The position numbers and the translations under genes were made by a program. A stretch of 60,171 nucleotides of DNA, filler included, from Dugesia japonica (taxonomy: Eukaryota): assembly GCA_001938525.1 (NCBI GenBank). It is 5 parts of 5 records of this genome, joined end to end, with 100 filler letters (N's around TTAATTAATTAA, not from the genome) between each part and the next. Parts side by side here need not be neighbours in the genome. Positions count along the whole stretch, not along the records: positions 31,275 to 40,123 come from MQRL01619321.1; 4 more parts are not named here. One strand, 5' to 3'. Below the pieces are notes generated by a model. The model was given only the letters and a program-made list of their open reading frames with translations. It searched no databases and had not been told where the DNA came from. This document shows positions 1 to 60,171 of the stretch, piece after piece. Each line of letters opens with the position of its first letter. Positions within the stretch are counted from its first letter, which is position 1.

Positions 1-343
1 TATATATTGCATACTATCTTTACATTTTACACACTCTGGATAAAATGTTTTTAATTTGTTGTAATATTTCACTAGGCTGGTGTTTCTAACTTCCTCGAAT
101 ATTAAATAAATAGCTGATTTGATTTGAATAAATTTTGAATCCGGATTTAAATAGAAATTGTTGGTCAAAATTTTCCGCAATTTGGATTTAAAATGCGAAA
201 AATAATAATAATTGATCCCCCATTTTTCCATTTATAATTTTCTTTCGGTATCCACCCGTTTTTCCGGTAGAAATTAATCCGGTTTTGGAATATCTAAAAA
301 AATTAATGTTTATAATTTTATTTTAAAAAAAATAATTCAAAGT

Positions 344-480
344 CTACATGTAAATTATATTTTTTAAGGATCCAAAATTAACATTTAGGATCTCACTCAC
401 AGTTTTCAAGTCTTTGTCATCTTTATAGGCTTTTATTATTCTTTTTTTGTCCACAGCAGAAATCCTGGTAAAATGTAAAA
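344..480 (-). pseudogene. Tc1/IS630-like transposase N-terminal HTH fragment
   Basis: Translation ISAVDKKRIIKAYKDDKDLKTVSEILNVNFGSLKNII resembles the first HTH of Tc1/IS630-type transposases. It is truncated. Confidence 0.45.
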
Positions 481-1916
481 ATTTCAAGAAAAAAAATTTA
501 CTTTGATCGGCTATTTGGGAGCCTGTGGGGCCCCGTTGATTCAGAATCCACATTTGAAATCGTTTCAAAATGCATTTTTAAAAATNNNNATTTTTAAAAA
601 TTATGTATTAACCTTTAAAAACCGTATTACAGTTTAAAAAATTGTATGCGTGCTTATGATTTTGTGTGTGCATACTTGTGCTTATCTTTTTTCTACCCAC
701 TATAATATAAAAAACTTATTAAACTTTAAAAGAAAAATTTACGTTATAAATCACCAATTTTTATTCAATTATATTATACAGAGCCAATCACATCGCGGCA
801 AATTATTATCAGGTTATTTATTTTCTAAATTTACTTATTATTTAGTGTATTCTTATGTAATAAGTTTAAGTTGTGTAAATATATATTATAGTTTTCATAT
901 TTAAAAGTTGACTTTCAACCTGGAGTTCGTCAGTACCCACCAAAAGTTTATAACTCAGAAATATGCCCTACTACTGAAAAAAGTTATCAACCACTGGTGT
1001 AAATTCTCCAGTTTTGAGAAAAAACATAAAACGATTAACACTCATAATACAAACTATGTTATCAATCATTGAAAATATATTTTATTCAAATAATACTGTA
1101 AATTTCATAAAAGCTAGCGTCCTATTCAACGCCAAATGTATAAAAAATGTTTGACTTTGTTTATCATCGCAATTTTCAAAGTTCATGTTACCATTAGCTA
1201 TTAAAAGCTTCATTCATTTGACCAACTTTTCTAACATATATTAATAATTATAACACTAAATGGTCAATGTGTTAAATAAAATATTTTATAATAGAAAAAT
1301 TTCAATTTTTGTTTGGTTTTCACTGTGTTAACTTTTCAATGAACAGCGAAATTTAGTAGAAAATTACATTAAAATTGTTCTAACAAAATCGTTCCGTTTT
1401 GTTTCATACATTAAAAGATTTTAAGTTTCGGATAACTTTACGTTAAANNNNNNNNNNNNNNNNNNNNNNNNNNNNNNNNNNNNNNNNAGTTTCAAAATAA
1501 AATTTAAATAATTTTGTCATTACAAATAATTTAACTTATTTAAACGAACCATAAAAAAGTAAACTTAATTTAAATATTTAATTTTGCAAAAGGTAAAATA
1601 AATTTCTTTTTGAAGTTAATTATTTTTAAAATTAAAATCAAAATGTTATTGTGAAAACATGAAAACAACTAATTAATATAGTTTAATTTAATTTTTTTTT
1701 AAATATTTCCAAGTTTTGAAAAGAGTTTAAAATTTTCATGACAGAATTATGGTTTTAAAATTTAAACTATCATATTATTAATAAATAAAATAACTTTCTA
1801 ATTTCAAATTATGACGTGTGTTTAACTGGATTAATTATTATCTTTATTATTGTAAATCAAATTCAACTTCTATAGATTGCAATACATATTAAAATTTTGT
1901 AATCTTATTATAAGGA

Positions 1917-4900
1917 ATGAACATTATAGGATTATTTTGGTGGATTTTTGTCTTCAAATCATTAGGTAAGTTGAATTTACATATTTTATTATATGTATTA
2001 TTAAACCATGTAGAATGTATAAATATTAAAATCCATCCATTTGAATCGGCTTTTGTTAAATTCTCTGGCGAGAGAGATGATTTCAAAGAAATTATTTATA
2101 AAAATCCATTGGAACATAAACTTAATATCTCTGCTTCCATCGGTAATTTAGTGAAAACTAAAAATCTCGAACCATTAAATTATGTTACGAATGTCTATAC
2201 AGACAAAGCCAGAATATCCATTCAAGCAAATCCATTAATGGACTCATTGATAATTAATGCTATTTGCTTATTTAGTCATGACAATTTAGCATCTTTAGTA
2301 TATCAGAAGATTTGCTGTGAAGTCACAATGAAAAAATTTGGAAAATTTTCCAAAATCTTTGATCACAAATTTTGTACAATGAACGACAATCAAGGCTCAA
2401 GCGCCTGTTCCGTACAATTTATTGTAGCCAAAGACAACTTCGATTTCAGGAATTCATCAGAAGTACAATTGGATATTTCATCACGAGTTTTTGGAACTCA
2501 AGATTCAAAATGTCTTTCAAATGCATCTGATATGATTAATCTCGCTTTTGGATACCCTGCAAAAGTTATTATAATGCAAGATTTGCTTGTTAAATGGGAT
2601 TTAATCGATCAAACAAAGTCTTTTGGAGAATTATTAATAGGAGTTCCTGCTGACGTGATGGAAGCCGGATCAAAATCGGCATTTCCTGTGAAATTGAATT
2701 CAACAATTTCATTTTCAAAATTAGAAATAAAGTAGGTGGAATTTTTTTTAATTTAAAGTTTATTTTCCACTATATATTCAATTTAATAAATAAATATTAT
2801 ATTATAATTGTTAATATATTGAAATATAATTGTTAATATATTGAAATATAATTGTAAATATATTGAGATATAATTATTGGTAAACTTAACTTCAAAAACT
2901 ACATCAGCCATACTATTAGTTGGTTTAACAAAATTAGATATTTTGGCAAATAAGTCATTTAAATCAAAATTGAGAAGTGATTGGGAAATTTTCACGATGA
3001 ACTCGTATATTAAGTATAAAGAATCGGGAATACCTATTAAAAGACTTCTCACGAAGAAATATCTAGTTGGATTAGTGCAACATGGGAAGATGTTTTTGAG
3101 AAAACGAAGAATAATATTGTATTCTGAAGACATAACTTTATTTTCTAATGAAGTTGATGAGGATAAAAGAATTTGCTTTTATGAAGAAAATGCTGATAAT
3201 GAATTTTATGAGTTTCTTATAAACGGTTTCGAATATATTAGCGAAGAGGACTAAATTAAATAAAATTGTTGAGAAATTCATTTATTAATTATTTATATGT
3301 TTTAAATTATTAAAAATAATTTTCTTTAACAAGCCGCAGCTTATAATGGACAAGCAGGGTAATCACATATTTGATTAAAATCCTCAATTTTAATCCACTT
3401 AATTCTCTAATGTGATTTTGATGACCTCCATTATGTAATCTCTGAAGTAAAGAGTTAAAATTTCTGATGCGTGCTTAATTATGCAATCAATTTTTTATAC
3501 AGATTTATTATTAACTATTTTCAGATGTTTTCTTGGTAAAGGCTTGAAATTTTCAGCTACCACATTCGATTCTTCACGATTTAAAGGAAAAGAAGACGAT
3601 GTTTCAGATACTGAGAAAATTATTTCAGTGGAAGAGCCGAGATTTTTAGAAAGTCCTAGGTAAAGGATTTTTTCCTAATTTTACTTTTTTGAATTTCCGA
3701 CATTTTAGTAATGAAAATTCTGTAGAATTATTGATGAATTTATGGATTCAGCATCAAAATACAGTGCAAAAGTATAATCAAGACAACTGGATTAGGTGTA
3801 AAGTAGTAAAAGGGTTTATTGATAAAACAAAACATATNNNNNNNNNNNNNNNNNNNNNNNNNNNNNNNNNNNNNNTTATTCCTGTTCATTTTGGACAGTT
3901 TATAATTTTTCCAATAATGAAGGTAAATCAATAAAATTTATAATTAAATTAAAAATTCAATAAAAAATCTGATTTTTGTTTTAGTAATTTCGAATTTATT
4001 TAATTAGTAATTAATAATAGAATCGGTATTATTGATGATTATTCTATTATATTCTATGATGAAATAATTTCTTACCCAATCAAATCTCAGAAAGCATAGA
4101 CACACAACCGCGAAATCGCTGAACATAGTATAATCGATTAATTTTTGGAAATTAGACATTGACATTAATTTGTTCGATACTCTATTGTGCAATTTGGCAA
4201 ACTTAAGTTTATAATGTCATGCTATTTTAAAAAAATCAATCAATCATTACCATTTCAAATTTAATTAATTTTTTAATGTGGCGTAGAAATAATTTTAAAA
4301 TATAAAATCAAGTTAGATTTCCACTTAAACTGATTTTTAGTAATAATAAATTCTTCGTATGACTTGGCAACACGCATATTTGTGATTCATTGGTCACGAT
4401 TGGTAAAACATTTAACTTCGTGTAACCCTTTTACTAATTAATTAGATTTATCATTTGCATAAGCATCACATGATTTTTTTTCTCTGTTACGTAACACATA
4501 AATGACTATGCTATTAGATAATAGCTGAAACGAGCAAATCAATAGCNAATGTCTATCAGGAAAGCGAATATAGAAATATATAGTCCAGTGACTCATGAAT
4601 AAAATTGATATTTCTACTGTCGGAACAAAATTATGCTTACAGTGAATAATTGATGCCTGTAAAGATATCAACTTACACTTGAGAATCTCTGAAATCCTTC
4701 ATTTTCTTTGTTTTATATTGAATTTTATTCAATCTACACATACTTATATTCTTATTAAAATTTAAACCCATTTTTATTAAATCTCACTAGAAATCGTTTT
4801 ATTTCAAAATTTTATTAATATCTATAATTTTAACATAATATATAAAATTAAAGCGTATTGAATTAGTTTTACAATTATTATGAGAATAATTGTTTGACCT

Positions 4901-7900
4901 CATTATTGGTCGTATTTGAGATTAAATTAAATTAAACGCTTCGATCNAAATATTATTTCATATAAATTAAATATTTTGAGAAATAATTGAATTAATAAAT
5001 AAATAAAAATGAAAACAATAGTTGTCCAAAAAGGTAAAAATTGTGAAGTTAAAAAAGTTAAATTTTCAATAAATTAAAAAGTTTAAATCAAAATGATGGT
5101 GTTTTTTATTTCTTTTTAGTTGCTAGTAATTCGAATTTTCGACAATTGTCGTCTTCAGGAATTGACTTTTTGATTTATTAAAGATTTATTTATTGAAATA
5201 AAAATATTTGGAATTTATTTTATTGAATTTTAATTGGTTTATTTATTTAATTAGTATAAATTAGATTGATTTTAGGTTTTTCTTCTTTAATTAGTAATTT
5301 TCATGTTTCTTTTTGTCAATTGTGTGGAAATATAGTCTGTTCCTAGCGTTTATCATGTTATATTATGCTGTTCTGATGAAATTTTTTTTTGTTGCTTAAT
5401 TCATGTTCCAACAGTTCTGCATATTTCAACTATACATATTTCTTTACATATAGTGCATGCTATTTTAAAAATGTCGCACCAAACTATAAACAAAAATGAA
5501 AAACTGGAAAAGATATAATTAATTCGTAAATTAAAAATTTGTATAATAATATATAAATACTTCGATTTTTGGCACCGCGAACCAAAAAAGTTTGGTAACC
5601 ACTGTCCTATATAATCTATATATTATCAGGAAACCTAGTAATTTCAATTCAGATCAAAGTGCTAACGAAGTCTACAGTTATTATCAATAAATTAAAATAA
5701 ACTCATTCACCACTCAGTCATTCTATAAATAAGCAGTCTAAATAAGTATAGAGTAAAAATCAATGAAAAATTTTCCATTTTTTAATTTTTATTAATGAAA
5801 ACATTTTTTCTTTAATTATTAATTTCACTTGACGTTAAAAATTTTCATTCATAGAAAATAGAAAACTTTTTGAAGTGAATTTAAAATTTAAAATATATCA
5901 AATTGATGAATTAACGAAATCACTTTAACCCATTATCCCCAGTCGTCCCTATTTGAGGACGGATGAAAATAAAAACGTATGGACTTTACTATGAGCGGAT
6001 CATGATTTTCTTTAATTATGACCTCGTCTATAAAAACAAACGAAGCGATATGTAGCTTTATCTCACCTCCCTTTAAATATTTTAGTGCTTTACAGTCTGT
6101 ATTGGAACGCTATTTATTATCAATTGACGATGTTTATTATTATTGATCAATTTCCCCTTCGGCGTTAATGAGTTAATAGTTTAATAATTTGCTACTGCTA
6201 CTTCAATAACTCTTTAATTTCAAAAATATTTCATTTTTCGAAATCTATATTAACACATTTCATGCATGTATTTCACGTATATATTTGAGCATATCCATAG
6301 ATAGTCTGCTAAGGAGGTCGCATTTTGGTATTCTTTTCATAGAAGATGTGAATGGCTCTGTTTCTTGCTGGTTTGAAGTGATTCATCATTAACTCAATAC
6401 AAATAAATACTTTAATGTGACCCACACTACAACGATAGACTGTAAAAATACGTTAAAGTACATTTTCTACAATGTAGAATCTACATGCAATCTGTTAACT
6501 ACATTCCATTGTTATTATTAAAATGGGTAAACTGATATTTCAAAAGAAAAAAATGATTAATTTATTATTTAAGATTACATTTATTTTTTACTCACAAACT
6601 CATTTGATCTAAATATTTGTTTTCCGTTTAGCATTGATCTAAATATAACAAATAGCCTTTTTTTAGAATTCGGTATATTTTTCTATTCTCAATCCAGTCT
6701 TGGGTCCTATTGTAATCGAGAAAAACAATTACAAAATTTTATCAGCATATCAAATTGGTGATTACTCCTTTTCTGATATAAGCGAGAAAACTAAATGCCA
6801 GCCAATTTCAAAATCTGTGTTGCGATGTCCATTTGATAATGATTTACCTGTAAATACTAAAATGGAAGTTGTTCAAAAACCAAATTGGAATGTTATTCTC
6901 TCTTTGCTTAGCTGGAGAAAATTGGTAACCATTCCAATCGAGTTATGGCAAGCGGTTGATTGGAGATTAGATATAACAGATCGTAATTTGAATGAAATTT
7001 CTAATTGGAATTATAAAAGAAAGTTAGTTCATTTTTCCACTATTCAATTCATGGAATTGCAATTAGAATAATTTTTTACGGAGTTATATAAATCATTAAA
7101 ATATAATAGATTTAATTTTTAGCCGATACTATCTTAAATATTGTTAAAATATTGTTAAATTTATTGTATAGAGGTCATGTAAAATAAAAAACTTCCCATT
7201 CGATATAAAAGTAAAAATTTCAGTAATAAGTAATATTTTCCTGATGCATCTAGTATTCCTCTTACTTTACTTGTATATCGAGATTTCCTCCTATCTTATT
7301 CATTATTGTACAATTGTGATAAATGGTTAACATTTCAAATGGAGTATGTATAAATTTTTTAGACTAAATATTTTTAATTAAAAAATATTACTTTATTTGT
7401 GATAAACGAAAACAGCAGTTTATATACAAATTTTGCAATTTAATAGTATTTAATGATATTTTAAATTGATTGTGAAAATTTCAGAATGTGATGTAATAAT
7501 TTGTATTGTTGTGATATGATGCAAAATTTTGAGTTCAGGCGAAAATGAGAGGTTTAACAACGTTTTTGTTTCAATCAAACTTTGATCATATTTGTTGGGA
7601 AGCATTATAGAAGAATGATGATAATTTATTTTTGACATTTAATTGTTTAAATGATTAAAAAGTAAACACAAATCATATATTTTATTAAAATCAATTTTTG
7701 AATTTATCATTTCATTAACAAATATAACTATTAATATAATAATTGTTGATCAGAACCATTTATTTCATTTTTCAATTTTTGACAATGTCTTAAGGAATTC
7801 ACATTTGTACTCAGTGTTGACTTGAATATTATTGAGGGTTATTTCTCGACGTAGAAGATTTTTATTATTGAACCTTAACCAATAAATAAGGAGAAATAAA

Positions 7901-10900
7901 TTGAATTGACTATTAAATATGAGTTTAATTTGAATATTTTTAAAAAGATGTGAAGTTATTTGAATCATTATTTAAACAAAATATTTTATTATAATTTTAT
8001 TGAGAAAATTGGACTTGTTTAATTTGATCTAAATTTGATAATACAATTTGGTAAATACTTTATTCCAGTATTGAATTCTCCGTCAACGCTTATACTAAGT
8101 TGAGTACACTTCGGAAGTTATGCACCTTCGGTGCTCATTAGTACAAAATATAGTCCACCACTTCAAACATTGGTTTATATATGTTAGTGTTATGTGAATT
8201 AGTACTTTTAACTCCTCTTCGATGTATCTGCCTTAATAATTGTATGGAGTGTTAATTATTATATCGTTGTCATTAATATTTATCGAACTGTTTGTCGTGA
8301 CGTATGAATACGTGTTATTGTTTGAATGATTTGAAAAAGAAATAAAATGAAACCTTTGCTTTTTATGTTTAAGAAACGCTATTTCAAACAAATTATATTC
8401 ATAAGTTTTATTAATTACCATTTATGTCAGTTTCAGAAACATGAATAAAGATTAAAATTTTTTGGTCTCAAATACTTATCTTTTAAAATCGTCTCGGCAC
8501 TGCAAGGTGTCAAAACCATTAAAGATTATGAAATTCTTTAGTAAAATGAAGTTATTAAGATTATCAAGAACATTAACAAAAAAAGTAAAAATATTTAATA
8601 GGTAACATTTATTGTTTTGAAATGCACATGAATGAATAGCAGAGTTGTTGAACAAAGACTAATTTCAAACTAAACGGAGTATAATCAAAATATTTTCACA
8701 TCAAACTGTAGTATCAATTGAAACAATGAGTTTTAATGAGAATTGAAACGTATCCAAACACCAGATGAGGTGACGTTTCAGTTCTCATTAAGAATCACTG
8801 ATTGAAATAAGAGAATTCTGAATATTTGAAATATGAACATGTAGATCTGAAATTACTGTATTGATTAATAAAGATTGATTTTTAATTTAAGAGTTTATTA
8901 TTTTGTGTGAGAATTAGAAATTTCTGATAAAAATCAACAAAATTTTAGGAAATAACTAAAACCTGCATTCAATCTTTTCCATTGTTTTAATTATCAGATT
9001 TTTCAAAAGGACTCGAATTGACCGTTTAAATCAGAGGTGCCCAAATAAATCAGAGCCAAATAATAATTTTCAGAACTTTTCACGGGCTAAGGATACAAAT
9101 TGTTTAGAATTTTAAAAGTACATTATTACCGCTTAGAATTCTGTTAAAACAGAAATTTACTCATGTTCAACAAAAATGCATTAAGTAGATATTTGATCTA
9201 ATTATATTTTAGGAGATGTAACAAACTGTTTCAATGCTAATATATACTTATACATTAACATCAAATTTTACATTGATTCACGAGCTAGAAAATCACAAGT
9301 GGTGAGCCAGATTTGACCCAGAAACCGGACATTAAACACCTCTGGTTTAAATATTTATTAGAAAATAAATTTTATAGTTTATTAATGTAGTTAAATTAGC
9401 AAAAGCAAATTTAAAATAATATATCATTTTTCTTTCAATTTCAACATTTAATTTTTATACATAAAAAATTAATTAATAAATATATATTTTAAAAAACAAT
9501 TCAATATTTAAGAATATAAAGAAATTCCGCTGCACAATTGGTTATGTTACGCAAAATATATCTAAAATAACCCGAACCGTCTAAAGCTGTAACATTGTTA
9601 ACTTCTTGAATAAATTCCGAGAGAAAACCTGATTTCCCCTCTCTTAATATTTTATTTTTTGAAATGCGTTTTCAATTGGATTCAGCATATACGAATAAGG
9701 TAATAAAAATTTATATTCATATCCCTAATCCACAGTTATTCTTTGAATATCATTTCGTTTATGTATTGTCTAAAATAAAACTAGTATTTTCGATCTTTAG
9801 ATTGTTTTTCAAATGTAAACATAATTTCAATACATACTCAGAAAAAATATTCGAATTAACTATTAACTCGGAAATATATATAAATATGTTAAAATCATAA
9901 CTAAAAAATTAAAATACTAACTTTTTTACTCTGTAAATCTAATTTTAGAAATGTGTTAAGTACGGAGTTACTAGTTATAATTTATTAAAAAAATTTTTTG
10001 TGAACTAGGTTGTTTATTTACAAATTTTTAAATCAGTAGTTTTTCTTAATTGGAATATTAATTTCTAATGAAATTCAATTAATTAAAATATTTTGATAAT
10101 AAAATTGAAAATTTTCATTGTCAATAAATCGACTCATGAAAAAACATGAAATAGTAGGACTTAAATAAGATAAAAGTGAAGTCATTGTGTTTATTNATTT
10201 TGTGTAATTATCAAATAATGTTTTGATTTTATATCTTAATATTGATTTACGTGATTTATTGACTGAGAACTATCAACGGAGGTCGCTAGGTGATATAATG
10301 TAATCAATAATAATCCTATTGTGATTGCTGATTGATTATTAATAACTAATCCATATTATATAATGACTATATAATTTTTTTTGACTTTTCATGGTAATCT
10401 AATACGTCATGCACATTTTTTTTAGAAATTGAGATTTAATGCCTCAGTTCTCATTGGCTATATAAATTTTCCAAAATGACTCATTTACTGATAGCATCTT
10501 TTAAAAAAAAATTATCTAAAGAGTTCGGCTAACCCATTACTTAATGACAATATTAGTCTACTTTATAAAATCGATTAATATTCTTATTTTGTTTTGAATT
10601 ATTAAATAGTAAAATAATGAATAATATTACAGATCAAATTATAAATGCAGACCTGTATATCAAATCACTAGATCAAAATTGTTGGCCAGGTATAATAATA
10701 ATGATNNNNNNNNNNNNNNNNNNNNNTTATTGTTTTTAATAGATTAAAAGCAGATAATTACATTTCTGATAAATCTTATTTTGGACAAAGTGAGTATGAT
10801 CAAACTCCTTTGTTAGATATGTCAGGACAAATAGGAAGTGATAATATTCAATTTTCAAACAGAAATATTGGTGTTACTATTGATAATGGAGTAATGCTTT

Positions 10901-12480
10901 TTAAGGTCAACAATATTGGTTCGTCAGATCTGTCTATTGTTGATAACCAAGGTAAAAAAGTTGTCATTGAGCTTATTCATGCATCAGAACAAAGTGTGAG
11001 CATCATAGATATGGATATCTCTTGTATTCACGATATAAATATCAATAGACCAGTGACGTCAGATGAACTTCCTTTTCATAAAATTTCGATTAATTATGAA
11101 CCATCAAAGACACCGAATGAAAGCTGTTATTTCAATATAATCTTGATATTCAGTGACAATACAAAATCAAATTTGTTGGATTATAAACACACCCAATTTG
11201 AATTGAAATTAATTCACAGTGAAAACTCTATAACCATTGAAAATCTTGAAAATTATTTATATGAGCCTTTTCAATACAAAGAACCCGGAATATTTAAAAT
11301 CCAACTATATGAATCTAAACAATGCTCTCCGCAACAATTAATATTTGCAAAAAATGTAAATTTATATGCAAGAAAATCAGAACATAAAACAATTTCAACT
11401 AAAAAATCAGATTCGATTGTCACTGATCAAATAACTTCAACAAAACCATCAAAAAAACCGTATTTCTCTACACGCTCCATTGATCAGCAATCAACAGTTA
11501 CTACAAATAAAGGAATAGATACGGAAACTATATTTCTAACAATGAAAATATTAATTGGTTTGGTTGTTCTTGTCGTATTGATCGTTGCATTCAACTTTAT
11601 AATAAAATTTCGAAATCGAAAAAGTGCTTGTTTACTTGACCGCCAATTAAATAATTGTCAAATTTATGGACAAGTTGAAAAATTAACAACAAGTGCATAC
11701 GTTCCTGTAGATATTACAAGCCAGAACTCTAATAATCAACATCCACCATTACTTCCTCCTCCTGGACCGTTGTATAATTCTTCAAACTCTTCACAGATTG
11801 ACCTGGCTGTAAATGCTACTCCTGACAGGTTTTGGGATTTATCCCGTACAGTGGATAGTTCTGACAGGAAAATGGCATCTAATCATATGTTATTAGGCAT
11901 ACAAATGAATGCTTTCAATGGACAAGGTCATTCAGTTACTTTTCCAAATATATTTTCTAATAGTAGAGCTTCGTCGTCTCCTCACAGTGATCAAGTTGAT
12001 TATTCAAAGCTTTCTCACTCGAGACCTATGCAACCTTCACAAAATGAATATAATTATCCGCCTGGTTCCATACATGATAGTGATTCTTTAGCCTCAGTAT
12101 CAGGTAGTAAAACATCTAGTCAAATTGCTGTAATGGTGCCTCCATGTCCACCTCTAAGATGGAATAATAATTGGAATACCAGTCAATTTCCAGTTTACTT
12201 TCCAAATGATAAGGACGTTAATATAGATCCATCAATATCACAATTTTCCAACGAGCAAAGCAGTCAAATAAGTTTAACACCCAGCCATAGTAGTTCTTGG
12301 GAAATTAAACAGCCTCTAATATTACCCCCGTTGGGATTCAATTCAATTGATAATGTTTGTGAAAAGAGTAGCGGTTTAGGAAGTTTGACAAGTACTCAAC
12401 CGGGATCTGACTGCAGCAAAAAAGAGTCCACTCATACCAATTCTCCTAAAGTAAATAGCAACTACTCCACAACTCATTGA
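1917..12480 (+). CDS. Predicted 7-exon type I single-pass membrane protein (~1088 aa), uncharacterised
   Basis: Exons 1917-1965, 2014-2731, 3525-3659, 3709-3922 (contains an N gap), 6667-7022, 10633-10689, 10743-12480. All introns are GT..AG with matching phases (1,2,2,0,2,2); total 3267 nt = 1089 codons. Spliced N-terminus MNIIGLFWWIFVFKSLEC is signal-peptide-like. TM ILIGLVVLVVLIVAFNFII (11548-11604) is followed by KFRNRK and a Ser/Pro-rich tail. AATAAA at 12644. Additional exons in the long introns cannot be excluded. Confidence 0.75.
2014..2731 (+). CDS. Exon 2 of the membrane-protein gene (ectodomain)
   Basis: Open frame between TAG acceptor at 2011-2013 (48-nt intron starting GTAAG at 1966) and donor GTAGGT at 2732. 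Confidence 0.75.
3525..3922 (+). CDS. Exons 3 (3525-3659) and 4 (3709-3922) of the membrane-protein gene
   Basis: TTTTCAG acceptor, 49-nt GTAAAG..TTTTAG intron, GTAAAT donor at 3923. Phases match the neighbouring exons. Confidence 0.7.
4868..5167 (-). mobile_element. Dispersed repeat carrying a hammerhead ribozyme (Penelope-like pLTR candidate), copy 1
   Basis: Shares ACAATTATT(A/G)TGAGAATAATTGTT..GA..(GCTTCGATC) with 31108-31174, 39805-39937 and (reverse) 27641-27765. The HHR is at its 5' end; ~145-bp insertion inside. Confidence 0.6.
5128..5163 (-). ncRNA. Minimal type I hammerhead ribozyme
   Basis: Minus strand: AAUUC-CUGAAGA-C-GAC AAUU GUC-GAAA-AUUC-GAAUU. Intact CUGANGA/GAAA/UH core, 5-bp stem I, 3-bp stem II, palindromic AAUU stem III. 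Confidence 0.7.
5929..6172. mobile_element. piggyBac-like MITE
   Basis: TTAA|CCCATTA ... TAATGAG|TTAA: TTAA TSD with short imperfect TIRs. Confidence 0.55.
6667..7022 (+). CDS. Exon 5 of the membrane-protein gene
   Basis: Poly-T/TAG acceptor ending 6666, open frame NSVYFSILNPVLGPIV..WNYKRK, GTTAGT donor at 7023. Confidence 0.7.
8082..8304 (+). mobile_element. 5S rRNA-headed SINE-like element, internally deleted copy
   Basis: GTCAACGCTTATACTAAGTTGAGTACAC..TCGGAAGTTA..TTAGTAC head. Body (CTCTTCGATGTATCTGCCTTA) and 3' end TGTTTGTCGTGACGTA match the 35084-35458 copy. Confidence 0.65.
9032..9344. mobile_element. hAT (Charlie-like) MITE
   Basis: CAGAGGTG..CACCTCTG TIRs and a perfect 8-bp TSD GTTTAAAT (9024-9031, 9345-9352). 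Confidence 0.85.
10633..12480 (+). CDS. Exons 6 (10633-10689) and 7 (10743-12480): juxtamembrane region, TM helix and cytoplasmic tail
   Basis: The 556-aa ORF extends in frame to the acceptor at 10742. Contains the TM helix, basic stop-transfer motif and PPLLPPPGP, YGQV, YNYPP motifs. Confidence 0.8.
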
Positions 12481-13061
12481 GTCAAATATCACTGCATCAA
12501 AATTTTTTCGGAGATAATAAAATATTCCGACATTTCAGCTGAACTTAATAGATTCAACCTACCACTTGGCATAATTGAATGAAGGCAGTTGTTGTCTATT
12601 GCAACCAGCAATCTTTTGTACAAACTGTAAATTATTTTTTTACAATAAATTTAGATACTATTTCAAATACTTTATTAATGATTTATTGTTATCATATTTA
12701 ATATAATTGTTAAGACAGGTTGAATTTTACACTGAAATACTGCACATTTCACCTTGAAATTTCCCGTTTGAAAATATAATTGAAAATAAAAATTTTTTAC
12801 GTATAAAAAATAAGAATGTTTTCTAAATTTAAAGACTTTTTAATAGAAAAAAGTAATTATAAAAGTTATTCAATAACTTTTAGAAAAATCTGANNNNNNN
12901 NNNNNNNNNNNNNNNNNNNNNNNNNNNNNNNNNNNNNNNNNNNNNNNNNNNNNNNNNNNNNNNNNNNNNNNNNNNNNNNNNNNNNNNNNNNNNNNNNNNN
13001 NNNNNNNNNNNNNNNNNNNNNAAAAAAAAATTCCATCCTCTAATCATCATATATTCTAAAT

Positions 13062-13509
13062 CAGTGGTTCTTAACCTTCTTAGCAATCAGCACCTATTTT
13101 ATCCCAAAAATAATTTTCACATTTTATCTAAATTAGTCGACGTTTTAAAAAAGTCAATATGTACTTCAAATTTTATAATAAAAAATATTTGTTTAATATG
13201 TTATCTTTAATGTTTTGTAACTTTCATTTGATTGCGGTGAATTAAAATGGAATTATAATTGATAATATTTTTCTAGGCATCTTTTTGAAAGCGTCACAAA
13301 TAATTCATCCCTTGCATTTCATTGATTTCTCGCTTTTGTTTTAAAGCGCGGCAATTATGAAATTATCACTTCGCATTATACGTAACAAATGATAAAACCA
13401 TTGTCAATGCTGCTTATGTAAGCTGTTACTGGCTATGGTTTTCATTGAAAATTTCAGAACTTTACTGGAATTTCAAATAATCTTTTCTCACACAGGTTAA
13501 AAATCATTG
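13062..13509. mobile_element. hAT (Charlie-like) non-autonomous element
   Basis: CAGTGGTTCTTAACCT / AGGTTAAAAATCATTG TIRs; degenerate 8-bp TSD TTCTAAAT/TTTTAAAA. Confidence 0.6.
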
Positions 13510-14714
13510 TTTTAAAATTTAATTTTTAAAAGAAGTATTTATTTTTGAAGAAATACTAATAAAAGTTTACCAATAAAATTTGCCAATTAAAAACATGGAA
13601 AAAGTAATTTAACCACTTGACAGTTTTGCCCGAGCGTGACATAAAAAAATTATAATAAAACGTTAAAAGAAAATTTTTCCATAAAATTTTAAATATTGTA
13701 AACATTATAAAGAAAGTGTTAATTTAATGTGAAAAGTGAAAAAAAATTAATAAAACATTTAAAAAATTATCTGACAATTGTTAGACACTCTTTCTCATCA
13801 AAATCAAATTGGTAAGTCGTTAATAAACAATTAAGTGTATATTTTTTAGTTTTAAATTTATTAAATCAAGGAATTGTGCTGAAAAATTGACAAATAAATA
13901 AGTTTTAAGATGTTACGCATTCAACAAGTTTGCTAAAATAATTTTAACGGTGGCAGGACAAAATATATAAGAGAGTATATTTTGTCATGGAACCATTTGA
14001 ATATATTTGATTTATTCGAATTTTTCACTGTATGCGACCTATGTATATATATATATATTTTGACGGAAAAAGTTTTGGTTGAATGTTTCTGTCAGGAACG
14101 TTTAAAACCTGCAAAATTCATAATTGCTATGTTAACAAAAATAGTTCAGACTGGAACGATCACCCAGTATTTTATGTCGCGATGATCAGTGTTTTCTCGG
14201 ATATCTGTATTAAATGTTACAAGAATTAAACAAACAAAAACTAAATTAATCAATTGTAATACTTCGTTTTAAAATTAAATAAAAATTATTAAACTTAATT
14301 ATAATCCAGAAGTAAAACATATTAATAAAATTAATAAAATAATTAAAATTAATAAAATTAATTTAATTTGATTTATTAAGAGAATTACAAATATTTTACC
14401 ATACCAAATAACAAGTTTAAAATGTTTTTTCATTTTTACGACTTTTATATAAATCTTCTTTATACTCTTCCGCAGTTTTCAAATCTTTCAGCAATTTTTT
14501 TCTTTTTGATTTGAACATTTATTTACGAAAAAATTTATTCTTTATAATAATCGAGATATTTACATTCTTTCTCGAGTGGATAAGAAATTTTTTTTAAAAA
14601 CCACAATATATCTTGTATCAACATAATTATACACCACTTTGGGATATAGAATTATATTAATCCAGGTTTTGGTTAAAATTGATAATAAATAGTTTAATTA
14701 AAGTCTCCTTAGAC

Positions 14715-14961
14715 CAATGATACTCAACCATTTTTAGATGGTGGCACCCTAACGGAAAATGGGAAAATTTTTGGGCACCCTACCTTTATTATATTAAGTT
14801 TTGTAAGTTTAATACTTAATAAAAATAATTAAAAAGATATAAAATATCATAATAAAAAATGTAGCAATTTAATGTGATTTTGATAAATTTTCAGTAATAA
14901 AATTAGCTGAGTTCGTGGTACCCCTTCCATATATCTATGGCACTCCAGTTGAGAACAACTG
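14715..14961. mobile_element. hAT (Charlie-like) MITE
   Basis: CAATGATACTCAAC / GTTGAGAACAACTG TIRs; GGCACCC subterminal motifs; TSD CCTTAGAC/CATTAAAC. Confidence 0.65.
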
Positions 14962-15132
14962 CATTAAACAATAAATATTTAATCAAAATAATTTTATATC
15001 TATTTAATAACCGAAAATTATCCGAATATAATTTTCGACGAATCTGAACTCATTAGTTAAAATAATTAGTATAAAATGTGTTAAAATATGTAATATAATG
15101 GTATACTTGATCTTACATGATTGAATCGGGAT

Positions 15133-16530
15133 TAAGGTGACCAAATCTTTTACAGGGAAAAGGATGACACGGATAAATGGAAAAGATATCTATCTTAAAT
15201 AAAATAGTTTTTTTATTCATTCCAATAATAACACATTAATATAATAAAATCATTTGTAACATTTTATTTTTAACTTATGCCCATATGGCTATTAGTTACT
15301 ATTTTAAATGGGTAGTTTTCATTTGAATGAATATTTTGTGTCACTGTACGATTCTCTATAAACACGTTTTAATATCAGAACAAAAAATATCATCCATATT
15401 AAATTTTCCCACAAAACATCATTTAAAGTATCAGTATTCAATATTAAGCTCTCACTCGTCCAAATATAAAAAAATTCTTCCAGGACAACACAGTGCAAAT
15501 TGAACAAGCTCAAAAGACTTTTATAGTGAACAATGCTTATTTTTAAAGAGGGTAAATATCTTTATCTAACTTTTATCAATTTCCCATATTATTAATGTTT
15601 CTGTATTTAAATATAAGTTTAGTCTTCTAAATTCTTCAAAAAAACAACTTACATCTATTTTAATTTCCGGAATTTTTGTAAATAAATACTCATTAGAAGA
15701 TTTAATATCCGTCCGATTTATTTGCAACGAAGTCTAAAAGCACCATGAAAACGGATATTTTCTGGGATGTTTGTTTCAAACCATTCCTCGATATATTGAA
15801 AACATGTCTGATAAAATTTCAGTGCTTTCCCAACAAACCTTTTTATTATAACTGGAAATGGTTCCTCTAAATCAATTAATTTTCTTTTTATAATCAAAGG
15901 AATCAATCTTTTTGCAAATCAAGATGTATATTGAAGGATTAAATTATTCAAAATAAGACTTACCTCTTTGGCTGAAATGTGTTAACCTTCAATCATCTGA
16001 ATTGTTTTATTGAGGCTAAAAAATGAACAAAGAGTATTAAATAAATACAGAACACACTCCAAAGCAGGTGTGGGAGTAAAACATCTAACTTTTGAATACA
16101 CTAAAATATTTTTGAGATCAACGTTTTCTTCTTCACAAAATTGTTTAAAGTTTTTAGACAAACGGTGAAATGACTAAAATATAAATAAATCTTGATTATT
16201 ATTACTTTCACATCAATTGACATAGGTGACAACGCTGTGCTGATTACATTTGAGAAAAATATGTGAATTACAACCCTTTCTCAGTATTTTCATTTTAAGT
16301 AAATCCTATAATTTTACATAAACCCTATTCAAATCCCTTCACTTTCGGCCACTAAAGTTTTTGTTTGTATTATCGCCAGGTAGAGCAACAACTTTGGATT
16401 TTAAATTGTTTTCATTTATTACTCTGTATAAACTATTTGACAAAATTTCCACAGTGCCACCCCCAAAAGATATACCAAATGAAATTAACACTTGAATTCC
16501 TTTGAAAACATTAAAATATATTAAATATAA
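15133..16530 (-). pseudogene. Decayed hAT transposase element (Blackjack/hAT5-like)
   Basis: Terminus TAAGGTGACCAAAT. Minus-strand remnants GDNTNKNF, GCNSH, SKVR, FYQTCFQYIEEWF, ELVQFALCCPG with stops and frameshifts. Confidence 0.7.
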
Positions 16531-16594
16531 TTTAGATAAAACTGTTAAAACTTTTATAAATGCTAGGGTTTTTAAGACTTCCCTGAATATTTTA

Positions 16595-16783
16595 TTACTG
16601 TTGGGTTTTTAGGATTTGGCACTTTAAAATGTTAGCTTCAAATTTACCGANNNNNNNNNNNNNNNNNNNNNNNNNNNNNNNNNNNNNNNNNNNNNNNNNN
16701 NNNNNNNNNNNNNNNNNNNNNNNNNNCATGCCCCTTTCTTTCCACGGGTTCAGCGCGACTTTGTGGTATCGCGTCTTACTCAT
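16595..16783 (-). CDS. Small ORF G (MSKTRYHKVALNPWKERGM..), partly in N gap
   Basis: CAG acceptor 5 nt before ATG; stop overlaps AATAAA (16591-16596). Confidence 0.4.
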   Translation of the reverse strand: MSKTRYHKVALNPWKERGMXXXXXXXXXXXXXXXXXXXXXXXXXXGKFEANILKCQILKTQQ

Positions 16784-16924
16784 AAAACCTGTGAACCCGG
16801 TCTGTACGAATCTAACATGCTCAGTAAAAATAAATCTAGTAGATGCAAATAAATAAGTAGTACTATAATACAAATATCACTCCAACCAACACTCAATAAC
16901 ATTTATTTTTACAGTATACTCCGT

Positions 16925-17194
16925 TTATTCGGCATCCAAATCGATCGTCGACTCCGTAATTGTACTTGTTTCCTCTGGGGATCGATAGTGGAGCATCAAT
17001 GTCCGCAGAGATACAAACATGGAGCTTTCTTTGTCTGCGTACGTCTTGATGACGTAGGCCATCAATCGATTCACGTGCTGCAGGGACAGTTCCTTCTCCT
17101 TGATTTGATTATATTTGGCTGTTGATTTCAAGACCTGCCCCTTCAACCTCAAGATTTCATTTTTTAACTCTCGACGCTCCTCTTTCCATCTTTG
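16925..17194 (-). CDS. Small coiled-coil ORF F (3' exon; 5' part in N gap, probable first exon with ATG at 17433)
   Basis: Open frame ..ELKNEILRLKGQVLKSTAKYNQIKEKEL..; GC-richer than flanks; stop overlaps AATAAA. Confidence 0.5.
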   Translation of the reverse strand, partial: QRWKEERRELKNEILRLKGQVLKSTAKYNQIKEKELSLQHVNRLMAYVIKTYADKESSMFVSLRTLMLHYRSPEETSTITESTIDLDAE

Positions 17195-17554
17195 NNNNNN
17201 NNNNNNNNNNNNNNNNNNNNNNNNNNNNNNNNNNNNNNNNNNNNNNNNNNNNNNNNNNNNNNNNNNNNNNNNNNNNNNNNNNNNNNNNNTAATAAAGTTT
17301 AAATGAACTAAAGTAATACTCCAGTAAAGGAACCCAAACTTAGTTAACGTTAACCGATTGCTATTAGAATAAAAGAAAATTGACTCTGTGTTAGGCTTAC
17401 ACCAAAAAAAAATTTAGATTTGACACCATGCATTTCTATCTACTACTGCCTCTGCAGATTTCACAATGAATAACCATTGAGTGACATACATATCACTTAG
17501 AACTCTTTAATAAAAAATTGAAAAGCAAGACCAAAATCCCGTAATACTCAACAT

Positions 17555-17997
17555 TTATTGATCCTTGGTCGCAAGCGACTCCACCTTTACGACGACCAAC
17601 TGCTGGACACCGCTCAACTCCTGGGTGCTTTCAGGTGATAGTGCCAAAACCTGATCTTCGAGTTGACCCAATAATAAATTATGCTCCATCTGCTGCCGAA
17701 CCAAGTTTTCCGTACTTTCTCTAATTGCTTGTCTCTCTTGCCGGAGTCTATCATTTTCTTGTTGACATAACAGCAACTTCGATTGGGTATTCCTTAGCTG
17801 TTGTTTTAGGTCCCGGAATTTCGTAACCAATTGGCCGCCTTTGTAGAGTAACTCAGTTTTTCCTTTTTCGTATACCGCTTTCTGTTCNNNNNNNNNNNNN
17901 NNNNNNNNNNNNNNNNNNNNNNNNNNNNNNNNNNNNNNNNNNNNNNNNCGTCATTCGTAAGCACAAACGGGATGTGCGGTTTAAAATAGGCTGTCAT
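17555..17997 (-). CDS. Small coiled-coil ORF E (frameshift near 17830 and N gap)
   Basis: CAG-ATT-ATG start; heptad-like LKQQLRNTQSKLLLCQQENDRLRQERQ; stop overlaps AATAAA. Confidence 0.5.
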
Positions 17998-19366
17998 AAT
18001 CTGTATAATAAAAAATATTTAATTATAATTTTAAGCAATAATTGAAAAATGAGATAAATAATTAGCTATAGTTTCTTCAGCCTATCAGTCCTGATTCCTT
18101 GCTCCGAACATGCGAAACAGAGAAGATGACGATTTAAAACCATGATCTTTCCTTGTTCTCATGTTTATAGAACTCTCACAAGATGTACTATCAAAAAAAA
18201 TTCTTTTCCGACGACACTGTAGGGAAAAAATTAAATTATAAATTTTCACAAAATTGGTTACTTCTATGACTATAAAAATAAATGAGTTTCAATTGAAATC
18301 ACGTTTTTAATTTAGGCTTTATAAAATACTGAGATCAGTTCAATACACTCTTATATTTAAATGATAAAAAAAATAAAAGATAACAAGTGAAAATCACAAC
18401 TACAAAACTATAATATTTCAAGCCAATTCCGCATTAACGACNNGGTTCCGCCTGCTACAACGCATTATTTAACAAACAACAAAGGTATTAATCGAGCTCT
18501 CATAAATCATTTAACTTCTGGCGACATTTTCTATCAGGTACAATTCTGCAAATCTATCGTTCTTCCGTAATTTCAACTTCAATAATTTTATACTGTTAAT
18601 CGATTGTCACCATTCTGATGTTCTAATTTCCCCATCAAATTCCCTGGTTCTATTCCATTTTTGAATTTCAACTCTCGGCCATCCTAATATTTCGGCCACA
18701 ATTTCTCCATCTAATTTTCTTGATACTAGCAGTATGACCGTTTCGAGGGCACTCGGCATCACATGTAGAAAAAGAAAAAAATTAAGGTTTTTATTTTGGA
18801 AATTTGATAAAATAATAATAAAAAAAATATTGCTTACTAATCGAATTTATTTCAATTCTCCTTTTCCCGAAANNNNNNNNNNNNNNNNNNNNNNNNNNNN
18901 NNNNNNNNNNNNNNNNNNNNNNNNNNNNNNNNNNNNNNAAAAAATAAAATTTCGTTAAGTAAAATATTTTTTTTCTTTTAAAAATTTTAAGAAAACTTCT
19001 GTCTAATTCCCTAGTGCAAACGAGTTTTATTACTCGTTTACACCCCAACTTGGCATGATTCATTTGCTCGCCAATCGTCTTCGTTTTTCGTCCAATCCGG
19101 GTTTTTGATTGGTTGTTGTCTTCGTCTTCATTGTTGTGTTGTGTNNNNNNNNNNNNNNNNNNNNNNNNNNNNNNNNNNNNNNNNNNNNNNNNNNNNNNNN
19201 NNNNNNNNNNNNNGGATTGTTACTAAGAGAAAGTCCTTGTCTAGCAGGAAATGATTCAGCTAATCTGCTGATAATTTTCGGTTTATTTTTCATCAGCTAG
19301 ACAAGGACAGATGACTGGACCAGCCATAATTATAACATTAATTAATATCAAATGGATAATATCCAT

Positions 19367-19466
19367 NNNNNNNNNNNNNNNNNNNNNNNNNNNNNNNNNN
19401 NNNNNNNNNNTTAATTAATTAANNNNNNNNNNNNNNNNNNNNNNNNNNNNNNNNNNNNNNNNNNNN
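19367..19466. other. Artificial assembly spacer (44N + TTAATTAATTAA + 44N)
   Basis: Identical 100-bp structure also at 31175-31274, 40124-40223 and 49666-49765; the 12-mer has stops in all six frames. Confidence 0.9.
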
Positions 19467-19469
19467 AAA

Positions 19470-20060
19470 GAATTTCCGTAAAAATTCATCCCAAATTAAC
19501 CAATCTTGAGAAAATAATTGACCGAATCACCCAAAAATTAGTTAAACCGATCTCACCGAGGAAATATTTGACCGAATTCACCTAAACCTGTCAAAAACTC
19601 AATCACCCAAAAATTACCCAAACCGACCAATCGCGAGGAAATATTTGACCAAATTCACCGAGACCAATGAAAAATCAACCTTATTCCACCTCACCGAGAA
19701 AGTTTCAGACCAAATTCATCAGAACCAATCAAAATCCAACCAAATAAACCCAAACTTCTTAAACACGAAGAATTATTCAAGCAATTTTACCTGAACCAGT
19801 CAAAAATTGACCTCATTCAACCTCACCGAGGAAATATTGGACAAAATTCACTTGAACCAATCAAAAATCAACCGCGATCGACCTCACCGAATAAATTCCC
19901 AACTAAATACATAGGAAAAAAGTAACAGCACATTATTGCTTAAAAAGCCTAAAAAATTTCCCCAACTAAATACACAGGGAAAACGTAACACCACATTGCC
20001 GTCTAATAAGCCTAAAAAATTTTCCCAACTAAATACACAGGAAAAAAGTAACACCAGTTA
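19470..20060. repeat. Two adjacent degenerate minisatellite arrays (~60-76 bp unit, then ~62 bp unit x3)
   Basis: Recurrent CTCACCGAGGAAATATTTGACCAAATTCAC, then CCCAACTAAATACACAGGAAAAAAGTAACAC. Confidence 0.8.
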
Positions 20061-20159
20061 TACCTATTACGTAAAATTTCACCGATAAAATTAATCTCAT
20101 GACAGTGATAATATAGACATTGAAATCGTTATTTTAACTATTCGGGTGATGTACGGTAG

Positions 20160-20345
20160 TCAAATTAGCATTAACATTAACCTCATCATTAGCGTAATTA
20201 ATGTCATTATTATTATCTGCCCTTTCATCGTTATCGGTATTATGTTTATTACGATCATTATTCACCTGATTATATTCATATTAATAATGTGGTTATTATG
20301 AGCATCATTCTTATTAGTAATATTATGGGTACTATTATCATTTTT

Positions 20346-20380
<35 letters not shown>

Positions 20381-21060
20381 NNNNNNNNNNNNNNNNNNNN
20401 NNNNNNNNNNNNNNNNNNNNNNNNNNNNNNNNNNNNNNNNNNNNNNNNNNNNNNNNNNNNNNNNNNNNNNNNNNNNNNNNNNNNNNNNNNNNNNNNNNTA
20501 TTATTATTATTAATATAATTATTATTATTATTATCCTGATTATCAGTACTAATTTTAGTAATATTATCATTATTGCTATCATGATTATTATTATTAATAC
20601 TACCTGTATTATGGTTATTAATATTGCTAAAATTACTATCAAATCATTATTATTCTAATGTTATATAAATGTTCTTATTATTTTATCATTGCTTTAATGG
20701 ATGCCATTATTATTACTGTCAGTTTTTTTCTTGCCTTGTTATTATCACTATGGTCGCTACTGCTAGATGATTTATTATGGGATTTAGAATTCTCAGTTAT
20801 TATCATTAAAAATAATATAGTTATTCTCGGCAATACTGTATAATGACAATGAATATCCATACTATCTCACACATAATTATGCAGTTTAATACTATTATTA
20901 TCGTTACTTCTGCTGAGGACGTCATTAGAATTACCACTCCTGGGATAATGTTAAAGTAGGTGTTATGCCCGTATCAAGTTATTAAGTATCCATTACAACT
21001 AGTTAACATGATTCTAGTTAATTATAAATCGTACTCCACGATGTTCCATTCTAGTTATAA
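20160..21060. repeat. Degenerate (ATT/ATC)n low-complexity tract
   Basis: Pure (ATT)n core flanked by decayed triplets. Confidence 0.8.
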
Positions 21061-21087
21061 TAAACTTTTATAATTTAGTTCAGGTAG

Positions 21088-21275
21088 ATGTCTAGCATTC
21101 TGAAGGACACATCGAGCTTCATATGTCGGGAAAGAGAGCAATCACGGCGAAACCAGTTAATCGGTCATATCCTCTTTCATAATCTTGTTCTCTCCCGGAT
21201 GAACTAGACCTGAGATGTTTTAGGGTATTATAAATACTTCCTTGGGAGGTCGATATAGACAATGGCTCTTGTTAA
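21088..21275 (+). pseudogene. Disrupted paralog A1 of ORF 23537-23734
   Basis: MSSILKDTSSFICREREQSRRNQLIGHILFHNLVLS/[1-nt deletion]DELDLRCFRVL*ILPWEVDID aligns with A2. Confidence 0.75.
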
Positions 21276-21406
21276 TGAATGGCTAAATAAATTTTGGTGT
21301 CATCTAAATTCAGTGTTGCTTATTTATTTGATTTTGTCTTATAGACTTATTGCTTTCCGTATAAATGTTCTTGATTTTGTTAACAATGTTTTTAATTTCA
21401 GTTGAT

Positions 21407-21655
21407 ATGGAATTTATATTGGAAAGAGTCATCGACCGACGAACGCGTCGCATAATCTTTCGACGGCATAGAAATCCTTACAATCAAGACGCGGGCATTC
21501 TTTCTGATCAATCTAATCTACCTCCCGTGGAGGCTATGGTAGCCGGATCCAGAATTTTGGAGAGTGGCAAAACTATCAGGAATGGAATGGTGCATAACCA
21601 TGCAACCCCTTTCAGCAGTGCAAGCTTTTATTACGAACTTGCTCTGGGGTGTTAG
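21407..21655 (+). CDS. Arg-rich small protein B1 (82 aa)
   Basis: TTTCAG acceptor 5 nt before ATG; ERVIDRRTRRIIFRRHRNP is identical in paralog B2. Confidence 0.6.
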   Translation: MEFILERVIDRRTRRIIFRRHRNPYNQDAGILSDQSNLPPVEAMVAGSRILESGKTIRNGMVHNHATPFSSASFYYELALGC

Positions 21656-21962
21656 AGAACCCAAGGGTGCCGAAAAATCGTAGAACGTAGATCCAATAGC
21701 TAATACGGAGACTGGCCAGTAATTGTCAATACTAATTATGATTTAACTGTCAATTGAATAAATAGTTGTCTCAAGTTTTATAAGCAATCCGTTTCATTCA
21801 ACTTTATTTTTTTTAGTTCATTTATTTGTCGTTGTAACGAGAAATATTTCTTTTATTTCCATAATTAGTAAGGTTTGCAGTGTTGTATGCGAGTAGATGC
21901 TTTACGTACTTCGTCATTTTATTGTTGTCTGCATAGATTTCATTTAATATCCATTATTCTAG

Positions 21963-22299
21963 TGCATTCCTCTTTGAATCGCGCAGCTGGCCCGACTAAG
22001 AAAATCCGCGAGTCCAGTGAAGAATTAGAAATGACCTGTGACGTAAACAAGCTTGCTAAACGTCTCTAGGAAGCTGATATTGCGAACGCCAATAGTAAGG
22101 TGAGGTGATATAAAAAGAAATGCATGGCGTTCAAATCCGAAGCCGAGGCATCACACCAACAAGAGAGTATGGAAGGTTCAAATAGAGTCCTTCATTGAAA
22201 TTATCCGGTCCTAACAAGACCAAGAAACTGGTCCAGGACATCCTGAAATTAAAGACTGCGATGCTCCTCGAGCCTTTAATGGTCGATAAGCGACCTTAA
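21963..22299 (+). pseudogene. Decayed coiled-coil ORF C
   Basis: HSSLNRAAGPTKKIRESSEELEMTCDVNKLAKRL*EADIAN.. then TKKLVQDILKLKTAMLLEPL..* after a frameshift; AATAAA at 22317. Confidence 0.45.
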
Positions 22300-22423
22300 T
22301 GTTTATTGGTTTCATAAATAAATGATTCTTTTTGTGTAAATAAATTCTTCTTTCCGACTTATTCACTTAGCTAATTTTCATCTATTTTAAGAAAATAACT
22401 TATTTAATGATATATCTTATTTA

Positions 22424-22690
22424 GTGCCACAAATTAGATTTCCGACGATTCTACGCCGGTGTCATCGATTAATCACTAATTTGTTACTAGAACGTCACCT
22501 CAAACGACAAACTGAACGTGCTCTACTCAAACATCTCGCGCAACAGAATAGACTCATAAAAAGACTAGACCTCATCGTTAAGAAACAGGCAGATCTAGCC
22601 GAGCAGACTAAACAGCTCCTTCAAAAAAAAATCGATTTTCTGAAGATATATATTGCAAATTTATCTCGTCAGCTGGTAACAATGGAATGA
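22424..22690 (+). CDS. Small coiled-coil ORF D
   Basis: 88-codon open frame directly after a TTTAG acceptor; heptad pattern LAQQNRLIKRLDLIVKKQADLAEQTKQLLQKKI. Confidence 0.5.
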   Translation: MPQIRFPTILRRCHRLITNLLLERHLKRQTERALLKHLAQQNRLIKRLDLIVKKQADLAEQTKQLLQKKIDFLKIYIANLSRQLVTME

Positions 22691-23536
22691 CCAGGACGAC
22701 GAAACGTAGTTTAATTTTTTAGATGACAATCCCACACAGTGGTTAGACCCAGGTGCTATGGATCTCATGTAGTATGTATTAAAATATAAATTAGTTTTAA
22801 CGATTTATTAATTGATTATGAAATAAGGAAAGTAAAGAACCCGAAACAAAGATGTAAGAGTGAGCACCTCTCGTAAAGGTCGAAGGTCAACCGCTTTGCA
22901 TCGAAGATCTAACTTAGGAGCGTTAGATTAAATTCTTGAAAGGGATCTACTGAGAACCGTTTTTTTTTGAAAAAGTCAAAAACCAATAGGAAACAAGAAC
23001 CAAAAAATAAAAATAGTCAACCAACAGGAAAGTAGTCGGGTTGTATGAGAAAATGCTATAAACGCTTCCGAAAAAGTAGCCAAAATATCAACAATTTATC
23101 ATCAAATTCAAGTCTTAAAGGACTATTGACTAATTAGAAATCAATTCTTAGTTACTGTTTAAAAATTAGACTAACTGAAGTACTAACGTAGTCATTCCAA
23201 AGTGAAACCACCGAATTATTTGAAACTTCTAAAGTAAAGATATCGTAGTTTAACCAGATATAATTTTATTTAAAGGAAAAGGAAAAAGGAATATACTGTG
23301 ATGATCTGATGTAAGATTATTTTAAATTAATATTAATTTCATTTAAGTTAATTTTTCTTCTGTTAAGAACTAAATAATTATAAATATCGAAATTACAAAA
23401 AGAAATAGTAATTTAATTTAATTAAATCTGAAATCAAAAAAAAATAAAATCTTATAAGTGCATATGTTTTTTATTGAAATCATTTAAATTCAATTAAACA
23501 AGTTGCAAAAATAAACTATTTAAATCATTCAGGCAC

Positions 23537-23734
23537 ATGGCTACAATCCTGAGGGAGATTTTGAACCTAATTCGTCGAGAAAGGGAACAAGCCCGTCGTA
23601 AGCAATTGATTGGTCACCTCCTATTCCCTCATCTTGTTCTCTCCAAGGATGAAATGGATCTAAGGTGTTTCAGGGGATTATATCCCCTCCCTTGGGAGGC
23701 TGACTTGGACGTTAAACCTATCTATGAACCATAA
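23537..23734 (+). CDS. Small protein A2 (65 aa), unknown function
   Basis: CAG 4 nt before ATG; AATAAA immediately after stop; paralog A1 differs at many synonymous sites. Confidence 0.65.
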   Translation: MATILREILNLIRREREQARRKQLIGHLLFPHLVLSKDEMDLRCFRGLYPLPWEADLDVKPIYEP

Positions 23735-23840
23735 AATAAAATTCCGTGTTGACTATGCTCGTTGTTATTGCTTAACTAACTTTGTTTTTATATTTATAAA
23801 TGTCGAATTTTGTTGACGGTAATTTTAATTTCAGTCTTAA

Positions 23841-23969
23841 ATGGAATCGATATGGGAGAGGGTAATCGACCGCAGGACTCGCCGCATAATTTTCCGGCGA
23901 CATAGGAATCCGCAAAAAGTTTTAAAACTCAACATAGCCGCCATTTTGATTTTTGAAAATTCAATATAG
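23841..23969 (+). CDS. Arg-rich micropeptide B2 (42 aa; missed by the ORF track)
   Basis: MESIWERVIDRRTRRIIFRRHRNPQKVLKLNIAAILIFENSI*; TTTCAG acceptor 6 nt upstream. Confidence 0.55.
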   Translation: MESIWERVIDRRTRRIIFRRHRNPQKVLKLNIAAILIFENSI

Positions 23970-24549
23970 CTACTATTTTTATTTTTTTCTTAAATGTAAT
24001 AGGTATGCAACTCAGTTGCAACTCAGATGCAAAACACATACACTAAAAATTACTTGCCTATGAATTTTAAACTGTCTCATACCTTGCAAAATATAAAGTC
24101 TGTCTCATCACATGCTAAATATAGAGGCTCCAATGTTAAATATAGTGGCTCTCCATTAAAAATGTCAAGACTGCTCATACCATGCAAAATACCAAGACTC
24201 TCCGATATCTTGTATTAATTTCTTGTAATAATATCTTAAAAAATATCAAGACTGCCCAATATCCTGAATTAATATCTTTAAAAATATCAAGATTTCCCAA
24301 CTTATGCAAAATATAGAAACTCTGCATGCAAAATATTAAGACTGCCCCATCTCTTACATAAAAAAGTAATTTAATTAAATTAAATTTAATTTAATTATAA
24401 TAAAAAGATTTCCCCCCTTTGCAATGAAAATTTTCCAACCAAAATAATTTTTTTTGAATTTCCCGCCAAAAGTATTTTTTTTGAATTTCCCGCCAAAAAG
24501 ATTTTTTGAATTTACCACAAAAAACATTTTTTTAAATTTCTCGTCAAAT
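23937..24549. promoter_or_regulatory. YY1-like and tandem E2F-like motifs plus ATCAAGACTGCCC-type short repeats
   Basis: GCCGCCATTTTG at 23937-23948; GAATTTCCCGCCAAAA at 24456 and 24483; degenerate copies at 24508 and 24534. Confidence 0.45.
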
Positions 24550-25530
24550 AGTTTTCAAAATTATCAAGACTTTCCTCTTCTCCGTTCGAAAATCTTATAA
24601 AACAACACTTCCCGATCAAAATACCAAAAAAAAATAACCAAAAATACATCAAATACTAAAAAATGATATTACTTTCATTAAATTCATCAAATTAAGCAAT
24701 ATACAGCATTTTTTAAGAAATTAATTATTTCAAAAATTTATGATGTCATAACCAATCGACAGAAAAATTTCAAATAAATCTTATAAAATCCGATAATTAA
24801 TTCTCTTTCTACACATACCAACCTCCACCTCACGAAAAAAATTTTAACACACTTATACTACTTACAAAATAAACCAATCAAAATCAAGACCTTAAAATAA
24901 AAAATCAAAGCACATTCGACAACCAACTTCGTCACCATCATATTACATCTCCAACAAGCCATCAACCAACAAATTCCATCAACAACATAAAAACCTACAA
25001 CACTCACAAAAACCACCCACGATAACACATACGACTGTGTAGGACGAACCATCCATCCAAGCTCATAAGTCCTTTAGACAATATATAGACCAAATTTTTG
25101 TCCAACAATAAATAAATCTTCAAAATCCCAAAAAATTATCTCTAAGATCTCCAGCTACTCCTCCTCGTTTTTTCCCGTCTTTTACACACACAATTTGACC
25201 CACTTTTTAATAACCAACTTAACAACCGAAACATACACAAAATTTAAATTTTAAAAATACACACACACCTTCAGGATAAAAAAACCTGATAAGGTAAAAA
25301 AAAAATTTGATCCGATCAAAGAATTTTTGATCCCAAAAATCTTTAAAAAAAATATCACAAAAATCATGATTGAAAAACGCAGTTCAAGCGTATTGTGCTT
25401 CCGAGCTCCCCCGGGAAGGAGGGGGGCTCGCAATAATTGCACAAATTGTGCCGGTGTGCCACTATCTATCTACTTTTATTATTCTTTTTAATAGAGAAAG
25501 TTATTCTGATTCAAAAGGCGCGTTTATTAA

Positions 25531-25902
25531 ATGAGGAGAATCAAAAAAAATATGATAGGGGAATATAAAGGATATACAAATTATGTAAAATTAAATAATG
25601 AAGAATTATATCACGATCAAAAAGTTAATTTAACTTTCTTGAATAATCCTCCTAAATCTTATTCTAATTTATTATATATCGAAAAGAAAGGAAATCAAAT
25701 TATTATTAATCAAAATAATCGTCAAAATGAACAATACATTACCATAAAAAAAGGTTTTGAATTTGGTAAACTAGTTATAAGAGATAAAAATACGAGCGGA
25801 TATATTTATGAGTGTTTATCTTATGAAGCTAGCGACAAAACGAATAACAATGACATATATTTAGACAATTTTTTGCCCTTTATACTACACAAACAAGAGT
25901 AG
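25531..25902 (+). CDS. Intronless 123-aa ORF, virus/Maverick-like accessory protein
   Basis: AAATG start, open frame, tightly packed with same-strand neighbours. Confidence 0.45.
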   Translation: MRRIKKNMIGEYKGYTNYVKLNNEELYHDQKVNLTFLNNPPKSYSNLLYIEKKGNQIIINQNNRQNEQYITIKKGFEFGKLVIRDKNTSGYIYECLSYEASDKTNNNDIYLDNFLPFILHKQE

Positions 25903-25994
25903 CTCGTGATGTTAATAAAAATAATAATGAGCCAAATGAAACAATTATAAAATCTAAGTTGTATTAAAAGCATAAAATCTTAATTTTATTAGAA

Positions 25995-26617
25995 ATGGAG
26001 AAAGAATATGATCGTATTTATCCTGATATAAATGAGGAAGATAAAAATTTAGATCAACCAGTAAGAACGCCATATTTAGCTGATTATAAGTCAAAACCTA
26101 AAACATTAAGAATTAAAGATTTTGAAAATGATTTAACATTCTTAACACATAAAATAAATCATTATTATAAATCATATAGAAGATGGAAAATCTTTGATAC
26201 AGGTGTAAGATATACTGATATTTTAATAGGATGTTTATTTGGTGCCGCAGGTATAATAATAACCGTTTTATCTACAAATGGTATAGTTATTTAACTTTAC
26301 CTGTTATTATACTTGGTACATTTCCTTTAACAAATTCAATTATTCATGGTCTATTAAACATAGCTTTAATTAAACGAAGAAAGAAAAAGTATAATGATTT
26401 AATTAAAGAATTAGAAACTAGTAAAAATAAATTATTTCTATATCATCAGAGATGCTTACATTATAATATATTAATAGATGAAGAAATAAGTACTAGTAAA
26501 ACAATTGTTAGTGAAATCAAAAGTAAAATATTAAAGATTAAAAAAGACAGTATAAATGAAGATAATAAAGAAACAGAAAAAGATAATACTTTTTTATTAA
26601 CAAAGCTAAAAAAATAG
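25995..26617 (+). pseudogene. Frameshifted two-TM-helix protein of the kind recurrent in Maverick/Polinton-like elements
   Basis: IYP..LRIKDFE..YYKSYRRW, TM1 (ILIGCLFGAAGIIITVLSTNG), frameshift ~26290, TM2 (LPVIILGTFPLTNSII), RRKKKY..SKNKL..IDEEI helical C-terminus. Family assignment is from memory. Confidence 0.5.
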
Positions 26618-27070
26618 AATCTTAAATAAAACAATCTGCACCAAAAGTACGAAAGAAAATGAATAAAAAATAGATTATAATTGTTTAAATTGCATTAAAT
26701 TAAAAATTAAATATAAAAATTAAAAAATGAGTTATAAGAGCAATATTAATATCTTTTTAAAAGAATTGGTATTAACCAAGTATTAGAAAATAAAATTATA
26801 GAAGAATATAATAAAATTCCACAACATAATAAAAGACTGCAATCTAATTTCATAGCCACTTTATATTTAAATTTCTTTCATTCTAGTGAGGTTTAGGAAC
26901 TGTGTTACTTCTTTAGTCAAAGGACAAGAAAATAAAAACTTGATCGAAATATTAAAACATTATAATGTATATAATAATAATTTATTTACTTGGAATGATC
27001 CTCGTGCAAATTTATATAATCGATGGGTGTAAGATGTGTAATTATTCAATTAATATTATTTTAATAAAAA

Positions 27071-27588
27071 ATGGCAAATAAATTTATCGAGTGTATTTCT
27101 AAAGATAAAGATTTGAAATTAAAATTACAAGAAGATGTAAATATGTATAATTCATTAGCTATTGGTGGACAAGGTGAAGCAGGAAGAACATTTAAAATAA
27201 GAGCTAAACAATTTTAACAGTGTGCTGATATAATGGGTGGAACAATATATAATCTCGCTTCTGAAAAGCATGAATTAGCTAATCAAAATAAACAATTAAT
27301 GAAAATAATCATTTAACTAATCAATTAAAAGAGCACAATAATTATGATGTAAAAGATATTCAAAGAATTACATAAGAATATGCATCGTCAAAAATGAATG
27401 AAAATCAAAATGAAGTCATATTAACTGAATTGAGCAGATATAAGAACATTTTACGAAACCACTTTAAGCAGTGAATATTTTATTATCAAGATTTGTTAAA
27501 TGTCATTAGTACAAAAGGAGAAGTTTCAGCAGAGTTAAAAGAAAATTTTTATATCATTAAACACTTTACTGGAGGAAAACAAATTTGA
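27071..27588 (+). pseudogene. Decayed intronless ORF (~170 codons)
   Basis: MANKFIECISKDKDLKLKLQEDVNMYNSLAIGGQGEAGRTFKIRAKQF*QCADIMGG.. to ..HFTGGKQI*, with 3 stops and a frameshift. Confidence 0.45.
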
Positions 27589-27640
27589 AATAGAGTAATT
27601 TTATATATTTGTTTAGCTTTTAATAACCTGATAATCTGAG

Positions 27641-27765
27641 TGACATCCCTGAAAAGAAATCCAGTGGAAATCCAAGAGAAGTGAAATTGGTTGTAATTTT
27701 GTTAAAAATTTATCGAAACAATAAAGAATGCAATCAATAATTAAGTCCAACAATTAATTTATTTT
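27641..27765 (+). mobile_element. Degenerate copy of the HHR-bearing repeat
   Basis: Decayed core CTGAAAA..GAAA at 27649 and 3' part CAATAATTAAGTCCAACAATTA. Confidence 0.4.
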
Positions 27766-28452
27766 GTCGAATCTCGCAGGTTCGAGCTGTCCCACGCAAT
27801 CAATAAACTTGAGCAGTTCTGCTCACACTAATACTTTTCTTTTTCCATCTTGGAAATTCCCTCTACACGTTCTCATTTTATTACAACTTCTCCATCCACA
27901 ACTTCTTCATTTTTCCGTGTTCTCGATTCTGCTCTTCTTCCTCCTTTCCTGTTGTGATCCTTCTCTATCTGATCTTTCTCTTCTTCCTCATTCAAATATC
28001 TTCATTTCGACAGCAGATAATCTAGTTTGTTTCTCATGTGCTTCGTTTCAATTTTCTTCTCTCTCTCCAGTCGTTCTTCATCGATATAATATTGATTGTC
28101 TCGCCAAAAATTTCGAGATTCCAGCTTTCATTTTCTTGGAAATAAGAAAAAGGTTTCTAAAATATTTAAAATATTAAAATAAAATTCTTTCAAAATTTGA
28201 AAAAGTTTTTATTTTTTATTAATTTTTAATAAATGTTTTAATTAAAAAAATAATAGAATTAATTATAAAGGATTATTTTGGATAAGAATTGTATAATTAA
28301 AAAATGTTTCAAATAAATAAATAAAATAATTTTAATTTTAATAATAACCAATAGAATCTCTGGTTTATGTACACAAAACATCAATATATCCAATAGGAAT
28401 AGTGCAGATATAATAACAAATTATTTAAACAGTTTATTTAATGAAATCTTTA

Positions 28453-30393
28453 TCATTCTCCTCCTTCTCCTCCAGATAGTAATCTTCTCCTCATTTCCAG
28501 ACACGAATGGAATTGTAGAGGTAAATTTATTTGACCTACAGAACGAGAATGGTCAAACATGTTTTCTAAATATTGCATTGAATGGTTATAATTGGAAATT
28601 AATGACTCCAAAGATTCCTCATCTGTACTATTTGAGTGATCAATTTCATAACGAATACTGAAAATCAAGCAATTAATATTGTATATCATGTCAAATAATC
28701 CTCCAAATAAATAATTTAAATTATATATATAATTTAAATAATGACATTTTATCTTAGATATTTGATCATCATAATCATCATCATCATCAGAATTGTCATT
28801 ATCATCATCAACAAAATTGTCATCATCATCATCATCACCACCAGAATTGTCATCATCACCATCATCAAAATTGTCATCATCATCATTTAAATAATGACAT
28901 TTAATCTTAGATATTTGATCATCATAATCATCATCAGAATTGTCATTATCATCATCAACAAAATTGTCATCATCATCATCATCATCAGAATTGCCATCAT
29001 CAAATATCATAATTTTGTGATATAGTATATATTTTGAATAAAATTCAAAAAAAGCCTTTATATTAACAAATTCATGAAAATGTTTTCCTAATGATTCAAT
29101 TAGATCAAGTTTTACAAATATTGATTGGATATTTTGATGTTTTTTCGTTATTTCATTATTGATGAAGCATGTTTTATCTGACTGCCAAATAACTGTCAGA
29201 TTTATTTGTTCCATCATTTCCATCAAATCTGTAAAATTAGTTATTTCCAATAATTCTTCAATCAATAAACTTGATATTTGCAAACAATTTTCCACAAGGC
29301 AATGTAAAATATTGTTATAATTAGATTTGAAATAATCAATAGTTGTTGGTGTTTCACATTGTATCTTGTTGTTTGTGAATTGATCAGTTTGAATAATAAT
29401 TTGTAAAGTAGTTAATAATAATTCTCCGTTATGAAATGGACAACTTCCATAAATTATGCTAAACATCTGGATGCAATCGATACAAATTTTATGATTACAA
29501 TTGGGGAATTTTGCATAGCAAATATTATTATCTTCACAAGTAACAAAATAATTATCTCCACATATTAAACACATTTCTTCTGTTACCAAATGAAAATTAG
29601 GTTCGATTTGTTCGTATAATTTATTATTATATCGTATAAGAGAAATAATTTCGGTTTTAATTTGTTTCTTCATTTCACACATAGCATGGATATGGTTCAT
29701 TACTGTAGCAAGATGTCTTTGTTTGATATTTGCAATTTCTGGTTTACTTGACAATTCATCTCGTAATTGGTCGCAAGATCTAAGCAAATGCTTTATTAAT
29801 TTTGAGAAATCTTCAAATACGGATTTGGTAAAACAATAAATGTAATTTAATTCGTTGGTTTGAATTTCTTTGTCTTTCAAATAGATTTCTTCAAATATAA
29901 TTTGCTTTTTAGATTTCTCAGTGTAAAAATAACATTCATCATAAATTACTGTTAATTGTGCAATAATTGCTATAAAATCGAACGATAAGCTACGATCATT
30001 TGATGATGACAAATTTAACATTTCTAATAAATTACTTAGAATTATATTGATTTCCTCCACATCTTTAATAAATTTAGAAAAATATTGTGATAAATTCTTT
30101 TCGATCTCTTTCTTGATAAATTCTGAATTATTTATTATTTCTTTTCTAATTACACTGTTCTGATAATGATGTATACTTTTTTTTATTTCTGGTTGATTTT
30201 TTCTGAGAGTTGTAACAGTTCTACATTCAATATTATCAAATGGACATTTAACTGTTTCATTAAAAACGATTTCATTAGTACATTCCTCGCAAATAGAATA
30301 TCTACAATTTCCTAATTTAAATGAGGTTTCATTGCTAAATTCAGCATAGCAAATCAAACAAACTTCTTCAGTAAAATTACTTTCTAAATTCAT
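28453..30393 (-). CDS. Intronless protein with two RING-type zinc fingers, helical/coiled-coil regions and an Asp-rich repeat (putative E3 ligase, 646 aa)
   Basis: CLIC..CRYSICEEC..CPFD and CLIC..CNHKICIDC..CPFH. First ATG at 30393 (the ORF track starts at an upstream TTG, 30432). Confidence 0.8.
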   Translation of the reverse strand: MNLESNFTEEVCLICYAEFSNETSFKLGNCRYSICEECTNEIVFNETVKCPFDNIECRTVTTLRKNQPEIKKSIHHYQNSVIRKEIINNSEFIKKEIEKNLSQYFSKFIKDVEEINIILSNLLEMLNLSSSNDRSLSFDFIAIIAQLTVIYDECYFYTEKSKKQIIFEEIYLKDKEIQTNELNYIYCFTKSVFEDFSKLIKHLLRSCDQLRDELSSKPEIANIKQRHLATVMNHIHAMCEMKKQIKTEIISLIRYNNKLYEQIEPNFHLVTEEMCLICGDNYFVTCEDNNICYAKFPNCNHKICIDCIQMFSIIYGSCPFHNGELLLTTLQIIIQTDQFTNNKIQCETPTTIDYFKSNYNNILHCLVENCLQISSLLIEELLEITNFTDLMEMMEQINLTVIWQSDKTCFINNEITKKHQNIQSIFVKLDLIESLGKHFHEFVNIKAFFEFYSKYILYHKIMIFDDGNSDDDDDDDNFVDDDNDNSDDDYDDQISKIKCHYLNDDDDNFDDGDDDNSGGDDDDDDNFVDDDNDNSDDDDDYDDQISKIKCHYLNYIYNLNYLFGGLFDMIYNINCLIFSIRYEIDHSNSTDEESLESLISNYNHSMQYLENMFDHSRSVGQINLPLQFHSCLEMRRRLLSGGEGGE

Positions 30394-30754
30394 TATTGAT
30401 AAATATTGAATAATAATTGATTTATCAAACAAATTTTATTTGATTTCATTATTTCAAATTTTTCCAAAATGCATTTAATGAATAATAATTATTGAAATAA
30501 TTATTTAAACTATAAAATATTAAAATACAAAATTGTTTTATCAAATTAAAACTTTTAACTTGAAAATTGATTAAAATAATAATTATATGAATATTCCAGT
30601 GTTGTATGTTTGTTTTTTTTCCATGTTTGTTTGTATTTTTGTGCGGGATGCTCAATTTTAATCAAAAAATTTAAAATATTGTGATTTTTTATTGTAGCTT
30701 TTAAATTTTAAATTATTATATTAAAAACCTAGTGTTGTGTGTTTGTTTGTTTTA

Positions 30755-30982
30755 CAGGGTTTTTCATTATATTTCATTCTGGTTTTCAAAATATTTAACT
30801 ATTCTTTAAATTGTACAAAATGCAAATGTATTTGAACAAATGTAAATAATTGAACAATTTTTCAACAAGCATAGTGAAATATTTTGAACAGATTATTAAA
30901 TATATTGAAAAGATTATTAAACTTTTTTGAAAAGATTATTAAATATTTTGAAAACCAGAGTGAAATATAATGAAAAACCATG
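30755..30982. mobile_element. Tc1/mariner-type MITE
   Basis: ~44-bp TIRs CAGGGTTTTTCATTATATTTCATTCTGGTTTTCAAAATATTTAA; TA TSD. Confidence 0.85.
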
Positions 30983-31321
30983 TATTTGAAAATTTATGAA
31001 AGTTTAAAAAATTCGTAAGATTTAATGAAAAACTCTCAGAAAATGGAGAAACTTCAATGATGATAATTTTAAATATTTTAATGAAAATTTTAAATCTTTC
31101 AATGAATTTAATAATTACAATTATTGTGAGAATAATTGTTGGACTTAACCATTGATCGGATTTGAGATTTCATTNNNNNNNNNNNNNNNNNNNNNNNNNN
31201 NNNNNNNNNNNNNNNNNNTTAATTAATTAANNNNNNNNNNNNNNNNNNNNNNNNNNNNNNNNNNNNNNNNNNNNTCAATATTTATACGCTAAAAAAATTT
31301 ATTTGCGTTTATTGTATTATA

Positions 31322-31772
31322 TTAGGTCGTTTCATAAGTGTTGTCGATTTTTATTGACGTATTCAAATATGAGAATATATAAGCAAATATTAATTTAAAT
31401 GAAATCAATTTAATTATTTTTTTGAATTTTTCATATTGTTTATTTAATTATGCTAAAATTTAAGGACGATCAAACAAGTGATGCCAAGATAATGAATGAT
31501 CAACCAACGAGGGACCATATTCGGAATTGCATGCTTTATGAATTCCGTAAAGAAAAAAAAGACTGCGGAAGCAACAATGCGGTGTAACCTGAAGCACTGA
31601 ACGTCAGAACATATCAGCGTTGGTTTTCCAGATTCAGATAGGAGAATTTAGATTTGGCTGACTGTCCATGCTCCGGACGTCTTCTTGATGTCAATGAAGA
31701 CTTCCTACAGTAATTAATTAATAAATTAATACACAGAAAACATTGATTGAGATGGAGACTATAATGGGCTTA
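31322..31772 (+). mobile_element. mariner 5' fragment
   Basis: TA|TTAGGTCG TIR; HIRNCMLYEFRK, VRTYQRWFSRFR, DCPCSGR HTH motifs; cut by the hAT insertion. Confidence 0.8.
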
Positions 31773-31780
31773 TTAGTTAC

Positions 31781-32977
31781 CAGAGCTTAGGAGAGGAGCG
31801 CGGAGCATCGGAGCACAAGGTTTTGTCCGGGGCTGGAGCGGAGATTGAAGTACAATAATTTTGATTTCTCCACTTCTCCAGTTTATTAAAAAAATACATT
31901 ACGTAATAGATTTACTAAATATACTAAAGTAGAGATACTAAACTAGTACATAGATACATTGCGTACATATCTAAAAATCTATTCCGATTTTTGCTTTGAT
32001 GTTATTTTGTTTCATTCAATTATGAGTTTATGGATTTTGAGGTTATGGTATATTTTTGTGAGGAAAGCCGAAAATAAAAGTTTTCACAACTTACTTATTC
32101 ATTCAACTTGATTTATTAAATTATTTAAATAAATTTATGCAAGAAAGTACGAGTCTAATTTGCATTCGAAACGGTATTCTCAATGTGAAAACGCAAAGAG
32201 AATCTTTTTAAAAACACGCATTTTTGCTGAGATTTATGTCGATCCACGCTATAGAATTTTACTAAATTCATTGCAAAAATTGAAAGCTAAAGAAGGACTC
32301 TTAAGTATCGCCCAAAGGCTTGAGAAACAAAATATTCTACGACGTTTCAATAAATTGCAACCGAGTAAAGAAATACAATTAGTAACAGTAAAATCAGATA
32401 TACAAGGAAATGATTATGCCACTACCATAGGCATAAATTCTTCAGAAGATAATGATTTTGAGAGAGGTTGATAAGCAGGAAAAACGATGAAAAATCTCAG
32501 AAATACATAATTCCAACGAAGAAGAGTTTGAACCATTTTTTATGAAGATTATGAAATTATAGAGGGCATGGGTAGGCTCAAAGTTAAATCAGTCTTCGAG
32601 GCAATTTATAATTATCCGGAACAAATTCAAGATGCATGTTTAGTTGCATCCAGTATGCCCACTACTCAAACAAGTATCGAGAGACTATTTTCAGCTCTAA
32701 AGTTAATATTGAAAGAAAATTGATAATGAAAGAAGGCTTAATCACAGCAGTTTTATTTCATAGAATAAATAACGAAAATTGATATCGTTTGTATTTAATT
32801 AGTATAACTTGAAAGAAAGTTTTTATTTAATTAATTTACATTTAAAAAATTCTTTTTCTTCCAACTTTTGTGGATATATAATTTTTTATAAATTGTCCTC
32901 GGAGCATGGAGTGGAGCGCAGCCGGGCGGTAATGACGGAGTGGAGAACTATAAAAAATTGACTGCTCCAAACCCCTG
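31781..32977 (+). mobile_element. Internally deleted hAT element with C-terminal transposase remnant
   Basis: CAGAGCTTAGGAG / CTCCAAACCCCTG TIRs; GGAGC repeats; TSD TTAGTTAC/TTAGTTAA; YVDPRYR and hATC motif MPTTQTSIERLFSALK. Confidence 0.85.
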
Positions 32978-33779
32978 TTAGTTAAAATTAGTAACAATTG
33001 TAAAAATTATTTAGGATAAAAGTATTGAATTAATTAAATATTTAAACCTACGTAACAAAAATATGAACTCATTTTAAAATCTGTTCACAAAATAAAACAA
33101 TTCTTCTTTTCAATAAATAATAATCAATGCAAAATAAGTAATATTAATAAAATTTTAAAAAATCGTGTTGCACACTTTGTAAGCTTCTACACTACAATAC
33201 AAGTTGACCGAAATTTTCAAATCATAAACCAATTTTAATAATACAGTCGCCGCGTAACATTTATTGCCGCATATTACGTGCATACAACAAAGGTTTTATA
33301 ATCGTGCTTACTATCTACGTATTTCCTATCAGTCGTTTATTATGTGCACATTTATTATGTGAATGTCACTTAATGTGTGCATCTTGACGCGTTGTGATGG
33401 TAAATTAGTCATATATTTTAATGTACTTTATATGTGCATGAGAATTATAAAGCACATACATGTAGTGGAAATTGGTAGGGGTCTTTATTTAGAATTCATC
33501 AAAGAGACTGCATGGACTATCATTTTTTCATCAAATCTAAATGAAAAACGAATCTTTACGATTGGTGAAGGAAATGATCTTCTCAGTGATATAGCTGAAA
33601 AATATGAAGTTCAAAGAAATACAGTAATAAACTGCCGGAGGATGCTCTCTGATAGCAAAAGGTAAGCCAAATAACCACATTTTATTTGGTTTTCTAAAAT
33701 TTCATTTATTTTATAAGAATGCTTTTGAAAGGTGCTATCAGGAAAAGAAAGCTATAAAGATCAGGAAAAGCTTGCAATA

Positions 33780-34285
33780 CAAATTGCATATAAAGCAGCA
33801 TGTGAATGAAGACGACCCGTATAGACGAATAAAATTCTGTGAATGGCTACTGAGAAAAATGAAGGATGATACAAATATGATAAACAAGATTTTGTTCACT
33901 AATTAAGTAAATTTATACATTAATGGATAGGTTATTTGAGTAATGCTAACCTTCACTGGATCTTTCCGACGAGTATGCAAGGTGCATCTTAAGTGATAGT
34001 GTGGGCCGAAATATTGGATAACAGAACTATCGTATCATTTGTCGTTGGTAGAAATATGAATAGCAAGAAGTAACTCAACATGTTCCAAGAAGAGATTTTT
34101 TCATCCTTGGTAAACGAGGATGGTAACTTTCCAGTTTCCTTTCAGCATGATGGAGTTCCATCTCATTACATCAGTAGCTTTCAGATGCTTGGATATGTTG
34201 GGGTGGTCCTTTTGTATGGCTTCCAAGATACCCCGATATCAGCCCATTCGATATTTATCTTTGGTGCTATTTGAAGCATAAATCA
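33780..34285 (+). pseudogene. Tc1/mariner-superfamily DDD transposase remnant
   Basis: NEDDPYRRIKFCEW, ILFTN, VIVWA, FQHDGVPSH, WLPRYPDISPFDIYLWCYLK. Confidence 0.8.
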
Positions 34286-34329
34286 TCATGAAGAATAAAA
34301 ATATGCAACGAGATATATAAAGGGTATAT

Positions 34330-35031
34330 TCACAAGATAAAATTAGTATTTCTTCAACAGGAGTAACACAAAGGTTAGTTTTCACTTTCGTTAAGTAAAA
34401 TCATTTTCGTCTACATGAATGTACAGCAACATTTCTTTAAATTCATTGAATGAGTTTGGCAAAAAAAGACGAAGTGTTGATCTTTGTGATAGTGGAATTT
34501 CCCTCATTTTATTAAGCACGAATTCATGGTTTTTACGTTTTCTGCTTTAATTTCCTTTTTTCTTCGAGTTCACATTAGCTACTGAAGATCCGGAATCATA
34601 ACATGTTTTTCTCTATTCCAAATGCGATTAATGATTTTTGAGAAAACGTAAAAACTCGCACTGATGCGCCCAATGACACTGTATTCTAGTTTACTATTGT
34701 GGAAGGATTTGAGTAAAGATTGTAGAATTCCTTGCCACTGACTGCTATTTAAATGTGGTTTTTCACTTTTTGGGTCATTTTTGCCATGACGACTATAATC
34801 ATTAACCTTAAACCAATTGTCAGCGTGTGAAAAATATAAACTAGCAAATCTATCAAAATTTTACCTGTTTATTTCAAAAACAATTTTGACAAATGTCTAA
34901 ATTCAGACGGCTACTAGATTAACCTTTTTATGCTTAATTAAAATAAACAACTACTGGTACATTTGATTTTATTATTCCAATAATCCCTTAAAATAAACTA
35001 AACCTGGACACTTATTTTGGAATGGAGGGAG
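34330..35031 (-). mobile_element. Plant-type DD39D mariner relic with Stowaway-like TIR
   Basis: TIR CTCCCTCCATTCCAAAATAAGTGTCC; remnants RIWNR, VNSKKKGN*SRKRK, MREIPLSQRSTLR, FKEMLLYIHVDE(K)*FYLTK. Confidence 0.75.
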
Positions 35032-35083
35032 TGTTTTTTAATTAATCATTTTAATCGTCTCAGTTCAAATATTTAATAAAAAC

Positions 35084-35458
35084 TACGTCACGATAAACAA
35101 AGCCATTTGCAGATTGAAAACCCCATTGAATGGGCACCGTAGATCGGATATCGCAAGGATATCAGCTAGCAGGAATCGGAATCTACCAGCTGATTTTAAG
35201 TGTCCCTTTGACAATCTAATGATGAAAGTCTTCTAAGGCAGAAAATTCTAAGAGAATTTGAAAGGACTTAACCGAAACACACTTAAACAACCGAGACATC
35301 AAATACGAAGTGCTGAAAATGCGTAAGGTTATCACTAACCAAACATCAGCCAGGCTCAGCCGACACGGCTCACGTTATCAGTACTAACGAGGCCTAGAAT
35401 GGCTTAACTTCCGAGATGGAATGAGATCGGGTGTACCAAACCTAGTATAAGCGTTGAA
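35084..35458 (-). mobile_element. 5S rRNA-headed SINE-like element (~375 bp)
   Basis: 5S-derived head 35458-35337 plus ~250-bp structured body shared with 8082-8304. Confidence 0.7.
35337..35458 (-). pseudogene. 5S rRNA-derived sequence (SINE head or pseudogene)
   Basis: CACCCGATCTC..ATCTCGGAAGTTAAGC..GGCCTCGTTAGTACT match conserved 5S blocks; 3' third is diverged. Confidence 0.85.
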
Positions 35459-36503
35459 ATCATCTATGAATCGACTAAAACTGGTGTGATAATGTAATAT
35501 TGTATTAATAAATGTGTCCAAAATGATTTTTATATATCATTTTTCCATCTGATTTTCCAATTAATTAGAATTTAATTTAAAAATAAAATAAAGTTAGACA
35601 AAATAAACAGTAGATTATAACAAAATAAAGTAAAATATATCACATTCAGAAGAAGAAACGGATATTTGTGAAATTATTCACAGAATTGATATCAGTTAGT
35701 CACATAAAATATAGTTTCAATTGATAATCAGTTAATTTTTAAAACAAAAAACACTGAATTTCTTTACTAAGTGAAATCCTGAATAAAAAATATTTTATCA
35801 AATAGAAATGACAGAATTATTTAAAGAAAATTAAGAATGTTTCAAGAATTAAGAGTTTCGAAAATCAGAAAAACCCAATAGTTAAATGATATTAAAATAT
35901 CGAAAGTATAAAAATCATCTGAAATAAATAAAGTGATGAAAAAAATTCATTCAACATTAAATTCCAGTTCTGTAACTGAGTGAACCAATTCTAAGAGATT
36001 ATCATTCCTAAAATATAAATAGCTGGATGATATTTGAACAATTTAATTTAATCTGAGCAAATAATTTGCAAAATCAACAATAATTTCGTATAAAATTCCG
36101 TTTTTATTGACATTGAAATTGTCAACAGTGATATTTCAGTTAAATTATAAAAACAAAACGCAAATGAATAGTTGTAAAACAAATGAAAACTTATCAAAGA
36201 AATATTATTTGATTTGAAAATAAATAAAATAACTAAAGGATTAAAAAAAAAGATTTTTCTTTTACCAAAAATCTTAATTGAAAATTAATTGAAAATTAAT
36301 TAAAATTAATTAATTGAAAATTATTTTTAATAATCATGATTATTTTGAATATTTTCTGAAATTATAATTAACTTTTAAACGGTATTAAAACCTCTGAAAA
36401 TATTATTTTTATTTAATACTATGAAATACTCGTTCTTCTTCCTTATTCTATTTTCCGATTATTTTCCAGTTTACTTCATTTTAATTCATATTAACATTCC
36501 AGG

Positions 36504-36567
36504 TAGGGTTGCCAACATTTACCAACTACTCGACTGGGGGATTGACAAATAAACGGTCAATATAATA

Positions 36568-36632
<65 letters not shown>

Positions 36633-36682
36633 NNNNNNNNNNNNNNNNNNNNNNNNNNNNNNNNNNNNNNNNNNNNNNNNNN

Positions 36683-36740
<58 letters not shown>

Positions 36741-37085
36741 TATAATATATAATAATCAAATGTCTGTGGCTGTTTTCACATTTAATAAATAACCATGATT
36801 TTTATTATTCATCAGGTTTTTTACGTTAATAAATATGAATAACATATTAATCATTTCAAACAATCAAAATATTTTAAACTTGAACATAACCTCATTTTAT
36901 TTTAAATTTTATTTTTGCAGGCGCGTACCGATAGAATAATTAACAAACCGATTTTAATTTTTAATATTAAAGAATAATAAGTAAATTACTGATAATCATG
37001 TTCAAATTACTTATTAAACTGGAGACTGGATAAATGTCGCCAATACTGGAGTCTCCAGAAGAAACGGACACGGTTGGTAACTCTA
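36504..37085. mobile_element. hAT (Blackjack-like) MITE containing a (TAA)n microsatellite
   Basis: TAGGGTTGCCAAC / GTTGGTAACTCTA TIRs; TSD ATTCCAGG/ATTTCAGG. Confidence 0.85.
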
Positions 37086-37897
37086 ATTTCAGGCTACTGA
37101 ATTTTCTGTCTTCTGATACATATTTTATGGTAATATTCCTCTTTTACTAGTTTTTCAATTTCCAGAGAAACTAATTTCACTCACATTTTTATCAAGAAAA
37201 ACTTCGTTATTAGAATCCATTTATTGAGGAGAATTTGTCTGAAATTGAAAATCTTATTGAAAAGTTTGATACTCCAATTTGAATTTTAATCTTAATTTGG
37301 GGGTTTTCTAATTTTGAAAATCTTACTAAACTTTTATTTATAATTGCTAAATTCTCTATTAAAAATTTTTACAATTTAAATTTTAAACTTTATTTTCAGT
37401 ATTTAATATTACACAGGTTGTCTTAAATTATTCTAAAAATACTTACAAAGACTTTAACTATACACATCCAGCTCGAAACCAAACAACTCGAATACACTGA
37501 AATACACTCTCACTCATAATTTTACAATAAATGAAATATATTCCTTTAAATAAATTAAAATTTAAAAAAAATTTAAAACAGTTCCAACAAAATAAAGTTA
37601 TTTGTAAAATAATTCTTTAGTTTAATTTTTTAATGAATCCTCTGTGTTTACTGGAAAATCATCGAAAATTCAATAATTCTATTAACAGATTTTCTCTCCC
37701 AGGGCCACCTTATTGTTTCTTTTGATTAACTCTAAATAAATTCAAAAAATAGTATTGCATTGATTTTCATTTATTTTTCTGTGTTTCGTGAATCATTTGT
37801 ACACCATGCAACCTACTACAAATTTTCTGCGAATCATACGTGATTTACAAAGCACCCAGCGTGTTAAAATCAAATTTATCTGATTATTTTGACTTAT

Positions 37898-38195
37898 TTA
37901 AAAATTCATTGGAAGCAATTTCAGAGGTGGACTGCGAAGGATATTACAGACATACGCTTGGATACATCCCCAGATGCATCAACAATGAGTGTATTGAAGA
38001 TTAAAAATCAATTGTATCCAAGCGTATGTCTGTAATATTCTTCGCAGTCTACCTCTGAAATTGCTTCCAATGAATTTTTAATAGACTTCACCAAATCTGA
38101 TTCATTTTGAGGACATGATCTTTTCACAATCTCCTTCCACATAGAGAACATATTCTCTATGGGATTAAAAAATGGAGAATATGGTGGCAAAAACT
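37898..38195 (-). pseudogene. Tc1/IS630-like transposase C-terminal fragment with fold-back duplication
   Basis: LPPYSPFFNPIENMFSMWK motif; 69-bp inverted arms 37898-37966 and 38013-38081. Confidence 0.85.
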
Positions 38196-39804
38196 CAAAA
38201 AAAAAATTTTAAATAATGTATACCAATTTAATTTTACAATAATGTATATAAACAATTTTAAATTAAGCTTAACATATTTTAAATAAAAATTAATAAATTT
38301 TAAATTAAGCTTAAACATTTTAAATTAAACTTAAAATCCTGTATAATTTTTCAATTATATTTACTTTGCTATTTTACTTTATTACCAATTAAAAGTATTG
38401 GTTTGTTATGTTAGTCGATTTTATTAACGTAACAATTGATATAATAACCCTTCAAGATTGAAGTGGTTTTCATTTAAACATGACGAGTTTTTCAAATAAT
38501 TTCTTACTAGAGTGCCTATAACTGAAGGATAAACATTTTGACATAATTTATGGTTTGTTACTTAAACTTTAATAGAATTCCTTAAATGATTGTTAGATCA
38601 TCTAATATTGAACATTTTTAATAATAAATAATGAAATATACCTAATTCTACAAAAAAAATCATTCAAAAAATCATTACGTTTATTACGCGACTTGATTTT
38701 AGGCGTACTAATGGATTTATCCAAATAATTCTAAAATAATTTTTATATTATAAAACAATCAAAACTATAAAAATATTAAATAAAATGTATAAATTAATTA
38801 TATAAATTTCTAAACTAGCTATGTAACTTCTAAAATTTGTATTAAAAAACTCTATGATATATTTTCACATAAATAAATACTTTCTATTTTTTATTCCTCA
38901 ATACTATTTTACTTTAGTTTTTATTAGCCATTTTTATTTGATTGTTTTTCTGATCCGGCATATCTATTGATTTCTTCAAACATTTCTAAGTTAATGTCTT
39001 CATAACCTCGAAATCAAGTATTTTGAGCAGTTTTTATTTACTACCTTCATTTAATTTCAAATATATCGGCAATAAATTTTGTTCAATTATATAGTATAAC
39101 CTCTAGGATCGTTTCACACTCATAAATTTTCACAATTAAATCTATTGTATCTATCCTATGTAAAGTTAAATAGGAATAGGCATGATTCAACTTAATATCA
39201 GTAAAAATGTTCTAAGTAATAATAATAATATATAATTTTTACTTTGCTTTGTTTTATCGTTGCTATTTCCCGAACATTTATCATGTTTTCGCGAATATAT
39301 TATGTGACCGGATTCTAAGGTTCCAAAAAATAAAAATTTTCAATGAAAATAAATAATTTCTTTGGAAAATATAATAACTCCAAAATAAATTATTTCTAAA
39401 AAATATTTTGAAATTATTATCAATTAGAATTTATGGTAATTTTTAGATTTTTTATAAAATAATGCTCGAGCATTAACTTTAAGGTAAAAAATCATTCGTT
39501 AGTAAAATATATTATTGTAAATATATTATAAATATTGTAAATTATTATAAATATATTATTAAATATATTATATTATTANNNNNNNNNNNNNNNNNNNNNN
39601 NNNNNNNNNNNNNNNNNNNNNNNNNNNNNNNNNNNNNNNNNNNNNNNNNNNNNNNNNNNNNNNNNNNNNNNNNNATATGCATATAATTAATTATTACAAG
39701 CATATAGTGTAATTTCATACATTATTTCGAATTGATAATACTAAAATCTATTAATGTAAAATCAAAAATTGTGAACTTGCGCATTATAAATATAAAGAAA
39801 TTCT

Positions 39805-40032
39805 TTTACAATTGTAATTATTGCGAGAATAATTGTTGGATATAACCATTGATCGTTTTACAGAATTCATTTAAAATAAAAGCTTCGATCAAAATTTTTG
39901 TTTTTTTATTGATATTTGATAACAATTCGATATTTCGTCAATTCCTGAAGAAGACTAAGTCGAAATATCTAATTGTTATCAAATATCAATAAAAAACAAA
40001 GATTTTGATAGAAGCTTTTATTTCAAACGAAT
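39805..40032. mobile_element. Inverted pair of the HHR-bearing repeat (Penelope-like inverted pLTR structure)
   Basis: ~72-bp arms 39865-39937 and 39961-40032 around a 23-nt loop holding the HHR 5' half. Confidence 0.7.
39939..39975 (+). ncRNA. Minimal type I hammerhead ribozyme
   Basis: CAAUUC-CUGAAGA-A-GAC UAA GUC-GAAA-UAUC-UAAUUG. One stem I mismatch; the inverted copy retains GAAUUG. Confidence 0.65.
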
Positions 40033-41279
40033 AAGGAAATTCTTTTGTAAATTTTAATCATAAATAAATTTAGTTAAAAATTAAAATTTTATTTTAAAGT
40101 TTTTTTTTTGATTAAAATTTATGNNNNNNNNNNNNNNNNNNNNNNNNNNNNNNNNNNNNNNNNNNNNTTAATTAATTAANNNNNNNNNNNNNNNNNNNNN
40201 NNNNNNNNNNNNNNNNNNNNNNNCGACACCCGTCCTTGTTATTTAATTTTTGATTTNNNNNNNNNNNNNNNNNNNNNNNNNNNNNNNNNNNNNNNNNNNN
40301 NNNNNNNNNNNNNNNNNNNNNNNNNNNNNNNNNNNNNNNNNNNNNNNNNNNNNNNNNNNNNNNNNNNNNNNNNNNNNNNNNNNNNNNNNNNNNNNNNNNN
40401 NNNNNNNNNNNNNNNNNNNNNNNNNNNNNNNNNNNNNNNNNNNNNNNNNNNNNNNNNNNNNNNNNNNNNNNNNNNNNNNNNNNNNNNNNTTTGGGCCATA
40501 TTATATGATATCTGCAGTACATCACCAATTTTCTTAACAGTAAGGCTAATTTCATAAGCATCAGTGTTACCAATTCAATATTTTTCTTTCTTGAATCACT
40601 TTTTGAAGTTTGGAAATTAATTTCTCTGATTTTTTTGTACTCTTTACAAATTGTTATGAAGCGACGTACACTTATGCGATCATCTGAACCTGCTTCTTCT
40701 GTAATTTTATCAATTCTTGTCACTAATCATACGAATCTGCGTAAAGTTTCAATTAGAATAAATAACCGTGCTTTTTGTGGCTTCGCTGAACTTTTTTATA
40801 AACATCGAAAACAAATACAAAATGTTTAAATCGATTTGAATATTAAAACAAGATACAATAATGAAAGTTTAGTGCTAGCTTATATTCATACAACACAATA
40901 ATATCTGAAATTCAAAACTACGCCGTTTTTCCGATATAGCATATAATTATGTTTTTATTTTCATGATTTTTTAAAATTTTATCAATAAAGTGCATATGAG
41001 AACTTCTGGGACACATTTATGTGTGTTCATTGGATACACGTTAAATGTGTGAGTATGTGATTTTAGACCACTTTCATAACTTTTCATTAAAGAAAATTAT
41101 TACAAGCATTCAAATTATGTCACAGAATTTTAATTTCTGTTAAATGTGAATTTTCATCACGCACAAGTGTAAACCTTTTGTACCGATAATTATCGTGTTA
41201 ATCTTTGAATGAGAAAGAGGAAATCTTATTTTTAAATTCTTATACAGAATTCATAATTGTGAAGTAAAAATGAAACATA

Positions 41280-41604
41280 CACCTAATTCTGTTTTTACGC
41301 GATTCCAAAAACATTTCACTCTGTTTTACGTGGTTTCTGGCAATTTTTGTGAAATTATGCATGTTTTTTTTTATCTAAAATATTGAATAATTATTAAATG
41401 AATTGTTTCTTTTTTGTTTTTTATTTAAATAAAATGTGTGTATATGAGCAAATAAAAACCATTAATTTGCATTATACTGTATTCACCTTATTTTAGCTGA
41501 TATTTAAGATGTAAAACTAATTCAATCTTTTTATGTGGATTCATTATCTTTTTTTACGAGAGCTTCCGCAGAACGTATCTATCGCGTTAAAACCGAATTA
41601 GGTG
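41280..41604. mobile_element. Tc1/mariner (pogo/Tigger-like) MITE
   Basis: 24-bp TIRs CACCTAATTC(T/G)GTTTT(T/A)ACGCGAT; TA TSD. Confidence 0.85.
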
Positions 41605-42147
41605 TACTATCAAGTTTTTATGTATGTTTTTTATATAATATTGATTATTTTTTAAGTTAATAATAGTGAATGTTGATTAATAATTTGTGCATAATATAGG
41701 CTTTAATAGCAATTTCATAACTTCTCATTAAAGAAAATTATTACTATCATTAATTCATATTTTCAGATTTTATTTGGCAGCAATGTTCTTATGATAAAGT
41801 GACCTTATTGTATAGATAATATTATTTAACAAAATCAATATTCAATAATCGATATTTTACCTAATATCAGTAACAACAAATTCATGAAATAATCCTATTC
41901 ATTTCACCGGTAAATAATTATGATTTAGACTAGCTAGAAATATGACACTAAAATAACTAAAGTTACTGTTAATTTTTGATTAATCAGTTGCAAGCATCTA
42001 GGGAAAAGTCACATATGTAATAGTTATCAGGTTTCCTCGCCGTTTATTCAAAAAAAAATTTCAAAAATATTAGTTAATATTTGACAAATACAATGTCTAA
42101 ATTTTCCGCTCATCTTTTTCAATTAATTAACACGAAGTCCTAAACTG

Positions 42148-42182
<35 letters not shown>

Positions 42183-42439
42183 ACGATTTAATTCGTTAAT
42201 TGAGTTTTAATTTCAATTTGATTTTTTCATAATTTTATTATCAAAACTTAATTCTGGATAAATTAATTATTTTTTTATAAATGACAATGTTGGACGATCT
42301 AACGATGAATCTGTCTACAGATTATTTGTTTTTAATTTTAATCTAAGGGCTGATTACTTTTTAAAGATTGATTTAAAGATTTCAAATATCTGAGATTTTT
42401 TTAATTTTTATATTTATTATTTTGGGATTTCAAGTGCAA

Positions 42440-43833
42440 GTATTTATGGAATTCTCAAAGCCAAAAAAACAACTGAATCTGAACTTAATCGGGGTCACGG
42501 AATAAAACAATGTCGAATCAAGACGAATGAAAATCTTGAGAAAGCTATTTGACATGGTTTAAGCAAACCAAAAGTCAAAGTATTTCTGTTACAGGAAAAG
42601 TCTAGGGAGCTTGTAGTTGATTTAAAAATAATTGATTATTATTAATNNNNNNNNNNNNNNNNNNNNNNNNNNNNNNNNNNNNNNNNNNNNNNNNNNNNNN
42701 NNNNNNNNNNNNNNNNNNNNNTGCAATAAAAATGGAATAATTAAACATATAGCAAGAGCAAATACTCCAACAAACTATTAGCGATTATTCTTCAAATGAC
42801 GTATTTAATGTAGATGAATGTGGTTCTTTTTGGCGTTTATTGCAAAATAGAACACTTGCATTCCAAGGAGAGCGTTGTGTCGCTGGTCAAATAAGTAAAG
42901 AAATAATTACTTTTTTAGTTGGTACAAATTGTTCAGAAGCTAAAAAATTGCAATTGTTGGTCATAGTAAAATCAACAAATCCTAATTTTAAAAAGGCTAG
43001 AATACCAATTTAATACTTATCTAATAATAATGTTTGAATGGCAGCAAACATTTTTGAAACATTGGTAAAAGAATGGGTTGCTAAACTTGGCAGAAACGGC
43101 AGAAAAATTTTGCTTTTTATCGATAATTGTTCTGCTCATGTTTCAACAATTCAACTAACAAATATTAGCCTGAAATTTTTTATATCTAAGACAACGGCGG
43201 CAGTGCAACCAAAGTCTCAAAATACATTACAAACGTCTTTTATTACGTTGTAAAATTGATACTATTTACGCTAAAAAGATTTTAATTTTAATTTACTTGA
43301 TTATATTATATCTTCTTCGGAGATCTTGGCATGCTATAACAAGTGATATAATTAAAAATTGTTTTGATAAGGTTAAGTTTAATGCTTTGAGGAACATTTA
43401 GGGTAACTTTTTAATGAAGAGTTCGATTCGCTTTGGCTTTCCTTAAAAAAGTAGATGAAATTGATGAATCTATTAGCCTTATAGATTTTAACGTAGCGGA
43501 TGAACAATTGTTTTTGGAAATTCTAATAATAATGATATTGAATTGGAATCAATTGAAGAAGTGGGATTAGTCGCAATATCCAATAGAGAAGCACGAGAAG
43601 CATTAAATATTTTATCTCGTTGTTTGGATAAAAATCAGCTGATCAAAGAATTTTGAGCTTGAGGACGAGCTTATAAAATATCGACAAAAGAATTCAAAGC
43701 AATCGAGTTTATTTGACTTGTTAAATTTGTTTTAAAAAGTTTTCATGCTTTATTAATATTCTTATTGTAAATACCTATTTAAGATGACAGTTGCATCCGT
43801 CCTAACGATTGTTGTCTTAGAGAGGTTCATATG
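42440..43833 (+). pseudogene. pogo/Tigger transposase (CENP-B HTH + DDE_1) pseudogene
   Basis: VFNVDECGSFWRLLQNRTL, KILLFIDNCSAH, TTAAVQP; right end ..GAGAGGTTCATATG|TA. Confidence 0.85.
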
Positions 43834-44649
43834 TATTAGAATATTGGTAAGAATAAATCGATGAACAAAATTTATGTTTAGAGAAATCGAGATGTAGTCT
43901 ACAAAATGTGTTTACAATATTGTATTTGAATAATATTAATTCTCTTTGATTCACGCGATTAAATTTCACACATATTTGTATTGATATTTATAATTATTTA
44001 TATATATATATATATATATATATGCATAACATTTTATTAATTGTCCTCTCTAGGATGGGAACACTAATTGCAACTTGTAACTGATACTTCATTTTGTCGA
44101 TATTTGTGTCTATCGTAAATTTGTGAACCAATTTTGATTTTCTTTTATCAAAGTTGCAGATTTACTTAGAATTTCTGTCATAGACAATCTAACACACAAA
44201 TTGAATTTATTAGTGATTTATTTTAGTAATCTATCTCATACAGTTCCCAAAAAGAAATTTTAATTTCTATCCAGAGAATTCAATAATTAATAATTCTTTA
44301 TTGTTTTCTGGTTTTTCTGTTTCTTTTGTTTTATAACTTTTTATTGATTAGTTGGATATAAATTTATATTTAATTGTTTGATATATTATATTATATATAT
44401 AATGTAGTTTCAATTTTTTGTAAATTTAACAAAATCAATAAATATTTAAAAAAAATACAATTTCTACTGTGGAATGATGACCATACTATTGGAAAATGTG
44501 TGTCACTATTTTGGTGACACTATTTTCAAGTGTCAGTTTGTGTTGGAATCTTTATTCTGGATTCTTTTGAGAATNNNNNNNNNNNNNNNNNNNNNNNNNN
44601 NNNNNNNNNNNNNNNNNNNNNNNNNNNNNNNNNNNNNNNNNNNNNNNNN

Positions 44650-44863
44650 CCGTACGTCCACGGTAATAATTTTGTTCAAATTATGTGAAGCACATAGCAA
44701 TGTACATAGCAATATTTAAACTTTTTACTAGTCAGACATTCTGTGCATCACATATCGTGCGCTCAGAGCCTTTAATCAATTTAATTTTCATTAATCTCAA
44801 ACAAGATTTTATTAAAGAAAATAAGACAAATTGTGCACCACATATGATGCACAGGACAAAGGG
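44650..44863. mobile_element. piggyBac-like terminal fragment
   Basis: ..AAAGGG|TTAA end and two TGTGCA(T/C)CACATAT subterminal repeats; other end not seen. Confidence 0.5.
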
Positions 44864-46973
44864 TTAAGATAAAATTAATGAATTTTGTAAAATAAATAAA
44901 CAAATTATATTTGTGAAATTTAATAAATTTACAATAAAATCAAAATAACTGTCAAACTCAGAAATAAAGTTGAGGTGGATGACGTTTGTCTATACAAATT
45001 GAATTTTCAAAATTTAAAATGAATGAAATGCTCAACAAAACTTATTGATTGTTATCTCAAATAATGTTTAAAAGTTATATTAAAACTTACTAAATTATTT
45101 ATTATTATTGTTATTATTATATACTTTTCTATGTTTCCATTATTTAGACTCAATGTTGTTGTAAATGTCGCTCTTAAATGTTGTTATAAATTCTTATTGA
45201 AACGGGGTAATTTTTTAAGCTTTATCGATAACAAATTAAAATAATTTTTAAAAATTTCAGAAAATGATCATTATTGGAATTTGTGTAGCAGTTCTCATTT
45301 GTATAGTAATCGGAATGATAGCTGGATTTGTGCCCAAAAAGTGATCTTTAATAATCAATTCGGCACCCTTTGTCTAACAAATCAAGTTTTACTGTGCACA
45401 TGTAGACATTGTTTACCAGCACAGCGAATCTAGAATATGTTAAATGGTGTGCTCCATCATTTGAAGATGTGTATATTTATTTCTATCTCCTCTCTGACTA
45501 TTGAATCAACTTGGCTGTTTTCAGCGCAATCGATCTAGCATTGTTATAGATTTACCTTTTATTCTCTATTTTATTGTATAAATTAAGAATGATGATAAAC
45601 TTACAAAAAAAATCAATCAATTTGTATTAAATTTTGGTTTTATTTCTAGATTATAACGATTTTTCTCTTCTATTGATTATCTATATATGTATAATTACTA
45701 TTATAATTATTGTTATTATCGATTATTTATGTATTATTCCTAATTTTCAAATAATTGATTTTGAAATACTATAATCGATTGTGTAAACATTTGGTTGGAG
45801 CTGGATCGTTATTTTATTTGACCATTTCCCATATGCATTTAGGTTGTTATTCGGTGTGTGTGATTTGGATTTCTATATTTTTATTTGCTGTGGTTTGATA
45901 TAATGATTATTTAAATTATTACTATTATGTGGTTATTTTTTATTTTAATTATTATTATTGATTATTATTATTNTAATAATTATTATTATTGATGATTATT
46001 ATTGATTATTATTATTCTTGATTATTATTATTCTTGATTATTATTATTGATTATTATTATTGATTATTAGTATTATTGATTAATATTATTATAATAATTA
46101 TTATTATAATTACTATTATCAATTAATTAATTAATATAATTATTAACACCATAATTAATTAAAATAACAAGTGATTCTTAATGCATTACTTGCGCTTGCC
46201 TTTAGAAAGATAAAAGATTGTGATTTTGGATAATATTTGTGTGAAATTAAATAGTAAATGTAATGTTGGTATCATTTATGAGACAGAGGAAATTATGTTT
46301 GATTTGTGTAGCTGTTTTTGAAGATTGTTGTTGGTTGTTACATTGATTCCTTTGAAACTTGTTATTTGAAAATCTGTTGAGTTTCTTATTATATATGCAT
46401 ATAATATTGATATTCTATATTTAGTAGAGCTGCGTAGAAATTTAGATTTTTTCTACTATTTATTGTAGTTTGATACAAAAAATTTGATAGTAATTTGAAT
46501 AAATTTTGCTATTATTATTATTATTGATTTATTATCTCTTTTATTTTGTTATTTTAGAATTAATTGTAATGTAAATCGATTTTTTTTATTCAATTTCACT
46601 GGATATTGTTCGATTTATCAACTGTGGTTTTCTGATAAAATAGTCAATTATAATTTTTTTTTCTGATGAATAAATATTTATTAAAGATTTGATATTTTAG
46701 TCAAATAATTTTTTGTTGAATTTTAACTGAATAAATGTGTTCTCTGCCAAGGAAAAATAAAAAGTAATTCGAAATTATTTGAATAAAATTGTTTTGAAAA
46801 CCAAATGAAATAAATTCTATTTGATGTTAAATTTTCAATTGAATTTCTACTGTGATAAATTAATATTTTGTATCCAGCTGGTTTTTGTTGGATAATCATT
46901 TAGAAATTTTACAGCAAGTTCCGTTTTATCATACAAACAGTAATTAATACATATTAAAATAACTTATTTTATA

Positions 46974-47948
46974 TTAGGTTTGGTAAGAAATTAATGTCAG
47001 TTTTTTTTACTTAAAATTTAAACATGAAATAACTTAAATAACTAAACTTCATTAAATTATTGTAATTATTATTTAAAAGAGATATAAGGTCTATGAATTT
47101 GGTATTTGTTTTAGTATTTCAAAAAATTCCGTCTCATTTCGATTGAATATTTCAAATATGAAATTAAAAAATTAAATGAGTGCCAGTAGAAACTGGGAAG
47201 CTCGAAATATCAATTTCGCACATTCAGTCACGGGACGATAAATGAGCGCTCCATGAAGAGGTGGTTTAGTGATGTAGATGAGAGCCTGGCAGAGGTGAAA
47301 AGTCGTGCACGTCCAGCATCTGTGTATAATGAAAAATTAAATGACTTTGTAAACGCAGATCTGCGCACAACTATTTGACAGCTTGTCCAAGAATTAAGTG
47401 TCAGTCACATAGCTATTCTGAATCATCTGAAACAATTGGGTAACATGAAGAAGCTTGATAAATGGGTGCTGCGTGACTTAAGGGAAAAAATATAAAAATT
47501 TGACATTTTGAAATCTGTTCGTCACTTTTCCAGATTATCAACGACCATATCATCGATCGGATAGTGATGTGCGATGAATACTAGGTATTATTTGATAATC
47601 GCAAGTGTTCCGCGCTGTAGTTTGATCATAACCAAGCTTCATAGCAAATGCCAAAACCTCAATTTCATCGAAAAAAGATTATGGTAAGCGTTTGGTGGTA
47701 TTCTAGATGCATTATCTATTTACACTTTCTGTCTTACAGTGAAACTATTGCAGCGTACAAATACTGTAAAGAAATCAATGAAATGCATAAAAAGTCACAT
47801 CTTCTTCATCCAGCTTTACACTACAGAAAACGTCCAGTTTCTATTCATGATAATCCTATGCTACGTGCTGCTCAAATGACAATACGATAGTTACATTACA
47901 CGAAATTTTGATTCATGGCCAGATCTTTTCCTTACTGACTATTACCTT
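46974..47948 (+). mobile_element. mariner transposase pseudogene (cecropia/Hsmar1-like)
   Basis: TA|TTAGGTTTGGTAAG TIR; KKLDKWVL, RIVMCDE, KKIMVSVWW, IHDN, PDLFLTDYYL motifs with stops. Confidence 0.9.
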
Positions 47949-49039
47949 TGTTGGGGTGAAACACCCAGCGTAATGAAATCAAGGTTGAAGAGGGTCATGG
48001 GAATGATGCCAGTTTGTATAAGAAAACCCAATAAAAGGACCCCCGGTTTTTAGCGAGCAATAACACAAAAAAAATTTAAAATTTATCTGAGCAAGTACTA
48101 TTGCGTATTTTTGAAGGATATTAATTCAAGTCACTGGAAAATCACCACTATAAACCACCACTATTATCTCAAGCAGTTAGTTGGAGGATAAAACATTTTC
48201 ACGGTTAAACAATTTGCTTTAGGGAGATCTTTGGTTCAACCGTTGTCATTGAAAAAAGGAATTAAAGTATCGACTGGGCGAAAAAAACTATTAACTCTGC
48301 AAGATAAAAGAAGAGATCACCCACCAAATTATTCGATTGCAGGTTCCCAACATTTTACCCGTTGCAGAAATAAGCTTTTGATTAAAGAAAAGTAAATTTC
48401 ATGTATATTTTATATTATAACATTTGTATTTGTTATTTAATAATAAATGTTGTAAACTATTTTACCGTAAAAGAAATAATAAATTAATAGATAAAATAAA
48501 ATAAAGAATTCACAATCATATTTATTNNNNNNNNNNNNNNNNNNNNNNNNNNNNNNNNNNNNNNNNNNNNNNNNNNTCCAAACGATAGTTAAACGCGTAA
48601 TTCCAGCGAACGAGAAGATATTCGTAAATGTTCCTTTAAATTATTGAATCAGCAAATATCACAATATTATGTCTCCAATTTATATATCACCAGAAACTGT
48701 TGTTGAAACCGTAGCGATTGAGAGTAATAATTCCAACGTATCTGTCACTAGTATAGGAATGAAAAATTACAGCAGCAAAATATCCGATAATTAGTTAACG
48801 TCGTGCATTCAGTCAAAGTGAGAAATTTTAGTGATGTTGTTTCTTAGAGTCTGTATGACTAATAATTTCATCCTCGATCATAATAGGTGTGTGCCAACTG
48901 TGACGAAAAAAGAAAAACTATCTAAGTTGCCAAGTAACCATGTTGGGTGGGAATTCGAAAATATAAAGATGGCCCTATAGCTGAATATTCCTATTTGTAT
49001 TATCGCAGAGATCATCTTTGACTTTAGTACCATTATAAC

Positions 49040-49460
49040 TATTATTGTAAACATCACTATTATTATTAGATTCTCTTGATATTATTCTTATTAATCTGAT
49101 TATTGGCATTACTATATTTGTAATTGGGTTGATTATTATGATTAGTGACATTACCATTATCATCATGATTATTATTATTACTGTTATTATCATTATTACT
49201 ATTATTATCGTTATCATTATTACCATCATTAACTTTATCATTAACTTCATTTGTACTAATATTATCGTTATTATTATTAATATCATTAATTTTATCGATA
49301 TTATTATTATTACCATTATTGTTATCATTATCATTGTCAATACGACCGTTGAAATTCATAGATCATCATCCCTCAGAAAAAATCAAATACATATAATTTT
49401 ATAGTATGTTATCCTTACCCTCATTATGACGAATGCTACAAATAATTCCCAATAACGACC
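49040..49460. repeat. Degenerate (ATT/ATC/GTT)n tract
   Basis: Triplet low complexity that generates the Ile- and Asn-rich ORFs in the track. Confidence 0.75.
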
Positions 49461-51284
49461 CATGAATCTAAGTTAAAATTATCCAGTAAACAATACCGCG
49501 TGGAGGGAGTGAGTCAGTATCTAAGTCAGATACGGCCATAGAAATAATGTTGTTTTGTAGGAGTCTGAACCATAGACCAAGATTTACAATTCATTTTTCT
49601 TTAGTCATGCCAGCCGAATTGTGGCGTACCCTTCATTGGATAAAACGACGTCGGCAAACCACCCGNNNNNNNNNNNNNNNNNNNNNNNNNNNNNNNNNNN
49701 NNNNNNNNNTTAATTAATTAANNNNNNNNNNNNNNNNNNNNNNNNNNNNNNNNNNNNNNNNNNNNAAAAAAATAAGAAAGTTTCGAAAAAAACAATTCGG
49801 CCAAAAAAATTGCAGAGAATGAAAAATTATTAATCCTCATAGTTCAAAAAATCATAAATAAATTTTCTGAGAGACGAAGAAATTGTTGGGAGAAAATAAG
49901 AGAAAAAATCAAAAACTGAATCTNNNNNNNNNNNNNNNNNNNNNNNNNNNNNNNNNNNNNNNNNNNNNNNNNNNNNNNNNNNNNNNNNNNNNNNNNNNNN
50001 NNNNNNNNNNNNNNNNNNNNNNNNNNNNNNNNNNNNNNNNNNNNNNNNNNNNNNNNNNNNNNNNNNNNNNNNNNNNNNNNNNNNNNNNNNNNNNNNNNNN
50101 NNNNNNNNNNNNNNNNNNNNNNNNNNNTTTCTTGTAAAATTAATTCCCTTTTATAAACTATTTTAATTTGCATGATTTATTTTATTTAATAAATTAATTG
50201 TTTATTTTATTTTCAATTAATTTATTAATTAGATTGCTATTCTTCGTTTCCAAGCTAAAATTTTATTTATGTATTCCTTTCCATAAAGAATTCATTTAAT
50301 TTATTTCTTGTTTTTAATTATTAATTGAATTTTCTTTATTCTTCGTAATGAATTATTCGATCCAGTTATTATTTGCTTTCGTAGTCTGTCAGTGTCTTTC
50401 TCTGCCAATTTATTCCTGTATTTTTCTTTATTTAATAGCAATATTTTCTATTTCCAAAATTGTTTTTCGTTTCTTAGTTTTTTCATTACTANNNNNNNNN
50501 NNNNNNNNNNNNNNNNNNNNNNNNNNNNNNNNNNNNNNNNNNNNNNNNNNNNNNNNNNNNNNNNNNNNNNNNNNNNNNNNNNNNNNNNNNNNNNNNNNNN
50601 NNNNNNNNNNNNNNNNNNNNNNNNNNNNNNNNNNNNNNNNNNNNNNNNNNNNNNNNNNNNNNNNNNNNNNNNNNNNNNNNNNNNNNNNNNNAAAAATTCA
50701 CGAATTGATGAAATGATACATATAATACACGGTTCTATGAAAATTGCGTACAAGAAAATTGCGCACAATATGAAATTATTATATGAATTTTTATAAAAAT
50801 TAATATATGAATTGAATGTTCATTCTTAAATAATTCATTTTTGAAAAAAAACAAAGTAAAGAAAGAACAAATAAAATAATTGTAATATTAATGCTTCCAA
50901 TTTAAATTCGCACAGGAAAATGGTGAAAACACTACATACTGCCTAATATTTCCCCTCTATATTGAAAATCGACAACTCTATCACTAAAATTAAAAGTTGA
51001 ACAATTGATGAAATTCCTGAATGAATGTTTAGACCAATCTAGATTTAAAAAAACTATAATGCCCAACAACTTCTTAGAACTCCAACTACACTTGCATATT
51101 TTTATTTTTTAAGAAAAAATCACATTCTTCTATTCTACATATCACACTTTTTATTCAATAAAATTTTATTTTTTTATTAATAAATTTGATTCATTAATTA
51201 CATTTCAACTTTTTAATTAAATTTAAATGATAACTGTTTAAAAAATACCTTTTTCTCGAAGTTTTGAAGAAAAGTTCCTAAATT

Positions 51285-51413
51285 GTGAAATATTATGAAA
51301 AATGCGATGACCAAGAGAAAGCGAAATGTAAAAACTGTCCGAAATATTTGAAATGTAGGGGATCATATACCAGCAGTTTAATTAGTCATTTGAAAAATGT
51401 ACATGAAGTTAAT
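51285..51413 (+). pseudogene. BED zinc finger fragment (hAT transposase N-terminus)
   Basis: KYYEKCDDQEKAKCKNCPKYLKCRGSYTSSLISHLKNVH fits the BED C2H2 pattern. Confidence 0.75.
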
Positions 51414-51947
51414 TTTTTTTGAAAATATCAAAAAACTCTTAAAGATTTAGAAAAAACACCAACAGATAAATTACAAAAAAGTACACACAAAAATAAAAAT
51501 TCAACATCTTTTTAATTTAATAATAGTCATTAAGACATTGAAGAAATGCTCTTCACTTTGAATTATTTTCATGTAAAAATATTATTTAAAATATTTTATG
51601 TAAAATATGAATTTATTTTGATAATTTTTAAATAAATTGTTACNATTTAGGTAAAAAGTGAAAATCAAAAATTTTATCAAGTTATTAATTTTGTACATAA
51701 GAAATTTTAAAGACGAACAAATATAGGTAAAACAATTTAAATGAATTAAATAAATTGGTATATAGTATCATATAATAAATTCATATAGTGATCACGATAA
51801 TACAAATTCTATATAATACATATTCTATATTGTATATAATTTATATTGTTCAGGTATTGATTAACAAATATTATCAATACAGTACAAAAAATAAACTACA
51901 AATATGAAATTTATATTTACAAATTATGTCAATTAAAAATATTTCCC

Positions 51948-52967
51948 CTATGATTCTCCATTCAATTTCCCAACTTTCTTATCACGAAACACAGCATAAC
52001 AACAAGCACACAAACTCGAATAATGACAGAACACCGCCAGACACAAAGAGCACACATATCCAACCGACACCAAAGTTCCATGACAGAAACACGAAGCTCT
52101 GAAGTCGATATCGATATTATTCGAATTGTTGATCATCGTCAAGAATTGTCGATCGGTAACATCAGTCAAATAGAGAGTGATGAAGTATTGCAGTAAATCT
52201 CGTATTTTATTGATTGTCAAATAAATCCCATTTGTCATATCTACAGTTTGTCGCAAAATATTCGCTTTGTCAAACTCAAATTCATTAGACAACGGATGAG
52301 AATTATTGTTGTGCATCATCATTGCCGGATTCGAATCGTCTGGGTTTAATATACACACGTCGATACAAATGTTATGTTTCTGTGCTGTGAACACTCCATT
52401 CATCATCGACATGAAACTCGCAGAACTATCCGGTAATCCAGTGCGCACTACGATAAATCTACCGCAAAATAATTCCAACTGATTATTATGAGTTTTGTGA
52501 ATTTTCAGAATTCTTTTGTAATAACAAAGCGATTTAATAAATCCTCCGGAGAGATTTACATAATTAATGAGAGATGCATTACTTTCATTGATTAGTTTGA
52601 AAATATTTTCTCGGATTTTTATTTCAGCAAATTGGATATAGCGATTTTTCGATGAACTGATAGAAATAGGAACATCACATATCATATCAGTGGTGTAGAT
52701 GTATTCGCTTTTCTCTGGGACAATTCCAATTATAGCTAATTCTTTTTTACTGGAAAATGTGAGAAACATACTAGAAAATGCAACAATTGTATCGATATAC
52801 GTCGAAAGAGTATGATCTGAGTGTTTTAACCACCAAGATGGAGTTAAATCCAATATTATACATAATAGTTCGCTTTTAGGATAATTTAACTGAGCACTAC
52901 TTCCAGAAACTCCTAAGAAATTATCGTACTTAACTACTTCAGAATTGGAAATTGATTGTTTATACAT
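51948..52967 (-). CDS. GTF2H3: General transcription factor IIH subunit 3 (p34/Tfb4)
   Basis: LLCIILDLTPSWW, SFMSMMNGVFTAQK..IDVC, ILRQTVDMTNGIY, DFRASCFCHGTLVSVGYVCSLCLAVFC..CACC: vWA-like Tfb4 domain plus C-terminal zinc finger. Confidence 0.95.
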   Translation of the reverse strand: MYKQSISNSEVVKYDNFLGVSGSSAQLNYPKSELLCIILDLTPSWWLKHSDHTLSTYIDTIVAFSSMFLTFSSKKELAIIGIVPEKSEYIYTTDMICDVPISISSSKNRYIQFAEIKIRENIFKLINESNASLINYVNLSGGFIKSLCYYKRILKIHKTHNNQLELFCGRFIVVRTGLPDSSASFMSMMNGVFTAQKHNICIDVCILNPDDSNPAMMMHNNNSHPLSNEFEFDKANILRQTVDMTNGIYLTINKIRDLLQYFITLYLTDVTDRQFLTMINNSNNIDIDFRASCFCHGTLVSVGYVCSLCLAVFCHYSSLCACCYAVFRDKKVGKLNGES

Positions 52968-55099
52968 TTAATAAAAATCCAGTGTATGTTGAACAAAAAT
53001 TTTTTCAAAATCTTCTATTGTTATCGAGTCTTTATTATGATGCTTAGCTTCTTCAATCAATCTTAAAACTAATTCTAAACAAGATTAAATATGTCATTCA
53101 AATTTAGACTGAACCTTCGTTATATGCCTTAATTAATTCTATGGCCAACAAATTTGTATCACCAATAACTAATTTTAGATTTAATAAATTTGTAAAATAA
53201 AACTATATACTTCTAGTTTTATTATCAATAAAAAATGATTTGAATATTTTCGATAAAAGATCGTCCTAAAAAAGAAAAATATTAACTTGTAGAGATTGAA
53301 TTTTAATAACTAAAAATACAAAATTTTGAAAAATAATCAATGAATTTTTAAACAAATATTTAATTGATTAAATTGAAAATGTCATTTATTATAATCAGCT
53401 CAATTTATCTAAATATTTCTCGAAAAATAACTCTAATTCTCTTATATACTTACTGAACTTTTTCTAAAATAAATTAAAATTAATGAAGAAAAAATATTCA
53501 TAATTATTAAATAACCAAATTATTTTAGCATTCAAGATTATTTATATTTTTCTAATTACATTCATATCTTGCTTTACAACCTACATTTGTTCCGGGAAAC
53601 CTGGTTCTAATGTGAAAACCAGTATAAGTAATCAGTTATATTGATACAATCCCATACAAATTTAATAGAATAAACATCTACTTACATGAACATATATCTA
53701 CACTAAAGCTAAACATTTTGAATAGTAAATAAGCGAAATAGTAAGTAAGCAGTAAAATGCGAAAAGACAAATAATGAATGAAGTGTGAATATATTATATA
53801 TTTATTATATATAATGATATTAACATAATGTAATAACATAACTGTTATTGTATATTTCTGTTTTAACAATCAATTTTTAATTTGTACTTCGTGTATATAT
53901 TTTTAAAAATTATATTTTATAGTTTTGTATTTCATGTATTCTAACCAGTATAAGAAACCCGAAATATTTCAAGTTTAAATTTGGAAAATTTCATTTTACA
54001 AATAAAAATACGATATATATATTACGTTCAATTAGAAGAATAAAATATTATTTTATTTTCAATATAAAATATTTTACAATTTAGATTATGCATTTTAGCN
54101 TTAGTTTAAAATTTTTCCACTACATATTTAAATAAGGAAACAAATGTATTAAAGTAATATTTTTTCATTTTTGCATTTACATAGTTGTATAGTTTCCAAG
54201 TAATTTTTGGGTTCATTTAAATACAATGATTATAGTCCATATCTCTGACCATAAAATAATCTGCAAAAATCCTTACAAGCATTTACAAATTCATGTGATA
54301 TAAATATAGAAATATTTCAAATTGTAAGTTAATTTTCTAACTTTAGGGTATTACAGAAACGATTTTGACAATTATATGTTGAGATGGCTTTAGGATTCTT
54401 AACCAATAATATTTAGACAAAAATTTACAAGGCCTGTCTTTATTAATCAATTGCATTTTTACTAATAATAAGAAAATCATTTAACATACATAAAAATAAA
54501 ATCATTTAAATTTATTAAAAAAAATATAAAACTAAAAATGAATTATTGACATAAAAATTAAAATAAATTGTCAGATAAAAATAAACTGTTTAAAGTTTAA
54601 TAAGTGAAAACATACTAAACTTATAATAAATTATTGTATTCTGATTGGCTNNNNNNNNNNNNNNNNNNNNNNNNNNNNNNNNNNNNNNNNNNNNNNNNNN
54701 NNNNNNNNNNNNNNNNNNNNNNNNNNNNNNNNNNNNNNNNATAATACACACCAAACACACACATAGATACACACATTTTTATTATAAATAAGATTAATAA
54801 CTTATTAAACTTTAGTCAGAATAAATTAGTCAGAATAATTGTTAAAGGTTTTCAGATTGATAATTTGCTGAATTGCTGGATTGAATCTATTTGATGGTCC
54901 TTGAATACTGCATATTTTATGCAAATTATATTTGCTATTTGGATTTCTNNNNNNNNNNATCCACAATATCGACATTTTATTGGAACATTTTGAGTGTATC
55001 AGGCCGAAATGTAAATTACTATATAAGGCGGTAAAGTTTTGCTTTGGTTTGAATGAACATTTCTAAAATTAAGAGAAAATAAACTACATTTATGAGATT

Positions 55100-57561
55100 A
55101 GTTAGAAAATAGTGATTATTTTGTCAGTTTAATTGAAATTATACAAAATATATTATTCTTAAATAAATCTTTAATATTAATTTCGAGTCTTTTTACTAGC
55201 GACCACACCAAAATTATTGCATTAACAAGAGCGAAACTCGAAGAAAAGCAAAAGATTTTTCAAATTTGCCTCAAAAAACTAAAGAAATGTTAATTCTGAA
55301 ATAAAGTTTTTTGGCGGTCTCAATCAAGATGCCGAAGAATGGATGCACACAACAAAAGATTTTGTGACATTCATTCAAATGGAATTTGCTTTCGCATTAG
55401 ATATACTGTTAAGAGATGATGCGAAACAGTTGTGAGAGAATATCATGTATTTATGAAGAAGAGCAAAGTGTGAATGAGATTTATAATTTAGACGAAATTC
55501 ATGATATCGATGATAGTGAAATGGAAAGAAACTTCTATTAACTCCCTGTAGTTATCTCGTTGGTGGAGTTGAGTCAATGAAAATCCTATTAATAAGAAAA
55601 GAGGAAGTTGAGCTGAATGATAAAGAATTTATAATGTTTCAGAAAATAGACGGACGGCAATGGAGTATTATGAATTGTAATGGATGTGGAAATGTTGTGG
55701 GATTTTGGAGCATCAATAACAGTGATAAAAGAATAAAATGTGATTCGAATTGGTGCACCTAGTACGTTAAAGTCAGAAATTAGATTGTCAAGTGTTTTTT
55801 CTTCAAAACATGAATCATGTCTTGGTAAGATATTTGTACAGATTGTATGGAAAAAGAAACGTTTGATGAAAATAAATTTTGGTTGTTAAAAGTATTTCTC
55901 CTAGTTTCATTGGAGGAATTGATATGATGAAATTACGTGGAGTATTCTTGGCCGAAGTAAAATTGATTGATTCTTCTGAAGTAAATAAAACATATATGGA
56001 TTGTAATCGTGTTAAAACGGCATTAAATTATGTTGCTAATAGAACTCCATTTATTGAAAAGCTTATTAAAAAATATGGATCGATTTTTATGGTATCCAAA
56101 TTTGATTTAGGAATTAATTCATTAATTAAGCATCAAATTAATACAAAAGGACCTCTTCTAATTTCTCAGAATTCAAGAAGACAACCAATGTACTTCAAAT
56201 AAAAAGTTGATAAATTAATTGAAAAGAGCCCATGAAATTCTCCTTTAGTGATAGTACCAAAAAAGATGATACTATCCGAATGTGTTTGGGTTTTTGACGA
56301 GAGAATGAAGTAAATGAAAAATTTTCATTTCCCGTACCTGACATAAGCACACTTTTGGATACCTTAAATAAATCGACTACCTTTTCATCTATAGATTTAT
56401 GACAAGCTTATTATCAAGTTGTGTTAGATGAAGATTCACATATGAAAACCGCTTTTCATACGAAAATGGGACAATTCGATTTTAATCGGTTGCCATTTGG
56501 TTTATGTACAGCACCGGCAACTTTTCGGAGTTTAGTGAATTTGATTTTTAAAAAAATACTGTATAAAATTGTAATTGTTTATTTGGGTGACATTTTAGTT
56601 TATGGAAGAACTGTCGATAAACATAATCAAAAATTAGAAAAGGCATTTGAATTAATTAAAGCATCAAGATTAAAAGTTAATCCGGGAAAATGTTTTTAGA
56701 ACTGATAAATTGAATTGTTCTGGGGCACTCAATTAGTCAAATAGAAATTTAAATTAACTATGATAAATTAAAAAAATTACAGAAGCATTAACTCCAGGTT
56801 GTGTTACACAGTTAAGATGAAACAGCAATATCAGATGCTATTAAGAACCATTGGATTTAACGATTTAGAAAGCCACAATCAATCTTATCTGACCGGGGAA
56901 GAGTTTTTGAAGGTAGAAAAATGAACGAGTTATGTGAAAGATTTGAAGTTACACAAGAATTTACTTCACCTTACCAACATCAAGCCAATGGTTAAGCAGA
57001 GAGAGTAATTATAACAGTCAAAAATATGTTAGTCACTTCAATGAATAGTGATAAGAACAATTTTACTTTGGATATATACATTCCAAAGATTGAATTTTCC
57101 ATTAATTTAACATATTAAAGCGTTATTAAGAGATCTTCATTTAAAGTTTTGTATGGACAAAATACACATGCTAATCATGAACAAGTATTCAATGAAACAA
57201 AAGTAGAACTTAAACGAGTTGCGGAAGAATTTAGTAGGTATGAATCAGATACAAGAGGTCAAAGGCAATTTTCAGTTGGTGAAAATGTTCTTGTAAAAAA
57301 AGAACCTCATAATATTCATAAACGTGGAGACAGATATGAAGGTCCGTATTCGATTATTAAGTTCATAAGTCCCCATCAAGTTTCTCCGAATTTTCAAGAT
57401 GAACCAAAATCAAGGCGAATTGAAAGGCTATTACGAGTTTCAATTTAAATGGTGAGGGACGTTAGAAAATAGTGATTATTTAAACAGTCAATTTTGTTTA
57501 AATAATATAAAATATATTATTCTTAAATAAATCTTTAATATTAATGTCGAGTCTTTTTACT
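55100..57561 (+). mobile_element. Internally deleted Ty3/gypsy LTR retrotransposon
   Basis: LTRs 55100-55197 and 57460-57561; TSD AGATT; PBS-like (T)AGCGACC; PPT GGTGAGGGA; RT (KTAFHT..FNRLPFGLCTAPATF..VYLGDILVY); integrase core (SPYQHQANG*AER); GPY motif. RNase H is deleted. Confidence 0.9.
56230..56760 (+). pseudogene. gypsy reverse transcriptase remnant
   Basis: SPLVIVPK, FSSIDL*QAYYQV, PFGL, YLGD (YxDD mutated). Confidence 0.9.
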
Positions 57562-58998
57562 AGATTAAATGGTTATTATTCAAATAAATATTATGCTACT
57601 GTGAGGTATATATGTCACTAACATTAATAACTAAAAACAGTTTCACCGAACAGATGCTGAATGATAAAAAATACAAATAGGATCAAACTCACGACAAACA
57701 GATGCCAAACAGCATTTACTAAACTATGTAACTATATTTACTGAAACTAAATCATTTATTCTAACTTAAATACAAGCATAGTTATTAGATCTTCTCTTCC
57801 AGAAGGTTGTTCCATTATCACTCTTTCACAAAATCTATATTAGAATTTTATAATTTTAATACTAACCATCTCATGAAATTATCAACTCGTCACGCAAGCT
57901 TCCGTGGAAAAATCATCTTATTACCAGTTTCACGAAATCAGTTGGCAGATCACGAACATTTTATTGATTTAGAATCAGACCTTACAATATAATTATTCAA
58001 AAAATTAGAAAATTGTCCTGTCATTTTTGGACAATAAAAGTAACTACAATCCAGCAACAAATTTAGAAAATTTTAACCGCAAAAATTAAAATAATCTATC
58101 AGGAAAATTTTAACAGTCGAAACGAGAAAAATATATCTGGAAAACAATTAACCATCGAAAATAATTCCTCTGGAAAAAATGACTGTCCAAATCGAAATAA
58201 TTAACTTAAGAATTAGCAGTCTTGAATACCAACATATTATCAAATTGATACATAAAGTTAAAGCCAAGTCAAATCAAAGTTCGAGCTATCCTCTTCAACA
58301 AATTCTGCTCAAACAGAATAATAGTCGTTCTATCTCATCGATCAAGTCCATTTTTATTTCGAACCAATTAAGAAAATCATTTGTTCTAGAATAGTTATCA
58401 AAGGTATAAAAATTTCATTGTAATTCGTATTAATAACATTTAAAAACATAATTATGCTTAAAAAACTAACTGTCTATGTTCTTTCATTTAGATCTGATTT
58501 AATGAATTTTTTATTTTTGTCACATATTATTAAACATTGTTTTACATAAATTAGTAAAATTTATTATTGTGTTTCATTATTCCTCGTCAGTCGCTATTAC
58601 TATTAAATTTGTCTCGTAAGTGTTACCCCGATTACTATTTTTTAAAACCACGAGTTAGTGTAATTGTGGCCGTTACTAGTAATATTACTGGCAATTATAT
58701 CGTTACTATTATTTTTCCCATTCGTATCGTTGTAAACTCATTACCTTTAATGTCTTCACTAGTATTATTACTAATTATTTTAACAGCAATAATATCACTC
58801 ACGTTAGAAATTTGTCTTCTTACAAGCATTATTATTTCCACTATCCATACGATGATTGTTACTTTGTTATTACTGACATAATTACCGTATAGAGGTTACT
58901 ACCCCTAAGTGTTGCTACTAACATACTCATTGTTAGGTAAATCATCAATTGATAATTCATTTTCNNNNNNNNNNNNNNNNNNNNNNNNNNNNNNNNNN

Positions 58999-60171
58999 TT
59001 CAATATTAAAACAGATATCTTCTAAGCAGGTAGCTTATAATCTCTTTGTTTTCCTTTTAGTTGCTGTTGTCACTACTCTGGTCTTTTGACAAATTTCCCA
59101 ACTACAAAAGTATCTCCTGTATTTGGCTCCACAATTTTTTCCCAATGTATTTATCTCTCATATATTCGTACAACTTTTCAACTACTACATGGCATAATAA
59201 TTTATGTTTTTCTTCTATTGTCTCATGTATTTTGTCATCCGGAATTTTACTTTTCTTGATTATATCATTCTCTGCAGATATGTTTGATTNCTTTTCNTTT
59301 TTCTTTTTCAATTGTGTTCTATACTCTTGTTTTAATCTTTCCTTTCTTAACATCGTCATGTGACATTTGACATTGTACACATACTTCACATCTTCGTCTA
59401 AATAACATATCTGCATTACCATATTGAACTCCTTTTCTTTATTCCAAATCTATGCCTAGACAACTCAGATAATTAATCAATGTCTGGAATTGTGACGTAA
59501 TTAATATTTTTGTCATCTTCATGTTCTAAGAGTAAATCTTCTACCGTACAATTAATGCGCAGAAATAGGCGCAGAAATAATAAACAGCCAATAACTCTTT
59601 TGGTGTAATGCAATATCCATTTTCATGACTCGTCATTGAGTGTGATCCATAGGCAACAACTCTTTCTTTTCCTTCTTTATCTTTCTGTGATAATATTGAT
59701 CNNNNNNNNNNNNNNNNNNNNNNNNNNNNNNNNNNNNNNNNNNNNNNNNNNNNTATGCCTGGAAAACACAATATTAGCACAGTCATTCGAGCTTTCTTCA
59801 AACCCTCAAAAGTATTGTTTATTTCATCTGTCCATTCTAACTTCTTGTTACTTAGTCCGCTACACAATATTTCTAAGATCATTGATTTTCTTGCGTTTCC
59901 TATAAATTTCCGTTAGCAATTACAAATTCCTAAGAAACTTTGTAACTTCTTGACTCAGTTAGGTTTGCCAAATGTTTTTATTGTTTCTATTTTCGACTGA
60001 TCAGTTCCAACACCATCCATGTTGTTCCATTATGTTCCCAAGAAATTTAATTTCTCTGTAAAAGGAACTGACATTTTCCAGATTAATTCTTAAACCAGCT
60101 TTCATTATTTCCGTCAATATTCTGTCAATTACTTTATATTGTTGATCTTTATTGTTCGTAAATATCAGAAT
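58999..60171 (-). mobile_element. Second Ty3/gypsy pol relic (RT end, RNase H, integrase Zn-binding), runs off the window
   Basis: KLQSFLG, LEWTDEINNTFEGLK, ILSQKDKEGKERVVAYGS..YCITPKELLAV, KHKLLCH. Confidence 0.9.

What the first reader, a model, noticed from the sequence alone, without database searches (positions are those of the whole stretch)
5128..5163. Intact minimal hammerhead ribozyme antisense within a host intron
Seen: the minus strand reads AAUUC CUGAAGA C GAC-AAUU-GUC GAAA AUUC GAAUU, a full catalytic core with perfect stem I and predicted cleavage after UUC (between 5133 and 5132). Established: minimal type I HHRs with palindromic stem III occur in Penelope-like element pLTRs and retrozymes and are thought to cleave as dimers. 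It heads a repeat found four times in this window.
Basis: partly seen in the sequence, partly recalled or inferred. Interest (0 to 1): 0.75.

Follow-up and report, generated by a model that had tools for sequence, protein, structure and literature searches.

The report
Hammerhead ribozyme relic of Penelope retrotransposon
The 36-base motif is a real minimal hammerhead ribozyme, but it is the ordinary 3'-end signature of a broken Penelope-like retrotransposon lying backwards in a host intron, one of about ten thousand such copies in this genome.

Summary
It has the CUGAAGA and GAAA core boxes, a 5-bp helix I, a 3-bp helix II with G10.1-C11.1, one extra base after A9, a self-complementary AAUU in place of helix III, and C17. 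A covariance model built only from other genomic copies finds it at 62.9 bits (E 1e-15) and finds nothing else in the window. The claim that the repeat occurs four times in the window is not confirmed.

The motif lies 84 nt downstream of the stop codon of a 5'-truncated, stop-ridden GIY-YIG endonuclease remnant (5473 to 5247). It is therefore the 3' region of a dead Penelope-like element (PLE). The genome holds 9,791 exact motifs of this design, against 0 for the reversed control, in at least five lineages. These lineages keep helix I and the palindrome through two-sided changes.

RNA reads show a GT..AG host intron (3921-6664, plus strand) around the element. They show no pile-up of RNA ends at the predicted cut.

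This matches the published "min-HHR" of metazoan PLEs (Cervera and de la Pena 2014). This copy is most likely inert. Interest is low.

The parts
5128..5163 (-). Minimal (helix III-less) type I hammerhead motif. Helix I is 5163-5159 with 5132-5128. C3-A9 is 5158-5152. The extra base C is at 5151. Helix II is 5150-5148 with 5143-5141, and its loop AAUU is 5147-5144. G12-A14 is 5140-5138. The self-complementary A15.1 A U U16.1 is 5137-5134. C17 is at 5133. The predicted cut is 5133/5132.
   Evidence: Sequence; model R1 built without the window gives 62.9 bits, E 1.3e-15; pair counts on 39 copies.
5247..5473 (-). Remnant of the C-terminal GIY-YIG endonuclease coding region of a PLE. It is 5'-truncated near 5473, lacks about 45 nt relative to other copies, and has in-frame stops. 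The family's stop codon is at 5249-5247.
   Evidence: tblastn with the L091 endonuclease ORF gives 44% identity over 64 aa, E 3e-8. DNA homology to GIY-YIG loci L044, L046 and L053. Pfam GIY-YIG hits on L091 and L052 ORFs.
5164..5246 (-). 3' untranslated stretch between the endonuclease stop codon and the hammerhead.
   Evidence: Alignment of 11 and 26 copies.
5020..5127 (-). Post-hammerhead 3' region: an A-rich variable stretch, then a degenerate copy of the family 'tail' (about 5093-5020).
   Evidence: Alignments. Homology to other copies ends between 5058 and 5020.
4869..4946 (-). Second, separate 3'-tail fragment of the more abundant PLE lineage. It has no hammerhead and ends in a 9-bp hairpin (4893-4871). 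The element end is at 4869.
   Evidence: BLAST to L040, L087 and L090. 70-103 paralogous RNA reads per run (the three paired runs) break off at 4869.
3921..6664 (+). Host intron (GT..AG) that contains both PLE fragments in antisense orientation.
   Evidence: Spliced reads 3920/6665 in run X24 (4 reads, 2 starts). Exon reads lie on one strand only.

Best explanation
The motif is the hammerhead of a dead, 5'-truncated Penelope-like retrotransposon (PLE) that inserted backwards into an intron of a plus-strand host gene.

In the active parent elements the motif lies in the 3' region, about 85 nt after the RT-endonuclease ORF. When elements insert as partial tandems, this region becomes the pseudo-LTR.

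The motif has no helix III of its own. Its A15.1-A-U-U16.1 strand is self-complementary, so a catalytic fold needs a second copy, either a tandem neighbour or a second RNA. The two copies would form a shared 4-bp helix III and cut after C17. This would trim more-than-unit-length transcripts. The step is probably inefficient and helped by the element's protein.

Shown here: the motif, its PLE context, its copy number, the two-sided changes in helix I and in the palindrome, and the host intron.
Inferred from the literature: dimer cleavage and its role.

The window copy itself is most likely inert. It has no partner within reach, its strand is not the host transcript's strand, and its extra base C can pair with G12.
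For: - Motif and coordinates.
- PLE context: the endonuclease remnant is contiguous with the motif. Hammerhead variants lie 120-230 nt after GIY-YIG ORFs in L044, L045, L046 and L048. RT pieces with YxDD are contiguous with the GIY-YIG ORF in L091. RVT_1 scores 31.7 bits on an L052 ORF. There are at least 5,719 RT candidates genome-wide.
- Copies are 5'-truncated to variable extents. Inverted or tandem partial copies are common (joints).
- Copy number: 6,590, 5,898 and 9,791 motif hits against 2, 2 and 0 for reversed controls.
- Structure: 83% of cells pair, against 25-50% in slid registers, and 0 of 500 shuffles reach the covariation score. Helix I pairs 4-48 and 5-47 switch among AU, UA and CG. 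The palindrome switches between AAUU and AUAU. 96 of the first 100 hits of a pattern allowing all four W-W forms are self-complementary.
- All four features of Cervera and de la Pena 2014 are present: consensus families with compensatory changes, a base between A9 and G10.1, G10.1-C11.1, and palindromic 15.2-16.2.
Against: - No cleavage was seen. In four RNA runs no pile-up of read ends falls at 5133/5132, and reads run across the site. These reads come mostly from paralogues at under 90% likeness and from poly(A) libraries.
- Within the window's own subfamily, chosen by flank alone, the core is no better conserved (0.81-0.86) than the upstream flank (0.85-0.92). This is as expected for neutrally decaying dead copies.
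- The helix III duplex alone is predicted at +0.8 kcal/mol. The hammerhead-competent fold is only -3.1 kcal/mol, against -6.1 for the monomer's MFE fold; a homodimer's MFE is -23.4.
- Published PLE hammerheads cleave poorly in vitro. They are dispensable for insertion in vitro.
- No full-length element with hammerheads at both ends could be fetched.
Confidence: 0.85

Rival explanations
1. The conserved motif is kept by the element for a purpose other than self-cleavage, for example as a binding or folding signal for the RT-endonuclease near the site where reverse transcription starts. The hammerhead-like core would then be vestigial or only incidentally catalytic.
For: No RNA ends at the predicted site. 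The predicted fold is very weak. The Anolis PLE hammerhead cut only with protein present, and mutants inserted normally in vitro. PLE clades without hammerheads proliferate well.
Against: The bases kept across five lineages are exactly the catalytic boxes, together with G10.1-C11.1 and a non-G at position 17. Hammerheads in plant and fungal PLEs are canonical and active.
Confidence: 0.1
2. The repeat is a non-autonomous element, either a non-LTR retrozyme or an Sm-alpha-like SINE, rather than a fragment of an autonomous PLE.
For: The abundant lineage is seen mostly as pieces of 100-350 nt. Vertebrate retrozymes are proposed to derive from PLE pLTRs. One locus has two direct partial copies (L002).
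Against: The window copy runs straight into endonuclease coding sequence. Upstream extents of the abundant lineage vary continuously from 0 to 318 nt, as in 5' truncation, with no fixed 5' end. No tandem unit occurs in the window. No tRNA-like or pol III head was seen.
Confidence: 0.04
3. A chance hammerhead look-alike in AT-rich repeat DNA, or a ribozyme co-opted by the host gene.
For: The genome is 27% G+C. Loose CUGANGA...GAAA patterns occur 5 times in the window. Rfam reports nothing.
Against: Reversed-pattern controls give 0-2 hits against thousands. There are compensatory changes. The motif strand is antisense to the host pre-mRNA, so the host transcript does not contain it.
Confidence: 0.01

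Closest known systems
min-HHR of metazoan Penelope-like elements (Cervera and de la Pena, Mol Biol Evol 2014, PMC4209133; dimer cleavage: Lunse, Weinberg and Breaker 2017, cited through PMC6765202)
   Same: Type I topology and CUGANGA/GAAA boxes. An unpaired base between A9 and G10.1. A G10.1-C11.1 pair. No helix III proper, with palindromic 15.x-16.x instead. A short helix I of 4-6 bp. Location in the PLE terminal repeat region. Thousands of mostly solitary copies from truncated elements, grouped in consensus families with compensatory changes. Opposite-strand pairs 100-700 bp apart.
   Different: Helix II here is only 3 bp with a 3-4 nt loop, against 7-8 bp in Schistosoma and 6 bp in Drosophila virilis. 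N7 is A or C rather than U in the main lineages. Activity is untested.
Poseidon PLE of Anolis carolinensis (PAc) hammerhead (Frangieh et al., Mob DNA 2024, PMC11167929)
   Same: A hammerhead in the pLTR of an endonuclease-bearing PLE. No RNA-seq reads begin or end at the cut site. A 3' stem-loop and 'tail' lie near the element end.
   Different: In PAc the motif overlaps the ORF start. Here it lies about 85 nt after the ORF stop and 60-150 nt before the element end. Protein-assisted cleavage was shown there and is not tested here.
Canonical type I hammerheads of animal non-LTR retrozymes and Schistosoma Sm-alpha SINEs (Rfam Hammerhead_1)
   Same: The catalytic core and type I topology. A weak palindromic helix III that favours dimers.
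   Different: Those have a real helix III with a loop, 4-bp helix II and 6-bp helix I with interacting loops, and lie in ORF-less tandem units or SINEs. The window motif gets no Rfam hit even at E 10 and is joined to endonuclease coding sequence.

Membership tests
PLE min-HHR (Cervera and de la Pena 2014) | Catalytic boxes C3-A9 (CUGANGA) and G12-A14 (GAA), followed by A15.1, with position 17 not G | tested here: met
   CUGAAGA ... GAAA ... C17 at 5158-5133; model hit of 62.9 bits.
PLE min-HHR (Cervera and de la Pena 2014) | One unpaired base between A9 and G10.1 | tested here: met
   C at 5151. The family form is A or U. 90% of paralogous RNA reads carry A there (place 5151).
PLE min-HHR (Cervera and de la Pena 2014) | Conserved G10.1-C11.1 pair closing helix II | tested here: met
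   G5150-C5141. GC in 39 of 39 copies, though my extraction pattern required it. Copies chosen by flank alone mostly keep it.
PLE min-HHR (Cervera and de la Pena 2014) | Palindromic 15.x-16.x (no own helix III), allowing a dimer | tested here: met
   AAUU at 5137-5134. Lineages carry AAUU or AUAU, a change on both sides. 96 of the first 100 hits are self-complementary when all four W-W forms were allowed.
PLE min-HHR (Cervera and de la Pena 2014) | Consensus families with compensatory changes in helix I | tested here: met
   Pairs 4-48 and 5-47 switch among AU, UA, CG and GC. The covariation score is 0.164 against 0.092 when shuffled (0 of 500 reach it), and 83% of cells pair against 25-50% when slid.
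PLE min-HHR (Cervera and de la Pena 2014) | Lies in the terminal repeat region of a PLE | tested here: met
   84 nt after the endonuclease stop in the window. The same position is seen in L044, L045 and L046. The upstream (5') repeat of a full element was not seen.
PLE min-HHR (Cervera and de la Pena 2014) | Self-cleavage (as a dimer) | not testable with these tools
   The RNA reads give no support: no end pile-up at 5133/5132. Folding predicts a weak fold.
Penelope-like element, endonuclease-bearing | Single ORF with RT followed by a C-terminal GIY-YIG endonuclease | tested here: met
   In the related locus L091, RT pieces run into a GIY-YIG ORF on one strand. RVT_1 scores 31.7 bits and GIY-YIG 30.2 bits in L052. 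The window keeps only the endonuclease end.
Penelope-like element, endonuclease-bearing | Frequent 5' truncation, partial tandems and inverted partial copies | tested here: met
   Variable upstream extents. Inverted pairs in L033, L035, L097, C1700, C40385 and C11133. 'Opposite strands' and 'goes back' joints in RNA reads.
Rfam Hammerhead_1 / canonical type I hammerhead | Scores against the curated covariance model (needs helix III and loops) | tested here: not met
   No Rfam match at the gathering score or at E up to 10. The missing helix III explains this.
Non-LTR retrozyme | ORF-less head-to-tail units of 170-400 nt, each with a hammerhead, giving circular RNAs | tested here: not met
   A single motif in the window, joined to endonuclease sequence. 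No fixed 5' end in the abundant lineage. Circular RNAs were not tested.

The most novel reading that the evidence does not exclude
In two of the lineages, including the window's, the hammerhead is pared to 36 nt and the helix II hairpin (GACAAUUGUC) is itself a perfect palindrome, like helix III. The favoured homodimer would then be a domain-swapped duplex rather than two hairpins (-23 kcal/mol predicted). The motif's main job could be to pair two element RNAs, which would feed the more-than-unit, tandem or inverted insertions typical of PLEs. Cleavage would be secondary.
Probability: 0.07. Interest if true: 0.5.

Novelty: new member of a known kind. Interest (0 to 1): 0.2.

Why it matters
This finding matters little on its own. 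It is a textbook case of a class described in 2014.

Three points are useful:
- It shows that the intron carries a dead PLE fragment with no bearing on the host gene.
- It documents a genome with about 10,000 intact-looking minimal hammerheads in at least five PLE lineages, with unusually short (3-bp) helix II forms.
- It illustrates that Rfam models miss this class entirely, so such motifs need a purpose-built model.

The open question for the field is whether PLE hammerheads cut in vivo and what for. This work does not advance it, beyond one more negative RNA-seq observation.

Tried and rejected
- Rfam at the gathering score and at E up to 10 found nothing.
- In-window repeat search (repeat finder, BLAST, PLE queries, covariance model) gave no second copy, so the 'four times' claim is rejected.
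I do not take this as refutation. Interspersed dead copies decay neutrally, and the informative comparison is between lineages.
- RNA reads gave no end pile-up at the cut site. This is a weak negative: poly(A) libraries, mostly paralogous reads, and a threshold of one fifth of the depth.
- A short SINE-like or retrozyme reading of the abundant lineage is rejected on variable 5' extents.
- Pfam on single short RT pieces of L091 gave no hits. Longer ORFs from L052 and L013 did hit.
- A PDB sequence search with an RT piece gave only noise.
- Pfam on five window ORFs gave nothing, so the host gene is unnamed.
- The paper of Lunse et al. is not held.
- The organism is coded, and I did not try to identify it.

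Full report
**Observation**

In hammerhead numbering:
- C3-A9 is 5158-5152.
- An extra C lies at 5151.
- Helix II is G10.1-A-C (5150-5148) with G-U-C11.1 (5143-5141), closed by an AAUU loop.
- G12-A14 is 5140-5138.
- A15.1-A-U-U16.1 is 5137-5134.
- C17 is 5133.
- Helix I is 5163-5159 paired with 5132-5128.

Rfam reports nothing here, at the gathering score or at E up to 10. The motif has no helix III, so this is expected.

The window is 26.8% G+C. A loose CUGANGA...GAAA pattern occurs five times against about one expected. The loose pattern alone therefore proves little.

**It is a repeat, but not as described**

BLAST of 4900-5400 against the window finds no further copy.

In the whole genome (854 Mb, 648,594 contigs) a 201-nt query around the motif finds dozens of scored copies at 78-88% identity, out of 1,841 candidates. 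The 22-nt core finds 6,590 places within three mismatches, against 2 for the reversed control.

The family form has A where the window has C at 5151. 332 copies carry that form exactly. Only two places in the genome carry the window's version exactly.

I built a covariance model from 36 other copies, leaving the window out. It finds one match in the window, 5125-5167 on the minus strand, at 62.9 bits and E 1.3e-15. The next best hit scores 13.8 bits. The 'repeat found four times in this window' is therefore not confirmed.

**What the repeat is**

A genome-wide search with Pfam GIY-YIG gave 94 scored matches out of 846 candidates. Several of those loci carry closely related hammerhead motifs 120-230 nt downstream of the endonuclease domain on the same strand (L044, L045, L046, L048).

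The window from 5448 down to about 5067 is homologous at the DNA level to those loci, including part of the coding region. tblastn with the endonuclease ORF of L091 aligns to 5469-5323. The alignment reads FKIACTICKEICIVEICRTVGT*IK...ISSEQHNIT**TLGTDYIST against YKITCTICQETYIGETCRTIRTRIKEH..., with a 15-residue gap and in-frame stops.

The family's ORF ends at 5249-5247, so the hammerhead starts 84 nt after the stop codon.

L091 carries reverse-transcriptase pieces on the same strand that run into the GIY-YIG ORF. These include a FRYIDDIFF motif. Longer RT ORFs from L052 and L013 match Pfam RVT_1 at 31.7 and 24.8 bits. One 74-residue RT piece finds at least 5,719 candidates in the genome.

RT followed by a C-terminal GIY-YIG endonuclease is the hallmark of Penelope-like elements (PLEs). 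The window therefore holds a dead, 5'-truncated PLE copy. Its parts are an endonuclease remnant (5473-5247), a 3' untranslated stretch, the hammerhead, and a degenerate tail ending between 5058 and 5020.

Just downstream lies a second, separate tail fragment of a more abundant lineage (4946-4869). It has no hammerhead and ends in a 9-bp hairpin.

**Lineages and structure**

At least five lineages share one design:

| Lineage | Core box | Extra base | Helix II and loop | Palindrome | Position 17 | Helix I |
|---|---|---|---|---|---|---|
| Window's | CUGAAGA | A | GAC AAUU GUC | AAUU | C | UAAUUC/GAAUUA |
| Abundant | CUGAAGA | A | GAC AAUU GUC | AAUU | U | AUAUUC/GAAUAU |
| CUGACGA, form 1 | CUGACGA | A | GAC AAG GUC | AUAU | C | CAAUUC/GAAUUG |
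| CUGACGA, form 2 | CUGACGA | A | GAC AAA GUC | AUAU or AAUU | A | not tabulated |
| CUGAUGA | CUGAUGA | U | GACGG ... CCGUC (5 bp) | not tabulated | not tabulated | not tabulated |

A pattern demanding the whole design (CUGANGA-N-GAC-N3-6-GUC-GAAA-WWU-H) occurs 9,791 times, against 0 for the reversed control. Of the first 100 hits, 96 have the self-complementary AAUU or AUAU, although AAAU and AUUU were equally allowed.

On 39 copies, 83% of cells pair in the proposed helices, against 25-50% in slid registers. No shuffle of 500 reaches the observed covariation score. Two helix I pairs switch among AU, UA and CG.

There are caveats. The copies are related, and my extraction fixed part of helix II.

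Within the window's own subfamily, sampled by the upstream flank alone, the core is no better conserved than the flank: 0.81-0.86 against 0.85-0.92. However, dead interspersed copies decay neutrally, so the comparison between lineages is the one that bears on function.

**Arrangement**

Upstream extents of the abundant lineage vary from 0 to 318 nt. This points to 5' truncation rather than a fixed short element.

Copies end either about 60-70 nt or about 115-160 nt after the hammerhead. This recalls the PLE 'tail'.

Inverted pairs of hammerheads a few tens of bases apart are common. RNA reads show 'opposite strands' and 'goes back' joints between tail and upstream parts. These are the partial tandem and inverted structures described for PLEs.

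**RNA evidence**

I laid four RNA runs of the same coded organism on 1900-7800 at 80% likeness.

- Unique parts are thinly covered, on one strand only. GT..AG joints at 1962/2011 and 3920/6665 show a plus-strand host gene whose intron 3921-6664 contains both PLE fragments in antisense. The second joint rests on four reads in one run.
- The repeat stretch 4855-5445 has depth 20-35 from both strands. Almost all of it comes from paralogues. For 5052-5445 there is a 1.4- to 2.5-fold excess of the element's sense strand.
- No place where many molecules begin or end falls at 5133/5132, and reads run across the site.

So there is no sign of cleavage in vivo. The test is weak, because the libraries are poly(A) and the reads come from mixed copies.

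**Folding**

The hammerhead-competent monomer fold (helices I and II) is predicted at -3.1 kcal/mol for the window and -5.3 for the family form. The AAUU/AAUU duplex alone is +0.8.

In the window copy the extra C pairs with G12 in the minimum-energy fold. The best homodimer (-23.4) uses the palindromic helix II strand in trans. The fold is therefore marginal without help.

**Comparison with what is known**

Cervera and de la Pena (2014) defined the 'min-HHR' of metazoan PLEs. Their description includes:
- no helix III;
- a base between 9 and 10.1;
- G10.1-C11.1;
- palindromic 15.2-16.2;
- families full of compensatory changes;
- thousands of mostly solitary motifs from truncated elements;
- opposite-strand pairs;
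- low activity in vitro, and only as dimers.

Every sequence feature is met here.

Frangieh et al. (2024) found the Anolis PLE hammerhead to cut only with the element's protein present. It was dispensable for insertion in vitro and left no RNA-seq ends. Craig et al. (2021) note that the function remains unclear.

The differences here are a very short helix II and the position of the motif after the ORF stop.

The motif fails the Rfam type I model and the definition of a retrozyme.

**Verdict**

The object is a new member of a well-described kind, and this particular copy is almost certainly an inert relic with no bearing on the host gene.

Limits:
- The organism is coded and was not identified.
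- No full-length element with both repeats could be fetched.

Noticed in passing
window 1963-2010 and 3921-6664 (+): Spliced RNA reads define two GT..AG introns of an unnamed plus-strand host gene, one only 48 nt long. Five window ORFs, three of them flanking these introns (1917-2735, 2877-3254, 6700-7071), have no Pfam match.
   Followed up: partly
window 4869-4946 (-): A separate 78-nt PLE tail fragment without a hammerhead. It ends in a perfect 9-bp hairpin (4893-4871). In the three paired RNA runs, 70-103 paralogous reads per run break off exactly at 4869, which marks the element end.
   Followed up: partly
window 5840-6036 and 7022-7415: Further stretches where RNA reads pile up with many differences from the window. 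These are other multi-copy sequences and were not identified.
   Followed up: no
L033, L035, L097; G000 contigs C1700, C40385, C11133: Hammerhead motifs occur as inverted pairs a few tens to hundreds of bases apart. This is the inverted partial-copy arrangement typical of PLEs.
   Followed up: partly
loci L013-L040 (abundant lineage): Copies end in two classes, about 60-70 nt or about 115-160 nt after the hammerhead. This may reflect two reverse-transcription start points or the PLE 'tail'.
   Followed up: no
L090 1369-2028 (+): An ORF with motifs resembling a family-B DNA polymerase (NSLYGK...). It may come from a Maverick/Polinton-type element and lies next to a truncated PLE.
   Followed up: no
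window 16651-19213: Seven N runs of 2-95 bases in a stretch with higher G+C and several short ORFs.
   Followed up: no

What the first reader, a model, noticed from the sequence alone, without database searches (positions are those of the whole stretch)
21081..23969. Polycistronic micro-ORF cassette (A1-B1-C-D..A2-B2) in a Polinton-like element
Seen: six short same-strand ORFs, each immediately preceded by a pyrimidine-rich AG acceptor. The distance from AATAAA to the next acceptor is 110 (A1-B1), 102 (C-D) and 94 nt (A2-B2); B1-C is longer (200 nt). The A-B pair is duplicated with the layout preserved. Established: ~100-nt intercistronic spacing is the hallmark of SL trans-spliced operons in nematodes; flatworms also trans-splice; adenoviruses instead splice a common leader to successive acceptors with alternative polyadenylation. 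Inference: a virus-like mobile element expressing orphan micro-proteins from an operon. Caveat: the AUG-ending flatworm SL would be out of frame or hit a stop for several ORFs, so a cis-spliced shared leader is equally plausible.
Basis: partly seen in the sequence, partly recalled or inferred. Interest (0 to 1): 0.8.

Follow-up and report, generated by a model that had tools for sequence, protein, structure and literature searches.

The report
Decayed foreign mini-gene cluster, operon unproven
An AT-rich genome of unknown species carries two adjacent, decaying fragments of foreign-looking DNA with several very small genes that have no known relatives; the proposed "operon" layout is really there but is built from motifs common in this DNA, and it cannot be shown to work from sequence alone.

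Summary
The coordinates, the AG sites, the AATAAA sites and the 110/200/102/94-nt distances are correct. The A-B pair is duplicated (21059-21477 vs 23510-23911, E 4e-32). A and B are real protein-coding genes. Codon positions 1 and 2 are 83-96% identical between the copies, position 3 only 42-47%, and dN/dS is far below 1. The cassette is compositionally foreign: GC3 is 0.34-0.49 against 0.10-0.21 in neighbouring ORFs, with different Arg and Leu codon choice. It has no relatives in any search run.

Only A2 and B1 are intact ORFs with an ATG. A1 is broken, B2 is truncated, C is closed in all frames and D has no ATG. Acceptor-like sites and AATAAA are no denser here than in the rest of the piece. 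No Polinton hallmark gene or terminal repeat lies in the piece.

The A-B spacer is conserved. It holds both a branch-point/pyrimidine/CAG block and a TATAAAT box, so trans-splicing and separate promoters fit about equally. The nematode Ur motif is absent at five of six sites.

Best reading: two recent, decaying fragments of an unknown compact virus-like or mobile element. They are not a working operon at this locus. Interest is modest.

The parts
20900..21056 (+). GC-richer stretch (33-38% GC) upstream of A1 with no counterpart in copy 2; possibly the tail of a further gene of fragment 1
   Evidence: GC profile. No similarity to the sequence upstream of A2 beyond the last ~30 nt.
21059..21477 (+). 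Repeat copy 1: A1, the A-B spacer and the first 24 codons of B1
   Evidence: blastn self-comparison, 68% over 421 columns, E 4e-32.
21088..21285 (+). Gene A1, broken: one frameshift and one in-frame stop relative to A2
   Evidence: dN/dS against A2 is far below 1 in both segments, scored apart.
21286..21291 (+). AATAAA after A1, followed by a GT-rich stretch
21360..21402 (+). Conserved control block before B1: TATAAAT, a TGTTRAC match to the branch-point pattern 18 nt before the AG, then a 13-nt T-rich block ending in CAGT
   Evidence: Spacer alignment score 53 against 24 +/- 5.6 for shuffles.
21407..21756 (+). Gene block B1. The ORF as it stands is 21407-21655 (82 codons, ATG). The 42-47% GC block runs on to the AATAAA at 21757; if coding once filled the block, two stops now cross it.
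   Evidence: dN/dS of the first 24 codons against B2: pN 0.045, pS 0.86.
21757..21762 (+). AATAAA after B1
21963..22316 (+). Block C: 42-45% GC, at least 6 stops in every frame, longest open run 34-37 codons; a heavily decayed gene or not coding at all
22317..22344 (+). Two AATAAA sites (22317, 22339) after block C
22424..22777 (+). Gene block D. The ORF as it stands is 22424-22690 (88 codons, no ATG). The GC-rich block runs on to an ATTAAA at 22778.
22830..22960 (+). Block F: a short 38-42% GC stretch, open for at most 31 codons; a possible further gene remnant and the right end of fragment 1
23510..23911 (+). Repeat copy 2 (fragment 2): A2, the spacer and the first 24 codons of B
23537..23734 (+). 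Gene A2, intact, 65 codons; its stop runs into the AATAAA at 23735
23795..23835 (+). Conserved control block before B2 (TATAAAT, TGTTRAC 18 nt before the AG, T-rich block ending in CAGT)
23841..23969 (+). Gene B2, truncated: homologous to B1 for 24 codons (to 23912), then unrelated AT-rich repeat sequence closes the frame

Best explanation
The stretch holds two neighbouring, decaying fragments of a compact, compositionally foreign multigene DNA. It was most likely left by an unknown virus-like or mobile element. Fragment 1 (about 20900-22960) carries gene blocks A1, B1, C, D and a remnant F, all on the + strand. Fragment 2 (23510-23911) carries a diverged second version of A and the first 24 codons of B.

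Shown: A and B are protein-coding and evolved under purifying selection for almost the whole time since the two versions split. The breaks and the truncation are therefore recent, which fits two related elements inserted side by side better than an old local duplication. Shown: codon use differs sharply from the neighbouring ORFs. Shown: each block ends near an AATAAA and is separated from the next by a 100-200-nt AT-rich spacer, and the A-B spacer is itself under constraint.

Inferred: in the source element each small gene ends at its own poly(A) site. How the 5' ends are made is open. I lean slightly to separate, tightly packed transcription units (a TATAAAT box 38-40 nt before a CAGT start region). 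Resolution of a polycistronic transcript by splicing at the conserved CAG is almost as likely. At this locus the cassette is not a working unit.
For: Duplication.

Purifying selection: B has pN 0.045 against pS 0.86; the A segments have pN 0.15-0.18 against pS 0.64-0.74. Identity at codon positions 1, 2 and 3 is 0.83-0.96, 0.83-0.92 and 0.42-0.47.

Foreign composition: GC3 is 0.34-0.49 against 0.10-0.21. Arg is encoded by CGN in 22 of 36 cases against 8 of 27, and Leu by TTA in 4 of 36 against 57 of 90. GC blocks of 42-47% are separated by 22-27% spacers.

Decay.

Spacer constraint: alignment score 53 against shuffled 24 +/- 5.6, and 72% identity over aligned pairs.

TATAAAT: 6 of the 10 + strand copies in the piece lie in the cassette, five of them in spacers upstream of gene blocks, against 3 copies on the whole - strand.

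No relatives.
Against: No hallmark gene of any virus or transposon, no terminal repeats and no target-site duplication were found, so 'mobile or viral' rests on composition and on the two diverged copies only.

Highly expressed host genes in AT-rich genomes can have raised GC3, so a host origin is not excluded.

The TATAAAT-to-CAGT spacing of 38-40 nt is longer than the usual ~30, and before A the spacing differs between the copies (59 vs 152 nt).

The host genome is absent from the protein collections: exact look-ups and the search with the neighbouring 646-aa ORF were blank. 'No relatives' is therefore weaker than it sounds. D was only searched by patterns, Pfam and PDB.

A neighbouring ORF pair also changes frame, so some frameshifts could be assembly errors.
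Confidence: 0.55

Rival explanations
1. One reading: the source element transcribes the genes as one polycistronic RNA, which is cut at each AATAAA and capped by spliced-leader trans-splicing at the CAG a few bases before each ATG.
For: The distances from AATAAA to the acceptor (94-200 nt) fall within the 50-200-nt range reported for C. elegans and T. spiralis operons (PMC7668243). Before B, a 13-nt T-rich block ending in CAGT and a YNYURAC match exactly 18 nt before the AG are conserved in both copies, although synonymous sites are saturated. The ATG lies 4-7 nt after the AG in A and B.
Against: The Ur motif TAYYTT expected about 50 nt upstream is absent at five of six sites. Acceptor-like sites and AATAAA are at background density. 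An acceptor-like site inside the D block (near 22722) shows that such sites arise by chance here. C and D have no ATG after their AG. No SL RNA gene was found in the piece. The neighbouring 646-aa ORF has no acceptor near its ATG. The host is unknown. A conserved TATAAAT in the same spacer is not needed by this model.
Confidence: 0.25
2. A cis-spliced shared leader, as in adenovirus late units: one promoter and leader exon upstream are spliced alternatively to each acceptor, with alternative polyadenylation.
For: The same acceptor and poly(A) layout as above.
Against: No leader exon or conserved donor can be pointed to. Similarity between the copies starts only ~30 nt before A, so no shared upstream exon lies within reach.
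Confidence: 0.07
3. A host cluster of lineage-specific small genes with an old tandem duplication, now partly pseudogenised; nothing mobile or viral.
For: No mobile-element hallmark was found. Same-strand small genes with AATAAA ends are ordinary eukaryotic features.
Against: Codon use and GC3 differ strongly from all four neighbouring ORFs. B2's 24 codons stayed under purifying selection (pN 0.045 with saturated pS). This would not be expected if B2 had been a truncated, functionless duplicate since an old local duplication.
Confidence: 0.12
4. The blocks are ordinary exons of one spliced host gene, or chance ORFs in non-coding DNA.
For: The AT-rich spacers end in AG, as introns do.
Against: A and B each keep their own ATG and A its own stop in both copies. 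An in-frame stop sits directly before the B2 ATG. No donor is conserved before the A stop. The codon-position pattern excludes chance ORFs for A and B.
Confidence: 0.03

Closest known systems
SL2-type trans-spliced operons of nematodes (C. elegans, Trichinella spiralis)
   Same: Same-strand genes. The 94-200 nt between poly(A) signal and acceptor-like CAG lie within the reported 50-200-nt range (PMC7668243). The ATG follows a few bases after the CAG.
   Different: The Ur motif is absent at five of six sites. No leader, SL RNA gene or host identity is known. Most genes here are broken. The motifs are at background density.
Polinton/Maverick elements
   Same: Only the general idea of a foreign, possibly mobile DNA carrying small orphan genes.
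   Different: No protein-primed polymerase, integrase, packaging ATPase, protease or capsid genes, and no terminal inverted repeats, in the 11.7-kb piece.
Adenovirus-type late unit (shared leader, successive acceptors, alternative poly(A) sites)
   Same: A series of acceptor-like sites, each followed by a coding block and a poly(A) signal.
   Different: No leader exon or donor was identified. No protein similarity to anything. Not testable from this piece.
Compact DNA-virus gene units with a TATA box and CAGT start site (baculovirus early promoters; Blissard et al. 1992, as cited in PMC10891889)
   Same: A conserved TATAAAT followed by a conserved CAGT upstream of B in both copies. Genes are tightly packed, each with its own AATAAA.
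   Different: The spacing is 38-40 nt rather than about 30. A has CAGG and an irregular TATA distance. No homology to any baculovirus or other viral protein was found.
Endogenous viral elements and other integrated foreign DNA arrays
   Same: A compositional island, fragmentary and truncated copies side by side, and recent stops and frameshifts in genes that evolved under selection before insertion.
   Different: No recognisable viral gene, so the donor cannot be named.

Membership tests
SL2-type trans-spliced operon | Same-strand genes with 50-200 nt between the poly(A) site and the downstream trans-splice site | tested here: met
   The distances are 110, 200, 102 and 94 nt. Both motifs are at background density, and A1-B1 and A2-B2 are one observation.
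SL2-type trans-spliced operon | [quoted passage not shown] | tested here: not met
   Absent within 120 nt upstream of A1, B1, C, A2 and B2; present only before D, at -41.
SL2-type trans-spliced operon | Spliced leader found on the mRNAs, in a host that has SL RNA genes | not testable with these tools
   No transcript data. No SL RNA family hit in the piece. Host unidentified.
Polinton/Maverick | Protein-primed DNA polymerase B, retroviral-type integrase, packaging ATPase, protease and capsid genes | tested here: not met
   Nine ORFs across the piece were scanned, including every one above 90 codons that does not cross the N run. None gave a Pfam hit to any of these, and all ORFs are listed. 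This holds for this 11.7-kb piece only.
Polinton/Maverick | Long terminal inverted repeats flanking the element | tested here: not met
   No inverted repeat brackets the cassette.
Shared-leader cis-spliced unit (adenovirus-like) | A common upstream leader exon with a donor joined to successive acceptors | not testable with these tools
   No conserved donor or leader is visible. Similarity between the copies starts ~30 nt before A.
TATA plus CAGT-initiator transcription units | A TATA box about 30 nt upstream of a CAGT start site before each gene | tested here: inconclusive
   B has TATAAAT 40 and 38 nt before the A of CAGT, conserved in both copies. A has CAGG and distances of 59 and 152 nt. 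C and D have no TATAAAT. There is strand-specific enrichment, 6 of 10 copies.
Ubiquitin-like fold (for protein B) | Significant sequence or fold match to the beta-grasp family | tested here: not met
   The only hit was an engineered ubiquitin variant at E 0.25. No Pfam hit at E<=10. The model had pLDDT 49.7 and no Foldseek match.

The most novel reading that the evidence does not exclude
A and B belong to a family of orphan micro-proteins carried by a so far undescribed virus-like element. Its genes would be transcribed together and resolved by the host's spliced-leader trans-splicing, making it a virus-like element organised as a true eukaryotic operon.
Probability: 0.1. Interest if true: 0.75.

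Novelty: new member of a known kind. Interest (0 to 1): 0.3.

Why it matters
If the source element could be found intact, it would add a new family of small, selected proteins with no known relatives. It would also show how a compact foreign element packs and expresses genes in a very AT-rich host. As it stands, this locus is a decayed remnant. Its main value is as a probe (A2, B1, D) for finding better copies in the source genome.

Tried and rejected
- Ciliate code (TAA/TAG read as sense), which would have lengthened B, A and D: rejected. The neighbouring 660-codon ORF in 26% GC DNA contains no TAA or TAG.
- One spliced host gene: rejected (see rivals).
- Coding on the minus strand: no long frames.
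- B as a ubiquitin-like protein: not supported.
- A2 structure: a single N-terminal helix and low confidence, uninformative. No fold search was run on it.
- Giant-virus origin of the whole piece: no viral-contig relatives of the 646-aa ORF, and coding density is low.
- Head-to-tail concatemer of one small circular genome (2.43-2.45 kb between copy starts): it does not fit, because the copies differ mainly at synonymous sites.
- Searches for relatives that found nothing:
  - viral contigs for A2, B1 and D;
  - word search for B1, A2 and the 646-aa ORF;
  - 1.84 billion representatives for B1;
  - metagenome contigs for B1 and A2;
  - prokaryotic genomes for D;
  - PDB;
  - Pfam and PHROGs;
  - Rfam and tRNA scans.
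- The sigma-70 and terminator scan is irrelevant for a eukaryote.

Full report
THE PIECE. Positions 19467-31174 are very AT-rich (22-28% GC). They contain an island of 35-39% GC at about 20970-22970 and again at 23470-23970. At 100-nt resolution the island splits into blocks of 42-47% GC: about 21088-21280, 21400-21750, 21950-22300, 22430-22770, 22830-22960, 23530-23735 and 23835-23912. These are separated by spacers of 22-27% GC.

THE OBSERVATION.
- The duplication is real: 21059-21477 against 23510-23911, E 4e-32. C and D have no second copy.
- 'Six ORFs' is too generous.
  - A2 (65 codons) and B1 (82 codons) are open and start with ATG.
  - A1 has one frameshift and one in-frame stop relative to A2.
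  - B2 is homologous for 24 codons only, then runs into unrelated repeat DNA.
  - The C block has at least six stops in every frame.
  - D is open for 88 codons but has no ATG.
- The B1, C and D blocks are each about 350 nt long, longer than the open frames inside them. Part of the 'micro' size may therefore be decay. If B1 once filled its block, two stops now cross it.
- The motifs themselves are not special here. Acceptor-like sites and AATAAA are as dense on the other strand and in the rest of the piece, and about one ATG in ten has such a site within 12 nt upstream.
- An acceptor-like site followed directly by ATG also lies inside the D block. This shows that chance makes such sites in this DNA.

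WHAT IS BEYOND CHANCE.
- The two A-B copies differ mainly at synonymous sites. Identity is 0.83-0.96 at codon positions 1 and 2 but 0.42-0.47 at position 3.
- For B, pN is 0.045 against pS 0.86. For the two A segments, scored apart, pN is 0.15-0.18 against pS 0.64-0.74. A and B are therefore genuine protein-coding genes.
- Even the truncated B2 shows almost no non-synonymous change. Both copies were thus under selection for nearly the whole time since they split, and the breaks and the truncation are recent.
- This pattern fits two related but distinct elements inserted next to each other better than an old local duplication.

FOREIGN COMPOSITION. The cassette ORFs have GC3 of 0.34-0.49 against 0.10-0.21 in four neighbouring ORFs. 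Arg is encoded by CGN in 22 of 36 cases against 8 of 27, and Leu by TTA in 4 of 36 against 57 of 90. Saturated synonymous divergence with a preserved, non-host codon bias suggests that the family evolved in a different mutational setting and entered this genome recently.

RELATIVES. None were found.
- Pfam and PHROGs gave no hit for A2, B1 or D.
- PDB gave only B1 against an engineered ubiquitin variant at E 0.25. Pfam, the low-confidence model (pLDDT 49.7) and Foldseek do not back this.
- Viral contigs gave nothing for A2, B1 or D.
- The word search gave nothing for B1 or A2.
- All 1.84 billion representatives gave nothing for B1.
- Metagenome contigs gave nothing for B1 or A2, and prokaryotic genomes nothing for D.
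- Caveat: the host genome itself is evidently not in these collections. Exact look-ups and the search with the neighbouring 646-aa ORF were also blank. D did not get a full protein search.

THE 'POLINTON-LIKE' LABEL. The piece holds no hallmark gene and no bracketing inverted repeats. Within the range I was allowed to use, the label has no support.

EXPRESSION SIGNALS.
- The A-B spacer is conserved above shuffles (score 53 against 24 +/- 5.6). It is 72% identical over aligned pairs, well above third-position identity.
- Its conserved blocks, in order, are:
  - the AATAAA with a GT-rich stretch after it, a normal poly(A) site layout;
  - TATAAATGT;
  - a TGTTRAC that fits the branch-point pattern YNYURAC, with its A exactly 18 nt before the AG in both copies;
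  - a 13-nt T-rich block ending in CAGT.
- The TATAAAT reads as a promoter box, 40 and 38 nt before the A of CAGT. TATAAAT is enriched on the + strand of the cassette: 6 of 10 copies in a quarter of the piece, five of them in spacers upstream of blocks, against 3 on the whole minus strand. The post-hoc binomial P is about 0.02, my own arithmetic.
- The nematode Ur motif is absent at five of six sites (motif and expected position from PMC7668243).
- Similarity between the copies begins only about 30 nt before the A start, at another AATAAA (21059 and 23510). That site lies about 20 nt before the A acceptor. This spacing does not fit the ~100-nt rule, and the site could equally be a TATA-like element.
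- Sequence alone cannot decide between the models. I rate them as follows:

| How the 5' ends are made | My weight |
|---|---|
| Separate tightly packed units | about 0.4 |
| Spliced-leader trans-splicing | about 0.25-0.3 |
| Cis-spliced shared leader | under 0.1 |

CODE AND STRAND CHECKS. A ciliate-type code was considered, because B, A and D would lengthen under it. It was rejected: the neighbouring 660-codon ORF has no TAA or TAG. The minus strand has no long frames.

VERDICT. This is a real, compositionally foreign cluster of small genes, present as two decaying fragments. It is most likely a remnant of an unknown compact virus-like or mobile element. The operon reading is neither shown nor excluded, and the locus itself is not functional. 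Interest is modest.

LIMITS. The host is unidentified and there are no transcript data. Frameshifts could in part be assembly errors, since a neighbouring ORF pair also changes frame. The segments either side of the A1 frameshift were scored apart.

Noticed in passing
window 28453-30432 (- strand): A 659-codon intronless ORF (646 codons from its first ATG). It has a weak RING-finger match at residues 25-65, below Pfam's cut-off, and what looks by eye like a second Cys-rich stretch. A D/N-rich region is encoded by 54-nt and 24-nt tandem repeats (28766-29002). No relatives were found in the word search or in viral contigs.
   Followed up: partly
window 30753-30984: A 232-bp hairpin-like element with 58-nt terminal inverted repeats (88% complementary). 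The arms begin TACAGGG on the left and end in the matching complement ...TGTA on the right. By eye it looks like a Tc1/mariner-type miniature element.
   Followed up: no
window 27727-27756 and 31133-31162: A 30-nt inverted repeat pair (87% complementary), 3.4 kb apart, brackets the RING-like ORF. It may be chance or the ends of another element.
   Followed up: no
window 25995-26617 (+ strand): Two overlapping ORFs (99 and 128 codons) in different frames look like one membrane-protein gene. It is interrupted either by a one-base frame change or by a short GT..AG intron; several models of 83-134 nt restore one frame. This bears on whether the assembly has indel errors.
   Followed up: partly
window 19525-20056 and 24432-24555: C-rich tandem repeats flank the cassette region on both sides: 77-nt and 63-nt units on the left, 25-27-nt units on the right. 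The repeat families differ between the two sides.
   Followed up: no
window 20381-20498: A run of N inside an (ATT)n / (TAT)n microsatellite.
   Followed up: no
window 21812-21830, 23374-23394 and 23975-24007: Short echoes of the cassette's control motifs outside their expected places. A copy of the A1 start motif lies in the long B1-C spacer (79% of 19 nt). A TATAAAT-containing match to the pre-B2 block lies 160 nt before A2 (86% of 21 nt). A weak copy of the B2 start region lies 153 nt downstream of it (79% of 33 nt). These may be remnants of further rearranged copies, or chance in AT-rich DNA.
   Followed up: partly

Follow-up and report, generated by a model that had tools for sequence, protein, structure and literature searches.

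The window (the whole stretch of DNA analysed, 60,171 nucleotides with filler) carries a row of small cassettes in the order A1-B1-C-D-E-A2-B2, all on the plus strand, followed by an abundant repeat that cuts its last member. The features of the row and of this repeat are as follows:

21088..21263, plus strand: cassette A1, a small ORF after an acceptor-like TTCAG; broken; pN/pS about 0.27 against A2
21264..21406, plus strand: A-B spacer copy 1, with AATAAA after A, a branch-like TTAAC, a T-rich tract, AG at 21400-21401 and a 5-base leader
21407..21683, plus strand: gene B1, starting with the ATG at 21407; variants support the frame up to codon 45; the homologue P0002 aligned over residues 1-43; end approximate
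21422..21478, plus strand: 19-codon motif in B1, covering most of the predicted beta-hairpin
21963..22299, plus strand: cassette C, a decayed coiled-coil-like ORF (coiled coil called by eye); TG start directly after an acceptor-like AG; AATAAA 18 bases past its end
22425..22770, plus strand: cassette D, an 87-codon basic helical ORF; TG directly after an acceptor-like AG; then an acidic stretch in another frame
22818..23129, plus strand: cassette E, a decayed coding-like stretch with several stops; GC 0.35 against 0.12-0.21 in its flanks; the weakest member of the row
23537..23734, plus strand: cassette A2, an intact 65-codon ORF after TTCAG; AATAAA directly after its stop
23735..23840, plus strand: A-B spacer copy 2, with AATAAA, a branch-like TTGAC, a T-rich tract, AG at 23833-23834 and a 6-base leader that has an in-frame stop ahead of the ATG
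23841..23912, plus strand: gene B2, the first 24 codons only; a 42-codon ORF to 23969 runs into unrelated repeat DNA
23913..24600, no strand assigned: abundant repeat truncating B2, with a 32-base tandem unit, further tandem units and E2F/CHR-like repeats; placed by contig depth, right border approximate

The coding-like stretches of the row have a GC content of 0.35-0.53 and the spacers one of 0.12-0.29, and cassettes A, B, C and D are each preceded by a T-rich tract and a YAG. The ATG of A and B lies 4-6 bases past the AG, and in C and D the TG that directly follows the AG is in frame with the respective ORF. The two A-B spacers are 59% identical and retain their signals, as both copies have a branch-like YTRAC upstream of the AG of B, an AATAAA after A, and a distance of about 110 bases between AATAAA and AG that includes the T-rich tract. 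AATAAA, which is common in AT-rich DNA, follows A1, B1, C and A2 (four of the six assessable cassettes) and neither D nor E. Between AG and ATG the leader of B measures 5 bases in B1 and 6 in B2, with the in-frame stop, and a one-base insertion occurs at this place in other copies; this variable length and the stop in the B2 leader indicate that B starts at its own ATG. The possibility that A and B are exons of one protein was rejected, given that the end of A has no shared donor, AATAAA follows A in both copies, the B leaders differ in phase, and a stop precedes the ATG of B2. A scan for acceptor-led, GC-rich open frames, whose criteria were set after the region had been seen and which misses minus-strand cassettes, returned 12 in the window and 8 within 16700-23920, six of the latter being A1, B1, C, D, A2 and B2. 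The protein similarity between plus- and minus-strand arrays was unconvincing (best E 0.012). Pfam gave nothing significant for any cassette, PHROGs matched none of nine proteins, and a homologue search with A2 found none.

Two parts of the row are copies of one unit (21059-21477 and 23510-23911, 68% identity), which spans A, the spacer and the start of B. An earlier note on this DNA had pointed to an identical 19-residue peptide in B1 and B2, and translation of both stretches (B1 21422-21478, B2 23856-23912) confirmed it, each giving ERVIDRRTRRIIFRRHRNP. The motif differs between the copies at 14 of 57 bases, and its codons differ just as that note had counted, with 13 of 19 changed synonymously, none non-synonymously and 6 identical (Nei-Gojobori pS 0.91, pN 0, Fisher P 2e-12). 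Among 200,000 random placements of 14 substitutions, none left fewer than two amino-acid changes. When the six frames of B1 and B2 were compared over 24 codons from the ATG, the sense frame was the best (pN/pS 0.05), followed by the antisense frame that shares its third positions (0.12, with 4 replacements), and the other four frames ranged from 1.9 to 5.9; selection on the antisense frame was rejected on the comparison of 0.12 with 0.05. The many silent changes reported between A1 and A2 were recovered on both sides of a one-base indel, with pN/pS of 0.27 over 35 codons (P 1e-5) on one side and 0.26 over 21 codons (P 8e-4) on the other. The silent-change signal is real and strong, and the near-saturated silent sites mark A1-B1 and A2-B2 as old relatives.

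The 19 residues do not form a bounded unit, as had been assumed, since conservation reaches residue 43-45 or beyond and B2 stops where it adjoins another repeat. Past the final Pro codon of the motif the identity of B1 and B2 drops to 43% over the next 100 bases, and the summed contig depth rises from 139 at 23786-23896 to 11,051 at 23897-24007 (about 80-fold). Other copies of the abundant repeat have upstream DNA unlike B, and loose ends at 23920 were observed in 26 contigs. The 19-residue border is thus an artefact of the truncation of B2 by this repeat. The repeat probably represents the terminal region of a distinct Polinton-like element; an IMG/VR search did not confirm the Polinton label for 26297-26614.

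The B region is present in a high number of copies. In three sequencing runs 418, 427 and 401 contigs were placed on B1 and its flanks (21330-21720), and 45 in a fourth; in run X1 these comprised 13 contigs at 99% likeness or more, 68 at 95-99%, 142 at 90-95% and 195 below 90%. A single contig on the B1 region reaches a depth of 386-557 against 3-20 for most of the listed pieces, and B2 also belongs to the repeated class (contig depth 139 against 4-6 over A2). In run X8 at 80% likeness the depth is 98-186 over B against 4-8 over A1, a rough guide only, by which B is the cassette with the most copies in that run. Variant tests on B used the best-supported 40 of 108 variant rows, 26 of those 40 lying in codons 1-45. 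The constraint that had been proposed for this motif is also borne out in these additional copies, where silent changes make up 16 of the 26 variant columns listed for codons 1-45, with 28% expected (P 3e-4). The listed variants are silent in 10 of 16 cases over codons 25-45 (P 0.0045) and in 5 of 8 over codons 6-24 alone, a borderline value (P 0.052); as the variants stay mostly silent to codon 45, the conserved frame extends well past the motif. None of the 26 listed variants in codons 1-45 replaces an arginine, and at codon 5 in run X1 98% of the depth has the base giving Trp, the same as in B2. Two listed variants, each taken alone, create stops, and the one at codon 6 makes up about 35% of the depth at that codon, coming from 2 contigs that apparently include the deepest, so that the most uniform subfamily may not make B. 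B occurs as a dispersed family of many copies, constrained in coding between lineages and decayed within individual copies.

A homologue search with residues 1-46 of B1 against 1.84 billion representative proteins gave two hits. The one to a repeat protein of fly (P0001, E 1.1e-4) owes its match to Arg-rich repeats and was discounted as compositional. The other, P0002 (E 1.7e-4), is a single sequence of 94 residues on a 512-base ENA contig; it aligns with B1 ungapped from the Met to residue 43, with a score that none of 200,000 shuffles reached. Judged by this homologue, the full B gene would be about 90-100 codons long. Identity to P0002 is higher in residues 23-43 (13 of 21) than in residues 6-22 (6 of 17), and the kept positions are W5, E6, D10, R15, I17, F18, R20, N23 and P24, with the pattern NPYNxDAGIxxDxSNxP also retained. 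The description of the motif as Arg-rich holds for B itself, where arginine makes up 8 of the 19 residues, all 8 kept between B1 and B2, with a net charge of +6. It does not extend to the distant homologue, in which only 2 of the 8 are kept, 2 more appear as Lys, and the motif has a net charge of +1. On these sequences, arginine richness appears specific to the B family, and nucleic-acid binding would not be a deeply conserved function because the motif of P0002 is only +1. No Pfam hit was obtained for B1, B2 or P0002 at E up to 10, and a PDB sequence search with B gave no hit. No homologue was found for B1 against longer proteins, an alignment-based search returned only P0002 out of 6 candidates, and the IMG/VR and JGI scans gave no relative of B. 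A degenerate DNA pattern for NPYNxDAGI matched 13 loci, none of which had the upstream hairpin pattern, and these were taken as chance.

The N-terminal region of B probably folds as a beta-hairpin. The AlphaFold2 model, built on a three-sequence alignment, places strands at residues 3-10 and 15-22, with pLDDT 86-91 over residues 1-20, a pTM of 0.33 and the third strand absent, and the model of P0002 has the same strands at a low pLDDT of about 53. Given a four-residue turn, the register that follows from the strand limits would pair D10 with R15, E6 with R19 and W5 with R20 across the strands, and W5, I9, I16 and F18 would form a hydrophobic face. The kept basic residues would then be structural, and R11, R12 and R14, which are three of the four arginines lost in P0002, are predicted to sit in the turn. 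This predicted pairing and hydrophobic face would explain which positions P0002 keeps. Fold searches gave nothing at E 0.001, and of 48,161 chains compared none scored Z 2 or higher, which is weak evidence for so short a model.

The copies in the row are mostly decayed, and A1, B1, B2, C and E are broken. A1 has a one-base indel near 21196 and an in-frame stop at 21231-21233, B1, compared with other copies, shows a one-base indel near 21543 and a gap near 21590-21613, and cassettes C and E contain internal stops. No RNA reads were placed over the B1 bins or over 23786-23896 at 80% likeness (5.2 billion letters from three RNA runs, 6-25% of each), and a run-level sequence search listed no RNA run as carrying the sequence; silencing or tissue limits could hide the expression of B, and rare transcription is compatible with zero reads. 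A third-position excess among the changes shared by dead copies is described in PMC1626080 as the mark of selection on active lineages. With B1, B2 and A1 broken and no RNA reads over B, selection likely acted on active element lineages, in which the silent changes likely accumulated as the source of the signal. The earlier note had concluded that these tiny ORFs were translated and functional; the frame was indeed translated and under purifying selection, but A1, B1 and B2 are not intact now. The signal likely marks a conserved accessory micro-gene family of a mobile element, rather than a functioning 19-residue host peptide.

That B is an accessory gene of a mobile element is very probable. 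We lean slightly towards a fuller reading, in which B1 and B2 are the broken starts of a small multi-copy gene of such an element, whose product would be a hairpin with an Arg-rich turn gripping nucleic acid, acting as a regulator of the element's expression or packaging. The chances are evenly balanced for the predicted nucleic-acid or nuclear role taken by itself, which is favoured because all 8 arginines survive near-saturating silent change and because BIV Tat and Rev set a precedent. The active element would transcribe a shared upstream leader and splice it to one of several AG acceptors, each RNA would end at the next AATAAA, and one micro-protein (A, B, C, D or E) would be made per RNA. 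B would have an AUG of its own, and for C and D the splice would supply the A of the AUG from the leader. The hairpin of B would pack against the NPYNxDAGI segment or a partner and expose its basic turn, which in this lineage would likely touch nucleic acid or serve as a nuclear signal. Silent changes would build up while element lineages are active, and the copies would decay after landing. No TGT...ACA ends with target duplication were detected in 15500-28500, where another repeat interrupts the right end; the window showed no linkage of the array to a gag, pol, transposase or polymerase gene, and there was no pPolB, integrase or capsid gene among the window ORFs scanned, and no splice joint or transcript of the array in the three RNA runs (5.2 billion letters). 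More speculative, and rather unlikely as a whole, is a planarian element with an accessory programme like that of complex retroviruses, comprising at least five micro-genes, alternative splicing from one leader, own poly(A) sites, some start codons made by splicing, and B as a Tat/Rev-like hairpin regulator of a new protein family, which would date back far enough for a distant homologue to occur in another sample and for a duplication to have taken place inside the element.

Several known systems resemble this arrangement in part. Planarians have giant Gypsy-like LTR retrotransposons, Burro / GYPSM1, in which accessory ORFs are present (PMC6431247), and Burro is comparable in being abundant mobile DNA in an AT-rich genome, probably of the same animal group, with regulatory-type accessory ORFs and tandem repeats in non-coding parts. 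Unlike B, the accessory parts of Burro in that account consist of large, recognised domains (MATH, BIR, BCL2-like, ankyrin) within or beside the polyprotein, and the portions of PMC6431247 drawn on here do not mention a row of acceptor-led micro-ORFs, the comparison being one of description and not of sequence. No gag-pol or LTR-end link to B was found in the window. In the springer subclade of Drosophila errantiviruses, env is expressed from a spliced subgenomic RNA whose start codon is completed by the splice (bioRxiv 10.1101/2023.08.03.551782, in part), which is like the downstream ORFs with splice-completed start codons proposed for C and D. In the errantivirus the leader supplies AU to one env gene, whereas here C and D would need only A, the small ORFs number five or more, and B has its own ATG. 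The consulted parts of an errantivirus survey (PMC13524379) and of the adintovirus paper (PMC8502044) hold no match to such a gene, and no description of such a micro-gene array was found in the article listings and opening parts of abstracts searched; Repbase or the curated planarian repeat library may contain the element in unannotated form. BIV Tat binds TAR RNA as a beta-turn, and the ARM of Rev is both an RNA binder and a nuclear signal (PMC9062085); B shares with them a short Arg-rich segment in a small accessory protein. Unlike Tat and Rev, the hairpin of B is hydrophobic and apparently self-folding, it has a conserved non-basic tail, and its Arg content is not kept in P0002; no sequence similarity of B to them is known.

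The main rival to the nucleic-acid reading, because the distant homologue is not basic, keeps the same gene and element and takes the hairpin as a protein-binding module, either a WW-like half domain or a strand-adding peptide, which would act as a decoy on a host regulator, with the arginines serving structure or nuclear import only. We give this explanation a limited chance. The deeply kept residues (W5, E6, D10, R15, I17, F18, R20 and NPYNxDAGIxxDxSNxP) are in accordance with it, as they are not the arginines as a class, and host-meddling domains occur in Burro elements (PMC6431247, in part), but B1 and B2 share all 8 arginines although their silent sites are nearly saturated with changes. 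The spacing W-E-x3-D-x2-S/T-x-R-x2-F is similar to that of strands 1 and 2 in WW domains, with a Trp-Glu start, an Asp before the turn, an Arg after it and an aromatic residue in strand 2. Membership of the WW domain family (Pfam PF00397) nevertheless fails, since B has one Trp in residues 1-43, two strands in the model and no Tyr-Tyr/Phe-x-Asn signature, so that the second Trp and third strand are absent, and no Pfam (E up to 10), PDB sequence or fold match was obtained.

Two further explanations are less likely than the protein-binding decoy, and each is improbable. A host micro-gene family built like a trans-spliced operon, with AATAAA, some 100 bases, an acceptor and the ATG in succession, and with the copies here as pseudogenes, would account for the spacing of about 110 bases with a T-rich tract in both copies, and leader trans-splicing is present in flatworms and nematodes. 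Such a family does not sit well with the hundreds of diverged contigs per run and the one very uniform subfamily, with zero RNA reads over B in three runs at 80% likeness, or with the position of the row among other repeats; moreover, C and D have no ATG of their own, and a leader ending in AUG, like the flatworm SL, would put them out of frame. The other would make B a basic core or DNA-condensing protein of a Polinton or adintovirus, encoded together with the small genes at 25531-27600 on one element, in line with the suggestion of the earlier note that the motif is analogous to viral core proteins. The adjacent DNA is putatively Polinton-like, the genes are compact with AATAAA, and the net charge of +6 would suit a core protein, but the Polinton-like repeat cuts B2 mid-gene, its other copies have unlike upstream sequence, and from one side of the junction to the other the depth changes about 80-fold. 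P0002, the homologue, is not basic, so that the family is not strongly basic throughout, no relative was found in IMG/VR, and the words 'arginine' and 'protamine' have 0 occurrences in the adintovirus paper (PMC8502044). A viral core protein is unlikely.

Conservation in the array is strongest in a 45-residue module that has no family, structure or annotation, although accessory genes of mobile elements are as such known. If B regulates element RNA or nuclear traffic, it would be the invertebrate counterpart of a retroviral Tat/Rev regulator. In planarians, piRNAs silence both LTR elements and Polintons (PMC8532177), and the regulatory role, if true, would give a handle on the persistence of large elements in stem-cell-rich animals under piRNA control. 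A silent excess between two repeat copies is, with due caution, to be read as past selection on the element and not as a functioning host micro-peptide.

The window as a whole is animal-like genome, with a GC content of 18-33% in 2-kb steps and many ATT-type repeats, and the Schmidtea genome is given as over 70% A/T (PMC11410931, in part). Apart from the row, the window carries a gene for TFIIH p34; among solved structures its closest relatives are General transcription factor IIH subunit 3 chains of 308 and 284 residues, with Tfb4 ranking behind them.

The small gene B, present as B1 (ATG at 21407) and B2 in the plus-strand row of small cassettes A1-B1-C-D-E-A2-B2 (the A-E row, likely mobile-element cargo), has at 21407-21544 one contig per run that, in the three deeper runs, far exceeds the other listed pieces in depth, at 386-557. 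This deep contig represents a subfamily of B that is young and uniform, with about 82% likeness to B1. The DNA upstream of the contig is unlike that of B1, and the uniform subfamily possibly carries an early stop. A2 (23537-23734), a copy of cassette A, holds an intact ORF of 65 codons in which a DLRCFR and LPWE segment is conserved; no homologue of A2 was obtained from any search made, and its copies are far rarer than those of B at 80% likeness.

The other features of the window are as follows.

16727-19360, minus strand: second row of small decayed ORFs, oriented away from the A-E row
ATG at 18759, minus strand: ORF of HTH-like look, judged by eye
about 18216, minus strand: ORF beginning TG behind an acceptor-like AG
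17555 and 16925, minus strand: two coiled-coil-like ORFs, each with its stop overlapping AATAAA
19480-20060: tandem repeats lying between the two rows, with unit lengths of 77/132 and 63 bases and containing CCAAT-like words
24432-24555: repeats with units of about 25-27 bases, in which TTTCCCGCC adjoins TTTGAA
25531-27600: small ORFs, compact and AT-rich
28453-30435, minus strand: one 660-codon open frame with RING-like zinc fingers and a duplicated Asp-rich stretch
51948-52967, minus strand: TFIIH p34/Tfb4 gene, 339 uninterrupted codons (Pfam E 2e-53)
55876-57448 and 59541-59912: fragments resembling, by eye, Gypsy-type reverse transcriptase, integrase-end and RNase H pieces

Protein comparison of the minus-strand row with A-E gave no convincing similarity. 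Four units of the tandem repeats, which lie across a join from that row, carry a donor-like TCG|GTGAG on the minus strand, upstream of it along the window. TTTCCCGCC and TTTGAA form an E2F/CHR-like pair, and 25995-26617 resembles a frame-shifted Polinton PW-type gene; Pfam, PHROGs and IMG/VR gave no confirmation of the small ORFs or the PW-like reading. The RING-like match of the 660-codon frame (Pfam E 2.6e-4) is below the cut-off.

Four places (19367-19466, 31175-31274, 40124-40223 and 49666-49765) share a layout of 12 bases between two 44-base N runs, the first having an AT palindrome at its centre, and were read as possibly fold-back Penelope-type stumps; they are, however, the non-genomic fillers at the joins, to which the shared layout belongs.

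Follow-up and report, generated by a model that had tools for sequence, protein, structure and literature searches.

In the planarian Dugesia japonica (assembly GCA_001938525.1), the locus studied here is very probably an old copy, altered by mutation, of an abundant interspersed repeat which begins at the +1 position of 5S rRNA and has dropped the last quarter of the 5S sequence. The repeat is likely a SINE3, with a master copy that RNA polymerase III (Pol III) would transcribe and a LINE would copy; this LINE probably belongs to the RTE clade. The locus (copy A) lies in a joined stretch of 60,171 nucleotides, called the window, which also holds a second, deleted copy (copy B). The data support a 5S-derived, SINE-like interspersed family. 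An earlier note made from the sequence of the window had proposed a 5S-derived SINE-like element at copy A; this proposal stands and is extended by an interspersed family with a shared body, whereas the head proved to be partial, the 3' end private to the copy and the structure local.

The 5S-derived head and the anatomy of the element

Among 4227 Rfam families, only 5S rRNA (RF00001) gave a gathering-level match in the window, at 35358-35458 on the minus strand (40.8 bits, E 4.9e-05, gathering 38). The head of copy A corresponds to 5S nucleotides 1 to ~92 and lacks the last ~28 nt; in the Rfam alignment only 5 letters stand opposite 23 model positions. Genuine 5S reads align to copy A at 80% identity or more as far as 35380, where 21 reads of RNA run X14 part from it and proceed into the normal 5S 3' part; four genuine 5S reads of RNA run X13 agree with 35431-35407 at 23 of 25 letters. 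Similarity of copy A to 5S fades near 35368. Because the genuine reads diverge at 35380 and the likeness is gone near 35368, the head is taken to be a partial 5S, so that the full-length head of the earlier description keeps its 5S likeness and its minus-strand orientation but not its length. The body differs from a cellular 5S gene, as genuine 5S proceeds otherwise past 35380 and the body is common to copies of the family (Table 1).

Copy A keeps the box A and IE regions, while its box C region is worn (9 of 12 letters shared with genuine 5S reads); all three were placed by what we take to be the corresponding Xenopus 5S positions. The 5' half of box C departs from genuine 5S in the family majority letters too. 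The head is without the strands that close 5S helices V and I, folds no differently from shuffled sequences (z -0.39), and is neither a full-length nor a functional 5S. It does carry, at its 5' end, the 5S identity used here to define a SINE3 head (at least 60% identity to 5S rRNA across at least 60 nt). An expanded functional 5S, in which a far 3' end would close helix I, was considered and rejected: the normal 3' part of genuine 5S is present in RNA, and the family extends beyond the supposed pairing site. Separately, 15 X14 RNA reads carry another 5S-like head variant (35394-35408, with a loose end behind 35394), which possibly stems from a second 5S-derived subfamily.

Table 1. Features of copy A and copy B, in positions of the whole window.
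Feature	Position	Strand	Basis
5S rRNA-derived head	35368..35458	-	Rfam alignment and genuine 5S reads
Body common to the family	35143..35367	-	contig depth, alignment with the body of copy B
Hairpin of 12 bp, including two G-U pairs, with a loop of 10 nt	35161..35194	-	shuffle test
Small CCCA/TGGG hairpin with flanks (in most copies an RTE-like 3' motif; copy A has a worn form)	35105..35142	-	loose ends at 35131, 35127 and 35128 compared with RTE 3' ends; shuffle test
Non-repetitive 3' terminal segment	35075..35104	-	loose ends before 35084, 35091, 35092 and 35093 (X1, X6, X14)
Copy B, deleted and older	8082..8315	+	nhmmer, global alignment, body shuffle test

The element is ~385-400 nt long. 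The arms of the larger hairpin in its body (35194-35183 and 35172-35161) pair over 12 bp, and of 300 dinucleotide-shuffled versions of the body of copy A, only one forms a stem of at least 12 pairs. The 80-nt segment 35218-35139, the best of 10 examined, folds better than shuffles on the sense strand (z -4.1) and like them on the antisense strand (z 0.0), which bears out both the stem and the strand-specific G-U pairs reported previously. The claim of a structured body is not borne out: the full 375 nt fold like shuffles (z -0.83; 21 shuffles in 100 did equally well), and 35200-35100 folds weakly better than they do (z -1.9, 9 of 200 as good). The structure of copy A is confined to one hairpin. 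The G-U pair at 35187 is A-U in 39% of the contig depth in DNA run X1 and in 37% in DNA run X6, a change that preserves pairing, yet belongs to the commonest mutation class; in copy B the 12-bp stem is gone. As a guess, the hairpin might serve as a protein-binding or stabilising feature of the master RNA. ARAGORN found no tRNA genes in the body of copy A.

Abundance and dispersal of the family

At 80% identity or more, 1732 X1 and 1894 X6 contigs align to 34860-35700, most of them 80%-95% alike, and these counts take in genuine 5S and a neighbouring repeat. By likeness, the X1 contigs divide into 87 at 99% or more, 250 at 95%-99%, 692 at 90%-95% and 703 below 90%. Summed contig depth, which like contig numbers is a proxy for abundance and not a copy count, reaches 3,300-35,600 across 35150-35381 versus 12-21 across 35469-35555, and 3,100-13,100 across 35092-35323 versus 12-17 at 35469-35526. 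Past the 3' end, below 35083, the X1 depth is 14. The 86-base tail stretch has a summed depth of 2,874 versus 14.4 outside (a ratio of about 200) and is covered by 103 X1 and 110 X6 contigs; within the body, the majority letters at 35198 and 35213 are borne by 100-109 contigs. Just beyond either end of copy A the depth is at single-copy level. The locus may originate from one X1 contig (record 1), to which it is nearly identical. Copy A departs from the family majority letters at many positions and is therefore considered an old copy. Collections of metagenome and viral contigs, which are not expected to include this animal, contained no match to the element.

These patterns bear on the reading of the locus as a dispersed 5S pseudogene, or orphon, with ordinary 5S spacer as its body. 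A head that starts at the 5S +1, the lack of a target-site duplication (TSD) and three joints hinting at head-to-tail neighbours would all be expected of an orphon. In a 5S array, however, the spacer comes after a complete gene and a T run, whereas in copy A other sequence takes the place of the final ~28 nt of 5S; the single-copy depth just beyond both ends is unlike an array, and the body and the fixed end are common to about 100 contigs per position. An orphon is thus extremely improbable. The earlier note had itself named 5S rDNA spacer as the finding that would undo its proposal; that reading is largely refuted, and the element reading stands.

Copy B begins at the same 5S +1 as copy A (nhmmer E 0.0013/0.018). 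Aligned to the body of copy A, its body scores 48, a value equalled by none of 1000 shuffles (at most 40.5). It misses 15 head letters and several body blocks, retains the terminal palindrome at 8300-8313, and gave no match in an Rfam 5S search with E up to 10. Copy A and copy B have unrelated flanks and lie on opposite strands, 27 kb apart along the joined stretch, a spacing between separate records that need not be a genomic distance. The family is a short (<1 kb), interspersed, non-tandem repeat, as SINEBase asks of a SINE, and in the accessible text of that source (PMC3531059) all three of its defining traits are ones that the family has or very likely has.

The window as a whole is AT-rich (GC 0.18-0.33 per 2 kb) and holds many transposon remnants. 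A decayed DNA-transposon-like region (33363-35032) adjoins the 3' end of copy A and encompasses a DUF7769 piece (34582-34860) and a second repeat (34860-35004, summed depth 480-1330). Next to that repeat, a minus-strand stretch at 35011-35032 starts with CTCCCTCC and resembles the terminal repeats of Stowaway/mariner elements; no partner end for this stretch was found. A 95-nt inverted repeat at 37872-38107 (85% complementary, arms 46 nt apart) overlaps a DDE_3 transposase piece. Broken LTR-retrotransposon remnants occupy 55876-60171 on both strands, with reverse transcriptase (RT) pieces at 56403-56696 and 60004-60171 and an integrase piece at 56861-56992.

Several other features of the window were recorded. 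An intronless gene for Tfb4 (TFIIH p34) lies at 51948-52967 (-) (Pfam E 2e-53), and only two relatives were found, at 72% and 69%. A 660-codon open frame at 28453-30435 (-) encodes RING-like fingers, one a weak Pfam match and the second seen by eye, as well as a duplicated acidic segment, and matched no family beyond RING. A 591-codon frame at 10705-12480 (+), for which Pfam gave no match, likely encodes a membrane span and has a tail of low complexity. Three adjacent short frames (123, 108 and 132 codons) at 25531-26617 (+), also without Pfam matches, resemble small genes of Polinton-type elements, and the wording of 21365-21742, judged by eye, is presumably fibronectin/usherin-like. The gaps at 19367-19466, 31175-31274, 40124-40223 and 49666-49765 each consist of N44, a 12-letter AT palindrome and N44, an assembly or linker artefact.

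The 3' terminus and the candidate RTE partner

The window has two occurrences of the 10-mer at which the earlier note ended the element, one at 35093-35084 (-) and the other at 8295-8304 (+), and the two copies agree at 15 of 16 letters around it. Both copies thus hold the 10-mer, as had been claimed, but 35084 is not the end of the family. Loose letters beyond 35084 agree among 18 X1 contigs (0.66) and 14 X6 contigs (0.63); beyond 35091, letters are shared by 9 X1 contigs, 8 X6 contigs and 6 RNA reads (agreement 0.73-0.87), and before 35091-35093, among the matches listed, each place has 3-9 contigs that share letters, along with 3-6 RNA reads, at an agreement of 0.61-1.0. The family extends ~20-25 letters past 35084; these complete a 14-letter palindrome and then run into a short CCCTTTA-like, T/A-rich terminus. 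Copy B holds part of this extension at 8305-8315. Position 35084 is a private deletion point of copy A, which seems to have lost ~12 letters at 35084/35083, the second half of the palindrome, between two short repeats; we infer that a T-rich remnant is kept to about 35075.

The absence of a poly(A) tail, reported previously for copy A, holds for copy B and for the loose-end consensus of the other copies as well. Neither copy A nor copy B has a microsatellite or other simple-repeat tail, and none was found in the loose-end consensus, whose lines span at most 30 letters. Such 3' tails are a typical SINE trait that lies outside the three formal SINEBase criteria in the accessible text (PMC3531059), and HaSE2 is likewise described without one in the available part of PMC3272025. 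A search for TSDs, which the earlier note had suggested as a check, found none above chance at either of the two copies: the best candidates at copy A are 5-6 bp long, which randomly paired flanks equal in 36% and 15% of cases, and the best at copy B (7 bp with one mismatch) is equalled in 47%. Since both copies are old, their TSDs may have decayed.

The CCCAT/ATGGG stem noted previously is present in copy A. In most copies of the family this small CCCA/TGGG hairpin is one letter shorter, a form backed at 35131 by 37 X1 and 38 X6 contigs (agreement 0.66 and 0.69) and by further loose ends at 35127 and 35128. The majority letters at 35136-35123, read by eye off loose-end lines, agree with the 3' end of RTE-2_PXu in the accessible supplement of PMC5786205 at 13 of 14 letters. 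The family has CTAC upstream of the 12-letter core and CTGA 10 letters after it (11 in RTE ends). The core with at most one change was found in 61 of 20000 body shuffles; when CTGA had to follow at a distance of 9-12 letters, the number fell to 1 of 20000. These frequencies apply to a motif taken from distant animals and picked after the family letters were known. For the letters of copy A alone the match is weak, with 969 of 20000 shuffles as good. As the CCCA/TGGG hairpin of most copies matches the RTE 3' hairpin, an RTE is the likely partner, and the balance tips slightly towards an RTE-clade LINE that recognises this hairpin.

The comparison of the 3' end with LINE tails thus yielded a motif-level match to RTE ends of other animals but none in the window. 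No LINE with this tail was found there; tail matches numbered 2 versus 1.34 expected, with no second true tail among them. Pfam searches of 23 longer and 114 shorter window peptides (of 116 shorter ones, 5 inside two host ORFs were left out, and 3 were added) returned only Tfb4, RING, Yippee, DDE/mariner/BED, DUF7769 and RT/integrase pieces. The RTE insertion signature and the occurrence of RTEs in planarians have been described, as far as the available portions of the sources go (PMC6007223, PMC13295347).

After the RTE-like motif, the family continues for ~45 non-repetitive letters, whereas in RTEs a microsatellite begins at CTGA. RTE-borne SINEs also carry a microsatellite directly after the motif, according to the accessible parts of PMC5786205 and PMC6007223. 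Short-word searches with these ~45 letters found none of their words in the accessible supplement of PMC5786205. This fixed, repeat-free end past an RTE-like motif is the one unusual point of the family. It might mean that RTE can prime without a repeat tail, or that a non-LINE carrier (Penelope-like or tyrosine-recombinase) has been adopted; we consider this suggestion doubtful. The accessible portions of the literature examined contain no pairing of a 5S promoter with a Penelope-like or tyrosine-recombinase mobiliser.

If the family were throughout a 5S/Pol III passenger of such a non-LINE retroelement, the fixed palindrome end, the missing simple-repeat tail and the lack of TSDs, absent at two of two copies, would be accounted for. 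Yet the RTE-like motif lies where it is expected and on the expected strand, and the age of the copies offers decay as another source of missing TSDs. Ribozyme families were also sought in 30000-40000 with Rfam at E up to 5; of the 8 matches only 5S was above gathering, and no ribozyme family was among them. Such a passenger is accordingly quite improbable.

Helitrons insert at an A/T site, between an A and a T. The terminal palindrome and T-rich end of the family resemble what we take to be rolling-circle ends, and the lack of a TSD also agrees with a non-autonomous DNA transposon (a MITE or Helitron/Helentron) that has captured a 5S fragment. We regard this origin as barely conceivable, as the two ends have no inverted repeat, the start falls exactly on the 5S +1, the bases before it are T and C/G and not the A of the Helitron site, and the family letters run on past GTAG.

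Proposed life cycle and relation to known elements

Returning to the SINE3 reading, Pol III would transcribe a master copy from the 5S +1 through the body, using the 5S internal promoter. Pol III transcription is proposed because of the +1 start, the retained box A and IE regions and the lack of T4 runs in the majority letters at sites where copy A has them. On the sense strand of copy A such runs occur at 35319, 35245 and 35120 and are private to this copy; in the majority letters they are interrupted (78% at 35316 and 86% at 35119 in X1, and loose ends at 35227). Judging from its letters, copy A is probably dead, since Pol III would stop at the T4 run at 35319 and since both the RTE-like motif and the 3' end are damaged. 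A LINE protein would then bind the 3' hairpin of the master RNA, nick the DNA and begin copying at the 3' end of that RNA, presumably by target-primed reverse transcription. A possible source of the additional ~45 letters is the 3' UTR of the donor itself or a flank captured by read-through. Template jumping might operate at tail-head joints: in two joints (one contig each per run) a full tail is followed immediately by a head truncated at 5S nucleotide 60 or 81, an arrangement that fits template jumping but could have arisen by recombination.

RNA records on 34860-35700 number 452 of 13.6 million in X14 and 28 of 10.5 million in X13, and those at least 99% alike are one in X14 and none in X13. 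The tail stretch is covered by 20 X14 and 2 X17 reads. Over the body, X14 first mates lie on the plus strand about three times as frequently as on the minus strand, which suggests 5S-sense RNA if the library is read as most stranded libraries are. Family reads occur on either strand with no shared starts or ends, in oligo-dT or cDNA libraries that are unsuited to Pol III transcripts, and may derive from copies within mRNAs.

The family is of the SINE3 type, and its design is known from other animals. A 5S head joined to an RTE-derived end has been described for HaSE3 of Helicoverpa, CoeSINE5 of the coelacanth and SINE-1_Pmo of the python in the accessible parts of PMC5786205 and PMC3272025. 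As described there, these elements likewise combine a 5S promoter head with an unrelated body, at 225-350 nt, and CoeSINE5 has the same small RTE 3' hairpin motif. They differ in a short tandem repeat placed right after the RTE part, where the family described here has ~45 non-repetitive letters, and in holding a piece of an RTE 5'-UTR; no such piece was recognised in our family by eye and by short-word searches.

Closer to this animal, section 2.4 of a 2026 preprint (bioRxiv 10.64898/2025.12.11.693146), in its available portion, reports that SINE/5S and LINE/RTE are expanded in Dugesia and that SINE/5S is seemingly absent from Schmidtea. Abundant 5S-derived SINEs beside expanded RTE LINEs in planarians agree with our observations; that annotation, however, is automated and at class level (RepeatModeler, DeepTE), with neither anatomy nor partner in the portion seen, and it may include this family. 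No detailed account of a planarian SINE3 was found among the papers listed in the literature searches.

Partial 5S sequences also serve as Pol III promoters in the short, mobile and poly(A)-free Cassandra/Ajax elements (PMC10886601, accessible text), and copy A could be imagined as a solo LTR of a 5S-bearing TRIM of this kind, moved by an LTR retrotransposon. Its length is compatible, the LTRs of Ajax also carry only the 5S promoter part and no poly(A) (same text), and LTR-type RT and integrase remnants are present in the window. But Cassandra/Ajax, as that text presents them, are LTR elements with a PBS, a PPT, a 5-bp TSD and the 5S inside the LTR, none of which is seen in the family. In a TRIM, element sequence lies upstream of the 5S, while here copies and repeat depth start at +1, and neither TG..CA ends nor a 4-5 bp TSD flanks the ends. 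A TRIM origin is therefore very unlikely.

As a SINE3-type element, the family is a described flatworm-type addition to the small set of 5S-headed SINEs. Such copies exceed the Rfam 5S threshold and consequently run the risk of being mis-annotated as 5S genes. With its fixed end and lack of a repeat tail, the family lends itself to a natural test of whether RTE priming needs a 3' microsatellite, an idea taken from the available part of PMC6007223.
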